Virus record (IMG/VR): IMGVR_UViG_3300021431_000005
Span: 53,053 to 117,052 of that record
From: a virus
Taxonomy: Duplodnaviria > Caudoviricetes
Length of the DNA stretch: 64,000 nt
Strand: one strand, 5' to 3'
The notes beneath the pieces were generated by a model. That model saw only the letters and a program-made list of their open reading frames with translations, did no database searches and was not told where the DNA came from. This document shows positions 1 to 64,000 of this stretch, piece after piece (position 1 is the first letter of the stretch; each line of letters starts with the position of its first letter). The translations under genes were made by a program, and so were the position numbers.

Positions 1-446
1 TCGAGTTTAGGTATTCCAGTTGCGATTTTAAATTGATGATAGTTTTGCGCCCACTCAATTTTACCCGAAGCATAAGGCACACAACAGTTTGGAATGTTTT
101 GAAATGCTCCTGTAATATCAGCCATATTTGCATACAGTGTCAGACTAAGTTTATAATGCTTACCTGTGTACAATACTGCGCCATCATCATCGCCCGAAGC
201 ATTTATAAATATCTTCGGCACACTGCCTTTTTGCCATGCGTATTTTCCGTCATTGAACCAACGGTAAACAGTTTTTTTGACTAGCTTATTATTAGTGCAA
301 TTAAAAATACTCACAGTACAATACGCCAGCGTGTCACACCAGTTCGTAAACGATAATACGATCTGATTATCCGAATCTATCGACACAACTTTACCATTTC
401 TCAGATTTACGTCTGTTGGTGTTGCCAGTGCTGTTCTTCCTGCCAT
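1..446 (-). CDS. Putative tail protein downstream of the tape measure gene (partial, runs off left edge)
   Basis: Not in ORF track. Open frame MAGRTALATPTDVNLRNGKVVSID... from ATG at 446, preceded by AAAGGAG SD; located right after TMP. Confidence 0.7.
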   Translation of the reverse strand, partial: MAGRTALATPTDVNLRNGKVVSIDSDNQIVLSFTNWCDTLAYCTVSIFNCTNNKLVKKTVYRWFNDGKYAWQKGSVPKIFINASGDDDGAVLYTGKHYKLSLTLYANMADITGAFQNIPNCCVPYASGKIEWAQNYHQFKIATGIPKL

Positions 447-463
447 GAGGTCATCTCCTTTCA

Positions 464-497
464 TATTATAATTAAGAGGGGTTGTTACACCCCTCTA
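464..497 (-). terminator. Hairpin/terminator after tape measure gene
   Basis: AGAGGGGT-tgtt-AC(A)CCCCTCT inverted repeat in AT-rich flanks. Confidence 0.5.
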
Positions 498-508
498 TAT
501 TAATAGTA

Positions 509-3500
509 TCATTTCTTGCCAACCAAACGATTCATGTTGGCTTCACGGATATACCTATCCATATATCCCCTGAACTCATCATAATTCTTCGCTCTGATGT
601 CGTTACCAGTAAATACAATAGTTGTAGAATTATCTATGCTTCCAGTAGTTCGCTCGGTAATTCTATCTATGGTTTTGTTATTCATGTAATTCGGAGTTCC
701 GTTAAAGGCACTTGGGTAATTCATAGAACCCGAGAATACACTTGGCGCACTATTCATAAACCTGTTCATCTGTTCTGTTTGTCCTGTACTCAATAATTTC
801 CACAGCGTTGAAATCTGCTTATTGTTGAGAACCATTTCAGGATTAGACGGTGTTCCATGAAGCATCGCAGGCCCCGTAAAGTCTACAATGCCGCCCTTAG
901 AAAATCCTCTGAATGCCTTTAAAACACCTTCAAACAGAGAACCGATTACACCAGATTCTCCACCTTCCCTCAATGCAGAGGTAAATGCTTTTAATGCAAG
1001 AGTTTGTTTCTCGGTTGCATTAGCAAATCTTACAGAGTATTCTTCGTAGAAATCAAGGTATCCCTCTTGTTCCTTCTTTAGCTTTTCATACTGGTCGATT
1101 TGCTTGTCATACTCTTTGATTACGCTCTGTGCATCTTCGATTTGAGGTTCGATAATATAGTGTAACTGATTCTGGAATCCTGCATAATTCAGTGCAAAGG
1201 AGTTAATAAGTCCAGTGTCTTTTGCCATAACAGCATCACGCCAGCCATAACCAAGTATAGCTGCGGCATTGATTTCGTCCTGTGCATTTTTATACGAGTC
1301 GATTGCTTCTTGCCATGCTTCCTTATACTTTTCGTATGCCTCGATCTTCTCGTCAATCAAAGCAGTTTCTGCATCCCGCTGGCTTTCAAGTTCAGCTATA
1401 CGATTATTATTGAGCGCATCATCATATTCTCGCTGTGCCTGTTCGAGTACCGATTTGTCGCTTTCTATTCTGAATCCGCCACGTTCTTTATCGTAAACTC
1501 TGACTTGGGTGTTCCTTGCTTTTGCGAGTGCCAGTTCTTTTTCTCGGAGTTCGTTAGCACGATCACGTTCTTCATTTTCAGATTTAAGAGCGTCGATCTC
1601 GGTGTTGTATCTATCTTCAATTAACTTCTTCTCGTCTTCGAGAGACTTGATTTCTCGGTCGATTGCGTTCGATACCGCACTTGCCGCACTTTCATAATTA
1701 GAGATGATTGTTTCAAGAGCTTCTTTTTGCTCATTGAGGGATTCAAGAATTTCATTCTGCTTATCTTTCTCTTCTTCAATAGCCTTGATTTTATCATCGT
1801 ACAACTTAATTTGATTTTTGAGTTTAATAATAACATCGTTATACCCCGTGATAGATTCGGGTAACTCTTGTAATCTTGCTATAAGATTGTCAATGGCTTT
1901 GATTTGAGATTTATCAGTAAGCGTAGTCCTAATACTTCGCAGAGTTTCAACCAAATTGTCAGGCGCATTATCTCTAAGTTCAACAAGTTTTCCACGGAGT
2001 TTATCTGTATCGTCTATAACAGATATAAGCTCAGGATGGGCAGTAACTAATCCCCACGCTTCGTCATTATATGTACCTTCGTCAATTGAGTCGATGATCT
2101 GTTGTATAGATTCTACATCGCTCTTAATTGCATCTGCCTCATCAGAATACGAAGAGTAATCAAAAGACCCAGACGCAGCCTCCCAAAACTTCTTCGTCAG
2201 TTCGTTTATTTTGCTCGCAGCATTTTTAGCCGCTTCTTCTGCACCTTCGCCGGTAAATTCAAAACCGACCCTAAGTTTGAGATAGTCTTCTCCACCGCTA
2301 AGTACCTTTTGTGCATAATCTCTGACTTCTTCGTCACTAAGGAATCTAGGTGTGCCGTCCTTATCGTATGTTCGAGAAGAAAAGTTTGCCGCACCATTTC
2401 CTGAATTAGAAACGATAGTGGTAACTTTACCACCATTTTTAAGCCAAGCGTTGCCGCCTTTTTCGTATTCTTTAAGGGTATCAAAATACTCCTTGACCTT
2501 TTCAGCAGGACTTCTCGTGTCAACATTAACAGGTTGGTTAAACAATATATCAAGCAGGGTTTTCCAACTTGCCGTATTTTCTTTCGCTTTAAGAATATCG
2601 TCGTTGAGTGCCTTGACTTTCTTAGTATAATCTGCATACTCAGCCGCATCACTCGGAGAACTGATATTATCAGGGGAAGTCACAGTATAGCTTTCTTTGA
2701 TTGTATCAAGCTGTTTCTCTTTATCTTCCGCCCATTTCTCATTCGCTTCAATTTCTTTCTGTATGGTTTCTTTGGTTGACTTAAAGAAATTGTTTCTTGC
2801 TGTTTCAATATCAGAAAGCGCAATGGTGTAGCCGTCTGCGGTTTTAGTAAACTTGTCGGCGAGACTAGCATCAATATCAATAAGTTCTTTAACGTCAGCC
2901 GCTGAAAGACTCTCGCCTTGTAATAGAGCAGAGCGAGCGGAATCAAGTCTCGAAAGGCTTTCATTGGTTTTACTGTATGTTTCGTCCTTGAACTTTTTGA
3001 GATTCTGATTATAACCATCAAGCAGACTGTTGATTCCCACGGTCTTTTCAGCAATCATCGACTCAATATCATTGAATGTGGATTCTACGGTGTCCTTTGT
3101 AGCCGTATCATTATCGTCAATGCTTTTAAGAGCTACGTCCTTTAACGTTTTGATTGTTTCAGACCATGTATAAATCTCGGCGCTGTTGGATGAGCCGACG
3201 ATGTTTTGAGCGTAATTGTAAGCGTTGTTTAGAATCTGCTGAATATCCTCGGGAATTTCACCCTCGTTGGATTCTCCACCGTCAATCAATTTCTGCATTT
3301 CCTCAAACGAAGAAATCAATTCTTTGTCGCGAGATATTTTTTCTTTGAGTTCTTTGCGCTTTTTATCAATCGCAGTTAACCACGCCATCTCGTTCTTGTT
3401 GCTCTTATCTATTGCGCCATCCAAGTCTTTCCAGAGTTTATCAAGAGTATCTGCCTGTTCTTCAAGAGTACCAAATATACCGATATAATTGTAATTTTTG

Positions 3501-4561
3501 CTACCTTCTATTCCTTGGCGATACCCAATGTTTTGGTACTTCTCAATAGTTTCTTTATATTTTTCCCAATTTCCCCAACCACTTGCCTTTATTTCTGTTA
3601 TACCTTTTGTTCCAAAAGAAAGATAAGTGCCGCCGTTGGACATTGTAAAATCTTTGCCAGCAAATTGACTCTCCTGTTTTAATTCATCTTTGGCATTATC
3701 ATACCCTGTTTGATTCTCGTTAATAAATTCCTTGGCTCTTTCATAACGAGCCTTCTGTATCAGGTTAAGATTCTCAACATATTTGCCGTTGACTAAATCA
3801 ACAGCCTTAGCTTCGTCACCCAGTTTTTCAACCAGCTTATCCTGAATAGAAGTCAGTTCTTCCTTCGACTTAGTTAAGTCTTCGCCGCTTAAAGCAAGTT
3901 TGTCATAAGTGTCAATCAGTTCTTCAATGGCTTCCTGTTCGTTTTTATACTCTTCGACATTTTCTTTGAGCTTTTCAATAGTCTCTTCTATATCAGCTTG
4001 TGCTTCTTTTTCTTTGTTGATAAACGTGGTTATTCCAGCGATTATACTAGAAATTGCCATAGAGACACCAAATGTTAATACTGCATTGAGTGCTACGTTC
4101 GCCGCTGTATAAGCCACAGTCTTAGCCGTTGCTCCGACAAGCTGTTTAGCGCAATCTCCAAATCCCATCTTTGCGCCGTTAAGCCCCTTAATAGTTCCGC
4201 CGAGTTTTCCATCAAGGTCTGAAAGAGCATTGGTGTATGCAGTTACCTGTTCGGGTGCGCCATGTTTTACTAGGTCATTATACTGCTTGATAGCTTTAAA
4301 ACGCCCTACGATGCCGTTAGACAAATCAATCTGGGACTTATAGAAACTCTCCATGCTTACATTGGCGGCGTCAGTGTTTTTAGCAAACTCAATAAGGTCT
4401 TTGTTTACGTGTTTTAGAGAGTCGAGATTGCCACCCCGATATATTGCAGTATCTATTTCTTTAAAATCATCAACAGAATATTGAGAAAGTTTATTATATT
4501 TTAACCCTTTTAAAAATTCTATCCTTTTTTTATTTGTTGTTTTGTCGTTTATATTTACTAT
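509..4561 (-). CDS. Tape measure protein, exon 2 (about 1350 aa)
   Basis: Long coiled-coil; C-terminal GFSKGGIVDFTGPAMLHGTPSNPEMVLN motif typical of TMP C-termini; no credible RBS/start of its own; joins exon 1 in frame after predicted splicing. Confidence 0.85.
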   Translation of the reverse strand: MVNINDKTTNKKRIEFLKGLKYNKLSQYSVDDFKEIDTAIYRGGNLDSLKHVNKDLIEFAKNTDAANVSMESFYKSQIDLSNGIVGRFKAIKQYNDLVKHGAPEQVTAYTNALSDLDGKLGGTIKGLNGAKMGFGDCAKQLVGATAKTVAYTAANVALNAVLTFGVSMAISSIIAGITTFINKEKEAQADIEETIEKLKENVEEYKNEQEAIEELIDTYDKLALSGEDLTKSKEELTSIQDKLVEKLGDEAKAVDLVNGKYVENLNLIQKARYERAKEFINENQTGYDNAKDELKQESQFAGKDFTMSNGGTYLSFGTKGITEIKASGWGNWEKYKETIEKYQNIGYRQGIEGSKNYNYIGIFGTLEEQADTLDKLWKDLDGAIDKSNKNEMAWLTAIDKKRKELKEKISRDKELISSFEEMQKLIDGGESNEGEIPEDIQQILNNAYNYAQNIVGSSNSAEIYTWSETIKTLKDVALKSIDDNDTATKDTVESTFNDIESMIAEKTVGINSLLDGYNQNLKKFKDETYSKTNESLSRLDSARSALLQGESLSAADVKELIDIDASLADKFTKTADGYTIALSDIETARNNFFKSTKETIQKEIEANEKWAEDKEKQLDTIKESYTVTSPDNISSPSDAAEYADYTKKVKALNDDILKAKENTASWKTLLDILFNQPVNVDTRSPAEKVKEYFDTLKEYEKGGNAWLKNGGKVTTIVSNSGNGAANFSSRTYDKDGTPRFLSDEEVRDYAQKVLSGGEDYLKLRVGFEFTGEGAEEAAKNAASKINELTKKFWEAASGSFDYSSYSDEADAIKSDVESIQQIIDSIDEGTYNDEAWGLVTAHPELISVIDDTDKLRGKLVELRDNAPDNLVETLRSIRTTLTDKSQIKAIDNLIARLQELPESITGYNDVIIKLKNQIKLYDDKIKAIEEEKDKQNEILESLNEQKEALETIISNYESAASAVSNAIDREIKSLEDEKKLIEDRYNTEIDALKSENEERDRANELREKELALAKARNTQVRVYDKERGGFRIESDKSVLEQAQREYDDALNNNRIAELESQRDAETALIDEKIEAYEKYKEAWQEAIDSYKNAQDEINAAAILGYGWRDAVMAKDTGLINSFALNYAGFQNQLHYIIEPQIEDAQSVIKEYDKQIDQYEKLKKEQEGYLDFYEEYSVRFANATEKQTLALKAFTSALREGGESGVIGSLFEGVLKAFRGFSKGGIVDFTGPAMLHGTPSNPEMVLNNKQISTLWKLLSTGQTEQMNRFMNSAPSVFSGSMNYPSAFNGTPNYMNNKTIDRITERTTGSIDNSTTIVFTGNDIRAKNYDEFRGYMDRYIREANMNRLVGKK

Positions 4562-4589
4562 CGGACTTATAAATATATGTGGGAATATA

Positions 4590-4618
4590 TTGACAAAAAT
4601 ATAATTGCATGATATAAT
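4590..4618 (+). promoter_or_regulatory. Consensus sigma-A/sigma70 promoter driving the intron cargo gene
   Basis: TTGACA-17 nt-TATAAT with extended -10 TG; AAAGGAG SD at 4623-4629. Confidence 0.9.
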
Positions 4619-4629
4619 AATCAAAGGAG

Positions 4630-5097
4630 ATGATGAGAATGTCAGAGAAATATGTATTTATATGCCCAAAGTGTGGTCAAGTGGAGGGAATTACTTATCC
4701 TCATGGAACCATCGTTAATTGTTGTTTCTGTGAAACTCAATTATTAGAAACCAGTCTTACATTACATGAATCGGCTGAAGCAATAAGAAATGGTACGATT
4801 GAAATTATTGACCGCAAACTGTTCGAGCAGTATGTAAAAAACAATCCCTTGTATGACCAAAATGAGGCAGAACTTTCAAAGCTTAAAAGAGAAACTAATA
4901 AGATAGCGAACGAGATGCGGTACGCCGCCGAACGTGCTGTCAAAGAAGCAAACAAACCGCATTGTCCAGTATGCAACTCAACCAATGTTGAGCGGATCGG
5001 CGCAGTCCGCAAAGGTGTTTCAATTGCCGTTTTCGGATTGTTCAGCGGTGATATTGGAAAGACGATGGTTTGCAATAATTGCGGATATAAGTTCTAA
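4630..5097 (+). CDS. Zn-ribbon protein with short hydrophobic segment (moron-like), antisense inside the TMP intron
   Basis: CPKC, CCFC, CPVC and CNNC pairs; GVSIAVFGLFS hydrophobic stretch; own promoter and SD; no homing endonuclease motifs recognised. Confidence 0.85.
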   Translation: MMRMSEKYVFICPKCGQVEGITYPHGTIVNCCFCETQLLETSLTLHESAEAIRNGTIEIIDRKLFEQYVKNNPLYDQNEAELSKLKRETNKIANEMRYAAERAVKEANKPHCPVCNSTNVERIGAVRKGVSIAVFGLFSGDIGKTMVCNNCGYKF

Positions 5098-5451
5098 AAA
5101 CATTGTATTGATTTCGCCCTTTTCCCACTATGGCGGCGTGACCATATATGATTTTTCAGTATTAAATACTGTTGTCCAGAGTACCCCATCACGATTTTCT
5201 ACATATCGTTGTAGTTGACCGTGCTACCATTATACTCGTTGAACCTTCCTTTTCCAAGGCTTGGCTGCGGATTCGATAGCATTTCAGCTATCCTCCCCGA
5301 GCGAGAATCATAAAACTCGCTGTGCTATGCACCATGTTCGGTAGTTTTTCCAAAGCTCTCTTGTTGATATTACGAATACAATATCAACTCGTTCCGTGTT
5401 ACCACCAGAGCTTACTCGGGCATATTCGCTGAGGGCAAACATTTTAGCCCT

Positions 5452-8400
5452 ACCCGAGCCTGTTTTCATTTGCAGTCCAGTTAAACCGAACGCAGTCGCT
5501 ATTCCTGCGCCTGCCGCCGCACCATTCTTGGCGATTCCGTCTAATAATTCAAGAAGTGTCTTTGCGCCGTCAATGAGAAATTTGACGGCTTCGCTGTTTA
5601 CGGTATCAACTGATAACTGCTGCCATGTGGACTTCAACTGATTAAGTTTTCCGTCTATAGAATCAAGAGAAGATTCTAACTCCTTAGAAGCCGAACCTTC
5701 TGCAAGTCCCTCGTTCAAATCTTCAACAACTTTTTCTGCTGTCTCGAAGTTTCCAAGGATCGCCTGAACTGTATTAAGACCAACTTTACCACCAAGCATT
5801 TCGGCAATATCTGCTTGCTGCGAATCAGTTAACGTGTCATACACCCCAGAGATTTCTTTGAGTATCTGGTATGTAGATTTAAAAGTATTTTCGTCTTGCA
5901 TAATGTCAATTCTTGTAATACTTTTTATCTTATCACGCAGTTCAGCAGTAGTAATTGTCATTTCTTCTGCATCTTCGCCAAGCTGATCCGTTGTGCCTCG
6001 GATTCTTGCAGAAATAGATTTAAGTGCCGTGCCAACAGTTTCCGTATTCTGTACGATAGTATTGGCAGAAGTAATAAGACCTATGGATTCGTTGAGATCG
6101 TTGCCTGCCGCATTCAAGGATGCCGCCGACCTCTGTAACGCATCGCCTACTCCCTTGCTTGTGATTGCGAAGTTGTTGCCAGTATAATTGAACTTATCAA
6201 CAATTTCTTCTGCGGTTACGCCGATTTTCTCATAAGCCTGCATTGTCGAAATAATGCTTTGGCTCGCTGTCTGAATATCTAAATCGTCGCCGACGGTTTT
6301 ATAAACCGTTGCAAGTTTACCAAGATTTTCAGCTTCATTCAACGATTTACCTAATCGACTGAACTCAGAGGTTGCATCAACATAATCCGTGAGTGTAGCA
6401 CCTATATCCACAGAACGACCGCCTGCTGTATCTAAATACTGTTTGAGCTGTCTCTCGTTTGCATCTGTAACCTTTCTAAGATTCGTCATTGCAGTATCAA
6501 CTTCATGAACCTGAGTAACCATATCTTTGAGCAATCTCACAGTATAGTTCAAACTCTTGGTAACAAACGCCCAACCGCCGTACTTCTTATACAATTCTCC
6601 AAGTACGTTACCGAAAGTCTTGCCGGACACGCCAGCTTCTTTAACGGTTCTGTCAAGTGCCGACATATCCGCTCTTAATTTATTCAGGTCTTTATCACTT
6701 TGAATTGCGCCCATGCTTATCCTATTAGTTAGTTCTTCATAGGCTTTTGCGAAATAAGGGTCTTTAAGCGCCTTAGAGTTATCGTCACCCCATTTTCCGA
6801 GTCGCTTTACTGTTTCTTCGTATTTTTTCTGAAAAGCAATTGCTGCGTTATCTGCCTGCTCCTGCTCTTTCATCGCTTTATTACTTTCTTTTTGAGCAGT
6901 TGTAAAATTATTTACGGCTTCGGTAACTTCGTCAAGTCTGTTAATATATTCTATTAAAGGCTGAATTGAATTACCAAAGTATTGTTCTTTAAGAAAATCA
7001 GCGTCTTTTCCCTGAGCAGATGCCGCATTCACGATATATTCATTCTTTCGGCTCTCAAAATTGTTTGATAACGCTTCGAGCTGATTATTGTCAAGATTAC
7101 CGATATTTGCCAGAATCTTTTGCGTTTCCCCACCGCTATCTCTGAGTTGTTTTAATAGCTTTTTAAGTTTTTGAACCTTTTTAGAGAAGTCGTCTATCTC
7201 GATATTACTACCATCGAAATTAAACATTGTTAGTCTTGCATCGTCATAATCCTCGTATGCTTTGTGAATCTCGGATTCGTATACTTCAGGTTCTTCGGCT
7301 AAATATGGATTCTTTGAATAATTGCTTATTACCCCAAGTCTATATTCGAGAACTTTGAGTTTTTCTGTGTTACCGCCTGCAGCTTCAACCATTTTAATTG
7401 TACTACGCAATGTCTCTAACTTCTCATTTGCTTTCTCAGATTCAGAAATGATCTCTCTGAGTGAAATAGCTAAGTCAGAAACGGTTTGAATATCATGAGA
7501 TTCTTTTTGTAAATAATCAGTAAATCCCTGATCTTGACTATACAAATCTTCTTTGATTTGATTAACTGTATTACCAGATAAATTGGGTCGTTGAACCTTT
7601 TTGAGCATACTTTCGGCATTTGTATAAAAAGTAAGTATTTCATTAAACTTATGTTCAAAATCATCTATTGGTTGAGATGTGGCATTAGGATGATTATCAA
7701 AATACCGTTTTATGTATTCAAATGAATCAAATACTTTTTTTACCGAGTCAAAATAAGTTGTAATATCTTGCCCAAGAGTCGCAGCTCTTTTAACAATTGC
7801 AGGATTGCCATTGGTAGTTATGGGAAGAGTTTGGGAATACGACAAGAGAGTATTTATGTCACTAATGTTTTTTTTCTGCCAATTCCCGAAGGATCTATTG
7901 TGTTCTTCCAACTCCTCCATTAATTCTTTGCGTTTTTCTTCAGATAAGTTTGCCTTGTTTATCTTCTTCACAACGTCTTCAATGTTTGAATAGATAACAC
8001 GCATCTGTTCATATAATTCATTAAAGCCAGCTGTTGTGTGTGGCAATTGAGAATTGGTTTCTTTTAAAGATTTATCGAGAAATTCAAATAAATCATAATT
8101 CTCTTTTACTGTTGAAGATATTTCAAACGCTCTCTGTCTATCAGAGGCGGCGTTTTCAATTCCGCCAACGGTATTATCCTGAGTTTTAGAAGCGCCGCTG
8201 TTAACTATAGTTGGTTGATTTTTTTGTAACAGCTGCATAAGCTGTGCGAGCTGCGCTTGTGTCAGAAGACCACCGCTTGAATTTACTAATGCACTAAAAT
8301 TAGTAACCTCAGTTTTAAACGTCTTGCCAAGTTGCGCTATTATATTATCCAACTTCTTGCCAACGACATCAGCGTAATTGTCTTTGTTGTTAGCATTAGC

Positions 8401-10236
8401 AATCGACTTGTTGATTGAATCCGCCAAGGTTGCAATCTGTGTTTTGTAGAACACCTCGTTCACAGACTGTTCGTTGTCAACAGATTCAACTTGTATAGGC
8501 GAGTCAAACTTAGAAATCAGATTGTTGATAGCTTCTATTATTGTGTTAAGAAGATTGTTTACTTCGGGGGTCGTAGTATCATTCTGCTCTGTGTTTTCTT
8601 TTGTCTCAATAGCTTCGCTGATAAAGTCGTTTGTCCATTCGAGCCTGTTTTGTATATCCACGATACGCTCTGTTAACGATTCTTCATAAATGGGTTCTAC
8701 ACTTTCATCATTGTGCATTAACTGAGACTTTAAAAGACTATCTTCTGCAAAATCAACATTGATAGTTTGATTAAGTTTTTCGTAAATCGAATTAAGTTTT
8801 GTGCCAATAGAAGCAAGATTATTTATAATGTCAGGATCCACTGGTGTCTCAGGGGGAGGAGGTGAAGTTGTTGTGTCAGGATTTGATTCTTTTGGTTTAT
8901 TGTTTTGCTTAATTTCGATATGTTTTGACAAAACATCACTCTCGACGCTCTCTATCTTTTTGAGTCCGTCAGCAATCATCTTTATAGATTTTGCGATTGT
9001 ATCAAGTTTATTTGGAACTACAAAATCAATGTTGATTTCATGAGTCTTATTGTCTATTTCATTGAGTATATCAGACAAAACTTTTAGTCCATTATCTTGT
9101 ATATCAACTTTAATCTTAACGTCCTTGGATTCTACATTTGACAACTGTCCAATTGTTTGATCCAATTTGCCGACTTCTTTATTTACGTTCCCAACATTGC
9201 TTTCCAATGCTCTGATTGTATTATTGGTTGCATGAATATATTCTTGTAAAACAGAAACAGTTTGGCTCATTGGCGAAAGCGTAGTTTCGTTTACCGAATC
9301 AAAAGTATCCTTAAATATTTTTACAACCTGTATCATTCGTTTTATAACATCTTCAAGATTTTGAAAAGGAGAAGCCATTCCTTTTCCCGCATTTTCAATC
9401 GCATCAGTTGTTTTAGTTAGTTGTTTTATTTCTTTTGGTACAGGGAGTATATCGCTTGCTTTTATTGTGTCTTGGGTTAGTTTAAAATTATTATTCCATG
9501 CCCTTCCAAAGCTTGATGCTGAAACCCCTATTTCAGTATACAGGGCTTTAAAGTCATCTTTATATTGTTTAGTTTCATCCGAAAAAGATTCGAGAGTTTT
9601 AATACTACCCTTAATATTTGAATTGAAGTCTAAACTGGGATCAATTTTTAATAGTGTTTGAAGTTTATTTAATACACCATAGGCTTTATTTGCAGTATCA
9701 GACAGCATTCCAATTTCATCAACCATCGCTTCGTATGCTTCCTTTGTTGTCTTGCTGTCTTTTCTGCCGGATTGCATGGCGCGTTGTAGATTACCGAAAC
9801 TTTCTACCGCCTCTGGATCGCCAAGAGTTTCGTACATATTGGTTATTTCACTATTTAAATTAAGAAACTCGCTTTTTAAATTATCAAATGTTTTTTGAAG
9901 CGTTGCCTGATCCGTCATAATATCAGGTCTAATTTTCGAGAGAGTCCTAAGTCCTTCGAGAACTTCTTTGCGAAGTCCCTCGGAATCAAACTTGACTTTA
10001 AAAGTCTTGTTTATTATTTCGCTTCTGCCACCCATATTGAGTATGCGTCCAATAGCTTCGTTTACTTTGTTTAATTTTGAAGCTTCAACTGGACTATCGT
10101 TTTCTTTGATTATATAATTTGCCGTAATATTTACGCCTTTGGACTCAAGCTTTTGTATCTTTTTTTCTAAATCATCCAGTTCTCCGTTGTTGACTTTTGT
10201 ATCAAACACTATATCAAAATTGCTATTTTCATCCAT
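5452..10236 (-). CDS. Tape measure protein, exon 1 (about 1595 aa)
   Basis: TP901-type TMP core (VDTAMTNLRKVT, VDKFNYTGNNFAITS, GTALKSISARIRG); GAGGTG SD before ATG 10236. Confidence 0.9.
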
Positions 10237-10246
10237 TTGTCTCACC

Positions 10247-10747
10247 TCACTTCAATGTTTTCTTTATTGATTTTGCTACGGCTTCTTTTAATTTATGATC
10301 GGAGTGCAATTCGTTATATACCTTTTCGGTCAACCCCATACGCGCCCTTCTCCAAGAATAATGGTTTATCTGAGGTATTGTAGGAATCATACCAATACGT
10401 CCTTTATCCATCCATTCATATAAAAGCCCTTTTTTATTTTCTGATATAATAGGCGTACCAATTAGACTCTCGTTAGGTTCGGCTATGTTTCCTGCAATTA
10501 TTTTATTACCATCAAAGTTAACTTCGGTATTTTCTCTATCTATCAATCCGTCATTGTCACCACGTCTTTCATACATAGTTGGAGAATAACTGTCGTATAC
10601 ATTTTCTTTGATTATATTATACATTGCATCCTTTATAATTTCTGTTGCTTTGTTACGAAATTCCGAATCCCGAGACAGCTTTTGTGTTGCATCATCTACT
10701 GTTTCTTGAAGTATTTTACGAACTTCTTTTGCAGAAAACTTAGCCAT
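10247..10747 (-). CDS. Tail-module protein (HK97 gp10-like or tail completion, tentative)
   Basis: VYDSYSPTMYERRG motif; position before TMP. Confidence 0.55.
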   Translation of the reverse strand: MAKFSAKEVRKILQETVDDATQKLSRDSEFRNKATEIIKDAMYNIIKENVYDSYSPTMYERRGDNDGLIDRENTEVNFDGNKIIAGNIAEPNESLIGTPIISENKKGLLYEWMDKGRIGMIPTIPQINHYSWRRARMGLTEKVYNELHSDHKLKEAVAKSIKKTLK

Positions 10748-10754
10748 TTATAAA

Positions 10755-11249
10755 TCACTCCTTTGTATCTTCGTTTTCTTCAAGCGCTTCTATGGGTATC
10801 TTGTTGAGCATTTCGATAAATGCTTCATTGGAGAAAAGCGTATAGAGCGTGTCGATTACCTGTGTATTTATATCCTTTATACCCTTGCGCACCTTATAAA
10901 GTTCATCGTCAATATACTCATTGATAGTTGCACAAAGTTCATTATAGTCGTAATCAAGTTTCGGGACTACCTCATTATTAAATCTGTCCATAAAATCCCT
11001 GCTCATAATAACACCGAAGACATCTTCAAGGTCGTAATCTGTGCCAAGGTCGATACCAAAAATATGTCTGAGGATTGTCAATCTAATTCCAAACCTTCTG
11101 AACAGCGGTCGGAAGTTGCCATTTTCTGTATTAAAAAGTATCAATGCAGCACCCTTAGAAATCTCAACAAGATCTTTTACTGACAGTGTTGTGTTTATTT
11201 CAAATTCGCTAAAGCGATTCTTATTATCAATAAATTCTTTGATTGTCAT
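10755..11249 (-). CDS. Putative tail assembly chaperone
   Basis: Acidic protein between major tail and TMP; GAGGA SD. Confidence 0.5.
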   Translation of the reverse strand: MTIKEFIDNKNRFSEFEINTTLSVKDLVEISKGAALILFNTENGNFRPLFRRFGIRLTILRHIFGIDLGTDYDLEDVFGVIMSRDFMDRFNNEVVPKLDYDYNELCATINEYIDDELYKVRKGIKDINTQVIDTLYTLFSNEAFIEMLNKIPIEALEENEDTKE

Positions 11250-11322
11250 AATAAATTCCTCTCTTTCAAAAACAGTAAAATATAGGTAGTGTCAATATCG
11301 TTATCATTAACCTACCTTTCAT

Positions 11323-11715
11323 TCAATCAGCTTTTCTTTTACGCTTACGTTTGTTTCTATTATCAATCTCTTCATTGATTTCTTCGATGGCATCGGCAAT
11401 GCTTTCGCCATTCGCAATATAATCTTTTATATCTTCTTTTGTTTCCGCTGCTACTTCGTCAACGGTTTTGTTGTAAAGTTCTTTAACTTCTTCTTCCGAC
11501 TTATCGGTTCTTTCAGGTAAAGTGTTTATGCTTTTATTCTTCGCTCTCGCATCAAGTACCTCTCGAACATAGAGTTCATAATGTTCTGTACAGCAGGCAA
11601 CTGCTCGCCATGAATTTGTTCTATCGCAATAATCACAGGCATAATAATGTTTTCTGCCGCCGTCCTCGCCCAGTGTGCATCCACTATATTTACAAACATG
11701 ATTTGTTTTCTTCAT
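11323..11715 (-). CDS. Cys-rich hypothetical protein in tail module
   Basis: C..C motifs (YACDYCDR, WRAVACC); AAGGAGG SD. Confidence 0.65.
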   Translation of the reverse strand: MKKTNHVCKYSGCTLGEDGGRKHYYACDYCDRTNSWRAVACCTEHYELYVREVLDARAKNKSINTLPERTDKSEEEVKELYNKTVDEVAAETKEDIKDYIANGESIADAIEEINEEIDNRNKRKRKRKAD

Positions 11716-11743
11716 CGGAATCTCCCTCCTTTATATATAAATA

Positions 11744-11782
11744 ATAGGTGTCCCGAGTTTATTCAGGACACCTATATTTTTA
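11744..11782 (-). terminator. Intrinsic terminator after major tail gene
   Basis: ATAGGTGTCC...GGACACCTAT inverted repeat with A/T tails. Confidence 0.75.
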
Positions 11783-12634
11783 TTAGTCGTCAAGAGCCTC
11801 GTATTCGGTCTTGGTCTTAATTACCTCGTCCTCATCGTAGATTACCATATCCCACAGAAGAGTGGAAGCGCCCTTTGCACAACCACCGGACAGAGCCTCG
11901 ATTTCAATATTATGAGTCGAGAAATCAGAGCCGAAGTTCAGGCTGAATGTACCAGACATCTTAGCCTTGTAGTATGTAATCTTAGCGTGGTAGCTCTTAT
12001 CGTTACAAATATCCTTGACAAAAATATCAAAGATTGCCTTACCGGTCTCAGAGAACTTGTTGTTTTCATTCACGATTCTCTTACCAATCTTCGCCTTAGT
12101 GTCATAGAATGCAACGATTTCGTCATTCGCAGCGAACACGCCAGTAGGCAGAGTAATAGTCTTGGTTTCGGGATCATATGCGAAAGCAGCCTCCGAAGCC
12201 GCCGCAGCAATAGGATACTTGTCACCAAGAGAACCATCGGGATTCTTCTTGTAAATATAAGCAATCTCAGCACCAGTTGCGCCGACAGCGTAGAACTCGG
12301 TGACTGCGGTAGTGCCGTTAGTAGTAGTCATAATATCCATGTAGTTATTAACGGTCTGAACACCCTTCTCGACCTCAGAACCCACCTGAACCGCAAGCGC
12401 ACCGTCAACGATAGTACCGTTGGTTGCAGTAAAAGTCGAAGTCTTGTTTCTATCGGTAGCACCGATACGAGTACCATTCTTGCCCTCTGCATAGATAGTT
12501 TCCGAATCGACACTCATTTCTGCTTCCTGAAGATCGTCAAAGATAAACTTGCAGACGTTATTTGCAAGGTCGAACCATGTGATAGTTTCAATACCCTGAA
12601 CAAGATACTTATCCGAAATAATCATAAGTTTCAT
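11783..12634 (-). CDS. Major tail protein (probable)
   Basis: 283 aa beta-rich protein, high-expression codon bias, followed by terminator, upstream of chaperones/TMP. Confidence 0.7.
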   Translation of the reverse strand: MKLMIISDKYLVQGIETITWFDLANNVCKFIFDDLQEAEMSVDSETIYAEGKNGTRIGATDRNKTSTFTATNGTIVDGALAVQVGSEVEKGVQTVNNYMDIMTTTNGTTAVTEFYAVGATGAEIAYIYKKNPDGSLGDKYPIAAAASEAAFAYDPETKTITLPTGVFAANDEIVAFYDTKAKIGKRIVNENNKFSETGKAIFDIFVKDICNDKSYHAKITYYKAKMSGTFSLNFGSDFSTHNIEIEALSGGCAKGASTLLWDMVIYDEDEVIKTKTEYEALDD

Positions 12635-13401
12635 CTCTCCTTTTCTTTATTGTTTTGTTTTGCTATTGAACCATACCATTCAAGAGAAGAGCTGTCAATG
12701 TCTTTTGAACTAACAACTCCGCCGTAAATGGCATGATTTATATTCTTACAAGCATCACGCTTTAAGACTCTATAAAAGCTATCATACATTTGACTTATAT
12801 GACAGTCTTTAATATTATCGTAACCTATTGCAGTATTCTCGGTATTGCATAAAGCGGATGCAATGTTGGCAATATTTTGTTTGAGTGGTTTCTTTGCATT
12901 AAACTCTTGTTTCTTTTTCATTCTTTTGATAAGGTATTTTTTTACTGATTCAGAACCCGGTTTAATTTCGTTTACTATTTCGCTGTCGATATAATGAATA
13001 AACCGCACGAAGTCAACTATCTGATAATAGATGTTTTTGTCGATGATACACTTTCCGTCGAATAAAACCACTTCGTCGTTTTGAGGATTTATTGTTACCT
13101 CAAACTTCCGAAAGTCGATAGAGGGAAAAAGTATCTCCGTCATTTTTGGCACCATTTCCGGACTCTTCATGTTTCTAATAAACAAGTCGTAGTCTGTCAC
13201 TGTTTCATAATCAATACCCTGTTCCCATAAATTAACCATGTCGTCATATGGACGCATAACAACGCTGTTTATCAGAGCCATATAATTAAACTCGCCAAAG
13301 GCTGCGATCTCACCTATCGTTGGGTTGTGTATTCTTAGCTTGTCATTGATTATATAGTCCTCGCCAAACACCAAATATTTGAGTTCGTCTAGCTGCCGCA
13401 A
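12631..13401 (-). CDS. Conserved virion-module hypothetical protein
   Basis: ORF overlapping neighbours in the structural operon. Confidence 0.65.
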   Translation of the reverse strand: MRQLDELKYLVFGEDYIINDKLRIHNPTIGEIAAFGEFNYMALINSVVMRPYDDMVNLWEQGIDYETVTDYDLFIRNMKSPEMVPKMTEILFPSIDFRKFEVTINPQNDEVVLFDGKCIIDKNIYYQIVDFVRFIHYIDSEIVNEIKPGSESVKKYLIKRMKKKQEFNAKKPLKQNIANIASALCNTENTAIGYDNIKDCHISQMYDSFYRVLKRDACKNINHAIYGGVVSSKDIDSSSLEWYGSIAKQNNKEKER

Positions 13402-13886
13402 GCGTCTACATCCTCCGCTTCAAATCTAAGAATTCTACACCTATGATTGCTACCACAACCATCTTCTTCGTTCGATATAAGTTCAATCGGTTTCTTTCCG
13501 AGTCCAGTATAACCGTTAAAAAGTTGTTCTACTTCTTCTGCAAGTAGATCAATTCTGGTTGCACCCTCATCAGTTTTCATTTCGCCCTGATGCGAGATAA
13601 CATAAAATTCAACAACCAACCTTTGAAATAGCGTACTTCCCGAATAGACCTTTGGAACATATATCCTATAACAGATATAATTAAGCTGTTCGTCCGGAGC
13701 CTCGGGGACCCTGATAAAGGGGTAAAGATTTGTGTACATCATATCCTCTGCGCTCTTTAACTCATCGTTGTTGACGAGTTCAAATATTCTTTCGTCATTG
13801 ATTAGCATAGATGCGATTTGTCTTTTAAACTTTATAATCGTCTTGCTACTATTAGAACGTTTGGATTTATAATAACTCGTAGCCAT
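13389..13886 (-). CDS. Putative tail terminator/completion protein
   Basis: TRIDLLAEEVEQLFNG motif; GGAGG-like SD before MATSYY; position. Confidence 0.55.
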   Translation of the reverse strand: MATSYYKSKRSNSSKTIIKFKRQIASMLINDERIFELVNNDELKSAEDMMYTNLYPFIRVPEAPDEQLNYICYRIYVPKVYSGSTLFQRLVVEFYVISHQGEMKTDEGATRIDLLAEEVEQLFNGYTGLGKKPIELISNEEDGCGSNHRCRILRFEAEDVDACGS

Positions 13887-14893
13887 TATAGTACATACAC
13901 CACCTTTGCATAGAGTATACAATCGGAAACCGCCCCGACCGCAGATAATGCAATCCTTACCTGAGACTGTATTATCGAGGGTTCATTCTGAGCCTTTATC
14001 CGCAGTGTGTCACCAACACATTCGTATTCGTAATACTTTTCAGTATCGGGCATAAACGTTATATCCCAGTTTGGAGTAACGCCTGTCATCACATTACCGT
14101 CGGCATCATAGAATACAGCAGTATAAGTTTTATAGCTGCCGCCTGCCTTGATATGCGGATCCTTTCCATCGTATTTGATTTCACAGTTAAGTCCCTTTAT
14201 TATCTCTTTGGGTTCTTCATAGTCTGCTATTTGTAAATCAAGATTGTCATGGTCTTGACTGCGCTCGTCCTGAGAAAGCACGAGCATGACAACACCGTGT
14301 ATCAATTCGGGATCGTAAACAGAACTGATTACATTGCGATTTGTCACCACATATGTATCGGGGTCTTCTAAATCAACATCCATAATAAATCTCTGATACC
14401 TTCTGATTTTCATAGTATCCTCGTCAAGAGGCAAATACAAAGTGTATACAGTTTTTACCTTATCAATAATGCTATTGTAATTCAAGCCTTGGGTATACGA
14501 AGCCTTTTCGTCGGTAGCGCACCATCTTTCAATAATATCTCCATCGGCGTTTTGCCACCTCAGTAAACGGTTACACTCTCTGATAGTGCCTCGATAATAT
14601 ATTTCATTCTCAGAGTCCATATCGCTGACAAGCCAATAACGGTCTTGCCAATAAACATAGTCACCAGCGAAGAACTGCTCGTTCGGCATCGAGGTCATAG
14701 TTTTAACATGAAGCGTAGCTCCAGATAGAATCATGACTTCTCTTTCTTCGTCATTGATTACAACAGTCTTTTTAGATAGTGAACCCTCGCTATCGGAAAT
14801 ATAATCTCTTTTAGCGTGATTCTTTGTCCTATCCCTCATGGTTTTACCTTCTGCTGTAATCAAACTATCGTACAGTTCCCAACTTCTTCTCAT
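13886..14893 (-). CDS. Putative head-closure/neck protein
   Basis: GDYVYW..YWLV and ECNRLLRW motifs; position between adaptor and tail genes. Confidence 0.55.
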   Translation of the reverse strand: MRRSWELYDSLITAEGKTMRDRTKNHAKRDYISDSEGSLSKKTVVINDEEREVMILSGATLHVKTMTSMPNEQFFAGDYVYWQDRYWLVSDMDSENEIYYRGTIRECNRLLRWQNADGDIIERWCATDEKASYTQGLNYNSIIDKVKTVYTLYLPLDEDTMKIRRYQRFIMDVDLEDPDTYVVTNRNVISSVYDPELIHGVVMLVLSQDERSQDHDNLDLQIADYEEPKEIIKGLNCEIKYDGKDPHIKAGGSYKTYTAVFYDADGNVMTGVTPNWDITFMPDTEKYYEYECVGDTLRIKAQNEPSIIQSQVRIALSAVGAVSDCILYAKVVYVL

Positions 14894-14896
14894 GAC

Positions 14897-15220
14897 TTAT
14901 CCGCCCGAGACAACGATCTCACACAACTGATTCGTGAGCGTTATACATTTAAAAATCGCACGACGATATTCTGCGTGTGACATATCTTCGTTTTTAATGG
15001 ACTGTAAAATAGAAACAATATCAATAACCCGAGAATCATCGTTTGACAGAAAGAATACATCATCGTTCCCGACAAGTTCGTATATCAAGTCTTGAATATA
15101 AACTTCTACCGTGTCTGCGTTTTCCTCTTTCAGCGGAATTATCTTAAATAGTTTATCAACTAACTTTTTATAATAATTCTCACAGGTCTTATCGGGAATC
15201 CACCCATACTGACTATTCAT
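14897..15220 (-). CDS. Hypothetical head-tail module protein
   Basis: LFKIIPLKE and RRAIFKCI motifs; coupled ORF. Confidence 0.6.
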   Translation of the reverse strand: MNSQYGWIPDKTCENYYKKLVDKLFKIIPLKEENADTVEVYIQDLIYELVGNDDVFFLSNDDSRVIDIVSILQSIKNEDMSHAEYRRAIFKCITLTNQLCEIVVSGG

Positions 15221-15666
15221 GACGAAATCGCATCCTTTAACTTTTCCTTGTAATCCCTGTTGGAATAAGTATAGTTGACCGCCAAAAGCCGTGAAGCCTT
15301 TGTAGTATCGTTGTATACTGTATTGATTTTATCAATGAGATTAGCAGGGGAGTACTCGTTATAATCTTTGGTAGACAGTCTTTCTCTTAGCAACTCGGAA
15401 GAATATAAATAGGGTTTAAGCCATTCGCAAATCATATAGTTACAGATAATATCAATCTCTTCATCTGTAAGTTCTGCTACAAACCCATCGTCCTCTTGTG
15501 TTCTTTTCTTTAGATTCTGCCTGCAAGTCTTGCCAAACTTTGCACAGGCAACATTCATTAATGCAATTATCCACTCGTCCCGCTCATCTTCGAGCAGAAC
15601 AGTTAACTTGTATTCAAATATTTTCTTTGAAAAAATATCAACAATCGTTGTATAAGAAGTGCCCAT
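15217..15666 (-). CDS. Putative head-tail adaptor
   Basis: LTDEEIDII...M..EWL...SPANL helical pattern; position after capsid. Confidence 0.6.
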   Translation of the reverse strand: MGTSYTTIVDIFSKKIFEYKLTVLLEDERDEWIIALMNVACAKFGKTCRQNLKKRTQEDDGFVAELTDEEIDIICNYMICEWLKPYLYSSELLRERLSTKDYNEYSPANLIDKINTVYNDTTKASRLLAVNYTYSNRDYKEKLKDAISS

Positions 15667-15678
15667 ATAAACACCTCA

Positions 15679-16227
15679 TCATTCGTCAACGGTCAGATCA
15701 AAAGCCTCACACAGATACTTGATAGTCTTCATGGAGTCAATAGTGCCGTTGTTTATAAGGTCAGTAGCTTTAATGCCAATATGTTCTCTGACACCCTTTG
15801 GAAGCTTAGAGATTGCGAGTTTCATTTCCTCGAAAGGCAGAGTGAGAATATTTTCATAATCCTCAAATGAAGGAACACCCTCGTAATACTTTTCTACGCC
15901 GAGATATTTAAGAATCTCAGGGTCTTCAATACCAATCCAATTCTCGGTAAAAAATCTCGGCTGAGAATTTCGCATCGACATAAGCTCTTTAAGTTCAATG
16001 TCCTCAACGTCTCCCGGTTCACTCCATATGATCTTGTAACCAAGCTGTCTGTTGCTAATGTAAATCAGCCTGCCCATAGTAATATTCTTGCATTCAACAA
16101 GCATATCATCAGGAAGCTTCTGACGCTTCTTCGGCGCAGAAACTCTTGTGGGCTTTACTTCCTCAGCCACCGCTTCTGTAATATCTGTCTGTGCTTTAAC
16201 ATTCTTGTTAGAATTTCTTGTTGCCAT
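15679..16227 (-). CDS. Conserved hypothetical protein after major capsid
   Basis: AAAGGAG SD; 182 aa ORF. Confidence 0.65.
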   Translation of the reverse strand: MATRNSNKNVKAQTDITEAVAEEVKPTRVSAPKKRQKLPDDMLVECKNITMGRLIYISNRQLGYKIIWSEPGDVEDIELKELMSMRNSQPRFFTENWIGIEDPEILKYLGVEKYYEGVPSFEDYENILTLPFEEMKLAISKLPKGVREHIGIKATDLINNGTIDSMKTIKYLCEAFDLTVDE

Positions 16228-16247
16228 AATTATTTCTCCTTTTATTC

Positions 16248-16284
16248 AAAAAATGGGGGACGCACTAAAACATCCCCCCAATAA
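16248..16284 (-). terminator. Intrinsic terminator after major capsid gene
   Basis: TGGGGGA...TCCCCCA stem with T-run on minus strand. Confidence 0.7.
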
Positions 16285-16294
16285 AACATATTTT

Positions 16295-17305
16295 TTATGC
16301 AATGGAATAAATAGCCATTCTGCCAGTCTGGGCGATACCAACACCATATCTGTCAATGTAGGTGTACTCCTGAGACAGATCAGCATTGTCAAGAGGATTG
16401 CCAAGATATACAAAGGGTTCGCCCTCGTTGATAACCTTAATGGGTCTGTCGCCGCCTGCAATTATGTAAACCTTCTTGTCATCAAATGCAAAGTCGGTTG
16501 TACCGGGCTTGTAAACCTGTCTGATAAATGCAGTATTGGTGCCATAGAACTTACCGTAATAGCCGAGGTTGTAAAGGTCGCTCTTTGCCTCTTCGCCAAT
16601 TTCCTTAATGTCGAGCTTCGCAAGAGCAGACTTTGTGCCGAAGATAGTTGCAGGCTTGCCTGTCTCTGCTTCAACACGGTTCACAAGAGTGCGAAGTTCC
16701 TCAGCATCGTAAGTGCCAGCGGTGGGGTTATAGATAGAACCAGCTTCAACAACCTTACTCAGAGCATTATAGCATTCGCCAAGAATTGCCTGCTTGAACG
16801 ACTCTGCTACCTTATTAATAAAGTAGTTCAGATCAACCTTGCCCGAAAGAACTCTATCAAGTTCATCATAAATCTTGATAACCTTGGGCGAAGTCTTAAT
16901 ACGAATGTGTTCACCGTTAATAAACCTCTGTCTGCGAATACCCTGTGTACCGCGAGCAACTTCGGAAACAAAGAACAGAGAATCGTCTTCGATATAGAAA
17001 TCATTTTCATCGCCAAGAGCAGTAGACTTAAATTCAACAAGCTGCATAAAGAACTCGTCGTTCTGGAATCCCTCGATTACTGTCTTCTGAAGTATAGTCT
17101 CCACAAGACTAAACATACCAGTACACTTGCCATCACGAATAGCCTTAATATCAATCTTGGTAGAATTGTTATTTGCTTCAACGAGTGCCTTTCTAAGCAC
17201 CTCCATCGAATCCTTTACGGAATAATTAGCAGCGGGAACGCCCTTATATGCGTCAACCGCAAGCTGTACAATATCGTCAAAAGTATATTCAATAGCCATT
17301 TTCAT
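16295..17305 (-). CDS. Major capsid protein
   Basis: 336 aa; ALGDENDF...GTQGIRRQR and FGTKSAL motifs of SPbeta/c-st-like capsids; follows scaffold and decoration genes; terminator after. Confidence 0.8.
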   Translation of the reverse strand: MKMAIEYTFDDIVQLAVDAYKGVPAANYSVKDSMEVLRKALVEANNNSTKIDIKAIRDGKCTGMFSLVETILQKTVIEGFQNDEFFMQLVEFKSTALGDENDFYIEDDSLFFVSEVARGTQGIRRQRFINGEHIRIKTSPKVIKIYDELDRVLSGKVDLNYFINKVAESFKQAILGECYNALSKVVEAGSIYNPTAGTYDAEELRTLVNRVEAETGKPATIFGTKSALAKLDIKEIGEEAKSDLYNLGYYGKFYGTNTAFIRQVYKPGTTDFAFDDKKVYIIAGGDRPIKVINEGEPFVYLGNPLDNADLSQEYTYIDRYGVGIAQTGRMAIYSIA

Positions 17306-17329
17306 TTCTCCTTTCTTTTATTTTTATAA

Positions 17330-17833
17330 TCACTTGGTCTTGATAACAAAGAAGGTCTTACCCTTAACAATTTCCTTATCAATAATAGTACCGATAGCAT
17401 TAGTATCGGTTGCCGAGTAAACCCACTTGGGAGTCGTGCCAAGTTTTACATAGCCACCCTTTGCGGCTTCGCCCTCGATAGCTTCGGGGGTAATAGAAAA
17501 TACCGAACCAGTTTCGAGGCGATATACTCTCTGAGGTTCGCCGTCGGCCTTATTGATAAAATCTTCAAGTCCAGTTATAAGAACCTGACACTCCTTGTCA
17601 ATTTCAACCGAAGCAACGAGACCGATTGTGTTCTTGTTGTCTGATGCTGTGGGGGCAGTAGTCTTGTAAACTTCCCTGTCAAGAAGTGTGTCTGTGATAT
17701 GTACCACCATGCCGTTTTCAATATCGGCAGGGTTATCGTTTTCGTCGTAGTATCTTGCCGAGACGAGCTTGGAACCGTCATAAGTACCAGTCATAATATC
17801 AAGGCGTACTACAGGATGCTTAGTATTTGCCAT
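17330..17833 (-). CDS. Head decoration/capsid-stabilising protein (probable)
   Basis: DIENGMVV motif; between scaffold and MCP; AAAGGAGG SD. Confidence 0.6.
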   Translation of the reverse strand: MANTKHPVVRLDIMTGTYDGSKLVSARYYDENDNPADIENGMVVHITDTLLDREVYKTTAPTASDNKNTIGLVASVEIDKECQVLITGLEDFINKADGEPQRVYRLETGSVFSITPEAIEGEAAKGGYVKLGTTPKWVYSATDTNAIGTIIDKEIVKGKTFFVIKTK

Positions 17834-17853
17834 AGTTGTTTCCTCCTTTATTT

Positions 17854-19437
17854 TTAATTCTTTCCAAATGCTTCAAATAAGCCACCATAAGGTTTCCTTT
17901 CAACATTGTCGCCATGATAACTGAACGATACTCTGTTTATGACCACATCGTTCTTGTCGGCTGCGAATGTCGAATGAATCCTTCCAAGCATTGCATAACA
18001 CTTTTCCTCGATCTCATCAACAGAGTAATTAGAGTTATCTGTTTTAAGAGTCGAATACTCTTCACATTCTGCAAGCTTATCATCGAACTTTGCAAACAGA
18101 CTTTCAAGGGCAGCGTTTCTATTTGCAGTCTCAATGTCGGTCTTGTAGTTTCTGAGTTCGCCTACTTCTGTTTCAAGTGCGCTATAATTCGCTCTCATAT
18201 TATCAAGTTCAGTCTTTTCTTCTGCTGTAACGAAGACGCTGTAAACCTCGACAAAATTGGGGTCGATAGTTACACCGTTTTCATTCTTAGAATACTTCAC
18301 CTTGTAGAACTTACTTTCCATCCACGACTGTACGATTGCATAATCATCAAAAGTCTGACAAATCCAATACTCGTCGTCGCTTGTATCAGTGAGCGCACGA
18401 TAAATTGCTTCGCGCTTATCTTCGTCACTCATTGCAAAAGTAATGCTTCTGTTTTCAGCCGAATAGTACGAGGTGTTCTGGGCAGGAGCCTCAATAGGCT
18501 CATTAACAGAATTACATACAGTTCCCTCGGGTACAGTATCAGAAACAGTTGTGGGTTCCTGTGGGGTTTCCTGTACAGGTTCGCTCACAGAATTTTCCTC
18601 GCCTTTCTTTTTGAGATAATTCTCAACGGCGGTTCTTAGTTCACCCTCGGTCATATCTTCGGTAATCTTGAAATCAAGTTCGCCCTCGGTTACGCCAAGT
18701 TCGTCAAGAATCTTCTTGATAGTATCTGAATCCATGTTTATCTCTCCTTTCTCATAATTTGAATCTGCAACGCCAATAGCTTTGGAAACCTCGTTACACA
18801 TTTCCTCAACAGTAACGATTCCGAGATTGTCGCTATTAGAATAGCCCACTATTGTCGCCCCAGAGTTTTGCATCGCTGGACGATGTTCGCCACCGAGCAG
18901 AGTTATTCCTGTGTACTTAAAATCAGAAATAACATAGCAGTCGTCAAAACGACTATAATGATAATCCAGAAATTCTACTTCCATCGACAGTTTTATCCTG
19001 TCGCTGTTCTCAATAATATCAATACAGTAATTGGAATAGCCTTTCCAAATATATCCATCACAATACACATAATGCAACCCATCTTCTTCAACAACTTCAT
19101 AATTGTTGGTTTCGGGGATTAGTCCAACAGGTTGCTCTAGATAAATTTGTCTATTCTTGTCAGAATCAAATTTATCTTCTTCAATTACAATATCGTGTCC
19201 GCCGATTTCCAACTCTCCCTCATCGTTTTCTAAAACGTGTGCGAGAATTGGCACATTCGCTATTGTAGCTTCTGCACTGTTAAGCGAATCGGTCTTAAAC
19301 TTCGTATTATGTAAACTACGCGCATCGTGACAAATTTTGAGTCTCAGTTTTAAAAATTTATCATTGTCAAAATTTTTGTCAACCGAAAAACTCGTAGGAA
19401 TCTTGTCACGTTCAAACATAATAAACCTCCCTTCCAA
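17854..19437 (-). CDS. Prohead protease/scaffold fusion (probable; start may be 19419)
   Basis: N-domain with PILAH, GYIWKGY, SMEV, GITLLG, PAM motifs; acidic coiled-coil C-terminus. Confidence 0.7.
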   Translation of the reverse strand: MEGRFIMFERDKIPTSFSVDKNFDNDKFLKLRLKICHDARSLHNTKFKTDSLNSAEATIANVPILAHVLENDEGELEIGGHDIVIEEDKFDSDKNRQIYLEQPVGLIPETNNYEVVEEDGLHYVYCDGYIWKGYSNYCIDIIENSDRIKLSMEVEFLDYHYSRFDDCYVISDFKYTGITLLGGEHRPAMQNSGATIVGYSNSDNLGIVTVEEMCNEVSKAIGVADSNYEKGEINMDSDTIKKILDELGVTEGELDFKITEDMTEGELRTAVENYLKKKGEENSVSEPVQETPQEPTTVSDTVPEGTVCNSVNEPIEAPAQNTSYYSAENRSITFAMSDEDKREAIYRALTDTSDDEYWICQTFDDYAIVQSWMESKFYKVKYSKNENGVTIDPNFVEVYSVFVTAEEKTELDNMRANYSALETEVGELRNYKTDIETANRNAALESLFAKFDDKLAECEEYSTLKTDNSNYSVDEIEEKCYAMLGRIHSTFAADKNDVVINRVSFSYHGDNVERKPYGGLFEAFGKN

Positions 19438-19440
19438 ACA

Positions 19441-19647
19441 TTACAAGAATACTTTGTTTGTAAAAACAACCCCTTTTATTCCAGTTTCGGAAAAATGATT
19501 ATCAGGTTTATTCTCAAAAAAGTACATCTTGTTGTGTTCGGAAAAAAGAACATAACCCGACTGTTTGAGTTTATCGGCAACATCTTTATCCATAGTCATA
19601 ATAAAACGAGGACACCCATTCATCTCAATCAACCTCCCGATATTCAT
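19441..19647 (-). CDS. Small hypothetical protein between portal and protease
   Basis: GGAGG SD region; coupled ORF. Confidence 0.55.
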   Translation of the reverse strand: MNIGRLIEMNGCPRFIMTMDKDVADKLKQSGYVLFSEHNKMYFFENKPDNHFSETGIKGVVFTNKVFL

Positions 19648-21070
19648 TTCCGACTTCGCTTTCTCGTGTTAATTCTCCTGCATCGCTTAATTCACTTTCT
19701 TCAATCTTTTTATCGGACTCGTCATCAGAAGACTTTGTAAAGGAAGTAGAAAGAGCTGTAAGCCTTTCGGGTAGATGAAGAATATCATTTTCGAGAAAGT
19801 TAATTCCGATCATATCAAGCGGCTCTGTACCTATGGTCGCACAAGCCATCATTGTAGTCGGCAGACTTGACTGTGCGCCGTTGAGATACATTTTGTAAAG
19901 TTCGTCCTTGTTGTACAATGTTGCATCAAGGAATTGAATTTTAAATTTGTATCGTCCCGCCCTCAGTTTTAAAAGCCTATTGATATTACGTTCGACCTGT
20001 CTTGAAAGATCGAATACCATTTGCATATCAGCTTTAATAGAAACACTTAGAGTAGCCGATGTTTTATTCTCGTCACCGAATATAAGAGAACTTACGCCTG
20101 CATCATTCCAAAAAGTCTTAATAGCATTATTAACATTGTTGTTATCCGCAGTTCCAGCGTTCTCGAAATCAAAATCTTTTGTGTCCATAGGGGTGAGGAA
20201 GGCGCCAATATTTTCAGGCAGCACATCAAGTAATGCGCTGTAATATTCAAGCAAAATATCACGGTCAATCAAGAAGTGTCCCTCGTTGTCTGTTGGAACT
20301 TTTAATGCAATAACTTTATAATTGTCGATCTCTGCTTTTGCTTTCTTTAATGATTTGTAATCATCAATATCATAAATACCCTCAAATACTCCAAGAAATG
20401 GAACAACGGGAAAAGGAACATCGTCAAGTAATTTGATACAAAATTGTCTCTTGGCATCCAATGTCTGCCACCTTATTCCTTCTTCTTTAAATAGGTTGTA
20501 GCGTTCGACAAATTCTTCCCCAAACCTTTCTAAATCCGAGGGATACTTTAAGAAGTATGTGAAATCAAAATCATATAAAAAACAACCGTCCTCAATACAA
20601 CTGATCTTACAGTATTCAGGCGGAAGCGTCCTAATATAAAAAGAGTCCTGCGATTCATAAATGTAACCGTAGAACACATCTTCTTTAAAACATATTTTAA
20701 ATATTTTAGTCATCTCGTGCCGTATATTCATTTTGTCGAGATAATGCAGAGCCTTAAAATAGCTTTCAGAATATTTCTCCTTATCTTCCTTTACCACTTC
20801 GAGTTTAAGCTTATAAGGAACGACTATATAAGAGAATAAGTGCATAGTTGCAAAATAATTTATCAAGCGTTTATAATGTGGGCTAACCAAATAAAGGTGA
20901 CGCGACATTCGCCTAAGTTCGTCCTGATACAACTCTGGATGATGAATCCATCGTGCAACCGTATCTTTGGGATATTTGCACATAAAATGTAACGGATTGT
21001 TCCTTCGGATATATGGATCCTTATTGAGATCGCGGAGAATAAGTCTGCTCAACTGAGAATACTTTTTCAT
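19625..21070 (-). CDS. Portal protein (start possibly at upstream ATA 21121)
   Basis: About 480-500 aa immediately after terminase; SPHYKRLINYFA and AGVSSLIF motifs. Confidence 0.8.
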   Translation of the reverse strand: MKKYSQLSRLILRDLNKDPYIRRNNPLHFMCKYPKDTVARWIHHPELYQDELRRMSRHLYLVSPHYKRLINYFATMHLFSYIVVPYKLKLEVVKEDKEKYSESYFKALHYLDKMNIRHEMTKIFKICFKEDVFYGYIYESQDSFYIRTLPPEYCKISCIEDGCFLYDFDFTYFLKYPSDLERFGEEFVERYNLFKEEGIRWQTLDAKRQFCIKLLDDVPFPVVPFLGVFEGIYDIDDYKSLKKAKAEIDNYKVIALKVPTDNEGHFLIDRDILLEYYSALLDVLPENIGAFLTPMDTKDFDFENAGTADNNNVNNAIKTFWNDAGVSSLIFGDENKTSATLSVSIKADMQMVFDLSRQVERNINRLLKLRAGRYKFKIQFLDATLYNKDELYKMYLNGAQSSLPTTMMACATIGTEPLDMIGINFLENDILHLPERLTALSTSFTKSSDDESDKKIEESELSDAGELTRESEVGNEYREVD

Positions 21071-21137
21071 TTCAGGCGTTATTATTTCAAAACCGCCACT
21101 GTTTATTTCGTTTGTTTCTATGATACCTCACCACCAA

Positions 21138-22874
21138 TCATTTTCGTATTTTCGGCTTCCTGTAAAAGAAGTCGCAAGTGTTGCGTATGGATTCTCTTTG
21201 CTTCTTGCTTATATCTCTTTCAAGTTCACAAGCGATATAGTTTGCATAAGCAAGAGAAGAATATCTGTCTTTTCTGTCATTGCCTTTTTCACTAAGTTTA
21301 ACCTTTGCTCCAACGACCTCGTATTTAAGATTTATTATTTCGTTAATCATAAGCGAGGTCTGAATGTAAGGCATCATTAACTCTGTTTTCTTTTCGGGAG
21401 ACAGATTCTTAAATCCTTTGAGAGTATTAAGATAAGCGTCAGCCTCTTGCTCTGTAATAAGCAGCCTGAGTTTACCACGCTTAATATTATCTTTGAGTAA
21501 TGATGCACAATCACTATTGAATTGTGCCGAACCCTTTATACAATAAAGTATTTTAGGCGGGTTAGAAGAATTGCCTTTATAGTGTTCTGCCATTTCATCA
21601 TTATTCTTACAGGTCACAGCAGGATATGTTTCGCCAGTATCAGGATCAATCAAATCTTTCATTAATTCGTCCACTACGCCCATACCAACGCCTTGCGCAT
21701 CTATGCCCATATAGTCACAATTTAATTCCTCAAATATCTGTCTGATTCTTATTGCCTGCGTTTCAGAATGACCACCCTCGAAGTTTTCAAGGTAAAGAAT
21801 ATTTCTTATATACTGATCGTTCTTTGTAGGCAACAATTGCATAACAGTTATCGAAGTAGCATCATTCTTTCTTTTCTTGCTGCCCATAACAGCAATGTCG
21901 GCAACTACAATTCTTATTTCGCCATTCTGTTTAATAGGAAGTCTTAGTTCTTTTGTTGGCAAATTATCTGTAGTTGTTGGTAAATAAAATGCGTTTTGAA
22001 CTTTTCTTGCGTAAACAAGTTCTTCATAATTGAAATACGCATCTTCACTTTCGCCATACCACAAACATTCGTTTTCCATTGCAAAGGAAACAGAGTTAAA
22101 GCTTGCCTCAGACATTTCATCCTCGATTTCCTCGCGCATAAGTATTCCCTCCTTTATCGAAAGCTGATAAGGAAGTCCACAGACAAAATATGATTTCTTA
22201 TCATTAAGCATATTGCCTGCGTATGATTTGACGTGTTCCCACGCCCAATGCTTTTTAAACCATGCAGAACTTAAAAAGATTTGCTTATTTCTTTCTTTAA
22301 GGTGTGCATATTCCGGCTTGTTTAAATATCCTGCTTCCCTTGATGAAGTCAGGAACTTTTTCAGAACGGTATCAACAATATGTTTCTTGACCATTCTGAA
22401 TTCATCTACTATCAGTATATTAGCACGATTGTGTCTGCCATTATCACTTGCAGTTACCGTCTTAACATAAGACCCATTCCTAAAAATGATAAAAGCACCA
22501 CTGGTATTATTTTTGTACTCCAATATCTCGTTTCTTAACAACGCTGATCTTGGCATTAGTGTTAGAATAATTTTGCTTATTATTTCAGCCGACTGTTCTC
22601 GGCTTCCTGCCGAAATACAAATCTGTGTATTTGGGTAAAGAATACAACGTACACAACAAAAGATTGCAGTCAACAAGGATTTACCCTGTCCGCGACTGGC
22701 GATATATGTAAACTTCGCACATATATTCATCATTACAAGAAGAATACATTGAAAAGTTTTTAATCTTACGCCTAGATAATCTTCTGCGAATCTGTGTGGG
22801 TTAGCTCTATAATAACCACACCATTTATTTACAGCTTTCATTTGGCGTTCTTTGTCTTTAGACCAATTTCTCAA
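21138..22874 (-). CDS. Terminase large subunit
   Basis: Walker A ASRGQGKS, Walker B ILIVDEFR, LSSA coupling motif, RNase H-like ADIA...KDRYSS. Confidence 0.92.
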   Translation of the reverse strand: MRNWSKDKERQMKAVNKWCGYYRANPHRFAEDYLGVRLKTFQCILLVMMNICAKFTYIASRGQGKSLLTAIFCCVRCILYPNTQICISAGSREQSAEIISKIILTLMPRSALLRNEILEYKNNTSGAFIIFRNGSYVKTVTASDNGRHNRANILIVDEFRMVKKHIVDTVLKKFLTSSREAGYLNKPEYAHLKERNKQIFLSSAWFKKHWAWEHVKSYAGNMLNDKKSYFVCGLPYQLSIKEGILMREEIEDEMSEASFNSVSFAMENECLWYGESEDAYFNYEELVYARKVQNAFYLPTTTDNLPTKELRLPIKQNGEIRIVVADIAVMGSKKRKNDATSITVMQLLPTKNDQYIRNILYLENFEGGHSETQAIRIRQIFEELNCDYMGIDAQGVGMGVVDELMKDLIDPDTGETYPAVTCKNNDEMAEHYKGNSSNPPKILYCIKGSAQFNSDCASLLKDNIKRGKLRLLITEQEADAYLNTLKGFKNLSPEKKTELMMPYIQTSLMINEIINLKYEVVGAKVKLSEKGNDRKDRYSSLAYANYIACELERDISKKQRESIRNTCDFFYRKPKIRK

Positions 22875-23950
22875 GACTCATCACCGCCAAATATATTTTC
22901 AATATCATAGCCCAGTTCGTCATCGTCTTCGTAACTCGGAGGTTCAACGGTGTACTTAGAAATCTCTGAATTGTATTCCGCTTCAAATGCTTCTGTATAC
23001 TTATTCTTGATTCCAAACATTTTGCAGAAACAACCCAAAAACCAAACTATAATATATCTCTTGATACCATCAACATCTCTAAATCGTTCGTCGGGTTCGT
23101 CAATTGGTTCCTCGTCCTCCCATTCTTTGATTTTTAAACCAAAGCATTGATTGTCGGTCAACATCTCATTGTCTGATTTCTGTTTGGGTTGTAAGTTCGC
23201 CGAGGATAAACTTGCATTAAACTGATTGACCAATTTAGAAATATCATTTCCTTCTTCAAGAGCCTTTTGCATTTGTAATTGAATTAGACATATATTCTTA
23301 ATAATTGTTTTTTGAGTAATCTCTTCACACTCAACGTCTTGCGACCATTCTTTGTATTTTGTGTCTAAGAAATGATACCCCTTGTCGTCAAGTCCGAAAC
23401 CCCAAAAATCTCTGGTTTCCTGAGATACATCATACACCTCGACATCGGGCGCCATCTTGTATATCTCGGTAGCAGATTTTTCAATGTCTTCAAGCACATT
23501 GTCTGAATAAGTTTTATCAGCTAACGCCGCTCTATTGTTTAGCAAAGTGATATACTTTGTAACACGGTTTCCGTCATTAGAATCTTGGAATGCCTGTTCT
23601 GCCAAATAGTCATTGTAATAAATATCAAGAATCTGACATATGCGCCGATAAGTGTCGTGATAATCCGGAAACGCAATTTTAGTCACGTTGAATAAAGCAT
23701 TGCAACAGTCATTGCAATACGGCATTCTCATATGATTGTTTGCGTGTAGAAAGTGATTGCTCTTTGGGAACAATCCCGCATTGTCGCTGTCCTTGCCACA
23801 AGAACAACAATGAAATGTATTTTGTGCAGCGTCGCCCGCCTGAATACGCAATATGTCTTCATTCATTTGCTTGACACTTTTACGCACATAAGATCCCTTA
23901 GACCCCTTGGGTCTACCAACGGGCTTCTTGGTTAAATCCTGTTTGGGCAT
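22871..23950 (-). CDS. Zn-finger protein upstream of terminase (possible small terminase)
   Basis: CCSC and CNDC; true start MPKQD after AAAGGTGG SD (upstream extension overlaps tRNA-Tyr). Confidence 0.6.
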   Translation of the reverse strand: MPKQDLTKKPVGRPKGSKGSYVRKSVKQMNEDILRIQAGDAAQNTFHCCSCGKDSDNAGLFPKSNHFLHANNHMRMPYCNDCCNALFNVTKIAFPDYHDTYRRICQILDIYYNDYLAEQAFQDSNDGNRVTKYITLLNNRAALADKTYSDNVLEDIEKSATEIYKMAPDVEVYDVSQETRDFWGFGLDDKGYHFLDTKYKEWSQDVECEEITQKTIIKNICLIQLQMQKALEEGNDISKLVNQFNASLSSANLQPKQKSDNEMLTDNQCFGLKIKEWEDEEPIDEPDERFRDVDGIKRYIIVWFLGCFCKMFGIKNKYTEAFEAEYNSEISKYTVEPPSYEDDDELGYDIENIFGGDES

Positions 23951-23977
23951 AACGCCACCACCTTTCTTTCGTAATAA

Positions 23978-24061
23978 TGGGGAGGGTTGGACTCGAACCA
24001 ACAACGTTTCTAATGTCACGGTTTTACAGACCGCTTGCTTCACCAATTTGCATACCGCCCC
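23978..24061 (-). tRNA. tRNA-Tyr(GTA)
   Basis: Cloverleaf; anticodon arm GCGGT-ctGTAaa-ACCGT; long variable arm; GTTCGAG T-loop. Confidence 0.88.
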
Positions 24062-24182
24062 AAAAATAAAGAGCCAGCACAACGCTGACTCAGCTATATA
24101 GCTTATTAAAAACCTTTCGAGTTTGCCACCTAATAGTGAGATAGTTACTGTCGAAAGATTGCTGTCATGAGTAAATTAGTAT

Positions 24183-24961
24183 TTAATCCTGCTCAATCAC
24201 AGGGAGAATGTTTTGTTCCTTTAGTTTTTCATATAGAAATAATCTTCCCTTTTGTGTCCAATAAGTATGCACCCAAGAACGCTCTCCATTTTGACCCGTC
24301 TTAGTTTTTGTGTATCCTTTATCGGCATACTTCTGATACAATACCCAAGTATCACCGACTTTGTACTGTATGCCATTATCATGCAACCACTTGTTTAACC
24401 AGTTCGCAGATTCACCATAGTCTTTTGCAATCTGAGTTACCGAAAGAACATCTTTTGTTTGAAGCACAAGATCGTAGTATGTAACCTTGGGTTCATACTC
24501 TGCAATCTGTTGTGCCTGAATTGCATTTTCGGCTTCAAGCTCCTTGCGTCTTTGACGTTCTTCTTTTAGTGCAGTCAAAGCCTCGATTGCAAGGTCTGGA
24601 TTATTTATTATTTCATCAATTGCAAATAGTCCATGCCTGCGAATGGACGGAAGAACCTCACTTGTTACCCAATGCTTGAATTTTTTGGCATCGGGCAATT
24701 TGCTTGAAAGGATAAGACTATACAGACCGCTTTCGTTAATAAGCCAACCGCCACGCTGTCCGAGATTAAGATTGCAACTCAATAGCGTTTTGCTATTGAG
24801 TTTATCTTCTATATCAACATGATCTCCTATTGCTTCATTAGGATTACTATACCCAAGAATAGCAGCTACATCTTTTCCAACAAACCACGGTTCGCTGTCA
24901 ACACTTATCGTTCTTACACTACCAAATTCTTCATTCTCAAATACTTTTACAATTTCATTCA
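24183..24961 (-). CDS. BRO-N / KilA-C (ANT) antirepressor
   Basis: EPWFVGKDVA, INESGLYSLILSS, FKHWVTSEVLPSIRR; C-terminal TQIAKDYG, WTQKGRLF. Confidence 0.92.
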
Positions 24962-25054
24962 TAATCATTTCTCCTTTAATAATATATATATCAAAGGTGG
25001 ATGAGAAAGTTCCCCGTAATTCCATTACTGACACACAGTCAGCCTATGATTATT

Positions 25055-25765
25055 TTACATTTTATCTGCCCACGCCGATAGTTCGCCCCTGTAATTCTTA
25101 GATAAGTGACACACCCTTGCCCACTCTTTATCCTTAAAGTGGTCGATACATTTAACAAGTCCAGAATCCTCGGGCTTGATTCCTTGAATTTGTAAGGTTG
25201 AACCAATAACACACACATAACAATCATCATGACAGCGAGTGAGAACTGCCTTTAATTGCTCTTTGGTCATGCACTGCGCTTCGTCAATGATTATAAACTT
25301 CTTAGAAAAATCGCTACCAAGAATATACACATCGGTCATTGTTGTAAAAATTCCCGTTCCCATTTTCTGATTTATGTAAGTATCATCATTGATAACCGCC
25401 ACCGGGTTCTCTCCTAAATTGATTAAGGTGTGTACTAACGGAGCCATGTAGGGTGCTTCCTTGTTTTGCTTTTCGCCCGGAAGGAAGCCTAGTCTGCCTT
25501 CGGAACTCGGTGTTCTTATATAATAAGCTTCATTACATATACCATACTTTACATACATCAATGCAACCGCAACCGCAAGAGTTGTTTTACCTGAACCGGC
25601 CACTGCGTCAGCCACAACTAACCTCACGTTTCTATCCCAAAGGCTGTCTCGATAGTATAACTGTTCGGGATCAGAACAGTCGAGACCGTAAAAGGGATGG
25701 TCTTTAAGTGTTAAAGGGGGATTGCCGTAAAGACTCTGTGCATTTTTCTTTGTATTCTTTGCCAT
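25055..25765 (-). CDS. phoH: PhoH family ATPase
   Basis: AGSGKT, LGFLPG, IIDEAQ, LTR motifs. Confidence 0.9.
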   Translation of the reverse strand: MAKNTKKNAQSLYGNPPLTLKDHPFYGLDCSDPEQLYYRDSLWDRNVRLVVADAVAGSGKTTLAVAVALMYVKYGICNEAYYIRTPSSEGRLGFLPGEKQNKEAPYMAPLVHTLINLGENPVAVINDDTYINQKMGTGIFTTMTDVYILGSDFSKKFIIIDEAQCMTKEQLKAVLTRCHDDCYVCVIGSTLQIQGIKPEDSGLVKCIDHFKDKEWARVCHLSKNYRGELSAWADKM

Positions 25766-25780
25766 ATTATAACTCCAAAT

Positions 25781-26404
25781 TTATAGTATTTCATCAAGGT
25801 CTTCAAGTATCGTATTGACACATTTGTATTTGAGCTGTTCTTCGGTGGTAAGGAACCAATCCGTCTTTGACTTTCTCGAAAGAATGTTCTTGGGTATCTC
25901 TGACCTTTCAAGAATATAGGCGTATGTTTCATCTATCATTTTTTTGTAAGACTTTGTTCCTTCTTTTACTTCTTCATAGCTGCCTACCACACCGCCAGAA
26001 CCACTGTGAATAAGCATCTGTGATCTTGGCATACAATATCTTTCATGTCCAGCAAGAAGCAAAAGTCCTGCCGCACTATATGCCATATTCATATTTACGG
26101 TGATAACAGGAGTTTTTGACCTTTCAATTATCGCAATAGTTGCAAGCATAGAAACAAGACTTCCACCCTCGCTATTTATAAGAATTACAATCTTCTTTCT
26201 GCCTGCAATCGGAATGCCTTTGTCCTGTCGATTATATTCAAGTATCTGTGTTCCGACCTCATTCAAAAACATCTCGTTAATTTCATAATCCACAACAATT
26301 ATTCTATTGCTAAGATTGTTATAATAGTTTACAAGATCGGGATCGGGCAGCTTGTAATCTGCGGTTTCCTTTGATATGGGGATTGTGATAGTAAAATCTT
26401 CCAT
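25781..26404 (-). CDS. ClpP-like protease subunit
   Basis: INSEGG, AYSAAGLLLLAG (Ser), MLIH (His), DWFL motifs. Confidence 0.88.
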   Translation of the reverse strand: MEDFTITIPISKETADYKLPDPDLVNYYNNLSNRIIVVDYEINEMFLNEVGTQILEYNRQDKGIPIAGRKKIVILINSEGGSLVSMLATIAIIERSKTPVITVNMNMAYSAAGLLLLAGHERYCMPRSQMLIHSGSGGVVGSYEEVKEGTKSYKKMIDETYAYILERSEIPKNILSRKSKTDWFLTTEEQLKYKCVNTILEDLDEIL

Positions 26405-26465
26405 TCTTTACATTTCTCCTTGTGTGGTTTAAAAAATTATTAAGCCCTGCTATCAGAACTTGTGA

Positions 26466-26539
26466 TACGCTCGACAGGAATCGAACCTGTGACCTACACT
26501 TTATCAGAGTGTCGCTCTAGCCGACTGAGCTACAAGCGC
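26466..26539 (-). tRNA. tRNA-Ile(GAT)
   Basis: Cloverleaf GCGCTTG...; anticodon ctGATaa; GGTTCGATTCC. Confidence 0.92.
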
Positions 26540-26547
26540 ATATATAA

Positions 26548-26618
26548 TGGCGAGTTTGGGAGTTGAACCCAAAGCCACGGAATATGAATCCGTAATGTTA
26601 CCTTTACACCAACTCGCA
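26548..26618 (-). tRNA. tRNA with CAT anticodon (Met or Ile2), atypical
   Basis: ACGGA-ttCATat-TCCGT arm; GGTTCAACTCC T-arm; U1.C72 mismatch. Confidence 0.75.
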
Positions 26619-26715
26619 ATAATCGGTTTACCCCTTTCAGACACATCTTACTCAGGGCTATTATCCGTCCGAGAACGATAACTACAATAGTTGCAACCGA
26701 AAACTACTTGACGCA

Positions 26716-26788
26716 TGATCGAGAGGGGATTTGAACCCACTGTTACCAACGTGAAAGGCTGGTGTCTTTACCACTTGACTACTCGACC
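26716..26788 (-). tRNA. tRNA-Glu(TTC)
   Basis: CCAGC-ctTTCac-GTTGG arm; GGTTCAAATCC. Confidence 0.88.
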
Positions 26789-26827
26789 AAAAAGGGGACG
26801 CTGAATAACCAACGTCCCTAAGAAACA

Positions 26828-26895
26828 TGGGGCAGCAACGAGTTATGACCTCCGTATAAAATGCCATGCAATCATGGGCGTACTTATTTGCCGCC
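26828..26895 (-). ncRNA. tRNA-like / pseudo-tRNA element
   Basis: GGCGGCA/TGCTGCC acceptor-like stem, bulged T-arm-like stem, CCATG/CATGG hairpin; no canonical D or anticodon loop. Confidence 0.35.
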
Positions 26896-26990
26896 ATATA
26901 AGTGCAACGGTTATTACCATTGCACCAACAATCATTATGTAATCACGTCGCCTGATTGAATTTGTTGCGATGTTACCTAACGATTGGATT

Positions 26991-27272
26991 TTACTTATTT
27001 ACATCTTCTGCAAGATTAGGCGAAATCTTAAATGTATACTTTACTCTCTCGGGAACAGAAATCATCTCGCCCTTCTTCTGAGGGTTGTTACACATTCTCG
27101 CAGCTCTAATCGTGCGCTTAAAAGTACCGAGACCCTTAATAACAATCTTGTCTTCCTGTGCAGTCATTGCCTCCTGCATAACTTCAATAAAAGCATTCAG
27201 CGCAGTCTCAGTGTTCTCTCTTGTAAAATTTGTCTTCTTAGAAATAGCAGATACAATCTCTTTCTTATTCAT
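26991..27272 (-). CDS. hup: HU family DNA-binding protein
   Basis: MNKKEIV...IKGLGTF...RAARMCNNPQ.GE.I.VP. Confidence 0.9.
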   Translation of the reverse strand: MNKKEIVSAISKKTNFTRENTETALNAFIEVMQEAMTAQEDKIVIKGLGTFKRTIRAARMCNNPQKKGEMISVPERVKYTFKISPNLAEDVNK

Positions 27273-27287
27273 TTTAATCTTCTCCTT

Positions 27288-28520
27288 TTAGTCCAATATA
27301 ATTTTGTGTGTTTCATTCAAGCCCTTGCTCTTATCAAATCCGAGGATCATACAAGCTGGCTTGCTACATTTCAATAGTGATTCGGCGTATGGGTCTCCGC
27401 CAATAAACGAGGGAGTAACTATAACTTCGGTGTCATACATGGTCGCACAATTCCCCGAAGTAACATCGTGATTGTGTCGATGACCTACAAGAACATAGTC
27501 AATAAATTCTCTGCGATATGTTGTAAGTTCTTGAAGCAGAGTATTGGTATTCTTTACAGTATGTCCGTGAGTTGCCACAATTTTATAGTCGAATACAGGA
27601 ATGTCTATATAATATCCCTCTTTGCCTACAAACACTTCTATATTCCCATTAGCAGAAAGAATATCCTTAATGTAATTGTTAATCACAAAAGATATGTCCT
27701 CGCCTGCCAGTTCATTTGCCTTACTACCCAAAGGTCTTATCTGAGTATGATTGGAACGGGGGACACTGTAATATTTTACCCGACAACTCATACTAAGTTC
27801 ATTAAGGAAGTTGGCAATCAGTCTCGATACTCCAACCACGGCTTTTACAACGCTTGTTTCATTCAACTGTACATCCGACATTCTTAACAATCCCTGAATC
27901 TCGTCGCCAAGATTTACTACTGTTAACTCTTTCACGGAGTTCTTCTTAACAAAAGTCACGGACTCATTAAGCAATGTCTCGAATCTACGTTCGCACTCGG
28001 CAATGTTATAAATGTTATTATCAGTTACAAAGTTAGAACCATAGTGAACATCCGCAATAGTAAGTATGTATTTCTTTTCGGTATCGGCATCAGCATTTGC
28101 AGCGTATTTCAATAGACACGGCGGCTCGGGAAATCTTCCTATATCCTTTGCAAGATTCTCATAAAACAATTCCAGTCTTGCACGTTGCCGATTATATCTA
28201 CTGAGTTCAATTTTCTCAGCGTTGATTTTCTGACGTTCAATCTGAAGTTCGTTGATTCGCATGGCTATCTTTTCGGACTCATCATTGATGCCCTCTTTAA
28301 CAAAAACATTTTTATAGAACTGACGAGCGGCTTGGTATCTTTTCCGGAACGCACTTTCGCCCTTATAACAAGAAGTATCATCGCCATAGAGTTGATGGTT
28401 TATGATTGATACAACTGACTCCCAGTTAGTTATATAGCCGTCGTCAACCATGCCACCAATTCTCCAAAGGTATTGGCATTCGTTCTCAGAAGCATTCTTG
28501 TTTAAGTTAACAACGCTCAT
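27288..28520 (-). CDS. Calcineurin-like metallophosphoesterase
   Basis: DVHYG, LGD, SNH, THGH, GHRH motifs. Confidence 0.85.
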   Translation of the reverse strand: MSVVNLNKNASENECQYLWRIGGMVDDGYITNWESVVSIINHQLYGDDTSCYKGESAFRKRYQAARQFYKNVFVKEGINDESEKIAMRINELQIERQKINAEKIELSRYNRQRARLELFYENLAKDIGRFPEPPCLLKYAANADADTEKKYILTIADVHYGSNFVTDNNIYNIAECERRFETLLNESVTFVKKNSVKELTVVNLGDEIQGLLRMSDVQLNETSVVKAVVGVSRLIANFLNELSMSCRVKYYSVPRSNHTQIRPLGSKANELAGEDISFVINNYIKDILSANGNIEVFVGKEGYYIDIPVFDYKIVATHGHTVKNTNTLLQELTTYRREFIDYVLVGHRHNHDVTSGNCATMYDTEVIVTPSFIGGDPYAESLLKCSKPACMILGFDKSKGLNETHKIILD

Positions 28521-28693
28521 GTTATAACCTCTCTGCTTCTAATCTCCTCGATAGCCTGCTCTATTGCTTTGCCCTCTTCACACCAATAAGTCTTGCTACC
28601 CTTGCCTTTTTTGCGTTTTGAACAAACCTTGATTGAAATATTTGGAAATCGTCTCCTGAGTTCAAAACTTTCGTCCTGTGTAATTCTATACAC
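28517..28693 (-). CDS. Small basic hypothetical protein (58 aa)
   Basis: Not in track. AAAGGAG SD, GTG start, (M)YRITQDESFELRRRFPN...; stop overlaps next ATG. Confidence 0.65.
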   Translation of the reverse strand: MYRITQDESFELRRRFPNISIKVCSKRKKGKGSKTYWCEEGKAIEQAIEEIRSREVIT

Positions 28694-28845
28694 GTTTCAT
28701 TTCTCCTTTATTTCTCTTTGTGGAAGAAAGGCTCGTTTATCTTCCTCCCCTAATGGGCAAGTTAGCAATTTTCTAAAACCCCCACCATTACTGGGTTTGC
28801 GTTAACCTTAATAATGATGGGGGATACTTTTTTGCCTATTTTTTA

Positions 28846-29834
28846 CTACTTTTTTATTTCTATATAATTAACACCATATAAATGAATGATGCCGCTATCG
28901 TCCTGTCTAAGATACCCGACAGGCTCTTTGCTCCTTAACACCATGTCAAAGAACGCTCCGTTTCTTGAACTAAATAATATATGGAACAGAGACATACTCA
29001 AATCCTTGTTCTCATCCTTTTCAAGTTCTTTGAGTAAGAAGAACATCGTGCTGTTACTTATTTTCATATCAGTAATCGCATTAGAACAGCGCTCTCGGAT
29101 TTCGTTCATTGCTTTAAACTTTTCTTCATTCGTCGAGTTAGAGGCAGAGTAAACCATGTTAACATCGGCTTTCATTTCTCTGACCATTTCAAGAATGCGA
29201 ATAATCTGATCTCGCTTCTGCGCTCCCTTTTTGTATAATGAGCTATCTATTATATCAATGAATGCAACCTGATTTTTTCTGCCGTCCCACCTATATCGTG
29301 GTATATGGAATCTGCGAATAACAGACTGAACGTAGTCCATCGTTGTATTATGCTGTTTGTAATTCTTTCGCTTTGAATTATAATACCCCTTAGACCTTGC
29401 AAGATGTCCAAAGAAGTTTGGTTTTATGTAACGTTGTTTGTTGTCCAACCGCAGGTATTTGTCTTTGAGGATCCCGATTTCTTTTGCGCTATCTAACTGG
29501 TATTCTTTCTTTGCTTTATCAATCTCTACATTAGATAATATTGCCAGTTTCACAATATCATCGTACAACTCTTTGTTGTCCTCAAACGTTTCACCGCTGT
29601 TGATTTTATCCCAGAATAATGTATTAAGCTCTTGTGACAGGTTAACAATCTCTCCAATCTTATTAACACTTGTCCTTATATCAAGGTCGCATTTGTCGGC
29701 ATTATTGTAATAACGTTTTCTTTTGCTTGCTGATACTCTTGAAGTCGGTATAGCAAAGTTATTATAATTTTTCTCAGCAGCATCAATAAGTAGTTTGTTG
29801 TTTGTAAGTAGCATTGTATCGCTATCAAAGTCGC
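28846..29834 (-). CDS. YonO-like single-subunit RNA polymerase, exon 2
   Basis: Starts with (C)DFDSD catalytic motif; IGEIVNLSQ and EIDKAKK motifs. Confidence 0.85.
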
Positions 29835-30144
29835 CATTGAACCCTCGGTTTCCCGATATTTCAGTAGGGGATTAGACTATTTCTTTATCTCAAAGAGATA
29901 CTCGGCACTTCCACCGCAGAATTACACTGCAAGTGTATAGATTTCATCGACCAAATTGGTCGGTATATCTTAGTCGTTACATCTTCAAAGCCGTTACCGG
30001 CAATGCTTGACACGACATTATCATGTGGAACTAAATTATAATTTAGTTCTATTTAGATTCCGTCGTTAGCAGCTTTCGCTACACCCTGTATGTACAGGTT
30101 CACCGAGTTTGCTACCACACGTCGCCGCATGGTGGGGCGCATTC
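29835..30144 (-). mobile_element. Group I intron (ORF-less, 310 nt) in RNA polymerase gene
   Basis: P1 GGGU/GCCC; R GUAACGACUA and S GAAAUAGUCU (canonical P7); terminal G; splicing gives KLNG-C-DFDSD. Confidence 0.88.
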
Positions 30145-31933
30145 ACCCGTTCAACTTTTCAAGCAAATTCTCTCCAATACTATTTACACAAACTATCTCT
30201 TCCGAAAGATGAAAATATCTATCAATCCTCTCATCCGCCACATTATTGGCAAGCAGAATATTCCCTGCACAGATATGCGGACTTCTCGAACCTAATAATC
30301 TTGTTCCATAATCAAATCTAATATTATGTATATTCCCGACACCGAGTTCAGACTCGCCAGTAAATCTCCCAATTGAATGGAGTAACATCTCGTAAGGGTT
30401 GCCGAACAATGTAGAATAGTTGCCGTTGACAAGCACATGACCCGATTGAAGGTTTTTCTTAAACGATATAAGCAAGTCTCTAAGAAAATCGTGATACAGC
30501 TTTGTCTCAACGAAGCGATCATTAAGACCGAGCATCTGATAAATAACATCGTTCTTGTTGTTTATTTCCTCAAATGTTATTTCCTGATTTTCGGGATATT
30601 TGATATGGTTTCTAACTACCGCAGGATTATAGCGCAGGCTTGTCATGTATTCAAACGACTGAGCAAGTAACCGTTCTACTTCTTCGTATGACAACTGTAA
30701 TGTATTCAATAATTGATAGTGAGTCTGCACAAGTCGCCCCTCGAAATAATGAGTTGGCTTCTCATGCTTGACAATTCCAAATGACGTTTCCAAATTATCA
30801 AGCCACTGATCCAATGTTCCAAATTTAAGATATTTAATACTGCTGGGGGTTGTTATAAGCTTTATCTCGTCAATACTTTTCGCCCATGTGTAGCCATTAA
30901 GCTGCGATACATCGGTAATGCCATTGTCGGCAAAAAACTCTTGAATGTGTGTAGAGAACGCCGCAGTTTTAAAGAAGCGGTTTCGTAATAATAGCATTCC
31001 GTACTTCTGATATTTGCCAAACAGAGAATAGTCCATGAGGGTTTGACCGTCCCAAATACTGTTGTCTATTTCTACTTCTTCATTGTTGGTAACGAGTGTT
31101 TCACCGTCAAAAGAAACTGCGGCCGCTTTTGATTTAAATACGCTGTGATAGTCGTCAATGACCAGTATATTCTCGGGCTGTATTTCAACCGTATCAATTA
31201 TACTACTAAGAGTAAGCGATATATATGCTTCGTATGCGGCAAGGTCTATCTCGGCATTGTTCTTTATTCTGAGTCCACAGCATTCCCACTTGTGCATCCT
31301 GCTGTACAACTTCTCGTCAATAAACAAGCATTTACCGACACGACTGCTACCACTACTGCGTTTAAAACGTATGTATTTTATTCCGTCACACAAGAATCCG
31401 TTAGTGTAAAGTTCTTGTCTCAAATCCGCAACTGTATTCAAGACCTCTATGTTGTCCTTGGCTTTGTATTTATTGTCCTCATAATAAAAGAACCGCCCGA
31501 GTTGTTCGTCATCAACAGGGGCGGTTACAGTCGTATTTACTTTTATGGCTATCAGTTCATTGTCTTTTAAACAAACGCAATCATCAAGTTCTATATCATT
31601 TATATCATAACCGAACTTGACGTATGTATCGGCGGTGACTCGATTGTATTCTTTGTTGCTGTAATTAAACGTAACGTTTATGACTCGCTGTGAATATTCC
31701 TTGCCTGAGTCCATAAACGAAAAGCGTTTATTGTGGTAGACCTTTTGATAAACCTCACGAAGTTTAAAAAGGTCAAGACAGTAGTCGAGATCGCCCGAGA
31801 ACTTTTTCAGACTGATAGTTCCGTCACGGCGGCGGATATTATATCCAATAGGGTTGGGTTTGTTATAATGGTTCGCTATGAATATATCTTTGGCATCGAG
31901 GTTAAGGATTTTAATTGACTTTGGTGTACTCAT
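30145..31933 (-). CDS. YonO-like single-subunit (RdRP-fold, double-psi) RNA polymerase, exon 1
   Basis: RSSGSSRVGKCLFI, WDGQ, LLRNRFFK, RSPH motifs; spliced product about 925 aa; SD before ATG 31933. Confidence 0.85.
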
Positions 31934-31949
31934 TCGCATCTCTCCTTTA

Positions 31950-32699
31950 TTACTCAAAAGCATGGTCTATAATATCGTTTTTCTTTTCGTATACTGTGAA
32001 TTGAATATTCTGAACTTTACCTTTTGTGTAAACCTTGTCATACTTAACTTGAATATCAGTTTTGGCATTGATTTCTTCAATTACCGGCATGAGTATTTTT
32101 TGGTTCATCTTTTGAAAGTTGCTCGTATAGTAATGCGATGATATGCGAAAAATATCTTTATTTAGTGTTGTTAAATCAATCATCCAATTTCGCCTAAAAG
32201 AATTATCTTTTAAATATTGATAGAGCAAGATGCTATACGAGCTTTTCATCATTATTGTATTTTTTAAACTGTACTTGACATATCCCATTGATTCAATATT
32301 AAAGAATAAGCACTTGGCAAGTTCACTGCATTTTAATCTTATCTTGACAATGCCAGTTTCTTCATCTGTGAATAAAGCAGCGCCATCAAACAAATTACAA
32401 ACAAGAATACCGTTTTCATTGTTGTATGGAACCGTTGTTTGAATCTTTATAATTTCCGAAAGACTTTTGATTAATGAAGGTTTGTTAATCCTTTGTACCC
32501 CAAGTAATTGTTCATACTCGTTAATATCAAATTCAACCACTGTGGATTCGGGATCGTGCGAGTTGATACGACTCAAATATGTGTCTAAAATTTTGAGTTG
32601 TCCTAATGTGTATGGCACCTCTGATGCCATTACCAAGGGGTGACTTTTTTGGACTATGTGGCTACCAGAGATTCCGTTTAATACTTTTTCATCATTCAT
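31950..32699 (-). CDS. Plasmid-type replication initiator (RepB/Rep_3 family)
   Basis: KSHPLV, LKILDTYLSRIN, SSYSILLYQYL, KILMPVIEEIN..TDI.V.Y pattern; iterons directly upstream. Confidence 0.85.
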   Translation of the reverse strand: MNDEKVLNGISGSHIVQKSHPLVMASEVPYTLGQLKILDTYLSRINSHDPESTVVEFDINEYEQLLGVQRINKPSLIKSLSEIIKIQTTVPYNNENGILVCNLFDGAALFTDEETGIVKIRLKCSELAKCLFFNIESMGYVKYSLKNTIMMKSSYSILLYQYLKDNSFRRNWMIDLTTLNKDIFRISSHYYTSNFQKMNQKILMPVIEEINAKTDIQVKYDKVYTKGKVQNIQFTVYEKKNDIIDHAFE

Positions 32700-32752
32700 T
32701 TAATTATCTCCTTTGTATACTGTACATATTTTTGTACTGATTTTCTTCTCTG

Positions 32753-32813
32753 TGATTTTCATGGGTACATCGCTGATTTTCATGGGTACATCACTGATTT
32801 TCATGGGTACATC
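32753..32813. repeat. Three iterons with 21-bp period (TGATTTTCATGGGTACATC)
   Basis: Exact 19-bp direct repeats at 32753, 32774, 32795. Confidence 0.9.
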
Positions 32814-32857
32814 ACCCCTATTTATTTTCAAGTATTTATTGGTTTTAGACACCGCCG

Positions 32858-32890
32858 TAATCAAGTATATAATCAAGTATATAATCAAGT
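32858..32890. repeat. AT-rich 12-mer repeats (TAATCAAGTATA x2.75), putative unwinding element
   Basis: Tandem copies at 32858, 32870, 32882. Confidence 0.75.
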
Positions 32891-33125
32891 CTTTCTTGAG
32901 CACCAAATACATTTTCAAGACCATGACAATTTCTGTTATGAGCCTATAGGCTTCGAGCCGTAAACGTCTCTCGCTTTTGGCGAACACCCTACAAGTAAGT
33001 AACGTTAAATAAAGTGTTCGCCAAAAAATAAACGCCACGAGAAAAATATGGCGTTGAATTAAGCGAAAGGCGGAAAGAGGTATCATCTTTCTTTTGTTTG
33101 GTATCTGCCCTTTCGGGTAGATTCA

Positions 33126-33139
33126 TATTCAGTTTTCAA
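33126..33139 (-). promoter_or_regulatory. boxA-like antitermination site
   Basis: TTGAAAACTGAATA on minus strand, followed by hairpins. Confidence 0.5.
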
Positions 33140-33155
33140 ATTACACAGGCATCAA

Positions 33156-33881
33156 TTAAAGCAGATCAGAGATCGCATCGTAATATCTGTCTTGTCTTTC
33201 ACGGTCGAGTCCACAGTACCTCAGCGTAGTCCTGCTTGAACTGTGATTAAACATTTCCTGTACATCTGCGAGCGTGAGGACATCGTTAGGGTTTGAGCGT
33301 ATCGTGTGGTAGCCAAACGTCTTTCGCATAGTATGTGTGCTAAGATGCTCTTCAAGTCCAAGGGCTTCCTGCGGTGCGTGGACTATCCTATAGAGTTGGC
33401 TCTTATCTAACTTGCCACCACGTTCAGACTGAATCAGGTAGTCATCGAATGTCAGCTTTTTCTTGGTGACGAACAGGTAGTCTCTGATTGCTTCTGCGGC
33501 ACGAGCGCTAAGTTTGGGATCGTTCCTTTTATTGGTCTTTTGTTCTCTGATTATTATGTGATGCTTAAACGAGCCGTCCTCGTTAATCACATCTCCGATT
33601 CTAAGATTGAGAACATCGCTTGCTCTAAGCCCTGTACTGGTTCCGAGGATGAATGCCATTAAATTGCGGCGACCGTACCACTCTGTTTTGGCGTTGCTCA
33701 AGATATACTCTTCGATCTGTTTGAGAACTTCGGGGTCTCGGATAGGCTCGGCGGCGGTTGCCTTTTTGATGTTTTTCGAGGTGTACCGTGAGGTCTTGTC
33801 TGACTTCTTCGGCTGTACGAACTGCGAGATTTCAATGCTTGTTGCCGTGGATTCGGGCGAGATTTTTCTTGCTGTGTTCAT
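33156..33881 (-). CDS. Tyrosine recombinase (short, resolvase-like)
   Basis: TGLRASD (R), EQKT (K), HTMRKTFGY (HxxR), FNHSS, TLRY (Y). Confidence 0.93.
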   Translation of the reverse strand: MNTARKISPESTATSIEISQFVQPKKSDKTSRYTSKNIKKATAAEPIRDPEVLKQIEEYILSNAKTEWYGRRNLMAFILGTSTGLRASDVLNLRIGDVINEDGSFKHHIIIREQKTNKRNDPKLSARAAEAIRDYLFVTKKKLTFDDYLIQSERGGKLDKSQLYRIVHAPQEALGLEEHLSTHTMRKTFGYHTIRSNPNDVLTLADVQEMFNHSSSRTTLRYCGLDRERQDRYYDAISDLL

Positions 33882-33940
33882 TTGAAAACTTCCTTTCGTT
33901 ATCTGGGACTTGCAACTTTTCTATCCCTTTCGGTAATACA

Positions 33941-33969
33941 ATTATACCATACTTTTCACTATTTGTCAA
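33941..33969 (-). promoter_or_regulatory. Consensus sigma-A promoter for recombinase/rep operon
   Basis: TTGACA-17 nt-TATAAT with extended TG on minus strand. Confidence 0.88.
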
Positions 33970-34375
33970 GCTGATTTTCCAAATTATACCCAAGGAATAT
34001 TTTCCTGCGTTGAAGCTGGAACGACTAGGATTGGGCGGATTGACGAGGGGCTGTTTGAAGCCTGAGACGCAGTTGACGAGCTAAGAGTGGTGTTGTAGTG
34101 CGTCTATTCATGCGTTATTGCGCTTCCTATTATTAATATATGCGATTTGAAATTGTTGCTCAAGTTCACGAAAATTTTACAATTTAATTTGGGCGACTTG
34201 AAAGTGTGCAAGTGGAATAGGGGATGGGGTGGAAATTGGGAAGGATGGGGCGGTTGAATTTGGGGTGGGGATAGAAGAGGGTGACTGACACGCCCGACAT
34301 TATTATAAAAATAAAGAAATTTTTCTCAACCCCCTACTTGCACACTATGTCAAAAAGTGTGTAAGTGGCTAGGGC

Positions 34376-34404
34376 TTGCATAGTTGGGGTATTTGTGATA
34401 GTAT
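34376..34404 (+). promoter_or_regulatory. Putative sigma-A promoter for the plus-strand arm
   Basis: TTGCAT-17 nt-TAGTAT with extended TG. Confidence 0.55.
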
Positions 34405-34598
34405 GTTGTTGCGGTCAACGAATGACCGCCCCCGAAAGGGGTTAAAAGAAAATAGAACATCAACGACATGAACCAACTTGCCACAATAGCACGTGCCGAA
34501 CTTCCGGGGCGTTGAATGGTAAGGGTTGAAGATGTTCGGGGTTATAGTTCTTCCCTTGTTACTTCCCTTGTTATAACGGAAGATGCGCCCGATGCAAC

Positions 34599-34612
34599 TT
34601 GAAAATTGAATA
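34599..34612 (+). promoter_or_regulatory. boxA-like antitermination site
   Basis: TTGAAAATTGAATA in a long structured leader. Confidence 0.5.
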
Positions 34613-34718
34613 GACTTTACAACGATAACCCAAAAGGGTCATGTAATGTAAAGCCAGGCCGTTTAAAACTATGCACATTCGATAAATGTGTAAAATTATG
34701 AAAAGAGGTATTTTTATT

Positions 34719-35429
34719 ATGGAACTCAAACTTTTTAACGGTATTTTCGATGTAACGCCCGAAAATAAGAACAACAAAACTCCTAGGGAAGTTTTTGTGG
34801 AAGAGTGCAAAAGTGTTTGTGAAACACCTTTTGACCTTTACCGCAAATTAAGTGTAAACGGTTTTAAGTATAAGCTATCACTTAAACTTCTTAAAGATGT
34901 TTTTGGGGAATATCGCGCCAATAGAGTGAATAACGGTATTTCAAGAGATGTTTCAGCCCTTGTTTATGCCGTTATTGCGTACCATGTAGATATGAGAAAC
35001 GTTGATAAGACAGTGAATGGTGCTAGACGTGCCGCAATTCGTGACGGAATTAAAAGCGTTTTGTTCGCTTTTGGTATACCCACGGAAGACATCAAGGATA
35101 TAAGCAATGCTAAAATAGCGGAACTTGCTTATCGCCTGACAGAATTCAAAACGGCAAAAGGTAAACGTATACTTGACACGGCAAGCACCTATAAAGCATT
35201 ACAAGTTATTCTTGATATGTTTGTTTCTTCCGATAATCTCGGCGATGCCGGTATGAGGGCGTACAAGAAAATGAATAAAGCTCTTGACAAAAGTTTTGAA
35301 AAGGGGAATGAACGTACTTTAAACAAACTTCCGGAACAGACAGAAGAACAGACAGAACAGACAGAAGAACTTCCGGAACAGACAGAAGAACAGACAGAAC
35401 AGACAGAAGAACAGACAGAACAGGCATAA
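34719..35429 (+). CDS. Hypothetical protein with acidic QTEE tandem-repeat tail
   Basis: AAAGAGGT SD; C-terminal (E)QTEE repeats from ACAGACAGAAGA units. Confidence 0.75.
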   Translation: MELKLFNGIFDVTPENKNNKTPREVFVEECKSVCETPFDLYRKLSVNGFKYKLSLKLLKDVFGEYRANRVNNGISRDVSALVYAVIAYHVDMRNVDKTVNGARRAAIRDGIKSVLFAFGIPTEDIKDISNAKIAELAYRLTEFKTAKGKRILDTASTYKALQVILDMFVSSDNLGDAGMRAYKKMNKALDKSFEKGNERTLNKLPEQTEEQTEQTEELPEQTEEQTEQTEEQTEQA

Positions 35430-35541
35430 AAACACAGCCTCCACGGAGGCCCCTTCGGGGGTCTCCCCTTTTATTACACGCGCGTTTTTTTTACGCGCAA
35501 TAATACAACGCCTGTTTTTTTTCGGGCGCAAAATCCTGTTA

Positions 35542-35719
35542 TACGCGCAACAGGTCTGAAATTCCGAACTCTTTTTTTACGCGCGACAGGTCTGAAATTC
35601 CTGTCTGTTGGCAAAAATTAGAGTGAATTTCATCTTTACGCGCAACAGGTCTGAAATTCCCGACTATTGGCAAAATCAGGTGACAATTGTGCCTTTACGT
35701 GCCAAAAGTCTGAGTTTCA
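35542..35719. repeat. Non-coding direct repeats TTTACGCGCAACAGGTCTGAAATTCC (4 copies, last three at 59-bp period)
   Basis: Copies at about 35542, 35576, 35635 and 35694 (degenerate). Confidence 0.85.
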
Positions 35720-35786
35720 GTGGTTCTTGCGCTTTCTGAGAGATTTGTGCGCTCAAACAAGTCTCTATCCATTCCCGAACGGGATT

Positions 35787-35814
35787 ACTACGCTATCCCC
35801 AGCGTTACAGGGGA
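35787..35814 (+). ncRNA. Leader pseudoknot type A, copy 1
   Basis: ACGCU-AUCCCC-AGCGU-UACA-GGGGA; identical to 36552-36579. Confidence 0.55.
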
Positions 35815-35828
35815 GGAAGGCAAGTTTT

Positions 35829-36077
35829 ATGGATATGGAGAAGGCAAGGTTTGCCATAAAGTATTTCGTGGAGGAAGTCAGGGAATATGACGATCTACCC
35901 CAAATAATAAAAGACGAGGTAGATGCAGTTATTCTTCTGGTCAAGACGGGGCTCATTGATGAGGATGAACCGCTTGCGATATGGGCGGTTGCTCTAAACG
36001 GGGGGGAAGAACGTAGGCAGGGCAACAAGAACGTTGGCGGCATAACCCGTGTAAAATCAAAAGAAAGGGAGGTGTAA
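35829..36077 (+). CDS. Hypothetical protein
   Basis: GGAGG SD before MDMEKARF. Confidence 0.6.
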   Translation: MDMEKARFAIKYFVEEVREYDDLPQIIKDEVDAVILLVKTGLIDEDEPLAIWAVALNGGEERRQGNKNVGGITRVKSKEREV

Positions 36078-36079
36078 TT

Positions 36080-36502
36080 ATGCCACACGGAGGTATCCAA
36101 GTGAGGGAGTGTAAATACGACACTCTTCAATGGCACGGGTTCACCGTCAAGCAGGGAATGCTTTTCGGTGAGCACAACGGTACTCTGTTCGTATGGACGG
36201 GCAGAGTGCGCCCAAGAAAAACACCCGAGGGCGTAATAGTAGGCAAAGAAGTGAAAATCTTCACTTCGATTAAGAAAAGGTCGGATAACCCCGACCAGAC
36301 ACCAAACCCGTGGGGCGAAAAGTGGATTTTCTGCGGTAACGGCATGGGTAAGAAAATTCTCGAAAAGTCGTTGTTGCGGGAATACAAGATAATACCGCCC
36401 CCGAAATTCGAGGGTAAAGGTGGACGCGCCTTGTTTACCTCAAACAAGAGTAATCACAATATCGCCGCTGAAAAGGCATATTATTGGGATTGTCGTCAGT
36501 AA
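36080..36502 (+). CDS. Hypothetical protein
   Basis: GGAGGT SD. Confidence 0.7.
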   Translation: MPHGGIQVRECKYDTLQWHGFTVKQGMLFGEHNGTLFVWTGRVRPRKTPEGVIVGKEVKIFTSIKKRSDNPDQTPNPWGEKWIFCGNGMGKKILEKSLLREYKIIPPPKFEGKGGRALFTSNKSNHNIAAEKAYYWDCRQ

Positions 36503-36507
36503 AGCCC

Positions 36508-36546
36508 GCTCGTCTAATGGGTTGCGAGCATAAATAAAACTCATTA
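36508..36546 (+). ncRNA. Pseudoknot type B, copy 1
   Basis: GCUCG/CGAGC stem; loop AAUGGGUU pairs with downstream AACUCAUU. Confidence 0.55.
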
Positions 36547-36551
36547 CCACA

Positions 36552-36579
36552 ACTACGCTATCCCCAGCGTTACAGGGGA
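36552..36579 (+). ncRNA. Leader pseudoknot type A, copy 2
   Basis: Exact 28-nt repeat of 35787-35814. Confidence 0.55.
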
Positions 36580-36592
36580 GAAAGGCAAGTTT

Positions 36593-36766
36593 ATGAAGAT
36601 GTTCAAAATAAAGTATTGGGAATTCGGGTTAACACCCGTTTTTGACGATAACGGAGAGGAGGTACAGATCGCCGCTAATTCTACGGCAGAGGCGCTCGAC
36701 AAGTTCTTTGCTGAGTATCCTGTTCCTTATGAGGACATGGACGCCATGTGCGCCGTGCCCGCATAA
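36593..36766 (+). CDS. Small acidic hypothetical protein (57 aa)
   Basis: Not in track. MKMFKIKYWEFG...; follows the same leader as 35829. Confidence 0.6.
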   Translation: MKMFKIKYWEFGLTPVFDDNGEEVQIAANSTAEALDKFFAEYPVPYEDMDAMCAVPA

Positions 36767-36772
36767 AGGAGT

Positions 36773-36809
36773 CTCGTCTAATGGGTTGCGAGCCTAAACA
36801 AAACCCATT
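36773..36809 (+). ncRNA. Pseudoknot type B, copy 2
   Basis: CUCG/CGAG stem; AAUGGGUU pairs with AACCCAUU. Confidence 0.55.
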
Positions 36810-36815
36810 GTTAAC

Positions 36816-36904
36816 GCTGACATAGCCGAATTGGTTAAAGGCGCGGACTCAAAGTCCGTTTCCGAAGTACAAGGAATCTGTTGGTTCGAGTCCAACTGTC
36901 AGCA
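36816..36904 (+). tRNA. tRNA-Leu(CAA)
   Basis: GCTGACA/TGTCAGC acceptor; GCGGA-ctCAAag-TCCGT arm; long variable arm; GGTTCGAGTCC. Confidence 0.9.
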
Positions 36905-36905
36905 T

Positions 36906-36932
36906 CGCCGTCACAAATGTGGCGGTTTTTTT
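36906..36932 (+). terminator. Intrinsic terminator after tRNA-Leu
   Basis: CCGTCAC-aaat-GTGGCGG followed by T7. Confidence 0.75.
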
Positions 36933-36980
36933 ATGCCCAAATTTCAAAGGGGCAAATATTATTGTTTGGAGGAAATTAAC

Positions 36981-37298
36981 ATGAAACTCATCAATCTCAC
37001 GCCGCATGACATCACGATCGTGCGCCCCGACAGGAATATCCTTATCCTTGCGAGCGGCAGTCTTGCAAGGGTTTCCGCCAAAACCGAGACTATCGGCGAA
37101 CTTGACGGCATTCCTGTAACCGAAACTGTTTTCGGCGAAGTCGAAGGTCTGCCTGCACCTAAGGACGGCGTTGCCTACATTGTTTCCTCGCTTGTGGCAG
37201 GACGTGTCCCCGAACGTTCAGATGTTTTCATTCCGAACGAGAGCATAAGGGATGAAAACGGCGGGATTGTCGGGTGCAAGTCGCTCGGCAGAATATGA
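36981..37298 (+). CDS. Conserved phage protein (NLTPH family)
   Basis: MKLINLTPH...GLP.P..GV.YIVS...RDE.G.IVGC; GGAGG SD. Confidence 0.8.
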   Translation: MKLINLTPHDITIVRPDRNILILASGSLARVSAKTETIGELDGIPVTETVFGEVEGLPAPKDGVAYIVSSLVAGRVPERSDVFIPNESIRDENGGIVGCKSLGRI

Positions 37299-37312
37299 AA
37301 GGAGAAATACGA

Positions 37313-37522
37313 ATGAAAGCAGGAGAAATTATCGCAAGAGCAAATACATTCCTTGCACTGTCAAGAGATAACTCGGTCGCCGAATCCGAGCAAAAGTCGG
37401 CGTACCGAACAGCTCAGGAGTATCTGAGCAAGCTCGACGCAATGGGTATTGAGTATTTTTATAGCATGAGGTCGGCGACATACGTCATTGATTACTCGGC
37501 TATGAGAACAATCACAGCATGA
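37313..37522 (+). CDS. Hypothetical protein
   Basis: AAAGGAG SD. Confidence 0.65.
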   Translation: MKAGEIIARANTFLALSRDNSVAESEQKSAYRTAQEYLSKLDAMGIEYFYSMRSATYVIDYSAMRTITA

Positions 37523-37536
37523 AAGGAGAGAACGAA

Positions 37537-37782
37537 ATGAGCGAAAAATGCTATGGCAGAAAGAGAGTTCACTCTTCTGACGGCAAGCGTATTGCCGACG
37601 TAGAATGTTGGGAACTCGACGGAAAGGTCATATACCGCACAATGGTTTATGATTCCAATATGTTCTTGACAAACTGTTCCGTTTTGGAAAACGAGGACGA
37701 TGCCATGACTATTGCGGCTGATTATTTCTACCCCGCTGAGTTGGTCTATGGCGACATGATTTCTAAAATGCGGAATCTATAA
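37537..37782 (+). CDS. Hypothetical protein
   Basis: AAAGGAG SD. Confidence 0.65.
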   Translation: MSEKCYGRKRVHSSDGKRIADVECWELDGKVIYRTMVYDSNMFLTNCSVLENEDDAMTIAADYFYPAELVYGDMISKMRNL

Positions 37783-37816
37783 GGGTTTCGCAGACACTTT
37801 TAAGGAGGAAAGTAAA

Positions 37817-38023
37817 ATGGGAAACGGAGTTAACTATATCATCGAGGGTTCTTATCCCATCACAATCCACAAGCGCACGGTGGAAATAAAAGGAAGGAGG
37901 TGGGCGATGTGTAGGACGTATATCAATCAGGGTGTGCGCCACTTCGTTGCCGCAGCTTTGGTCGGCGAAGAGAAGATTGATTTCGTCTTAAAAGGCAGAA
38001 ATGCCTTAATATGCGAACACTGA
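37817..38023 (+). CDS. Hypothetical protein
   Basis: AAGGAGG SD. Confidence 0.65.
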   Translation: MGNGVNYIIEGSYPITIHKRTVEIKGRRWAMCRTYINQGVRHFVAAALVGEEKIDFVLKGRNALICEH

Positions 38024-38300
38024 GAGGAGGCGAGTCTTTTGAATAATATCGCACAGAAAGAGGTGATGCATATGACCTAATGTAAGCGTACCTACTCTGT
38101 CGAACAGCAAAAATCACGCTGGCTGTATCGCAGAGCAAGGGCGCTTTTAATATTAGGAAAGATTGGGTGGCCGGCTACCACAAGAAAAGAGGTGACGATA
38201 TATATGATTGTTCGCTAATGGCTTCTGAAGGATTGTGCCACAAACAGTCCTATCCCAACGCACAGATTGTGCGAATTATTTTTAAGGAGGCTCTTTTGTT

Positions 38301-38573
38301 ATGGAAAAAGAGAGTTATATAATACTTGAAAACGGCAGGGTAGAAAGGGTGCCGTGGTGTGCATACACCAACCCTGAATACCCGAGGGTGATTGACAATG
38401 ACGCTCTGAGGGTATACGCACCTAACAACGCAAGCTTAAAGGGTGTATTTCTCGCACTTAGAAGCAAGCTTGGAGAAGACGTGGACTTCGAGTACATATT
38501 CGAGTCGATGGCAAAGACGGGTGTCTACGGCGACAAGAGCGAAATGATTTCGCAGTTGTTGGAGGTGGCTTAA
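38301..38573 (+). CDS. Hypothetical protein
   Basis: AAGGAGG SD. Confidence 0.65.
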   Translation: MEKESYIILENGRVERVPWCAYTNPEYPRVIDNDALRVYAPNNASLKGVFLALRSKLGEDVDFEYIFESMAKTGVYGDKSEMISQLLEVA

Positions 38574-38689
38574 GTGGCAGTATATCTCACCCTTGCAGCT
38601 TTGGTTTTGACTGGCTTCATTCATACGGCTTTGACAATAAGTCGTGAAAACAAACCAAGATTATCCGACGAATTCATCTAAAGGAAGGA

Positions 38690-39211
38690 GTGATGGTAAT
38701 GCCGTACAAGGTTGGCGACAAAGTGAGGATCAATATCTTAAACAAAGAACTCAGCACTGTAGGGGTGATTCCCCCAATGTGCGAGTTAGACGGGGTGGTT
38801 GCTACAATCAGCGAGGTGCTTGACTGGTATTCACCACCTCATTATCGCCTTAAAGAAGTCGAGTTCTATTGGGACGACCTTATTTTAGAGCCGTTTCTAG
38901 AACAGGAGTTAAGTGAGGGAGACTTATGTATGGGTAGCGTCTTCTTCGGGACAAGTCATGTAAAAGTCTTGTGTCGAATGATACAAGGGAAATGCACAGC
39001 GCTCGGCTTCAACGTTGAAGCTATATACCCCATTCCCGTTTTTGCTGAAACCATAAGAGTAACAGCTTCAAATGCTCTTGGTGTCTGTGGGGAAATACAA
39101 GGAGTGGTGTGGAAAGAATGCGCATACGTCCCCAGTAAACCGCCATTTGTAGGAAGACTTGATCCTGACGAGTTTGAAAGGCTGAAAGGGGGCGATAAAA
39201 ATGGAATTTGA
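38690..39211 (+). CDS. Hypothetical protein with KOW-like N-terminus (paralog of next gene)
   Basis: YKVGDKVRI; C-terminal YVPSKPPFVG. Confidence 0.65.
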   Translation: MMVMPYKVGDKVRINILNKELSTVGVIPPMCELDGVVATISEVLDWYSPPHYRLKEVEFYWDDLILEPFLEQELSEGDLCMGSVFFGTSHVKVLCRMIQGKCTALGFNVEAIYPIPVFAETIRVTASNALGVCGEIQGVVWKECAYVPSKPPFVGRLDPDEFERLKGGDKNGI

Positions 39212-39725
39212 AGTGGGAGATATTGTAAAAGTAAAGAACATTGATCAGATGAAGGCTGAGGGTCTTCAGGTTAATTTTCTTTCTCAGTTCGTGATTGATC
39301 GAGCGGGACGGAAGGCAGTTGTTTCCGAGGTATTTCCCGCTTCCGAGCTACTTCCCGGGAACGCATATTCACTTTCAGGTTTTAGGTTTCACCTGATTTG
39401 TCCGGAGTACCTAGAATTAATAGATAAAAAAACCGAAGCTAACATGATTGGATTAGGTCGAATTGTGTTGGGCAATTTTGTATCTTACTCAATGGTTCGT
39501 TATTGCAATGGACATTCTTTACCCATTAATGCTGAGGAATATGCGACAGACGATTTTCCCATTGTTTTGGGTACACAAAATATAATGATAACCAAGAACA
39601 TTCAGTCTTTGGGTTTAGAAGTCGGAGATGTATTAGAGGGTATCATAAAAAATGGGTACTGCTACGTTCCGAACAAATTGCCATTTATTGGTATGTTGGC
39701 GGAAGAGGAATACAAAATAATATAA
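39201..39725 (+). CDS. Hypothetical protein with KOW-like N-terminus
   Basis: FEVGDIVKV; C-terminal YVPNKLPFIG. Confidence 0.65.
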   Translation: MEFEVGDIVKVKNIDQMKAEGLQVNFLSQFVIDRAGRKAVVSEVFPASELLPGNAYSLSGFRFHLICPEYLELIDKKTEANMIGLGRIVLGNFVSYSMVRYCNGHSLPINAEEYATDDFPIVLGTQNIMITKNIQSLGLEVGDVLEGIIKNGYCYVPNKLPFIGMLAEEEYKII

Positions 39726-39739
39726 GGAGGAAAAAACAG

Positions 39740-42181
39740 ATGGAAATCAAACAGAATTGGGTGTATGCTATACCTAGATTAAAGACCGTGGCAAGGGTGA
39801 TGGAGATAGACGGCGACAATATCAAGTTTAATACAGGCATCACCGTAAACAAGGACGACGTGTGTTCTTTGTTGCCTGTCGGCACAATTCTTAATGATGC
39901 TAACGGCAATTCCTTCACGGTCAAAAGCGAATTAGAATCGTGTTTTAACCACGAAAATTCGTTGTGCGAAACAGACGAGAGGTTTATTAGCTTTATTGAC
40001 TCCTACGAGAGACCAGCGTATTCAATAATAAAATACCCAGAAGCGGTTCTCACTCATGTCGCAGACGAAATGGAAAATATGGTGACAAACTTTTTCAAGA
40101 GTACCATATATAGCACAACTCCCTTGGCAATAAACAAAATACTGTCAACGTGGAAGAACAGCAAAGAGAGACTGCGCACAATACTCTCAAAACATCCTTT
40201 ATGGAACGAGGACGAACTTGCAATAGATTGGGAAATTGAAGTCCCCAACAAAGAGCAAAGAGACCTCGCAGAGTCTAGATACCGCAGTATTGTCGCCCAG
40301 TATAGGGAAGAATATCGAAATGACTACGACAGACTTATACCTTTGCTTGAACAAGTTAGGTTCAATTCGTTTATCGAGGGAAGCGAAATCTTCAAATTAT
40401 TTGGCTTGCATATCGCCAAAGGTATGAAGCCAACCAGAGCCTTAAGGAAATTTTTCGATGAGACAATGATGTCTAGGGTCGAAAATTTTGAGAAAATGTT
40501 TGCTGAACTGGCGGACGCTCTTTCAACGAAACCGCTCAAAAGGCGTATAACACTCTCGATCCACCCTATGGATTTCCTACGCATGAGCTACGGAAACTCG
40601 TGGAGTTCCTGTCACCATATAGGCAAGAGAGGATGCTATAGCAACGGTACACTATCATACCTCATGGACGAGCAGGCTATGGTAGTATCTCTGCTCGATC
40701 CTAACAGCAAAGATAAGACATACGAGCAGCCCAAGATCAACAGAATGATGTTCTTCTTAAACGAGTCGAACGACATACTCCAAAGCAGGCTGTACCCACA
40801 GGTGCGCATCCAAGAATTAGAAGATATTTTAGCCAAGGAGGTGGCTCAAAAAATATCTGAGTGTCTGAATATTGAACAGACATTCAAAGCTGTTGTAAGT
40901 GATGTAACTTGTGATCGCTACGTTACATCAGCTGGCACTCACTACCGAGATTACGCTTGTACTAACTTTGGTCAGAGAATCTGGTCAACAAAAGACACAC
41001 TGGGCCAGTTTAAAATAGGACACGATTGTTATTGTGTCAGCTGTGGCGAGCCGAACTCTCACAATGGTAGTTTAAACTGCGGTTGCGCAGAAAACGAGGC
41101 GTGGCGTATATTTGTCGACTTTGTTTGTCCTAACAGTGGGCGCAGATTCTATAATATCGCCGACAGTAAATACAACCCCAAGGACGGAAGATACTACATA
41201 AAGTATTCCGTCTGCAAAGAATGCGGAGAAGTATTCTTCGATTCGCATATATATTGCGAAGAATGCAGAAGAAAAATACCGCTGTTCTGTGAGGGAACTG
41301 GTGAGTTAATAGAGGGCATACCAGTTTTAATCGACGACAAGCCATATTCGCAAGAATACGTCGACGACAACTTTATGTTATGCCCTGAATGCGGAGAATA
41401 CCATCCAAATGAAGACATGGAAGAAGTGGATGGTGTCATGTATTGCAGGGAATGCGTAGAAGAAAACGATGTATTCTTTTGGTGTGAAGATTGTCAATCT
41501 TATCACCACAAAGACCACACGGAATACTATTACATAGAAGACTATGGCTACGTCTGCCAAGACTGTTATGACGAAGGTGACTATTGTTACTGTTATCACT
41601 GTGAAGAGTATTTCCAAGGTCGGGATTTACAGTACGTCGATGGACACGATGTCTGCGAAAACTGCCTATCGAGGTATTATAGGTACTGCGACAGGTGTGA
41701 AGAATATCATGACGAAGAAAGCGGCGACTGGTTATCCGATGGTGATACATGGTGGTGTGAATACTGCATTGAAAATTATGCTACACGCTGCGACCACTGT
41801 GGTGAATATTATCCAGATAACACTGGCGAGACAGTTGACGAGGATGCAAACTGGTGTGATGAATGTGTTGCAAATGCGGCATTCTGCTGTCCTGAATGCG
41901 AGGAATATTGTTCAAACGACTTAGGACGTTACGACGATGAAACTGGTGAGACTTGCTGTCAGGCTTGTTACGAACAGTTAATTGCTGAAAGAGAGCAAGA
42001 AGAGCCGCAGAGCGAGTTTGTGCCATATACAGCGACCTTGCACACAGCCATCGACGGCTTTGAAGAAGGGAGGACGGTAGAAGTTTTGGCAATCGACGGC
42101 GAAAGAGCCACGATTAAAATAAATGATGGTGTTCATGAACACTATAGATTCGTAGGCACCAATGTAATAAATGCTATATAA
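39740..42181 (+). CDS. Large protein with central SIHPxD...WSSCH domain and many CxxC Zn-finger repeats
   Basis: 813 aa; about 15 CxxC motifs in approximately 30-aa units; AAGGAGG SD. Confidence 0.8.
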   Translation: MEIKQNWVYAIPRLKTVARVMEIDGDNIKFNTGITVNKDDVCSLLPVGTILNDANGNSFTVKSELESCFNHENSLCETDERFISFIDSYERPAYSIIKYPEAVLTHVADEMENMVTNFFKSTIYSTTPLAINKILSTWKNSKERLRTILSKHPLWNEDELAIDWEIEVPNKEQRDLAESRYRSIVAQYREEYRNDYDRLIPLLEQVRFNSFIEGSEIFKLFGLHIAKGMKPTRALRKFFDETMMSRVENFEKMFAELADALSTKPLKRRITLSIHPMDFLRMSYGNSWSSCHHIGKRGCYSNGTLSYLMDEQAMVVSLLDPNSKDKTYEQPKINRMMFFLNESNDILQSRLYPQVRIQELEDILAKEVAQKISECLNIEQTFKAVVSDVTCDRYVTSAGTHYRDYACTNFGQRIWSTKDTLGQFKIGHDCYCVSCGEPNSHNGSLNCGCAENEAWRIFVDFVCPNSGRRFYNIADSKYNPKDGRYYIKYSVCKECGEVFFDSHIYCEECRRKIPLFCEGTGELIEGIPVLIDDKPYSQEYVDDNFMLCPECGEYHPNEDMEEVDGVMYCRECVEENDVFFWCEDCQSYHHKDHTEYYYIEDYGYVCQDCYDEGDYCYCYHCEEYFQGRDLQYVDGHDVCENCLSRYYRYCDRCEEYHDEESGDWLSDGDTWWCEYCIENYATRCDHCGEYYPDNTGETVDEDANWCDECVANAAFCCPECEEYCSNDLGRYDDETGETCCQACYEQLIAEREQEEPQSEFVPYTATLHTAIDGFEEGRTVEVLAIDGERATIKINDGVHEHYRFVGTNVINAI

Positions 42182-42193
42182 GGAGGAAAACTA

Positions 42194-43477
42194 ATGGACT
42201 TTTTTGAAATCTGTAAACTTGAAAAGGGCGAACTTAAGAAAACGCTCGAAAAGGAACTCACAAACATGGGATACGCCGTCACAAACGCTGACGGCTTTCT
42301 TTATGCCGAGGGAACTGTCCCTGTGTTGCTGCTTGCTCACATGGACACAGTACATAAAGAGAAGTGCAGTATTATATGCACAGACGGCAACTATGTAATG
42401 TCGCCACAGGGTATCGGCGGTGACGATAGGTGTGGCATATTCATGGTGTTGGAGACCATCAAGGAACTCCGTTGCTCTGTACTCTTCACGGAGGACGAAG
42501 AGATAGGGTGTGTCGGGGCGAAAAAATTCTGCGACTCTGGAATTACCCCGACTGTGCCTATCAATTACTTGATAGAGTACGACAGAAAGAACGCAGATGA
42601 CGCAGTATTTTATAGTTGCGACAACCCTGACTTTGAGAAGTTTATAACCGATGAAAACATCGGATTTAAAACTGCTCATGGTTCGTGTTCCGACATCAGC
42701 TACGTCGCACCGTATCTCAAAACTGCGGCGGTCAATCTTAGTTGTGGGTACTACAATCAGCACACTCTACATGAGTATGTTATTATGTCAGAGATGACGA
42801 ATAATATCGAGCGAGGAAAGGCGCTCATTAGAAAACCTTGTGATCACTTTGAATACATAGAAAAGAAGTATGATTACAAGTCAAGCTACTCCAATTATGG
42901 TTACGGCGGAAAGTGGGGACGTTCTTATGACTTGACTGGCTATTATAGTGGGAAGAGTTATAGTTATGACTACGATTTGGATGACTACGATTCGGAACTC
43001 AAAACGTCTTATCGACAGGAGGTGTATGCAGACCTTGACGAATATGCGATAACACTTTTCGGAGAGTGGTATGGGCGAGAGATTCTGCAAGTGGAAATGT
43101 TCGCACTAACCGACATCGCTGATTATGACCCAAAGAAATACGTTATCCACTCTGCTTATGGAGCGATGAGTATTGCAGAATACATGGATATGTACTCAGG
43201 AGACCCCGATTTTGTCGAGTTTGCAGTAGACAAGAAATGCAATATTTACTGCATAAAAACCGAAAGCACTTGCTGTATTAACGTTGCCATAACCATGGAC
43301 GGCGATTATATCAGCGGTATCGACGACAGTATTCATGTAATGTATTACCCGTCTGATTTGGTAAAATATCCGAGAATGACGGAAGAGCAGTTTTGGAGCT
43401 TTGAATCCTACTGTGAAATCCAGTTGGACGAAGACATAGAAGAACTGGTCGAATCTTATACAAAGGCCACGATATGA
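42194..43477 (+). CDS. Zn-dependent exopeptidase/amidohydrolase (M28/M42-like)
   Basis: AHMDTVH, GGDDRCG, DEEIG, YYNQHT metal-ligand motifs. Confidence 0.82.
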   Translation: MDFFEICKLEKGELKKTLEKELTNMGYAVTNADGFLYAEGTVPVLLLAHMDTVHKEKCSIICTDGNYVMSPQGIGGDDRCGIFMVLETIKELRCSVLFTEDEEIGCVGAKKFCDSGITPTVPINYLIEYDRKNADDAVFYSCDNPDFEKFITDENIGFKTAHGSCSDISYVAPYLKTAAVNLSCGYYNQHTLHEYVIMSEMTNNIERGKALIRKPCDHFEYIEKKYDYKSSYSNYGYGGKWGRSYDLTGYYSGKSYSYDYDLDDYDSELKTSYRQEVYADLDEYAITLFGEWYGREILQVEMFALTDIADYDPKKYVIHSAYGAMSIAEYMDMYSGDPDFVEFAVDKKCNIYCIKTESTCCINVAITMDGDYISGIDDSIHVMYYPSDLVKYPRMTEEQFWSFESYCEIQLDEDIEELVESYTKATI

Positions 43478-43605
43478 ATGTATTAAAACATTGAAAGGGG
43501 GAATGCTTCTCATTAGTAATTGTTCGCACCGCCAACCAACCCAACCGAGACAAACCAGTGCCAAAGCGCACAAATCTAAACTTTAACTTTAAGGAGAAAT
43601 GAACT

Positions 43606-44418
43606 ATGAAAAACTTTACCAAAGCTAACCTTATGACCGGTGACATGATCGAGACCAGAAGCGGCAAGAGAGCAACAGTTATGCTGAACACCCCTATCGG
43701 AAATATCCTGCGTTTCCACACCGAAAAGGATTCGTTCTCTTATCTTGACACGAGATACAGCGACACTCTGACTCATAACAATCATGAAAACCTTGACATC
43801 GTAAAGGTGTACAGGGTCGATCCCACAAAACTTCCAAGCAACAAGATCGGCGACCTAGTTGCTAACCCCGAGAAGATGCTTGAATACGGACAGGTTGTTT
43901 ATGACAGGTGGTCGTCCGATGAGGCAGACAGCGATGATAATGAATCGCCTGTCACCGCATCGTTTGAGGCTACGGCTTGTGAGGCAGAGACCAATGACGA
44001 GGTGGGCGAATCTCAGAAGCCTACAAAGGCTGTGCTTCAGACGGGCGATATGCTGGTACATAGAAACGGCAAGGTTTCAACGGTTTACAAAGATACGCCT
44101 GTCGGTGACATAACAAGATACCATACTGAATCGAACTCGTTCAGTTATCTGAGTAACTTTGACGAAGAACTGATACACAATGATAAGACAAACTTCGATG
44201 TTGTGGCTGTGTTCAGAACAGCAGAGACAGATATGACCAAGGCAGGCGACCTTATTGGAAATCCTGAAAAGATGATAACGAAAAACAATCTGCTTTGGAG
44301 CGAAAGCTACAGATTTAATGTGTCGTTTGTATACAACGAAGAACAGACTTCGTTCGTGTTCCCAAACGCAGTAGTGGACATCGACGATTTTGATGACGAG
44401 GAGGATTGTGACGACTAA
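43606..44418 (+). CDS. Hypothetical protein with internal domain duplication
   Basis: LMTGDMIETRSGK...NPEKM and LQTGDMLVHRNGK...NPEKM. Confidence 0.75.
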   Translation: MKNFTKANLMTGDMIETRSGKRATVMLNTPIGNILRFHTEKDSFSYLDTRYSDTLTHNNHENLDIVKVYRVDPTKLPSNKIGDLVANPEKMLEYGQVVYDRWSSDEADSDDNESPVTASFEATACEAETNDEVGESQKPTKAVLQTGDMLVHRNGKVSTVYKDTPVGDITRYHTESNSFSYLSNFDEELIHNDKTNFDVVAVFRTAETDMTKAGDLIGNPEKMITKNNLLWSESYRFNVSFVYNEEQTSFVFPNAVVDIDDFDDEEDCDD

Positions 44419-44421
44419 AAT

Positions 44422-44736
44422 ATGGGGCGAACAATTGATAACGCCCTTAAAAAAGAGATAGACTCTGAATACTGTTACTATTGTGGTCGTAAGCTCAACA
44501 ACCAAAACAGGACTTACGACCATGTAGTTCCAGTTGCAAAAGGGGGCAAAGACACGATAGATAATTTGGTTGCCTGTTGTAATGACTGCAATCAAATCAA
44601 GAAAAACTACACTCTGTATGAGTTGCTAAATGCGCTGGATTGTCAAAAGAAATTCTGCGATGACGAAGTGAGGATGGCAATGATAGATTATCATTATAGA
44701 GTGTTTGAACTCGCAAGACAAAGACGCAAAACCTAA
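44422..44736 (+). CDS. HNH endonuclease
   Basis: CYYCG...DHVVP..KGG....NLV.CC..CN..K. Confidence 0.92.
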   Translation: MGRTIDNALKKEIDSEYCYYCGRKLNNQNRTYDHVVPVAKGGKDTIDNLVACCNDCNQIKKNYTLYELLNALDCQKKFCDDEVRMAMIDYHYRVFELARQRRKT

Positions 44737-44740
44737 CCGC

Positions 44741-44766
44741 AGCCCCTTGGAAACGAGGGGCTTTTT
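44741..44766 (+). terminator. Intrinsic terminator
   Basis: AGCCCCTTG-gaaa-CGAGGGGCT followed by T-run. Confidence 0.7.
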
Positions 44767-44767
44767 A

Positions 44768-44814
44768 TGGATGTAATGGTTTCATATCGGTTCGATTCCG
44801 ATAACATCCACCCA
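44768..44814 (+). ncRNA. tRNA minihelix-like RNA (acceptor + T arm + CCA, no anticodon arm)
   Basis: TGGATGT/ACATCCA; TATCGG-TTCGATT-CCGATA; C then CCA. Confidence 0.65.
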
Positions 44815-44836
44815 TTTTAAAGCAGGAGGTATTACA

Positions 44837-45103
44837 ATGCGTACCAGAACAAGACGAGAGCAGAGAGTGTTGTCTGCACACAAAATCAAACACAGAAAGA
44901 AGGTGACAAGAGAATGTTGGTGGCTGAACTGCTACGCTAATCAGCCGAGCGGTCGTTTCTCTGAGCGACTGCTTTACTCTTCACGGACGAAAAGAAAAGC
45001 GCCGTGGAAGCCCGAGCCGACTTTAGCCGACAGAAAGAAGCTGGAATCACTTAACCACAGAATGGAGGAGTATTATAATGAAGGTTTATGTGAACTGTCG
45101 TAA
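44837..45103 (+). CDS. Basic hypothetical protein
   Basis: AGGAGGT SD. Confidence 0.65.
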   Translation: MRTRTRREQRVLSAHKIKHRKKVTRECWWLNCYANQPSGRFSERLLYSSRTKRKAPWKPEPTLADRKKLESLNHRMEEYYNEGLCELS

Positions 45104-45497
45104 AGGCGACATCAAGGACGATAACTTGTACAGGGCGGCGATAGCTAGGTATTATCTTTCGGAGGCTTGCAAGAAACCGAAGAAAAGGAATCTTGCAGAA
45201 CTTGCCACGAGATATTCTTATATAGGCGAGGCTGCAAGAGTCGTCAGGGATATTATAGACGACGAAACTTATATATTTATGACGGAAACTTTGAATAATA
45301 TGGGGTCTTTTGAGAAAGCAATCGACGAGTTAAAGGATGCCATGGACTATAGAAGTCCTTCTTTTCTTCCGGATTTCAGAGTGCTTTCAAGTGCCGCAAA
45401 CTCATTCCAAAAGTTTTCAGGTACTCCGTGGATTGAAACCTTACAGGAAGTTAACAGCGAAAGAAAATCTCTTGGACTCAAAGTGTTACCGTTATAA
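45078..45497 (+). CDS. Hypothetical protein
   Basis: GGAGG SD. Confidence 0.65.
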   Translation: MKVYVNCRKGDIKDDNLYRAAIARYYLSEACKKPKKRNLAELATRYSYIGEAARVVRDIIDDETYIFMTETLNNMGSFEKAIDELKDAMDYRSPSFLPDFRVLSSAANSFQKFSGTPWIETLQEVNSERKSLGLKVLPL

Positions 45498-45634
45498 TAG
45501 GAGGAATAACAATGAACGACAGAACTAATGAAAAGGAAATCAGCAACGCAACGGATGTCAAGGATATTGACACTATAAACCGTGAGGAATATCTTGAAGA
45601 GATATTTGCGTTTAGTTATTAAGGAGGTATTAAC

Positions 45635-45871
45635 ATGGATTTCGACAAGTTCTTTAAGAAGCATTTTAAAATTGCGGCGTTTTACAAGTACCCAAAGATT
45701 AAGTTTGACCGTGTTACACGGCTCAATACAAATGGTGAAAGAGCCAAGGAGAGACTGAGTGTTCTTGTCAAAGACCTTGATAGGTTAGTAAAGGAATACG
45801 GTCTCGAAAAGTATGTCGAGCAGAATGGTATCGGAGCGATCGCCGACAAACTTGACGAGTTGGTTATATAA
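45635..45871 (+). CDS. Hypothetical protein
   Basis: AAGGAGGT SD. Confidence 0.65.
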   Translation: MDFDKFFKKHFKIAAFYKYPKIKFDRVTRLNTNGERAKERLSVLVKDLDRLVKEYGLEKYVEQNGIGAIADKLDELVI

Positions 45872-45883
45872 GGAGAGTGATTT

Positions 45884-46498
45884 ATGCCTAACTGGTGTAC
45901 GACGACATACAGATTTCATGGAAAGCCAAACGAAATAGTATTGTTACATGACAATATAGTTAAATGGACAAGTCGCAGTTTTGAACAGACAGATTTCGGT
46001 AATGCGTGGCTAGGCAATATCCTACACGGAGCAGGATTACATGAACTTGTAGAGGTTAGAGGAATGTGCCGTGGCACGATTGTTTCTGTGGGAGACATAG
46101 AATGGACAGACGCATTCGATGTATACACTGAAACTGCTTGGCAGCCTTGTGCAAAAATGTGGAAGGAGGTGATTAAAAAACTCAACCTTAAAAGCGTAGA
46201 CTTTTGTTATATTGCCGAAGAACCGGGTTGCGGTCTTTATCTGATATACGATCCGAAAGGGTGCGGTTACTTTGATTCTAGCGAGGTTTGTATATCAGGT
46301 GAAACACAAGACGAAAATCTTTATGGGTATTATACAGTCAGCGAAGCGGTATTTGAATTAAACAGAATTTTGGGAACAGATAAAAAGGAGCTATCTGAAC
46401 TTATGGAGGTGGTAAAAAAATATAACGAAAACAATGAGTCGTTCTATATAGATGTGAACATATTTGAACATACCAGTGAAGACTATTGTCCATTTTAA
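45884..46498 (+). CDS. DUF1281/YubB-like (ferredoxin-like) protein
   Basis: MPNWC start; TETAWQP and EEPG motifs. Confidence 0.7.
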   Translation: MPNWCTTTYRFHGKPNEIVLLHDNIVKWTSRSFEQTDFGNAWLGNILHGAGLHELVEVRGMCRGTIVSVGDIEWTDAFDVYTETAWQPCAKMWKEVIKKLNLKSVDFCYIAEEPGCGLYLIYDPKGCGYFDSSEVCISGETQDENLYGYYTVSEAVFELNRILGTDKKELSELMEVVKKYNENNESFYIDVNIFEHTSEDYCPF

Positions 46499-46504
46499 GG
46501 AGAG

Positions 46505-47473
46505 ATGCAAATGAATACAGAAAGCATTATTGAAAGAAAAGAACTACGTGACCAGTGTGTAAGCAGGATAGAAGTGTTGCAGAAAGTCAAGGCACTCATG
46601 CTGATACCGCATTTGGAGTGCATGACAATCAAACAGGTTGCGGAGTATTACGAGGTTGACAGAGACATCATTAATAAATGTTATCAGAGAAATCAGAAAG
46701 AGGTTGACAATGACGGCGTTGTTTTGCGTACTCCAAAACAGTTCACCGAACTAAGTGGACATGGTGTCCAATTAGTAAGGGGGAAGAATAAAGCTGTTTT
46801 AGACCTTGGCAACGGAGTAACAATCGAGATTCCCAACCGCGGAACCAAATGTTTTTCAAAGAGAGCAATTATGAGAATCGGTATGCTCCTTCGTGACAGC
46901 CGTGTGGCACAGGAACTCAGAACACAGCTTCTCAATGTTGTTGAGAACACAGAAGTAGAACGCCCCGAACTACTGACAAGCGAGATTGACTATGAGACAC
47001 AGCTTCAAGTAGCAGTCGGACGTGCGGCGATGAGTGGTGATCCTACGCAGATAATAAAGGCAATGACTGATATTGTTGCATATAAGAACCGCCACATAGA
47101 CGAACTCGAAAAGGCGAACGAACAAGCTGAAGAAGATAATCGAACGCTCGCAGGAGAGACACTGAGAATAACCAGCCGAAAAGAGTTAGTCAGAAGTGTC
47201 CGCTGTTTGGCAACGAGAATCAAGAAGACAATCCCTGCAACGTGGAATGTCTTATATAAACAACTCTTATACAAGTTTAGCATAAGCCTTGCCAACAGAA
47301 AAGCGGCGGACTCTCGCGGCGCAAAGAGAAAACTTGTTGAATACATACGACCCGACGAATGGCGAAAGGTTCAGATGACCATATCGGCAATATTAAAAGA
47401 CAATCATATAAGCCCCACAGAGTTCTATGATGAAGTCTTTGACGATTATTATATGAAAAGAAATGAGGAATAA
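46505..47473 (+). CDS. Antirepressor-like DNA-binding protein
   Basis: TIKQVAEYYEV and RAIMRIGMLLRDSRVA motifs, coiled coil. Confidence 0.6.
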   Translation: MQMNTESIIERKELRDQCVSRIEVLQKVKALMLIPHLECMTIKQVAEYYEVDRDIINKCYQRNQKEVDNDGVVLRTPKQFTELSGHGVQLVRGKNKAVLDLGNGVTIEIPNRGTKCFSKRAIMRIGMLLRDSRVAQELRTQLLNVVENTEVERPELLTSEIDYETQLQVAVGRAAMSGDPTQIIKAMTDIVAYKNRHIDELEKANEQAEEDNRTLAGETLRITSRKELVRSVRCLATRIKKTIPATWNVLYKQLLYKFSISLANRKAADSRGAKRKLVEYIRPDEWRKVQMTISAILKDNHISPTEFYDEVFDDYYMKRNEE

Positions 47474-47528
47474 TACCACAGAGCGCCTGAGAAATTGGGC
47501 GCTCCTATTTTTATATAGGAGGTTTACA

Positions 47529-47753
47529 ATGAATGAGTTTTCCTTTTATCATATAGTGAACGAACACACACGCAAATGCAGGACAGTACAAAACGTGTCA
47601 GAAACAATAGAAGAAATCAAAACGCCAACGGAGATTAAAAAGAAAGAGAGTGGGCTAAAAAGGATAAAGCATAGAGTGGCTAAGTTTTTCGGTGTCGCAA
47701 TTGTCGCAGTAATGGGTACAATGTCAATTGTGTTATATGCTTTAATAATATAA
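47529..47753 (+). CDS. Small membrane protein
   Basis: C-terminal hydrophobic helix; AGGAGG SD. Confidence 0.65.
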   Translation: MNEFSFYHIVNEHTRKCRTVQNVSETIEEIKTPTEIKKKESGLKRIKHRVAKFFGVAIVAVMGTMSIVLYALII

Positions 47754-47763
47754 GGAGGAAAAG

Positions 47764-48120
47764 GTGATGAAAATTAAGTGTATTAGTGCAGATATTTTTG
47801 AGAGCAAATCATTCGGGAACTGTAGCAACCATGGTCTTTCGACAAGGTTTAAAAGCGTACTCTTGATGCACCCACATGGACATATAGAGATTGACGCCGA
47901 GGATTTGCCCGAGAATTTCTGCCGTATCAATGAGATGAGACTTGGCGGTAAAACATATCTTTATGTTGAGCCATATTCAAAGCCGGAACATTTAGGATGG
48001 ATGTCGGGCGGTTGCTTGGTATACTCATCCGATTCAAGATTCCATGAGTTCTCTGATTATCCTTTAGTGTTACATGATAGGCAGGAAACTCAGGAACAGT
48101 ACGACCTGTTGTCTCATTAA
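47764..48120 (+). CDS. Conserved phage hypothetical protein
   Basis: CSNHGLS...MSGG...SSDSRF...LHDRQE. Confidence 0.7.
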   Translation: MMKIKCISADIFESKSFGNCSNHGLSTRFKSVLLMHPHGHIEIDAEDLPENFCRINEMRLGGKTYLYVEPYSKPEHLGWMSGGCLVYSSDSRFHEFSDYPLVLHDRQETQEQYDLLSH

Positions 48121-48134
48121 GGGGGGAATAGACA

Positions 48135-48323
48135 GTGTATAAAAGAAAAACAAAGGACGTTTATATTCTTTTTGGCAACTGGGGTTACGGCTGGGACGAG
48201 GTGCTTGAAGAAGATACTTTTAAGGAGATCAAGATGCGTTATAAAGAATATGTTGAGAACGACAAAAGAGCAATCTTTCAGGTAAAGAAAGTAAGAAGAA
48301 AAATCGAACAGATAAAAGATTAG
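48135..48323 (+). CDS. Hypothetical protein
   Basis: SD, GTG start; GNWGYGWD. Confidence 0.6.
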   Translation: MYKRKTKDVYILFGNWGYGWDEVLEEDTFKEIKMRYKEYVENDKRAIFQVKKVRRKIEQIKD

Positions 48324-48349
48324 TTTCAAAACAATGTTCAAAGAGTGAA

Positions 48350-48595
48350 GTGATATTTTTGAAAATTAACGATAGATACGAAATCAGAATTGTAGTTGTT
48401 GAAATCAAATACAACGGGCAAACAGGAGATGTATATGACAATTTGTCTGAGTTCAAAGAAGATAAACCCTTTAGTGATTATCGGTATGGGTTTATTGTCC
48501 TTGACACAGAAACGGGTTATATTCCTTCTGATTGTAACGATTGGAATGATAGTGTGGAAGAAGCACTATTCGATTACGAATGTAATGTAGAATAA
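48350..48595 (+). CDS. Hypothetical protein
   Basis: ORF in co-directional array. Confidence 0.5.
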   Translation: MIFLKINDRYEIRIVVVEIKYNGQTGDVYDNLSEFKEDKPFSDYRYGFIVLDTETGYIPSDCNDWNDSVEEALFDYECNVE

Positions 48596-48639
48596 AAGTA
48601 AGCTGACCTATCGGCATGACGGGGAGAAAGGATAAAGCT

Positions 48640-48855
48640 ATGATAAGATTTGCTGTCTATAAAGCAGATGGTAGCAAATGCTATTATGTTTATGAAAGTG
48701 AAGATACAATAAGAGAAGATTATCTTTCGGAGAACTGTATATTACCTCATAACGATGATGCCATAATTTATTTTCAAATAGGTGGCGTACCGTTGTGTGT
48801 TGATTGTTTTTTTGACATAATTGTTTTGCTTGGAATTGAAACCGCAACGGATTGA
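48640..48855 (+). CDS. Hypothetical protein
   Basis: AAGGA SD. Confidence 0.5.
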   Translation: MIRFAVYKADGSKCYYVYESEDTIREDYLSENCILPHNDDAIIYFQIGGVPLCVDCFFDIIVLLGIETATD

Positions 48856-48893
48856 TGTAGAATAAAAGCAAGTTTTTATAAGGAGGTCTTAAT

Positions 48894-49091
48894 ATGAAAA
48901 AGAAAACAAAGTTTTATCTTGATGCCGAAAATTGGGAAGGTTGCGATGTTTATTTAACCAATCAAAACAATCGTCTTTGGGTTGTGGCTTGTTGCGATGA
49001 TAACTACTGTGCAGCTTATGTTGATGCAAGACAATTATATGAAGAGTTGAAAGAATATTTTGAAGGCGATAAACGGAGGGAGGAAGAATGA
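48894..49091 (+). CDS. Hypothetical protein
   Basis: AAGGAGGT SD. Confidence 0.65.
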   Translation: MKKKTKFYLDAENWEGCDVYLTNQNNRLWVVACCDDNYCAAYVDARQLYEELKEYFEGDKRREEE

Positions 49092-49540
49092 GTATAAACA
49101 TAAGCGTGGGTGCGGCAAGCATATGTATATCTGATGAAGAGGCGCTAATGATATACAAACAAATAAAGGCGCAAGCTGCAAAGACGGAACTTGAAAGTCG
49201 GAATTACTTTGTGGATTCTATTCCACAGGACTTTGATTATCTGAGAGAGTTGTGTAATCATGACTTTACAACAGTTCCCAAAAAATTTAAAGACAAGCGA
49301 TGCGAGAGTTACACACACGAATATTTCGATTGGTGTCGCGCCGTGGAGGTGTTATATAAAATATCGAGATACGTTTTTGATGTATATTATGATAGGTATA
49401 CAACGCCACTTTTAATTGGTTATACCGAATCGTGTACTTTAGAAGAATATATGAAGAAGTGGTCTGAATATAAGCACAGGGATGATGCGTTGATTGAACA
49501 AATTTGCAAAATGGCTCGGGATCAGACTAATTCAAACTGA
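49088..49540 (+). CDS. Hypothetical protein
   Basis: GGAGG SD; ATGA overlap. Confidence 0.65.
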   Translation: MSINISVGAASICISDEEALMIYKQIKAQAAKTELESRNYFVDSIPQDFDYLRELCNHDFTTVPKKFKDKRCESYTHEYFDWCRAVEVLYKISRYVFDVYYDRYTTPLLIGYTESCTLEEYMKKWSEYKHRDDALIEQICKMARDQTNSN

Positions 49541-49556
49541 TAAAGGAGGAATAATT

Positions 49557-49853
49557 ATGAGAAGCACTGGAATTATAAGACGTATAGATGACCTTGGAAG
49601 AGTTGTGATTCCGAAAGAAGTCAGATGCTCAATGAAAATCCGCGAGGGCGATCCCTTGGAAATATATGTAGACAAGGATTGCGGAATGGTGTGCTTTCAG
49701 AAGGTTGATACAAGAACTGATGTTTGCACCGAACTGAGGCTGATTAAGGAAAAGTATTCAGACCTTCTTTCCGTATCAGAAGAGGTAATGATAAACAATT
49801 GTATCGAGAAAATCAAACAGAGAAGTAACAAGGATAATGATTCTAACGAATAA
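49557..49853 (+). CDS. AbrB/SpoVT-family transcription regulator
   Basis: MRSTGIIRRIDDLGRVVIPKEVR...IREGDPLEI. Confidence 0.92.
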   Translation: MRSTGIIRRIDDLGRVVIPKEVRCSMKIREGDPLEIYVDKDCGMVCFQKVDTRTDVCTELRLIKEKYSDLLSVSEEVMINNCIEKIKQRSNKDNDSNE

Positions 49854-49865
49854 AGGAGGAACAGT

Positions 49866-50213
49866 ATGCAGGTCGTGATTATAAAAGAAGAGGACGGCGC
49901 TTTGCTTATAAATGGCACACCACTATCTTATGAGCAATTATTACAATTGAAAAGATATTTTATAAAGAGGGAGGCCGAGGACTATATCGCCAAACGAATT
50001 CTTGTTGAAACAGAGGGAACTCAGGAAGAGAAAATGATACTATATGAAACAATTGTTAAAGACGAAGCACTAATGGATCATATAGCAAACGAATTTTGTG
50101 CATGGTATAGTATTGTTGAACAGACAAATCCAGTCATTGAAAACACTTTTGTTAAGGCTATTCACTCATTGATTGATTTCGATAGAGAAATGAGAGAGTT
50201 GAAGGGAGAGTAA
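49866..50213 (+). CDS. Hypothetical protein
   Basis: AAAGGAGG SD. Confidence 0.65.
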   Translation: MQVVIIKEEDGALLINGTPLSYEQLLQLKRYFIKREAEDYIAKRILVETEGTQEEKMILYETIVKDEALMDHIANEFCAWYSIVEQTNPVIENTFVKAIHSLIDFDREMRELKGE

Positions 50214-50376
50214 TATGTACCAAAACGAAAAGGGCGAGTACGTTGTAATCAAAACGTATACCAACGAAGACGGTGAAGAAGTTAAGCAGTGCAAAACTTA
50301 TCAGGCTAATGGGTGGGTGAGAATCGAAGAGTATTATCCTGACGGCACAGTAACAGAAACATACGAAAAGGAGTGA

Positions 50377-50598
50377 GTGTATGTGAAGGTTAAGATAGGG
50401 ATAGAATTTGAGGAAAACTTCAACGAAATACCTGACGATATTGATGATATGTATTTAGCAGATATGGTCAAAGATATAGTATTTCTGGTCGAGGAAAGAC
50501 TCAAAGAGATGGATATTGGGATTACGAATTATTGTTATATGACAGAAAACGATGCTACTTCATTAGAATATCTTGAAGGAATATTCGGCGAAAAATAA
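50377..50598 (+). CDS. Acidic hypothetical protein
   Basis: AAGGAG SD. Confidence 0.6.
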   Translation: MYVKVKIGIEFEENFNEIPDDIDDMYLADMVKDIVFLVEERLKEMDIGITNYCYMTENDATSLEYLEGIFGEK

Positions 50599-50610
50599 AA
50601 AGGTGAACTC

Positions 50611-50862
50611 ATGTATGTGATAAAAAAGTATAAGTCCGAGACATTTGGGAATACAGCCACAATAGAGAGGGGGCGAATGAAGCCTTATAAAGAAGCAGAG
50701 GAGTCAATAAGTTATAGACTTTGTTGCTATGCTGATTATAACAATAGTATGTTGTATTATTGTAGTTGTTTTGAAACATTCGATGAAGCCTACAATAAAC
50801 TAATGAGCTTGTCGTGCGGCGAGTGGAAAGAAGATATGGTAAACAAGAAGGTGAAATATTGA
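50611..50862 (+). CDS. Hypothetical protein
   Basis: AAGGTG SD. Confidence 0.6.
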   Translation: MYVIKKYKSETFGNTATIERGRMKPYKEAEESISYRLCCYADYNNSMLYYCSCFETFDEAYNKLMSLSCGEWKEDMVNKKVKY

Positions 50863-51022
50863 TACAATCTTATTACATTGGTGGAACTGGTTCGGGAATC
50901 AAAGCGGATACAAAGGAAGAGTTCCTTAGTTATTTAGCCGAAGAGATAGATCGTGCCGAGTTTGATGGCGCACTTAATTTTGATGTGCAAATAATAATAG
51001 ATACCGAAAGGAACGATAACAT

Positions 51023-51325
51023 ATGAAGAGAGCAATTAGACGAGGAGTATTTGAAACCAATTCGAGCAGTGTACATTCAATAACAATGTGTACAGAAGAC
51101 GAATGGAACGAGTGGAAACGGGGAGAACTTGTGTGGGATTATCTTACCGAAAAGTTGATTCCTGTAAATAATGATGTGGGAGAGGTCGATAATGGTCGGT
51201 ACTATTCTTATGAGAATTGGTTCGACGGTGGTTGGTTCAGAGATTATTATGATAGATACCATGACGAATATACTCTTCCAAATGGAGAGGTTATTCATGC
51301 TTTCGGATATTACGGGCATGATTAA
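51023..51325 (+). CDS. FETNSSS-motif phage protein
   Basis: IRRGVFETNSSSVHSI; C-terminal AFGYYGHD. Confidence 0.75.
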   Translation: MKRAIRRGVFETNSSSVHSITMCTEDEWNEWKRGELVWDYLTEKLIPVNNDVGEVDNGRYYSYENWFDGGWFRDYYDRYHDEYTLPNGEVIHAFGYYGHD

Positions 51326-51406
51326 ATAACGAGTTTTCGACCCCTCTTGGACAAAACTGAGAGGGGTTATATACATAAATAACTATAATTATTGGAGGGC
51401 TAACAA

Positions 51407-51886
51407 ATGTCAGCAAACAAAAACGAAAGATACGAAAAGTGGTACGCAGAAGCAAAGAAGCAGACACTTGAAACACTTCCTGCGTTCATGAAGAAAATAC
51501 TTGACGAACCACAGGACTATAACTCAATCGTAGAAGCGGTTGCTGCTTGCGCTATTGGTGCGGCTTGGGCGGCAGACCATCACAAAAATGGTGGAATCAC
51601 GGGCTTTCAAGGTAGCTGTGTCATGTGGCGTTTTGTTCAGTATTGGATGAGCTTGCAGGATAGTTGCGGTTTGAGAATAATAAACTACGATGATATGCTT
51701 TATCCGCAGTGTGAGTACAAGTTTACTGAAAAGACTATCAACAAAGAAACGTGGGAAGCTATGCAGAAAAAGGCTGCTGAATTTTGGAACGAATGTGGTG
51801 GCAGCCATGCTGCGGATCGTGTACTTGGCCATTGGCGTTCAATCATGGAAGGCAATGTGCCGTTTGGGTATAAGGTCGAAGATTAA
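51407..51886 (+). CDS. Conserved phage hypothetical protein
   Basis: GGITGFQ...YDDMLYPQ...HW.SI..G.VPFGY. Confidence 0.7.
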   Translation: MSANKNERYEKWYAEAKKQTLETLPAFMKKILDEPQDYNSIVEAVAACAIGAAWAADHHKNGGITGFQGSCVMWRFVQYWMSLQDSCGLRIINYDDMLYPQCEYKFTEKTINKETWEAMQKKAAEFWNECGGSHAADRVLGHWRSIMEGNVPFGYKVED

Positions 51887-51940
51887 GAAGAAATAACAAA
51901 TGAAGGAGAACTAAAAAAATACGGATAGGGTTAGTTTATC

Positions 51941-52186
51941 TTGGAGGTAATCAATGTGAGAACTAAAAGAGTAGAATATGACAGAGGATGTTTTGTAAAA
52001 GATGAGGCACTTGAAAAAGAGATTGACTTTAAGGCAAGAGAGTTTGTTAATGACATACTGGATGGTGTTGGTAAAGACTATGCAATTCACGACTTAGAGC
52101 CAATTATAGTCGATACTATAATTGGTTTAATTGCAGGCAGGGCGATAGACGAATGTGCTATACTTATGAAAGAATTGGAGGAATAA
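51941..52186 (+). CDS. Hypothetical protein
   Basis: ORF in array. Confidence 0.55.
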   Translation: MEVINVRTKRVEYDRGCFVKDEALEKEIDFKAREFVNDILDGVGKDYAIHDLEPIIVDTIIGLIAGRAIDECAILMKELEE

Positions 52187-52189
52187 CAA

Positions 52190-52513
52190 ATGAGTGCAGA
52201 TTACAACTTATATGTGAAAAAAGAATATCCCGAACCTGACGAGTGTATTTATGGAATAAGTGCAGGTGGTTGTCTCAACAGTAATATTATTCATTTACTC
52301 TTTCGGATAATTCAAGAACGTAACTGTGTGCGTGATGAGTGGAATGATATTCGTCTTTGTAAAGTTTGCAGGCGTGATTTTATAGCCATTCGAGAACTTT
52401 TGTTATCCAACGATAATATAGATGAGTTTAAACGAGAGATTGCATTGGGACAATTGGACGAGATAGTAAACAGTTGTTCTGATGAAGATAGGCTGATCTT
52501 AGAAAGTTGTTGA
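52190..52513 (+). CDS. Hypothetical protein
   Basis: GGAGG SD. Confidence 0.6.
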   Translation: MSADYNLYVKKEYPEPDECIYGISAGGCLNSNIIHLLFRIIQERNCVRDEWNDIRLCKVCRRDFIAIRELLLSNDNIDEFKREIALGQLDEIVNSCSDEDRLILESC

Positions 52514-52520
52514 TAAGAGG

Positions 52521-52844
52521 GTGACTATGATTGTATTTATTTTGCGTATGCCCAATGTTGGCTTACGGAATAATAAACTGAGTGGTTCAAACCGTCTTTA
52601 TTATAGTGCATATTGTGATAATTTTGTTCCGAAGAATCTTGTCGGAAACATATATTATTATGACTTTGGTGATGGTCGGACTGCTTCAATTGAAGTTAAA
52701 AAAATGCCTTGTGAAGAAGCTCGCAAAATGGAAGAAAAATCCCATGGGTTTTATGGTAGCGATTGGATGATAAAGTCACTGATTAAATATGGTGAAATAA
52801 AGGCGCTGAATAATGAGAGTAATGGAAATCAGACGGTTTTATAA
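52521..52844 (+). CDS. Hypothetical protein
   Basis: YDFGDG and GF.G.DWMI.S motifs. Confidence 0.6.
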   Translation: MTMIVFILRMPNVGLRNNKLSGSNRLYYSAYCDNFVPKNLVGNIYYYDFGDGRTASIEVKKMPCEEARKMEEKSHGFYGSDWMIKSLIKYGEIKALNNESNGNQTVL

Positions 52845-52913
52845 CAGAAGGAGTAAAACAATGAACGATATTAAAGAACTCGAAGAAAGAGTTGTCGATA
52901 GGAGGAATAACAA

Positions 52914-53291
52914 ATGAGCAATATAATTCTGCTATTATCAATGATATTCTTGCATATAGTAGATGATTATTATTTGCAAGGTGTACTGGCACAAATGAAA
53001 CAAAAGCAGTGGTGGATAGATAATGCGCCTAAAGAATTGTACAAGCATGATTACATCATGGCTCTGATCGAACACGCATTTTCGTGGACATTTATGATTC
53101 ATGTTCCTTTGTTTTGGGCGTATCATTCCAACACGAACATATACTTATTCGCAATTCTGTTTGTGTCGAATTGGATTATTCACGCAGTAGTTGATAACGC
53201 TAAAGCAAATAAACTAATCATAAACTTGTGTCAAGATCAGATAATACACATCATACAAATAATTGTGTTATGGCTTTGCTATGTAAAATGA
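52914..53291 (+). CDS. DUF3307-like membrane protein
   Basis: HIVDDYYLQG, H..SW, IHAVVD..K, DQIIH. Confidence 0.8.
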   Translation: MSNIILLLSMIFLHIVDDYYLQGVLAQMKQKQWWIDNAPKELYKHDYIMALIEHAFSWTFMIHVPLFWAYHSNTNIYLFAILFVSNWIIHAVVDNAKANKLIINLCQDQIIHIIQIIVLWLCYVK

Positions 53292-53304
53292 AGGAGGACT
53301 AATA

Positions 53305-53862
53305 ATGAATACTATTGAACAGCTCGATGAAAGAATCGCCCAGCTTACAGAACTCGTAAAGACTGGTAGTGAAGCAATAAAGAATATGGGAACTGCACTT
53401 AAAGCGGCAGAGGAAGAAAGAGACAGGCTTGCGGATCAGCGGAGAGAACAGGAGCCGAAGTTTGAGAGGGTTGGTAAATATGAAAAATATTATTCTATAC
53501 TATTCGATGGTGCGGCTATGACCTGTCAAGAAAGAGATAATGGTCAAAATAGTTTTGATGATACAAACAATTTTGAATCGAATAATTACTTCAAAACTGT
53601 GCAACGTGCCGAAAATGTTGCCGATAAAATTAACTTTTTATTGAAGCTCGAAAGACTACATGATACGTTCTGTCCTGATTATAAACCCAACTGGAATAGT
53701 GGTGAACGAAAATATTATGTATTCTATGGTCATAATAGTGAATGTTATTCAGTAGGTTCAGTTGGTAATGTCGAGTATGAAACAAATGTATTTTCCCCAA
53801 CATTGGAGATCGCAAAGAAAGTTTGCGATGTTCTTAATAAGGAATTGGAGGAAAAGAAATGA
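53305..53862 (+). CDS. Coiled-coil hypothetical protein
   Basis: AAGGAGG SD; NNYFKT...A, PNW motif. Confidence 0.65.
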   Translation: MNTIEQLDERIAQLTELVKTGSEAIKNMGTALKAAEEERDRLADQRREQEPKFERVGKYEKYYSILFDGAAMTCQERDNGQNSFDDTNNFESNNYFKTVQRAENVADKINFLLKLERLHDTFCPDYKPNWNSGERKYYVFYGHNSECYSVGSVGNVEYETNVFSPTLEIAKKVCDVLNKELEEKK

Positions 53863-54302
53863 TTTGGTGTATTATAGGAACAACACTTTTTATTTTAGCT
53901 TTTGTTTTTAACAAATTAGGTAATATATGTAATGATAAATATCGTGATACAGAAAAACATTCTTATGGCGAGGCAAGCGATGTCTTTGAAGGGCTATGTG
54001 CAGGTTCTTTGCTAATATCTCTTATAATAATAGCAGTATCATCAACATTGCTTATACTATCTCATAGTTATGTTGGAAAATCTGCAATTCAAAGAGCTAA
54101 AGACCAGCATGACGTTTATATTATATTACTTGAAGAAAATAAAGACATCACTATACAGAATCAACTATATAAAGATATAGTTGAATACAATGCAGACCTA
54201 AGAAGAAAGAAATACTGTAGTAAGTCTCTTTGGACTAATTGGTTCTATCTTGATGACTGGAATGAAATAGAAGAAATAGAAATAAAGCAAGCGAGGAAAT
54301 AA
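53859..54302 (+). CDS. Membrane protein
   Basis: Two hydrophobic helices. Confidence 0.65.
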   Translation: MIWCIIGTTLFILAFVFNKLGNICNDKYRDTEKHSYGEASDVFEGLCAGSLLISLIIIAVSSTLLILSHSYVGKSAIQRAKDQHDVYIILLEENKDITIQNQLYKDIVEYNADLRRKKYCSKSLWTNWFYLDDWNEIEEIEIKQARK

Positions 54303-54305
54303 GCA

Positions 54306-54635
54306 ATGAATAATACATTTATCAAAGTGTTTAACAGAATGAGTAGCTTTTTATCTGCTGAGACAACAATGTTTATGAGGGTACAAAGGCTTACTTCGTC
54401 TTGCCTAAAATCATCAATGTTTAAATACGACATTCTTGCCGCTGCCGAGATAGAACCTTGTAAGCATATGGACGTTTGTGAGACTTTAGGAAGAATGTAT
54501 AAGAAATTACATGATACATCTTGTCAAGAAGAATTTGCTGATGATGAATTGGTGCATCATTTTAATGTTTATTTTGACGCTAGCTTAAATAGAATTGATG
54601 TTCATATTTATTTGGAAAGAAAGGAAGATAAATAA
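54306..54635 (+). CDS. Hypothetical protein
   Basis: GAGG SD. Confidence 0.55.
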   Translation: MNNTFIKVFNRMSSFLSAETTMFMRVQRLTSSCLKSSMFKYDILAAAEIEPCKHMDVCETLGRMYKKLHDTSCQEEFADDELVHHFNVYFDASLNRIDVHIYLERKEDK

Positions 54636-55009
54636 TGAGAAATATCGAATCGTTTTGCCCTAAGAGTACAAGTTGGCTCGAAGTTAGAGATAACTGGTAT
54701 CCAGCTTATGAGCGAAATAATAAACTATGGGTTGAAGCAACGATTAGTGCAATCTCTGGATATATTGATTACTCGTATACAGGCGAGGGGCTTGATCGTA
54801 AGTGTAATGAAAAGCGTTATAATTACGGAGTGAATATTATGTTCTGGGGTGCTGACGACTTCGCTTTAGAAAAGAGTATTGGAACAAACGACTTTGACGA
54901 GGCTGTTAAGATTTATAGGCAGTTCAGAAAGCTGATAAGAAAAATAAAGAAGATGGGAACAATGGATTTGCAGTGGTTCTTGCATGAACGAGGTTTTGCA
55001 CGTTGGTGA
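54635..55009 (+). CDS. Hypothetical protein
   Basis: TAATG coupling; WGADDF motif. Confidence 0.6.
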   Translation: MRNIESFCPKSTSWLEVRDNWYPAYERNNKLWVEATISAISGYIDYSYTGEGLDRKCNEKRYNYGVNIMFWGADDFALEKSIGTNDFDEAVKIYRQFRKLIRKIKKMGTMDLQWFLHERGFARW

Positions 55010-55018
55010 GGTGATAAA

Positions 55019-55414
55019 GTGAAAGATTGGAAACACGCAACTAAGCAAGAAGTTGATAATATGACTTACAATGAAGCTGTCGAGATAGTTCAAGAACAGA
55101 TTGACATGAAAGAAAAGAAAGACAAAGATAGTGAAGAGTGGTGTGCAGGAACGTATACCGCACAGGCTTATCAGATTGTTCTTCATAGAGCTTTACACGC
55201 AAACGGAGTGAGAGAATCTTTAATGGCAGCTCTTAAACGAAACCATGAATTAAGAGATGAAAATACAAGATTGCGATATATGCTTTGGGAAATAATCAAC
55301 GAATGTAATAAACCTCATTATGACCGCAAAGATGATTTGAATAGCTACTATAAAATATGTAGTATTATTAAAGATGCAAATGAATACTTGGAAAAGAAAG
55401 GAGACCGTATATGA
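55019..55414 (+). CDS. Hypothetical protein (paralog of 56807-57139)
   Basis: MKDWKHATKQEVDNMTYNEA. Confidence 0.65.
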   Translation: MKDWKHATKQEVDNMTYNEAVEIVQEQIDMKEKKDKDSEEWCAGTYTAQAYQIVLHRALHANGVRESLMAALKRNHELRDENTRLRYMLWEIINECNKPHYDRKDDLNSYYKICSIIKDANEYLEKKGDRI

Positions 55415-55770
55415 ACAAAAAAGCAAGGAAAATAAAAACAATCATACACAAAGTCTTGATAGGCATAGCGATTTGTATACCAATCATTTCATTTATTGGG
55501 ATTGCTTTTTATAGTGTATATGGCACGAAAGAAACAGTGACTATTACAGTAGCAGATAAAGCAATCAAACGCTATGATAAATCAGACAAATATATCATAT
55601 ACACCGATGAGGAAACCTTTGAAATCACAGACGAAATTCTTCTTGGGCGATTTAATTCGTCAGATGATTACGGCAGTTTGAAAGTTGGCGAGACTTATAC
55701 TGTGACTGTGAATGGTTGGCGAGTTCCCTTTTTGTCTTGGTATAGAAACATTATTGAGATAAATGAATGA
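55411..55770 (+). CDS. Membrane-anchored OB-fold-like protein (DUF1523-like)
   Basis: N-terminal TM; FNSSD.YG.L..G..Y...V.GWR.PFLSWYRNI. Confidence 0.7.
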   Translation: MNKKARKIKTIIHKVLIGIAICIPIISFIGIAFYSVYGTKETVTITVADKAIKRYDKSDKYIIYTDEETFEITDEILLGRFNSSDDYGSLKVGETYTVTVNGWRVPFLSWYRNIIEINE

Positions 55771-55784
55771 AGGGAGGGGCTTAA

Positions 55785-56810
55785 ATGAATAATCTCAATC
55801 AATACATTAGTGATAATCTTTCTAAGATTGGTAAGTCAATCAACCCAGAAGATTATACTTTTTTAAATACAAACCCACATCTTCATACTCCTATTTTAAT
55901 TGGTCTTGGTGGTTCACACTCTTACGGAACCAATATAGAAACATCAGATATGGATATACGAGGTATAGCTCTTAACTCCAAAAAGGAAATACTACTTGGA
56001 AATGGGTTTGAACAAGTAGTAAACGAAGCCACAGATACTACAATCTATTCTTTAAAGAAAATTGTTGGGCTTCTAACTAATTGTAATCCTAATGTAATTG
56101 AAATGTTAGGATTAAAGCCTGAGCATTATCTTTATCTTTCTGGAACTGGGAAAGAACTTCTCACCAATAAGGATATGTTTCTTTCTAATAGATGTGTCAA
56201 ATCCTTCATGGGCTATGCTAATAGTCAGCTTTATAGGCTGCGGCAGAAAACAACCGTAGCAATGACAGAAGCAGAATTGAACGAGCATATCTGCAAAACG
56301 CTTAACGGAATGAGAGATATGCTTGAACAGAATCATTCAATGAACGGAATTGATGTTCGTTTAAAAGACGGAAAAATTGTTCTTGACCTTAATCTTAAAG
56401 ATTATCCCGTAGAAGATTTGAGTGCGGTGTTGGGTGTGTTTAATAATACACTTAGAGAGTATAATGGCGTGAGTCGTAGAAATGAAAGAGCAATTGCACA
56501 TGGTAAAATTGCAAAGCATTCTATGCACCTCTTACGTTTGTACATGATGTGTGAAGATATTCTTCTCTATGGTGAAATTAACACTTATAGAGAGAAGGAA
56601 CATGATCTACTTATGAGCGTTAGAAATGGAGATTTTCTTGGAGAAGACGGGAAACCCAACAATGAATTTTTTGAACTTGTAAAAGAATACGACGATAGAC
56701 TTCAAAGAGCAAAAGAAAAATCTGTTCTTCCTGACAAACCGGACATAAAACGGATTGAGGATTTTGTTGTTGGAGTAAATGATTGTATTGTGCATGAGGT
56801 GATAAAATGA
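55785..56810 (+). CDS. DNA polymerase-beta superfamily nucleotidyltransferase (Nuc-transf/YcgL-like)
   Basis: GGSHSYGT...SDMDIRG; NPNVIE; KHSMHLLRL. Confidence 0.88.
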   Translation: MNNLNQYISDNLSKIGKSINPEDYTFLNTNPHLHTPILIGLGGSHSYGTNIETSDMDIRGIALNSKKEILLGNGFEQVVNEATDTTIYSLKKIVGLLTNCNPNVIEMLGLKPEHYLYLSGTGKELLTNKDMFLSNRCVKSFMGYANSQLYRLRQKTTVAMTEAELNEHICKTLNGMRDMLEQNHSMNGIDVRLKDGKIVLDLNLKDYPVEDLSAVLGVFNNTLREYNGVSRRNERAIAHGKIAKHSMHLLRLYMMCEDILLYGEINTYREKEHDLLMSVRNGDFLGEDGKPNNEFFELVKEYDDRLQRAKEKSVLPDKPDIKRIEDFVVGVNDCIVHEVIK

Positions 56811-57139
56811 AAGATTGGAAATACGCAACTCGGCAAGAAATCAACAATATGACTTACAATGAAGCTTGTGAGATCATTCAGCGACACATTGATAATGGTG
56901 TACGAGCGACGGAACAACTCGATCATGGTTCTCGTAGAGGAACTGATTTCGCACCGAGAGCGCATATGACAAAGGCTTTACAGATAATTGTTGATAGAGC
57001 AGATAAAACCCAGAAGTATGAAGAGTTTCTTTGGGAAATAATCAATGAAACGCATAAAGACCATTATGGTGATCCTGCACTTGCGTATTCAATAATATGT
57101 GATATGCTTTCAGAAGTTGAAGAGCAGATGAGAGAATGA
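56807..57139 (+). CDS. Hypothetical protein (paralog of 55019-55414)
   Basis: MKDWKYATRQEINNMTYNEA. Confidence 0.65.
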   Translation: MKDWKYATRQEINNMTYNEACEIIQRHIDNGVRATEQLDHGSRRGTDFAPRAHMTKALQIIVDRADKTQKYEEFLWEIINETHKDHYGDPALAYSIICDMLSEVEEQMRE

Positions 57140-57172
57140 AACGAGATTTTCATTATGAGGTAAAAAACAAAT

Positions 57173-57403
57173 ATGACAGAATCAAATTTTATGAAAATAA
57201 TACTTAATGCGTCTGATGAAGAATTAAACGTTTATGCTAAAGAATGTAATGCTTGTGCTTCTTGTGGTGTTTGGGATGAAAATAGTAAAATGTATTCGTT
57301 ATTATGTGAATACGCTTACTGGAACAATGGGGATTTTGTGCCAGCAATGAATATTATCATAGCAGTAGCATTGGAATTTATGAAGCGAAATGCAAAGGAG
57401 TAA
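57173..57403 (+). CDS. Hypothetical protein
   Basis: GAGGT SD. Confidence 0.55.
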   Translation: MTESNFMKIILNASDEELNVYAKECNACASCGVWDENSKMYSLLCEYAYWNNGDFVPAMNIIIAVALEFMKRNAKE

Positions 57404-57409
57404 AAAATA

Positions 57410-57757
57410 ATGAAACTTGAAATGCTATCAAATATTATCAACGATCTTTGGCACGAGAATGACGTAGACGAAATAAGGGTTCAACTGAGGCTTAATAAGT
57501 CTCAGTTTAGACACGATGCTATGACGTATGATGTGGTTCTAATTTGCCGAGATATATCCGCCAGCGACGAGGACGATCGCAAGCATATCATCAACAACGC
57601 TTTGTTAACTGGTGTTACAAGACTCGCAAAGCTAAAATACGGAATTAAGTACGACCTTCAAATCATTGGCGTGCGTATATCGCCTTCATATATTGACCAT
57701 CGCGTGATGGAGGTAGATGCTACTTTAGGCACATTAGGAGGAACGCTTATTATATGA
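57410..57757 (+). CDS. Hypothetical protein
   Basis: AAAGGAG SD. Confidence 0.6.
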   Translation: MKLEMLSNIINDLWHENDVDEIRVQLRLNKSQFRHDAMTYDVVLICRDISASDEDDRKHIINNALLTGVTRLAKLKYGIKYDLQIIGVRISPSYIDHRVMEVDATLGTLGGTLII

Positions 57758-57926
57758 AAGTTTATGTTGTATATCGTGAAGCTTTTTGTCGGTATGGCTT
57801 TATTGATAAACGTTTGGTAGCAATCTTTAGTAAAGAAGAATACGCCATTGCGTATTGTGAAAGACAAGCTGTTGGTTTAGATGCATATTGGTATGACGTA
57901 GAATATGTAGATAGCGAGGTGAAAAA

Positions 57927-58250
57927 ATGAAGATATTGATAGATATTCCGCAAGATTTTGAAAAACATTTCAACGAAGATAGATTTGAGGATAGCTTGAA
58001 GCGTATTATAACAGATGTCAATCATCAAATTGAAAATGAACTTTCAATTAGCGGACTGTACGAGATTGAAACTTGTGAAATGCTGATAGGAGCATTTAAG
58101 AATGCAGAAATCAGAAAGGTCGGTCATTGGATAGGCATTGGTAACATAGATATGTGTTGCTCAGAATGTGGTAATACGCCAAACCATGAACCGGGAATGA
58201 CACCAGAAGCAACAGATTATTGTCCTTATTGCGGTACGGAAATGGAGTGA
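57927..58250 (+). CDS. Zn-ribbon hypothetical protein
   Basis: GHW...CSECG...YCPYCG. Confidence 0.7.
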   Translation: MKILIDIPQDFEKHFNEDRFEDSLKRIITDVNHQIENELSISGLYEIETCEMLIGAFKNAEIRKVGHWIGIGNIDMCCSECGNTPNHEPGMTPEATDYCPYCGTEME

Positions 58251-58255
58251 TAATA

Positions 58256-58645
58256 ATGAAACCGATTCAAGACGAAATATTCTCAACGATTGATACAATT
58301 CAAGGTGAACCATTCTCAGGAGTCAGTGACACTAATATAGTAAGAGTAATAGGAGTTAAAGAAGCCGCTCGGCGCATAAGAATACATAACAAGATTCATT
58401 ACGCCAAAGAAAGAAACAGTCTGATTATCACAGAAATACTTGAAAGCTGTGCCAGATTGCTTGAAGATATAGAGGCTGGGAAGGTGAAGTATGTGGAATA
58501 CGGAGAATGGAAGTGGGTAGATGATGATCCAAATAATACAGACCTTATATGTACAGTATGTGGGGAGATACAAGATTGTGGACATTTTAAATTCTGTCCA
58601 AATTGCGGCTCAGATATGAGAGGTAAGAAAAATGAAAGCAATTGA
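58256..58645 (+). CDS. Zn-ribbon hypothetical protein
   Basis: GEW...CTVCG...FCPNCG.DM. Confidence 0.7.
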   Translation: MKPIQDEIFSTIDTIQGEPFSGVSDTNIVRVIGVKEAARRIRIHNKIHYAKERNSLIITEILESCARLLEDIEAGKVKYVEYGEWKWVDDDPNNTDLICTVCGEIQDCGHFKFCPNCGSDMRGKKNESN

Positions 58646-58967
58646 TGCAGATAAACTAAAACAAACGATAAGCGAGTTAGATGTAGAATGTTCCGATATA
58701 AAGCGACAAGCGATAATACAAAACACTATTACAAAACTTTTCCCTCAAATTGTTGATGATGAACCAGCTTTATGTGTTGTGCCTACTAAAGAAATCTACA
58801 AGCTGTGTGATACATTGCAAAAATTATCTAATGATAAATGGGAGAGTTTTGAACGTAGTGGTTGTAGTGATAGATATTTACAAGGCAAGGCTCATGCTTA
58901 TAGCATTGTAGTTGATATGATTGATGATTTGTTGGAAGATAAATTGGGAGATGATACTAATGCGTGA
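58632..58967 (+). CDS. Hypothetical protein
   Basis: MKAIDADKL common phage N-terminus. Confidence 0.65.
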   Translation: MKAIDADKLKQTISELDVECSDIKRQAIIQNTITKLFPQIVDDEPALCVVPTKEIYKLCDTLQKLSNDKWESFERSGCSDRYLQGKAHAYSIVVDMIDDLLEDKLGDDTNA

Positions 58968-59148
58968 CCCAAATAGAATAGATGTAATTTGTAATCTGCT
59001 TAGAGAAGTTTGGAAACAATATCCTGATTGGAGATTGGGACAGTTGATCTTCAATCTCACAGGTCGATATGACTGTTTCTATGTGGAAGATGATGCGTTG
59101 GAAGAAGCGTTGAAGATGATTAGGGAGGCGTCGAGTAAACATGATTAG
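58960..59148 (+). CDS. Conserved small phage protein
   Basis: MRDPNRID...W..YPDWRLGQL...FYVED. Confidence 0.75.
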   Translation: MRDPNRIDVICNLLREVWKQYPDWRLGQLIFNLTGRYDCFYVEDDALEEALKMIREASSKHD

Positions 59149-59250
59149 TTTTCTTCTCGGAGTATTTGTGGGCGGATTTATCGGGGTTGCTACAATTTGT
59201 CTGTGTGTTATAGCAAGAGATGATAATATGAATCAAAGGGAGGAAAAGTA

Positions 59251-59532
59251 ATGAATAAACCTTGTTCCAAGTGTACACATCTTCCGACTGTGTGTTGCCG
59301 CCAAAATTGTGACAAATACCAAAAATATGAAAAGTACAAGGAATCTCGTAGGAAATACCGACGAGGTAAACAGATCAAATCTATCGTTGGATTTTTTACA
59401 TATTGCGAAAACAATAATTACATATATTATTTTGACACGGTTCGTCATGTTGAGGTAATAAAAAGTTGGCAGTATCGTATGATCGAGAGAAATATTGATA
59501 GAGGGAATCTTTACAGAGCGATAAAGAAATAA
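59251..59532 (+). CDS. Hypothetical protein
   Basis: GGAGG SD; Cys-rich N-terminus. Confidence 0.6.
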   Translation: MNKPCSKCTHLPTVCCRQNCDKYQKYEKYKESRRKYRRGKQIKSIVGFFTYCENNNYIYYFDTVRHVEVIKSWQYRMIERNIDRGNLYRAIKK

Positions 59533-59547
59533 AATGTAGGAGGAAGT

Positions 59548-60441
59548 ATGAAGTTATTAGGAACATATAAAAACGGAAATTATATTACAAGTATATTCTC
59601 AGACGGCACAAAAATCAGGGAGACTGAGGCGGACGAATTTATAGCTACGTTCCCCGAAAACATTGATATAAAGATAACGAACCAATGCGATATGGAATGT
59701 CCTATGTGTCACGAGAACAGTTATGTAAATGGCAAACATGGAAACATAATGAAGGCGGAGTTCATTGACACATTACGTCCTTACACGGAGCTTGCGATAG
59801 GCGGCGGCAATCCACTTGCACATCCACAGCTAATACCATTTCTAAGAAAGCTGAAAGATAGAAAAATAATATCAAACCTTACAGTCAATCAAACACACTT
59901 CATGAAGTTTCGGAATCTTTTAAAGTCTTTGACCGAAGAAGGACTGGTTTATGGTATAGGCGTATCGTTTAATTCGGCGGACACAGCATTCATAGATGCA
60001 GTCAAGAAGTTTGATAATGCAGTTATCCATGTAATAAACGGGTTAATCACTCATGGTCAGTTGGAGTTTCTTGCAGATAACAATTTAAAAGTTCTTATAC
60101 TTGGATATAAAGATTTCAGAAGAGGAGAAACGTATCATAAAGAGGTAAGTGCTTATATCGAGGCTAATCAAACAAACTTAAAATGTTACCTGAAAGATTA
60201 TATCCCTAGATTTAAAGTTGTCAGCTTCGATAATCTTGCCATAGAACAGCTTAACGTTAAAAGTCTTATGACTGACGAGCAGTGGAATGAGTTTTACATG
60301 GGTAACGATGGTAACTTTACCATGTATGTCGATATGGTTACAGAGACATTCGCCCAAAATTCGGTGGCTGCGTTAAACAAAAGATACCCATTGCTTAATA
60401 CAATAGATGAAATGTTTCAGATAGTTAAAAGAGGGGTGTAA
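59548..60441 (+). CDS. Radical SAM protein
   Basis: CDMECPMCHE (CxxxCxxC), GGGNP. Confidence 0.92.
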   Translation: MKLLGTYKNGNYITSIFSDGTKIRETEADEFIATFPENIDIKITNQCDMECPMCHENSYVNGKHGNIMKAEFIDTLRPYTELAIGGGNPLAHPQLIPFLRKLKDRKIISNLTVNQTHFMKFRNLLKSLTEEGLVYGIGVSFNSADTAFIDAVKKFDNAVIHVINGLITHGQLEFLADNNLKVLILGYKDFRRGETYHKEVSAYIEANQTNLKCYLKDYIPRFKVVSFDNLAIEQLNVKSLMTDEQWNEFYMGNDGNFTMYVDMVTETFAQNSVAALNKRYPLLNTIDEMFQIVKRGV

Positions 60442-60443
60442 GT

Positions 60444-60779
60444 ATGGATATAAAGTTCAGAGATAAGTATAATAGTCTGAAGGTGAAGCATCTTGAACTA
60501 TGCAGAAAGAGCGAGGAAATCCGCGAAGAGATTTCAGAAGTTCTTATTGAAATTGCACGAATAGAGATATACCCATTTGTTGAAGGACAAGATGTTAAAT
60601 GTGTAGTCCCTGCTGGTCGGACAAAGAAAGAAGTTTTGTGTCGGATCGAGATTGATAATACTGGAACGGTTTGGGTTAGACCTTATAAACCCAATGGTGT
60701 TTTGGGTGAAAGGCGGTTTAAAGCATGGGTCGGAGAGGATAAAGATTACAAAAAAATATTCAAGGAGGCAAATAGATGA
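60444..60779 (+). CDS. Hypothetical protein
   Basis: GAGGGG SD. Confidence 0.6.
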   Translation: MDIKFRDKYNSLKVKHLELCRKSEEIREEISEVLIEIARIEIYPFVEGQDVKCVVPAGRTKKEVLCRIEIDNTGTVWVRPYKPNGVLGERRFKAWVGEDKDYKKIFKEANR

Positions 60780-61369
60780 AAAGAGTGATTCGCAGAGGTG
60801 TGTTTGAAACCAACTCTTCGTCTATGCACAGCATTGTAGTTGTCAGAGACGATTTGAGAATAGCAGATGAGGAATATTTCGATGCGTGGGTTATGAAGGA
60901 TGGAAGGCTGTGTATATCAGAACTCGATTTTGGACGTAGCCCTTTTGAAGTATTAAATACAGCAAAAGATAAATTTAGATACGTTATCGCTTCAAAACTT
61001 GGCAATGCAAGTTATAGTCATGTAAGCAATGATACGCCTGATGAATATATGAAAGGATTGATAGACGAACTTACACAGATAGCGAGCAGAATATTTATAG
61101 GATGTACAGCATTGAGTCTTCCAGACTATGGTTATGTGGATCATGACAGTTGTCATTTGTTAGAAAACTTTTTAAAACGAGAAAAGATTACGCTTGAAGA
61201 GTTTGTTTGTAATCCAAAGTATATTGTAATAATTGACGGCGATGAATATTGCATCTTAAATTCAATGAAGAAGAGCGGACTGATTGACACTGACGCGATT
61301 GAGAAAGAGTATTGCGAGAATGATTATACTTATGACTATGTTCACGAAAGAGATAAAGCAAAAGAATAA
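60776..61369 (+). CDS. FETNSSS-motif phage protein
   Basis: IRRGVFETNSSSMHSI; YVDH, IDGD. Confidence 0.75.
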   Translation: MKRVIRRGVFETNSSSMHSIVVVRDDLRIADEEYFDAWVMKDGRLCISELDFGRSPFEVLNTAKDKFRYVIASKLGNASYSHVSNDTPDEYMKGLIDELTQIASRIFIGCTALSLPDYGYVDHDSCHLLENFLKREKITLEEFVCNPKYIVIIDGDEYCILNSMKKSGLIDTDAIEKEYCENDYTYDYVHERDKAKE

Positions 61370-61402
61370 TGTATAATGGATGATTATATTGGTTGTTCGG
61401 TA

Positions 61403-61431
61403 TTGACTTTTATCTGCAATTATGTTATAAT
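61403..61431 (+). promoter_or_regulatory. sigma-A promoter
   Basis: TTGACT-17 nt-TATAAT with extended TG. Confidence 0.75.
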
Positions 61432-61489
61432 AATATAGCACAAAATAGTGTGTCAATCATATATTAATTAAACCAAAAGGAGAATACGA

Positions 61490-61720
61490 ATGAATAACGC
61501 AAGAAGGAAAAAATTGAGTTCTATTAGCAAAACACTTGCCGAAGTACGTGATCTTGTTGACGGGCTGATGAACGAAGAACAGGAATGTCTTGATAATATG
61601 CCAGAAAATCTTATGGATTCCGAGAGATATATAATGGGCGAGGAAGCTGTGGATAATATGGACGATGCAATTATTGCCATCGAAGACGCTATTGAGTCTA
61701 TTGACGCAGCAAAACAATAA
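61490..61720 (+). CDS. Conserved small acidic phage protein
   Basis: MNNARRK...EEQE..DNMPENL..SER. Confidence 0.75.
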   Translation: MNNARRKKLSSISKTLAEVRDLVDGLMNEEQECLDNMPENLMDSERYIMGEEAVDNMDDAIIAIEDAIESIDAAKQ

Positions 61721-61869
61721 TTGACGTAAGGAAGTTTTGGATTTATTCGAGACTTCTTTATAGATTTTAACGATCAAAAACGAATAAAAAAGTCTTTGGA
61801 TTAGTAGAAGTTCTCACATACAAAGACTTCTTTTTGTATTTGGATATGATTATATATGCTTAATATTGT

Positions 61870-62253
61870 TTGCCCAGTGATAAAAGTAAAGGGGGTATGT
61901 TTATTGTGTCGCTATTAGATTCTACATTTTCTGATGATTCATGTTTATTTGTGGTTTTGAAAGAAGACTATGATAAATGGAAGAATGACGAACTATTGTT
62001 CTGTGGTTCGGGGATATGTGATTATCCATTAATATCGCAGGATGAGTTAATTGGAACATTAAAAAATGATCTTTTCTTTTTATATGAGGATGTAGATTTT
62101 GATAATCCAGATGAATTAAAAAAAGTCTTTAAAGAAGAAAAGGTTTTTGCACACAGAGACTTTTTCCCTGCGTGGGGATATAATATTATATATGGAACAT
62201 ATTGTTTACCTGGTGACAAAAAGGTAGTGGCTTTCGGTTATTACCGAGATTAG
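61870..62253 (+). CDS. Hypothetical protein related to 51023-51325 C-terminus
   Basis: WKNDEL...LPGDKKVVAFGYY resembles WKRGEL...LPNGEVIHAFGYY. Confidence 0.6.
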   Translation: MPSDKSKGGMFIVSLLDSTFSDDSCLFVVLKEDYDKWKNDELLFCGSGICDYPLISQDELIGTLKNDLFFLYEDVDFDNPDELKKVFKEEKVFAHRDFFPAWGYNIIYGTYCLPGDKKVVAFGYYRD

Positions 62254-62285
62254 ATATTAACACCTCGTTTTCGGACGAGGTTTAC

Positions 62286-62357
62286 TGCCATGTAGCCAAG
62301 TGGTAAGGCAAGAGACTTTGACTCTCTCATTCGCTGGTTCGAGTCCAGTCATGGCAA
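62286..62357 (+). tRNA. tRNA-Gln(TTG)
   Basis: TGCCATG/CATGGCA acceptor; AGAGA-ctTTGac-TCTCT arm; GGTTCGAGTCC. Confidence 0.93.
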
Positions 62358-62571
62358 TAGCCCACAAGTGAAAGGAGGGTAGCGAACTGTGGAGTTGTTA
62401 AGTGGAATTGTAGAATTTTTGAGGAAATTTGTATTATCGTTAAAGAGTGATCTCTATCTAAACGCTGATTTTATGGGCGTTTACGATGGTTAAATAACTC
62501 TATGATTAGGGAACCCGTGAGAACAGGATGATATTCTCTCTAATGTCAAAAACTTTTTTACGAACATCCAC

Positions 62572-62600
62572 TTGATAAGCATTCACATCAGGTGTATAAT
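62572..62600 (+). promoter_or_regulatory. sigma-A promoter
   Basis: TTGATA-17 nt-TATAAT. Confidence 0.6.
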
Positions 62601-62620
62601 AATGATGATGAATCAAACAC

Positions 62621-63049
62621 TTGACGATTATATTGTTAAGGGGTGATTTTATAGCACCATTATTAGGATTGCTTGGCTGTTTGTTAGGCGGCGCGATATG
62701 GAAAATGTGCGACAATGTACAAATGACCAATGCGAATCAAAAGGCAAAAGAATACTATGGGCGATTAAGTAAAGAGAGGGAGGATAGAGAACAATGTGAT
62801 TTAGAACTACAAAAGGAGATTTATCTAAGATTAAAAGTGACACACACTTACCCCGATGGTTTGTACTGTCGTGAACCTGTAAAACACGATAAAGAAGCCA
62901 TGCGTGTAACCAAGAAGTACTTGGAACTGACTGGCAAAAAATACTATGACCACGGTTTTTGGAATCTCGATTATTGCGAATTTGATAACAAAGGATACTT
63001 GCGGCGATTAAACAATGAAAAGGTTTATCAGTTTGATGACTTTATTTGA
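62621..63049 (+). CDS. Membrane-anchored hypothetical protein (start uncertain)
   Basis: Hydrophobic N-terminal helix; GGGGTG SD suggests start slightly downstream. Confidence 0.6.
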   Translation: MTIILLRGDFIAPLLGLLGCLLGGAIWKMCDNVQMTNANQKAKEYYGRLSKEREDREQCDLELQKEIYLRLKVTHTYPDGLYCREPVKHDKEAMRVTKKYLELTGKKYYDHGFWNLDYCEFDNKGYLRRLNNEKVYQFDDFI

Positions 63050-63240
63050 GAGGTGTTCTTGATATGACTAATGGCGGTTTTTTCAGTGAAGAGCTTTTTA
63101 AAAAATTAACCGATCTTATCCCAGACGTAAAAGAGATGGTAGACAACTCCTCTGAATACACTGGTGACGATGATGGAGAAGATGATTGGGAGGAAGAAGA
63201 GGACTCGGAAGATGAAGAGTAAATGATATAGGGGGGTATT

Positions 63241-63639
63241 ATGATCATAGATAATCATTACTTTGTCGATTACAGTTTTGACAATACAAAACAGTACGCG
63301 ACCAAGAACTATATCATAATAAACTTCGATTGGAAAACTTCTTCTAAAAACTTCAAAGAGGCTATAATGAAATGTCAGGGTTGCGAAAGTGACCCTGATA
63401 ATTCTATAACAGTATGTTTACTTATGCCGCTTATTGCAGGACATCCAAATGTAGACTGCTGTTATTTACATATCTCAACAATTGGAGTTTTAAATATTGA
63501 AGACATTGTTGATTTTATCGACAATAATCTAAAGAACAATCTGAGTTTATTAGACACCTCGGTTGTTTTGACACCGAGAGAAAAAATAGAAATATTGAGT
63601 AACTTAATACCAAGTAAGGACTACAGAGAAAGGTGGTAA
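63241..63639 (+). CDS. Hypothetical protein
   Basis: GGGGG SD. Confidence 0.6.
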   Translation: MIIDNHYFVDYSFDNTKQYATKNYIIINFDWKTSSKNFKEAIMKCQGCESDPDNSITVCLLMPLIAGHPNVDCCYLHISTIGVLNIEDIVDFIDNNLKNNLSLLDTSVVLTPREKIEILSNLIPSKDYRERW

Positions 63640-63643
63640 AAAT

Positions 63644-64000
63644 TTGATTCGTGACGAGGCTTTTAAAACGGGCAATATTGTTCTGGTTGAAATTCCAAAC
63701 AACATTGGGCATCAACAGGGTGGAACAAGACCTGCTGTGATAGTTTCAAACAATATCGGAAATACACTTAGTCCCACTATAAAAGTCCTCCCTATCACTA
63801 CCAAGAGAAGCAGCTCAAAGCAGCCGACTCATGTACATTTTAAGAGAGGGGAGGTTTCAGGTCTTATTAAAGATTCAACAGTAGAAGCTGAATCTACGTG
63901 GGTAATTAACAAATGGCAAGTTAAAAAGGTGCTTGGCTCCTTTAACGATGAACAACTTGACAAGATAGCATATGCTATGGTTTTTGCGGAGCCGATTGTG
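63644..64000 (+). CDS. PemK/MazF-family endoribonuclease (partial)
   Basis: Not in track. TTG start after AGGTGG; GHQQGGTRPAVIVSNNIGN..SPT..VLPITT...PTHV. Confidence 0.88.
   Translation, partial: MIRDEAFKTGNIVLVEIPNNIGHQQGGTRPAVIVSNNIGNTLSPTIKVLPITTKRSSSKQPTHVHFKRGEVSGLIKDSTVEAESTWVINKWQVKKVLGSFNDEQLDKIAYAMVFAEPIV

Follow-up and report, generated by a model that had tools for sequence, protein, structure and literature searches.

Why should a phage carry, in the middle of its tape-measure protein (TMP) gene, a piece of DNA that holds a gene of its own on the opposite strand? The question arises from the 64,000-nt stretch analysed here (the window), which makes up the right end (64 kb) of a complete IMG/VR gut phage genome of 117,052 bp with direct terminal repeats, and in which the TMP is spread over two minus-strand open reading frames (ORFs) of 1645 codons (5308 to 10245) and 1371 codons (509 to 4624). 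The explanation that we regard as probable is that a self-splicing group I intron interrupts the late TMP gene and provides a tolerated site for accessory genes, with an antisense, non-nuclease gene as its cargo. The genome also encodes three tyrosine-recombinase genes, so that lysogeny, and expression from a prophage, is possible.

The two ORFs represent the colinear halves of one protein, since the profile phrog_4211 matches them in order, with its positions 549 to 951 falling in exon 1 and its positions 958 to 1640 in exon 2. Exon 1 (5452 to 10245, minus strand) comprises 1598 codons from a GTG at 10245, presents a PhageMin_Tail domain at residues 1280 to 1486 and, if unspliced, would run on for 48 codons inside the intron to a stop at 5308; exon 2 (509 to 4561, minus strand) comprises 1350 codons and the stop. 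Excision of 4562 to 5451 in silico fuses the two frames as KTGSG|IVNINDK, the predicted ligated exons reading ...GGCUCGGGU-AUAGUAAAU..., and yields a product of 1598 + 1350 = 2948 aa. The first-pass annotation, which had described a split TMP whose frames are fused by excision into a protein of about 2945 aa, was thus confirmed apart from this small difference in length. At the junction, exon 2 has neither a start codon nor a ribosome-binding site, and it is exactly in frame in every subfamily checked. The search for longer relatives found 377 TMPs of 2,800 to 5,000 aa, and the intronless proteins P0025 (3144 aa) and P0026 (2862 aa) each aligned to the in silico spliced TMP in one HSP, which passes through residues 1598/1599 with no gap at the predicted junction. 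It follows that homologous tape measures are continuous at this point. Searches of IMG/VR with the exact spliced-junction patterns of the window and of subfamily A returned no intronless allele of a close relative.

The interrupting element of 890 nt (4562 to 5451, minus strand) is built like a group I intron, as confirmed by its structural elements, by covariation and by the homologues L034 and L191. The ribozyme core (5115 to 5451, minus strand), supported by covariation and by a minimum free energy (MFE) fold, contains P1/P1a, P2/P2.1, P3, a P4-P6 domain with three extra hairpins, P7, P8 and P9, and P3 and P7 form the pseudoknot of the intron core. In P1, the exon sequence CUCGGGU (5458 to 5452) pairs with GCCCGAG (5421 to 5415), placing a U.G pair (U5452, G5421) at the cut. 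Q lies at 5273 to 5260, R at 5244 to 5233 and the 3' strand of P7, UACUC, at 5183 to 5179, all on the minus strand, and P7 features a bulged C followed by G-C and A-U pairs. Toward the 3' side, the core includes an H-type pseudoknot made of PKa (5146 to 5142 with 5132 to 5128) and PKb (CGCC with GGCG), and the internal loop of P2 holds the 16-mer GGUGGUAACACGGAAC (5391 to 5406, minus strand), whose alignment columns are invariant. The P4-P6 domain is unusual, not only for the extra hairpins; P4 has only 3 bp, the first pair being mismatched in the window, and P7.1/P7.2 is absent from the intron. Every one of the elements that the first-pass annotation had named was found in its place.

A search with group I intron covariance models, which had been proposed there as a check, did not find the element: Rfam RF00028 (Intron_gpI) gave no match here at the gathering threshold or at E <= 10 in the region and in the whole genome, and Rfam gave no match in the relatives L004/L005, L190, L192, L195 and L196. 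For the second intron of the genome, at 29852 to 30195, RF00028 gave a weak match of 25 bits.

Because Rfam was silent, relatives of the element were sought by other means. No match was obtained when the region was compared by blastn with 50,697 phage records or the exon 2 start by tblastn with phages, and a search for loci related to the exon 1 end gave no close relative. By tblastn with the exon 1 end we reached a faecal phage scaffold (L005; 36% amino acid identity), where the TMP ORF stops within a visibly homologous RNA element. Two strings conserved between the window and this scaffold, GGTGGTRACACGGAAC and GAATCCGCAGSCAAGC, each occur in more than 110 IMG/VR contigs among the matches listed, usually 130 to 137 nt apart, and in about 100 contigs among the matches listed the ribozyme directly follows a TMP exon 1 homologue ending at window residues 1581 to 1598. 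With a family profile, nhmmer detected a single copy in the window and no match to the intron of phage phiCD211, to the second intron of this genome or to L192 to L197.

The structure was then evaluated on an alignment (A1) of 31 diverse copies from six subfamilies, using a structure written by hand from the window's sequence. On this alignment, 86.6% of the cells are paired, versus 37 to 44% when the 3' partners are slid by 1 to 3 columns; in 65 of the 92 pairs both partners have changed, and none of 500 shuffles reached the observed values. The paired fraction amounts to 94.5% in P1, 95% in P3 and 100% in both P7 and P8, each of these helices having three or four compensatory pairs. In P1 there are three, and they follow the exon: CUCGGGU/GCCCGAG in the window gives way to CUGGGU/GCCCAG, CAAGGGU/GCCCUUG, UGUGGGU/GCCCACA, CGCGGGU/GCCCGCG and UGGGGU/GCCCCA in the other subfamilies, so that P1 tracks the exon in all six. 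The U.G at the 5' splice site is kept in 28 of the 31 aligned copies. The guanosine pocket is invariant, columns 343/446 being G-C and columns 344/445 being A-U in 31 of 31 copies; a bulged base precedes these two pairs of P7, and the pair beyond the bulge co-varies. Furthermore, an unconstrained MFE fold of the window's 362 nt recovered P1, P2.1, P5, P6, P7, P8 and P9 (z = -3.2). The U.G of P1, the P3/P7 pseudoknot, the invariant pairs of P7 and the covariation thus support the claim that a group I intron lies in the TMP gene.

The 5' splice site falls after U5452 (minus strand), in the U.G pair with G5421, and the 3' splice site after the omega-G at 4562 (minus strand). The latter is preceded by P9.0, where GGAC at about 5177 to 5174 pairs with GUCC at 4566 to 4563 (minus strand), and this helix has undergone compensatory change in homologues, with AGAC/GUCU and a following G in L034 and GGAC/GUCU and a following G in L191. 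These two homologues share the ...GUC(U/C)G|AUA... intron end, which reads ...GUCUG|AUAUU in both and ...GUCCG|AUAGU in the window, and the joined frames are KTGSG|IVN... in the window and KTGSG|IFD... in L034, with homologous exon 2 sequences. The boundaries 4562 and 5451 had been drawn correctly. P10 is weak in the window (3 bp, AUA/UAU) and has 6 bp in L034 (AUAUUC/GAAUAU). In an automated search, 21 distinct loci of subfamilies A, B, C and E presented an in-frame 3' site after a G together with a P10 of 5 to 8 bp, which differs by subfamily and co-varies (ACAAUC, GCAUCA, AUAUUC, GUUUUU); the introns of these loci measure 1.7 to 5.2 kb.

Between core and 3' splice site, the 7-bp stem that had been noted earlier is indeed present: its 5' strand GUGGGAA (5122 to 5128, minus strand) pairs with UUCCCAC (4579 to 4585, minus strand), 17 nt short of the 3' splice site, and the cargo is looped out. 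Counterparts of different sequence, judged by eye in three subfamilies, include GUGGG/UCCAC in L034 and CAAAAGUG/CACUUUUG in subfamily A. In two metatranscriptomes of the source sample, the only match to the stretch was a 42-nt piece of another element, and no joints were found in the DNA runs. We infer that splicing happens at these sites.

The cargo of the window is a gene on the plus strand, antisense to the TMP, whose members we call family F0. The description of an antisense, self-promoted unit proved accurate: a sigma-70-type promoter, TTGACA-17-TATAAT (4590 to 4618, plus strand; 12 of 12 matches, with the TG of an extended -10), lies ahead of a Shine-Dalgarno sequence and of the ORF at 4630 to 5097 (plus strand). 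The ORF encodes 155 aa from the ATG at 4630 or 152 aa from the ATG at 4639; the latter is the likelier start, since it lies 9 nt after AAGGAG. Thus, the zinc-ribbon gene claimed earlier stands, but probably not with its length of 155 aa. No terminator was found between its stop (5097) and the ribozyme. L190 and L191 have the same promoter. Of 30 distinct regions upstream of F0, 25 contain a sigma-70-like promoter with a 17-nt spacer and a score of at least 10/12; in subfamily A, the -35 of the F0 promoter falls inside exon 2 codons. With a dN/dS of 0.17 to 0.20 at a dS of 0.6 to 0.9, the antisense ORF is a real gene under selection. Presumably, host RNA polymerase initiates at this promoter early in infection or in a lysogen, and the protein would benefit the phage as that of a moron does.

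The predicted protein contains two CxxC...CxxC zinc ribbons joined by helices, and its AlphaFold model (pLDDT 84.6) shows a disordered loop at 127 to 139. Its invariant residues are limited to eight Cys, Pro113, Ser117 and Gly152, with no invariant His, Asp, Glu or Asn. A structure search with the model returned no PDB match at E <= 1e-3, and its only strong viral match was another uncharacterised phage ribbon protein; in Pfam, PHROGs, PADLOC and a PDB sequence search, only generic ribbon similarities appeared, with zinc-ribbon matches below the cut-off and weak PDB sequence matches to ribosomal and RNA-polymerase ribbons. A conventional homing endonuclease (LAGLIDADG, GIY-YIG, HNH, His-Cys box, PD-(D/E)xK or EDxHD) was considered and rejected, there being no corresponding family, fold or conserved catalytic residue. 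The antisense protein is not a conventional nuclease, in agreement with the earlier description of the cargo as a non-endonuclease gene, and the modelled fold suggests nucleic-acid or protein binding. Homologues of the window protein occur in other contigs at 81, 74, 71, 59 and 44% identity and in Clostridia genomes and prophages at 30 to 36%. Across the family, members share only the C-terminal ribbon, CPxCxSxN...GK...CxxCGxxF, and the N-terminal parts differ between subfamilies. A profile of this ribbon matched 3,665 cluster representatives; among the 150 matches listed, it nearly always ends proteins of 76 to 293 aa, the longest of which carry only further ribbons.

The interval from the ribozyme to exon 2 could be resolved in 44 loci, where it ranges from 0.8 to 5.2 kb; its ORFs lie on both strands, belong to about 43 families and are arranged in roughly 25 different orders. 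The comparison of related TMP loci that the first-pass annotation had proposed therefore gave the outcome foreseen there, the same intron with differing cargo. F0 is present in 39 of the 44 loci, spread over four ribozyme subfamilies, and in each of these it is antisense, with no other gene between it and the 3' splice site; the variable genes sit between F0 and the ribozyme and add 0 to 4 kb beyond F0. In particular, we could identify a PemK/MazF toxin (8e-20), a HEPN protein of the pEK499_p136 type (3e-16) and a retropepsin-like aspartic protease, together with coiled-coil and membrane proteins, and in subfamily A sense-strand promoters of the form TTGAC(A/T)-17-TA(T/G)(A/T)AT directly follow the ribozyme. 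None of the cargo families tested matched LAGLIDADG, GIY-YIG, HNH or PD-(D/E)xK nucleases, no transposase family was found in the window cargo or in 27 cargo proteins tested, the only transposase-related signal being sub-threshold Zn_ribbon_IS1595 matches to the ribbon, and PADLOC found nothing in ten cargo proteins. Since the cargo region varies among relatives, the reading of the intron as a safe harbour is largely supported. The exchangeable cassette slot that had been proposed holds for the variable region, but not for the zinc-ribbon gene, which is not freely exchangeable. As regards the features expected of a moron, the locus has a consensus promoter and no terminator; the neighbouring cargo is variable and F0 is near-constant.

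The comparison with the closest relatives indicates how these parts have evolved. L190 and L191 share both the intron and its antisense gene with the window. The last ~400 nt of exon 1 are 98 to 100% identical between the window and L190, and the ribozyme is 99.1% identical to L190/L191 (3 changes in 348 nt); the identity to these two relatives is 77 to 79% in the cargo gene, 49 to 57% around the 3' splice site and over the initial 150 nt of exon 2, and 74 to 98%, in a mosaic, deeper in exon 2. A near-identical ribozyme beside divergent flanks points either to strong constraint on the ribozyme or to its recent exchange, and to a recombination boundary at the core/cargo junction. Over the whole family, the divergence of the introns is correlated with that of the exons (Spearman 0.67), and some pairs have exon 1 sequences 98 to 100% identical with cores only 81 to 84% identical; descent is mostly vertical, with local exchange.

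On the explanation that we favour, the late TMP pre-mRNA would fold a ribozyme in the 5' 340 nt of the intron, and the closing stem and P9.0 would place the distant 3' splice site next to the core again, with roughly 530 nt looped out between the arms of the stem. Splicing would then restore a single full TMP of 2948 aa, so that the DNA in the loop would be harmless to an essential gene and the cargo silent for tail assembly. The antisense gene would be transcribed independently from its host-type promoter, giving a double zinc-ribbon protein of 152 to 155 aa, and accessory or conflict genes would come and go between F0 and the ribozyme. The antisense orientation beside the 3' splice site would keep ribosomes off the RNA segments that pair for exon ligation, and this exclusion may lie behind the constant orientation of F0. 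Nevertheless, a neutral parking place would not be expected to fix the position and orientation of a gene so strictly, and the gene may be tied to the biology of the intron; its near-universal presence leaves room for an intron-linked role or for a regulatory antisense role. It is possible to hypothesize, more tentatively, that the family is a dedicated accessory-gene platform, in which the ribozyme on one side and F0 with the 3' splice region on the other act as recombination anchors, cassettes (MazF, HEPN, protease, membrane proteins) are exchanged between them, and the zinc-ribbon protein represents a novel type of factor, associated with introns, that provides the selection for retention of the element.

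Three other explanations have to be weighed. The TMP might be made as two polypeptides with no splicing, the RNA being a decayed intron or another cis-element beside an intergenic accessory island. The failure of Rfam to recognise a group I intron here, the source-sample metatranscriptomes with no reads of the intron stretch, the weak P4 and P10 of the window copy and the two or more TMP pieces given by gene callers would all fit this. However, every core helix has compensatory changes and both P1 and P10 track the exons, the window and L190 differ by only 3 substitutions in 348 nt of ribozyme next to a gene with a dS of about 0.9, exon 2 lacks a start or ribosome-binding site at a junction that is exactly in frame, and homologous TMPs are single proteins across it. 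We therefore hold an unspliced TMP to be very improbable. Another possibility is that antisense transcription itself is what has been conserved, the promoter firing through the ribozyme into exon 1 and holding down TMP expression or splicing early or in lysogeny, and this would be compatible with the explanation that we favour. It agrees with the 17-nt-spaced promoters in 25 of 30 distinct upstream regions, with the missing terminator between 5097 and the ribozyme, with L034, where a different gene occupies the place with orientation and promoter unchanged, and with the lysogeny that three tyrosine-recombinase genes allow. However, the purifying selection on the protein (dN/dS 0.17 to 0.20 at dS 0.6 to 0.9) means that the coding sequence matters, and late transcription may use a phage polymerase insensitive to such interference; as the main reason for the arrangement, antisense transcription seems unlikely.

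The zinc-ribbon protein might instead be the intron's own factor, acting either in homing or targeting, as a protein of a new kind by which the intron spreads to TMP alleles that lack it, or as a maturase-like, trans-acting RNA-binding helper in the folding of the ribozyme around its large cargo loop. The distribution of F0 (39 of 44 loci, four ribozyme subfamilies), with its unvarying antisense orientation right beside the 3' splice site, is in favour of this, as is the occurrence of F0-like genes, again antisense and just upstream of the distal TMP ORF, in L195, L196/L197 and L192, more distant phages lacking this ribozyme; no cargo holds any other candidate mobility gene. Moreover, zinc ribbons are common RNA- and DNA-binding modules, and the weak PDB matches of this protein are to ribosomal and RNA-polymerase ribbons. 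On the other hand, there is no nuclease fold and no invariant His, Asp, Glu or Asn to form a nuclease site, and only the C-terminal ribbon is common to the family, with N-terminal domains that differ by subfamily. In the nearest subfamily, L034/L045 keep the same intron and the same promoter layout with an unrelated antisense membrane protein in the place of F0, which is therefore dispensable. F0 homologues also occur outside any TMP, in L193/L194 beside a his operon; the ribbon module is found in 3,665 clusters of small proteins; and the correlation of intron and exon divergence is the one expected for mostly vertical descent. An intron-specific factor is thus distinctly doubtful, less likely than conserved antisense transcription, and the tolerated site for accessory genes remains the explanation that we prefer.

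Phage group I introns are usually described as selfish pairs of a ribozyme and an endonuclease. The family described here has no endonuclease, is widespread in gut phages, has a highly conserved ribozyme and carries up to several kb of accessory or conflict genes. If splicing proceeds as predicted, such introns would be protected sites for accessory genes, a type of hotspot that is annotated as broken tape-measure genes, and a well-sampled, co-varying ribozyme family would have been missed by the standard model. Under the same condition, the role of phage zinc-ribbon proteins, with their 3,665 clusters, could be tested in a defined setting.

Several components of this arrangement are already known, namely, group I introns in TMP genes, non-endonuclease genes in introns and antisense intron ORFs; in the literature we came across no phage intron family that unites variable accessory cargo of several genes with one conserved antisense gene for a non-nuclease protein. 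The first-pass annotation had set this intron against the usual same-strand endonuclease ORFs; antisense ORFs (PMC9548176) and non-endonuclease genes (PMC4227781) in group I introns were already known. The introns TMP-IVS1, TMP-IVS2 and TMP-IVS3 of Bacillus cereus-group prophages (Tourasse and Kolsto 2008, PMC2504315) and the Intron_gpI annotated in the TMP of Clostridioides phage phiCD211 (NC_029048.2) resemble the element of the window in that the TMP of a siphophage or prophage of Firmicutes is split by a self-splicing group I intron, with P1 and P10 adapted to the site and, in some copies, no complete homing endonuclease gene. However, they belong to class IA1 or IA2 and are recognised by the standard models that miss the intron of the window, they occupy other TMP positions, and no antisense or multi-gene accessory cargo has been reported for them; by nhmmer, the phiCD211 intron is unrelated to the present family.

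In phage T4, the td, nrdB and nrdD (sunY) introns carry I-TevI, II and III (PMC2988022, PMC3984707), and their ORFs have promoters of their own (PMC2988022). As in these phage group I introns, the ORF of the window is looped out from a peripheral element and has its own promoter; different from them, it is antisense and shows no nuclease features, whereas the T4 ORFs are sense-strand genes for GIY-YIG or HNH homing endonucleases. A protein gene opposite to the ribozyme strand is found in the L2066 group I introns of nuclear rDNA, which hold antisense homing endonuclease genes (PMC9548176); there, however, the host gene is eukaryotic rDNA and the products are His-Cys box endonucleases, whereas here a protein-coding phage gene hosts a gene for a non-nuclease protein. 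Other protein genes can also be held by group I introns (PMC4227781), and in IStrons (CdISt1 of C. difficile and BcISt1 of B. cereus) a 5' ribozyme carries non-endonuclease genes on its 3' side (PMC4227781). The general plan, in Firmicutes, is the same: the ribozyme comes first, non-endonuclease genes follow, the 3' splice site lies far off beyond them, and everything is removed by splicing, as is predicted here. IStrons, however, have IS200/IS605-type transposon cargo, mobility and many insertion sites, whereas the family of the window lacks a transposase, occupies a single conserved site and combines accessory and conflict genes with an antisense zinc-ribbon gene.

The ribozyme of the tape-measure intron (4562-5451, minus strand) presents, in the internal loop of its P2 helix, the 16-mer GGUGGURACACGGAAC (5391-5406, minus strand), which is invariant across all members of the intron family, the purine denoted by R being the only position that varies. 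Furthermore, the distal 3' strand UUCCCACAUAUAU (region of 4573-4585) is complementary both to GUGGGAA, the 5' strand of the closing stem, and to AUAUAUG, the 5' arm of the local pseudoknot, both lying in the region 5122-5147. The same double complementarity occurs in the ribozyme subfamily A (CACUUUUG..GACCAC). It is possible to hypothesize from these pairings that the RNA could switch between two states, one with the local pseudoknot formed and the other with the long-range closing helix.

In the subfamily A loci, including L028, L042, L120 and L017, the antisense gene has a promoter that extends across the 3' splice site. In particular, the -10 element of this promoter lies within the intron, and its -35 element, TTGACT, is the reverse complement of the exon-2 codons AAT-AAG-TCA-A, which are conserved despite the divergence of the protein.

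The family intron is accompanied by further breaks in the tape-measure genes of several relatives (L006, L054, L063, L082, L085, L090, L119 and L190), where the match to exon 1 is interrupted again 100 to 190 codons upstream of the family intron by insertions of 0.27 to 1.9 kb, so that these genes probably contain additional introns; in L190, the tape-measure gene is called as five pieces. In phiCD211, an Intron_gpI feature is annotated in the tape-measure gene at 6975-7240, and a search with Rfam 15 at the gathering threshold does not recover it.

The window itself contains a second candidate group I intron (29852-30195, minus strand), matched below threshold by RF00028, the Rfam Intron_gpI model, over the whole model length (25 bits; E 4e-4 in a local search). 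This candidate has no internal ORF and is flanked by the ORFs at 30143-31963 and 28846-29814.

Six tRNA genes are present in the window, four of them clustered on the minus strand (23978-26788) and the others on the plus strand (36816-36904 and 62286-62357). The genome contig carries three tyrosine recombinase (Phage_integrase) genes, two outside the window (contig positions 31930-32451 and 33751-34326) and one inside (86256-86759, about 33204-33707 of the window), on the basis of which a temperate lifestyle is possible.

Genes resembling the antisense zinc-ribbon family also occur, again antisense and directly upstream of a long distal tape-measure ORF, in the phages or prophages L195 (5860-12591), L196/L197 and L192, which showed no match to the ribozyme of the window intron family or to Rfam. 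In L195, an island of 5.8 kb, which carries PemK toxin and HTH genes, sets the PhageMin_Tail ORF apart from the distal ORF, and exon 1 is followed by GGTTCAAGAAAACTACATAATGG, a string resembling the conserved core strand R. This arrangement may represent another intron type.

Follow-up and report, generated by a model that had tools for sequence, protein, structure and literature searches.

Group I introns interrupt the tape-measure (TMP) genes of Bacillus cereus-group prophages, where TMP-IVS1, IVS2 and IVS3 are described, and the account given there of TMP-IVS3b and of a tail-tube intron reports them without a complete homing-endonuclease gene (Tourasse and Kolsto 2008, PMC2504315). In the IStrons, a group I intron is combined with an IS200/IS605 element in its 3' end (PMC4227781, PMC3984707). 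TMP genes are also linked to phage exclusion: HK97 gp15 is a moron that adjoins the TMP gene and excludes phages (PMC3594210), and Ltp of TP-J34 targets the TMP (Bebeacua 2013, as cited in PMC3952083). The original prediction for the locus described here had appealed to precedents of the latter kind, and these are real.

Group I introns are usually thought to be empty or to carry a homing nuclease. At the present locus, an independently promoted gene on the opposite strand is reliably sheltered in an intron of an essential structural gene. We analysed a 64-kb window that comprises bases 53053-117052 of an IMG/VR virus record; the record is 117,052 bp long and has direct terminal repeats. The region of the small gene gave no blastn match in 50,697 phage records. 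Two giant minus-strand ORFs, 10245..5308 (1645 aa) and 4624..509 (1371 aa), flank the small plus-strand gene, called the cargo gene below, and the larger ORF has a PF10145 (PhageMin_Tail) match. The features of the locus are collected in Table 1.

Table 1. Predicted features of the cargo locus, in window coordinates
Feature	Coordinates	Strand	Remarks
Group I intron, 890 nt	4562..5451	-	5' splice site after U5452; last base G4562; splits the TMP gene
Ribozyme core, P1 to P9	5098..5451	-	∼99% identical in L002 and L003
Intron 3' tail, 26% G+C	4562..4638	-	Complement of cargo promoter and RBS; 3' splice site AAGUCCG/AUAG (splice at the stroke)
TMP exon 1, 1598 codons	5452..10245	-	PF10145 at residues 1280-1486
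TMP exon 2, 1350 codons and stop	509..4561	-	No canonical start codon with SD near its beginning
Sigma-A-type promoter	4590..4618	+	-35 TTGACA 4590-4595; 17-nt spacer; TG 4610-4611; -10 TATAAT 4613-4618
Shine-Dalgarno (SD) AAAGGAG	4623..4629	+	GGAG 9 nt before ATG 4639; sequence reading
Cargo CDS, 152 aa, double zinc-ribbon protein	4639..5097	+	ORF open from ATG 4630 (155 aa, P0001)
N-terminal Cys4 zinc ribbon (ICPKC ... CxxC)	4663..4731	+	Invariant I11, C12, C15, C31, C34; model strands 7-11, 39-44
C-terminal Cys4 zinc ribbon, basic and hydrophobic inner loop	4963..5082	+	From alignment; widespread C-terminal module
Weak imperfect hairpin, -9.6 kcal/mol, then U5	∼5102..5159	+	After the stop; unconvincing as terminator
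Hypervariable patch	4324..4942		50-70% identity to L002 and L003; flanks 96-100%

The cargo gene had been predicted to be the sole plus-strand gene in 34 kb. This is essentially right; the greedy ORF map of 509-33881, however, contains two further plus ORFs, one of 393 aa (16148-17329) and one of 70 aa (28593-28805). The former is probably spurious, since it coincides in part with a 336-aa minus ORF that starts with ATG, and no protein family matched it. Elsewhere in the window, a gap of ∼330 nt separates the minus ORFs 28846-29814 and 30143-31963. Six tRNA genes (Rfam RF00005) are present, four clustered at 23978-26788 (-) and the others at 36816-36904 (+) and 62286-62357 (+). Three tyrosine recombinases are encoded in the genome.

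Predicted group I intron in the TMP gene

The minus strand bears AAUCCGCAGCCAAG ... GGUUCAACGA, a Q-P6-R motif. This pattern is present in more than 113 viral contigs, and in those other viral contigs that were tested it falls inside RF00028 matches. P1 of the window pairs as CUCGGGU/GCCCGAG with the U.G pair at the 5' splice site; U5452 closes a codon and 4561 opens one, so that the two exons join in frame. A homologous but diverged intron is present in L204, where P1 reads UGUGGGU/GCCCACA, also with U.G, and the exons again join in frame. Helix covariation was compared for two independent sequence types only, those of the window and of L204, and we observed compensated changes in P3 (CUACCG/UGGUAG against UCACCG/UGGUGA) and P7 (GAGUA/UACUC against GAGCA/UGCUC), as well as in P2, P2.1, P6, P8 and P9. 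P10 has four of its five pairs in the window and all five in L002, L003 and L204 (AAUGU/ACAUU in L204); exon 2 of L002 and L003 begins AUAUU and can pair with the guide sequence common to these introns over the 5 bp of P10. The uninterrupted TMP of L213 is collinear with the window across the junction (alignment score 376) and, in the best aligned segment, 59% identical to the last 250 residues of exon 1. Both in the window and in L204, it is the stretch from P9 to the 3' splice site that holds the cargo gene, in antisense orientation. The description of the gene as intron cargo was thus borne out by the compensatory helices in L204, the in-frame joining and the collinear, continuous L213 homologue.

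The Rfam model RF00028 gave no match on the region at E ≤ 1, or on 401 nt even at E ≤ 10, and none on the whole window or on ten related loci. Since P1, covariation, P10 and in-frame joining were all found, we take this miss as a limit of the model's sensitivity, and we conclude from these comparisons that a predicted group I intron interrupts the TMP gene. Because Rfam misses the intron, annotation pipelines will call such TMP genes broken.

Two other arrangements were rejected. Two TMP halves that are separate genes with a moron between them do not agree with the continuous homologues or with an exon 2 that has no start codon and SD. A 7-bp pairing of GUGGGAA (after P9) with UUCCCAC (near the promoter), which would close the cargo loop, has an estimated probability of about 1 in 4 of occurring by chance, and L204 has no compensating pair.

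Further insertions were seen in TMP genes of related loci. L002 has a second insertion of ∼1.6 kb (3776-5395) in TMP exon 1, between window residues 1394 and 1395, with same-strand ORFs of 319 and 59 aa; it gave no match in Rfam and is probably another intron with an endonuclease-type ORF. In L126, a 358-nt gap between pieces of the giant gene (3056-3414) holds GTTCAACGACTA; the ORF that comes after it has 412 aa and matches DUF723 faintly. This gap is a candidate for a further intron in the C-terminal TMP half.

The cargo gene, its promoter and its product

ATG 4639 is the likely start of the cargo gene, since it lies 9 nt after the GGAG of AAAGGAG and the resulting 152 aa agree in length with an identical protein in the databases and with the Atlas record. 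Relative to L002 and L003, the overall dN/dS is 0.17-0.19, with 0.14-0.17 in the 105 codons of the divergent N-terminal part and 0.05-0.09 in the C-terminal part. The frame stays open in homologues of 81, 74, 71, 59 and 44% identity, and the ORF is intact in all relatives. We found 21 homologues with E ≤ 0.001 and 211 cargo-family relatives in viral contigs, and a tblastn search of phage records with the protein gave one partial match only. Judged by its sequence, the cargo is a genuine gene under purifying selection.

Upstream of the gene, the original prediction had placed a fully consensus sigma-A promoter with an extended -10, and this is what we found: 12 of 12 positions match and the TG is in place. 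Only one more site in the 64 kb of the window agrees perfectly with the sigma-A consensus. This other perfect TTGACA-17-TGnTATAAT site, 33969..33941 (-), heads a tyrosine-recombinase gene (33156-33881 (-), PF00589), so that the cargo gene and the recombinase share the strongest host-type promoters of the window. Sites with at most one mismatch number 4, against 1.16 expected. L002 and L003 retain the TTGACA-17-TGnTATAAT layout despite a different spacer sequence, and matches of at least 10/12 occur in 17 of 56 relatives compared to 8% of controls.

It had also been noticed that no obvious terminator separates the cargo gene from the ribozyme core. This observation stands. Neither a consensus scan nor a hairpin and T-tract scan detected one, the plus strand downstream of the stop folds no better than shuffled sequences, and between stop and core no convincing terminator is present in the window, L002 or L003. 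Antisense read-through into the complement of the core is possible in the window. Among relatives, however, read-through is not a conserved trait, since 21 of 54 distinct relatives (39%), compared with 17 of 154 controls, have a strong hairpin and T-tract within 200 nt after the stop; L204, with its homologous intron core, is one of them. As regards the features of a moron, the gene has its own promoter and, in the window, no terminator of its own, and its G+C content (0.40 vs 0.39 for the window) is not deviant.

The four Cys pairs seen in the protein at the outset are C12/C15, C31/C34, C112/C115 and C148/C151 (155-aa numbering), and all eight Cys are invariant in 19 homologues. The C-terminal unit also reads as described, with CPVC, 32 residues that include VSIAVFGLFSG, and then CNNC. 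The suggested structural modelling was fruitful in part. The AF2 model (pLDDT 81.5) has an N-terminal ribbon at 7-44, helices at 45-68 and 77-107 (the latter long), and then the C-terminal ribbon, whose inner loop (125-142) is badly defined (pLDDT 37-53); the structure search, on the other hand, yielded generic zinc ribbons only, with nothing at E ≤ 0.001 in Foldseek against the PDB and one probable family member only against BFVD. The protein is thus predicted to consist of two Cys4 zinc ribbons with a helical linker between them. The hydrophobic inner loop could be a membrane-dipping or a partner-binding element.

Profile searches of Pfam, PHROGs, PADLOC and NCBIfam with the cargo protein gave zinc-ribbon matches below the cut-offs and none above. 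Among nuclease families of Pfam and NCBIfam, none matched at or above cut-off; a weak PHROG match to an HNH family (E = 0.033) was observed. PADLOC gave no defence-system match, its one match being Cas12a at E = 0.069, which falls on a zinc ribbon. Neither a signal peptide nor a lipobox was seen, the N-terminus going straight into the zinc knuckle, and no transmembrane helix is predicted, since the best 19-residue hydropathy is only 1.38; the hydrophobic stretch has 11 residues. In the alignment of 19 homologues and in wider relatives we found no conserved Asp, Glu or His for a nuclease site, and the family alignments show no conserved HNH or His-Cys motif. The invariant or near-invariant residues are Cys, Pro, Ser, Gly, Lys, Ile, Phe and His111, and many relatives have Lys in place of His111.

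The C-terminal module comprises 3775 representative clusters and defines thousands of clusters of small phage and Bacillota proteins without assigned function. It stands at the extreme C-terminus in all of the best 150 matches (proteins of 63-298 aa). Longer fused forms of the module were not found, and the N-terminal parts of the longest family members are further zinc ribbons or unassigned sequence. PF12760 (Zn_ribbon_IS1595, cut-off 25.4) is passed by P0040 (37.1 bits), with P0078 (24.7) and L155 (19.5) below it and no match above cut-off for the window protein; the nearest named Atlas cluster (score 0.93) carries an IS1595-type zinc-ribbon label. An Atlas feature of LITAF-like type (score 0.86) is a lead only: PF10601 (LITAF-like zinc ribbon) gave no match, and the 11-residue hydrophobic stretch compares with ∼20 residues in LITAF-like proteins. 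Nucleic-acid binding through the ribbons is likewise only a lead, because zinc ribbons also mediate protein contacts.

Linkage of the cargo gene to the intron site

In the protein-family search, a giant minus-strand ORF (at least 600 aa) starts directly beside the cargo gene in 63 of the 80 loci kept, and most of the exceptions are overlaps, extra genes or broken giant ORFs. In 65 of 77 loci, an N-terminal half of PF10145 type lies 0.3-8.4 kb off and has its end at the homologous residue, and the sequence past these ends contains group I motifs of several flavours. A search with the TMP N-terminal half gave 80 loci, in 46 of which the TMP is continuous (running more than 1000 aa beyond the junction), in 25 split at the junction and in 9 off the contig end. 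The cargo gene is at the junction in 20 of the 25 split TMP genes, always antisense, and in none of the 46 continuous ones. No member of the cargo family was found at 113 other viral group I intron loci, and a search with the window's exon 1 tail alone found no related loci. Since copies at the junction are confined to split TMP genes in this way, we conclude that the cargo gene is, by its distribution, dispensable for TMP function and the signature cargo of this intron site. Its presence in 80% of split TMPs of very divergent phages is above expectation for an ordinary swappable moron and hints at a function tied to the intron.

In L251, L258, L259, L272 and L281, the TMP stops at the same junction and no ribbon gene is detectable; L251 has antisense ORFs of 531 and 214 aa in its place, and L272 a 178-aa antisense ORF. 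In intron-less phages with uninterrupted TMPs of ∼2100-2900 aa, a related ribbon protein of 174 aa is encoded on the strand of the TMP gene, two genes upstream of it (L260:7030-7554, L242:7331-7855, L254:6768-7292). The middle part of this protein resembles, by eye only, the C-terminal domain of ribosomal protein L7/L12.

The slot of relatives also holds accessory islands, with up to 8.4 kb between the gene and the end of the N-terminal TMP half. In larger versions of the slot (L125:7001-12750; L126:7001-14570; L133, L138, L143, L144 and L157 at 12880-13467), units made up of a ribbon gene, a DUF2513 gene and a small gene on the opposite strand are repeated, and a PemK toxin gene, HTH genes and second ribbon paralogues are found there as well. 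In L121-L124 (e.g. L121:4392-9417), a block of ribbon gene, 59-aa gene and DUF2513 gene adjoins a Mu-like transposase in a bacterial histidine-biosynthesis operon, and only an 81-aa remnant is present where the giant gene would be.

The cargo gene had further been said to be linked to a particular TMP allele. Physical linkage to a hypervariable TMP segment was indeed observed, as a single patch runs from the exon 2 head (∼80 codons) through the tail of the intron, with the promoter, into the cargo gene, of which it takes up the N-terminal two thirds. By contrast, identity to L002 and L003 is ∼99-100% in the ribozyme core and at the end of exon 1, compared to ∼85% for the exons. This pattern of sequence identity would fit module exchange or recent intron transfer, and it would also fit matched specificities.

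Possible roles and comparison with known systems

The best explanation of the data as a whole, which we hold tentatively at a little short of an even chance, is that the cargo gene encodes an accessory regulator or conflict factor, expressed from its own promoter, for which the intron is a safe harbour. The intron family is found at a single conserved TMP site (after ...K-T/N-x-G) in large gut Bacillota phages, with the cargo gene always antisense between P9 and the 3' splice site and its promoter backing onto that splice site. The intron would be a safe harbour for the gene because splicing removes the cargo from the tape-measure message. With its own consensus promoter, the gene could be transcribed by the host RNA polymerase independently of the late tail operon, and we infer that the protein is made in early infection or in the lysogen. 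The product would be a soluble, non-enzymatic protein of 152 aa, with two Cys4 zinc ribbons and a helical linker, which most likely binds nucleic acid or a partner protein through the ribbons and which may benefit the intron-bearing phage as an accessory regulator or conflict factor. The cargo would be neither needed for TMP function nor a homing nuclease, and any antisense effect on splicing would be a by-product and not the selected function. A protein that serves the phage would make the intron a place where accessory genes can be parked safely in the long late operon; one that serves the intron would be a new kind of intron-encoded factor.

An alternative which we consider unlikely is the role originally put forward, that of a superinfection-exclusion or defence protein that acts in the lysogen or early in infection and blocks the DNA entry of related phages through their TMP; the linkage would then reflect matched specificity. 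Like gp15 and Ltp (PMC3594210; for Ltp, as cited in PMC3952083), the cargo gene is a small, independently promoted gene by the TMP in the tail operon, and these precedents act on DNA entry or on the TMP. The strength of the promoter and the orientation against the late operon agree with such a role, and so do the extent of the hypervariable patch over the N-terminal part of the protein and the first ∼80 exon 2 codons, the PemK, HTH and DUF2513 genes in the same slot of relatives, and the related 174-aa ribbon protein upstream of the TMP in intron-less phages. Lysogeny is possible with three tyrosine recombinases. However, PADLOC gave no match, and Cys4 zinc proteins are normally cytoplasmic. 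The known TMP-directed exclusion proteins are at the membrane or surface (gp15, SieA and Ltp being membrane or lipoproteins), whereas the cargo protein has no signal peptide, lipobox or predicted transmembrane span. Co-variation with exon 2 is expected from adjacency alone, and in L002 and L003 the differences are greater in the cargo gene than at the head of exon 2. The gp15 moron lies between genes and the cargo gene lies inside an intron.

Quite unlikely, in our estimate, is a factor that serves the intron itself, either as a splicing cofactor for a ribozyme with its 3' splice site far from the core or as a sequence-specific DNA-binding protein that would help the intron to be inherited in preference to intron-less alleles when infections are mixed. 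The confinement to the intron site (20/25 split against 0/46 continuous TMPs at the junction), the likeness of the ribbons to those of transposases, and the higher identity of core and exon 1 end (∼99%) than of the exons (∼85%), which resembles recent transfer with co-conversion, are in favour of this reading. The slot by the 3' splice site is also the seat of homing-endonuclease or IStron transposase genes (PMC3984707). Against it, the protein has no conserved Asp, Glu or His for a nuclease site and no nuclease-family Pfam match at cut-off, 5 of 25 split TMP genes have no detectable copy, and no family member occurs at any of the 113 other loci with viral group I introns. The known group I maturases are LAGLIDADG-derived. 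We give only a slim chance to a selfish, nuclease-free counterpart of a homing endonuclease, in which the protein, made early from its own promoter, would recognise the insertion site in the intron-less TMP allele of a co-infecting relative, or in the transcript of that allele, and by binding there bias recombination or replication towards inheritance of the intron-bearing allele, or exclude the intron-less competitor; this would explain the restriction to the intron site, the recent-transfer look of the core and exon 1 end, and the joint hypervariable patch.

The chance is slimmer still that the antisense RNA or the promoter itself is selected, with read-through or convergent transcription throttling TMP splicing and expression, as had also been proposed for lysogeny. 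A transcript of the cargo gene is, by its position, complementary to the intron, its promoter matches the consensus perfectly, and no convincing terminator lies between stop 5097 and the core in the window, L002 or L003. The protein is, on the other hand, under purifying selection and belongs to a large family, and a strong terminator is found in 21 of 54 distinct relatives, L204 included, against 17 of 154 controls. Late pre-mRNA would also be missing in a lysogen, so that, given a silent late operon, a suppressor of splicing has little to act on in lysogeny. A functionless, decayed zinc-containing homing endonuclease (HNH or His-Cys box) is scarcely credible, as the weak PHROG HNH match (E = 0.033) stands against a dN/dS of ∼0.17, an ORF intact in all relatives, thousands of family clusters, no conserved HNH or His-Cys motif, and a promoter and RBS of the gene's own.

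The cargo gene and its intron can finally be set beside the known systems. The C-terminal ribbon of the protein is like that of IS1595/IS1-type transposases (PF12760) in the CPxC ... CxxC arrangement with an inserted hairpin. In those transposases the ribbon is known from the N-terminus, whereas here it is the C-terminal module of small stand-alone proteins.

As described for the B. cereus TMP introns, a group I intron splits the large TMP gene of a Bacillota phage and is patchy among related phages, and different introns fit their P1 and P10 pairings to one site (PMC2504315). Unlike those introns, the present one carries a complete, selected, self-promoted gene on the opposite strand, and RF00028 misses the intron family. 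A text search of that survey (PMC2504315) and of the review of bacterial group I introns PMC3984707 found no mention of an opposite-strand or antisense intron gene.

The IStrons resemble the present intron in their layout, with a 5' core that is separated from the 3' splice site by foreign genes, in their Clostridia-type hosts, and in that splicing renders the insertion harmless. They differ in their cargo, which is a transposase or TnpB that gives mobility. IStron cargo is probably on the same strand as the intron. Here the cargo is a small zinc-ribbon protein without a catalytic domain, encoded antisense to the intron and transcribed from its own promoter.
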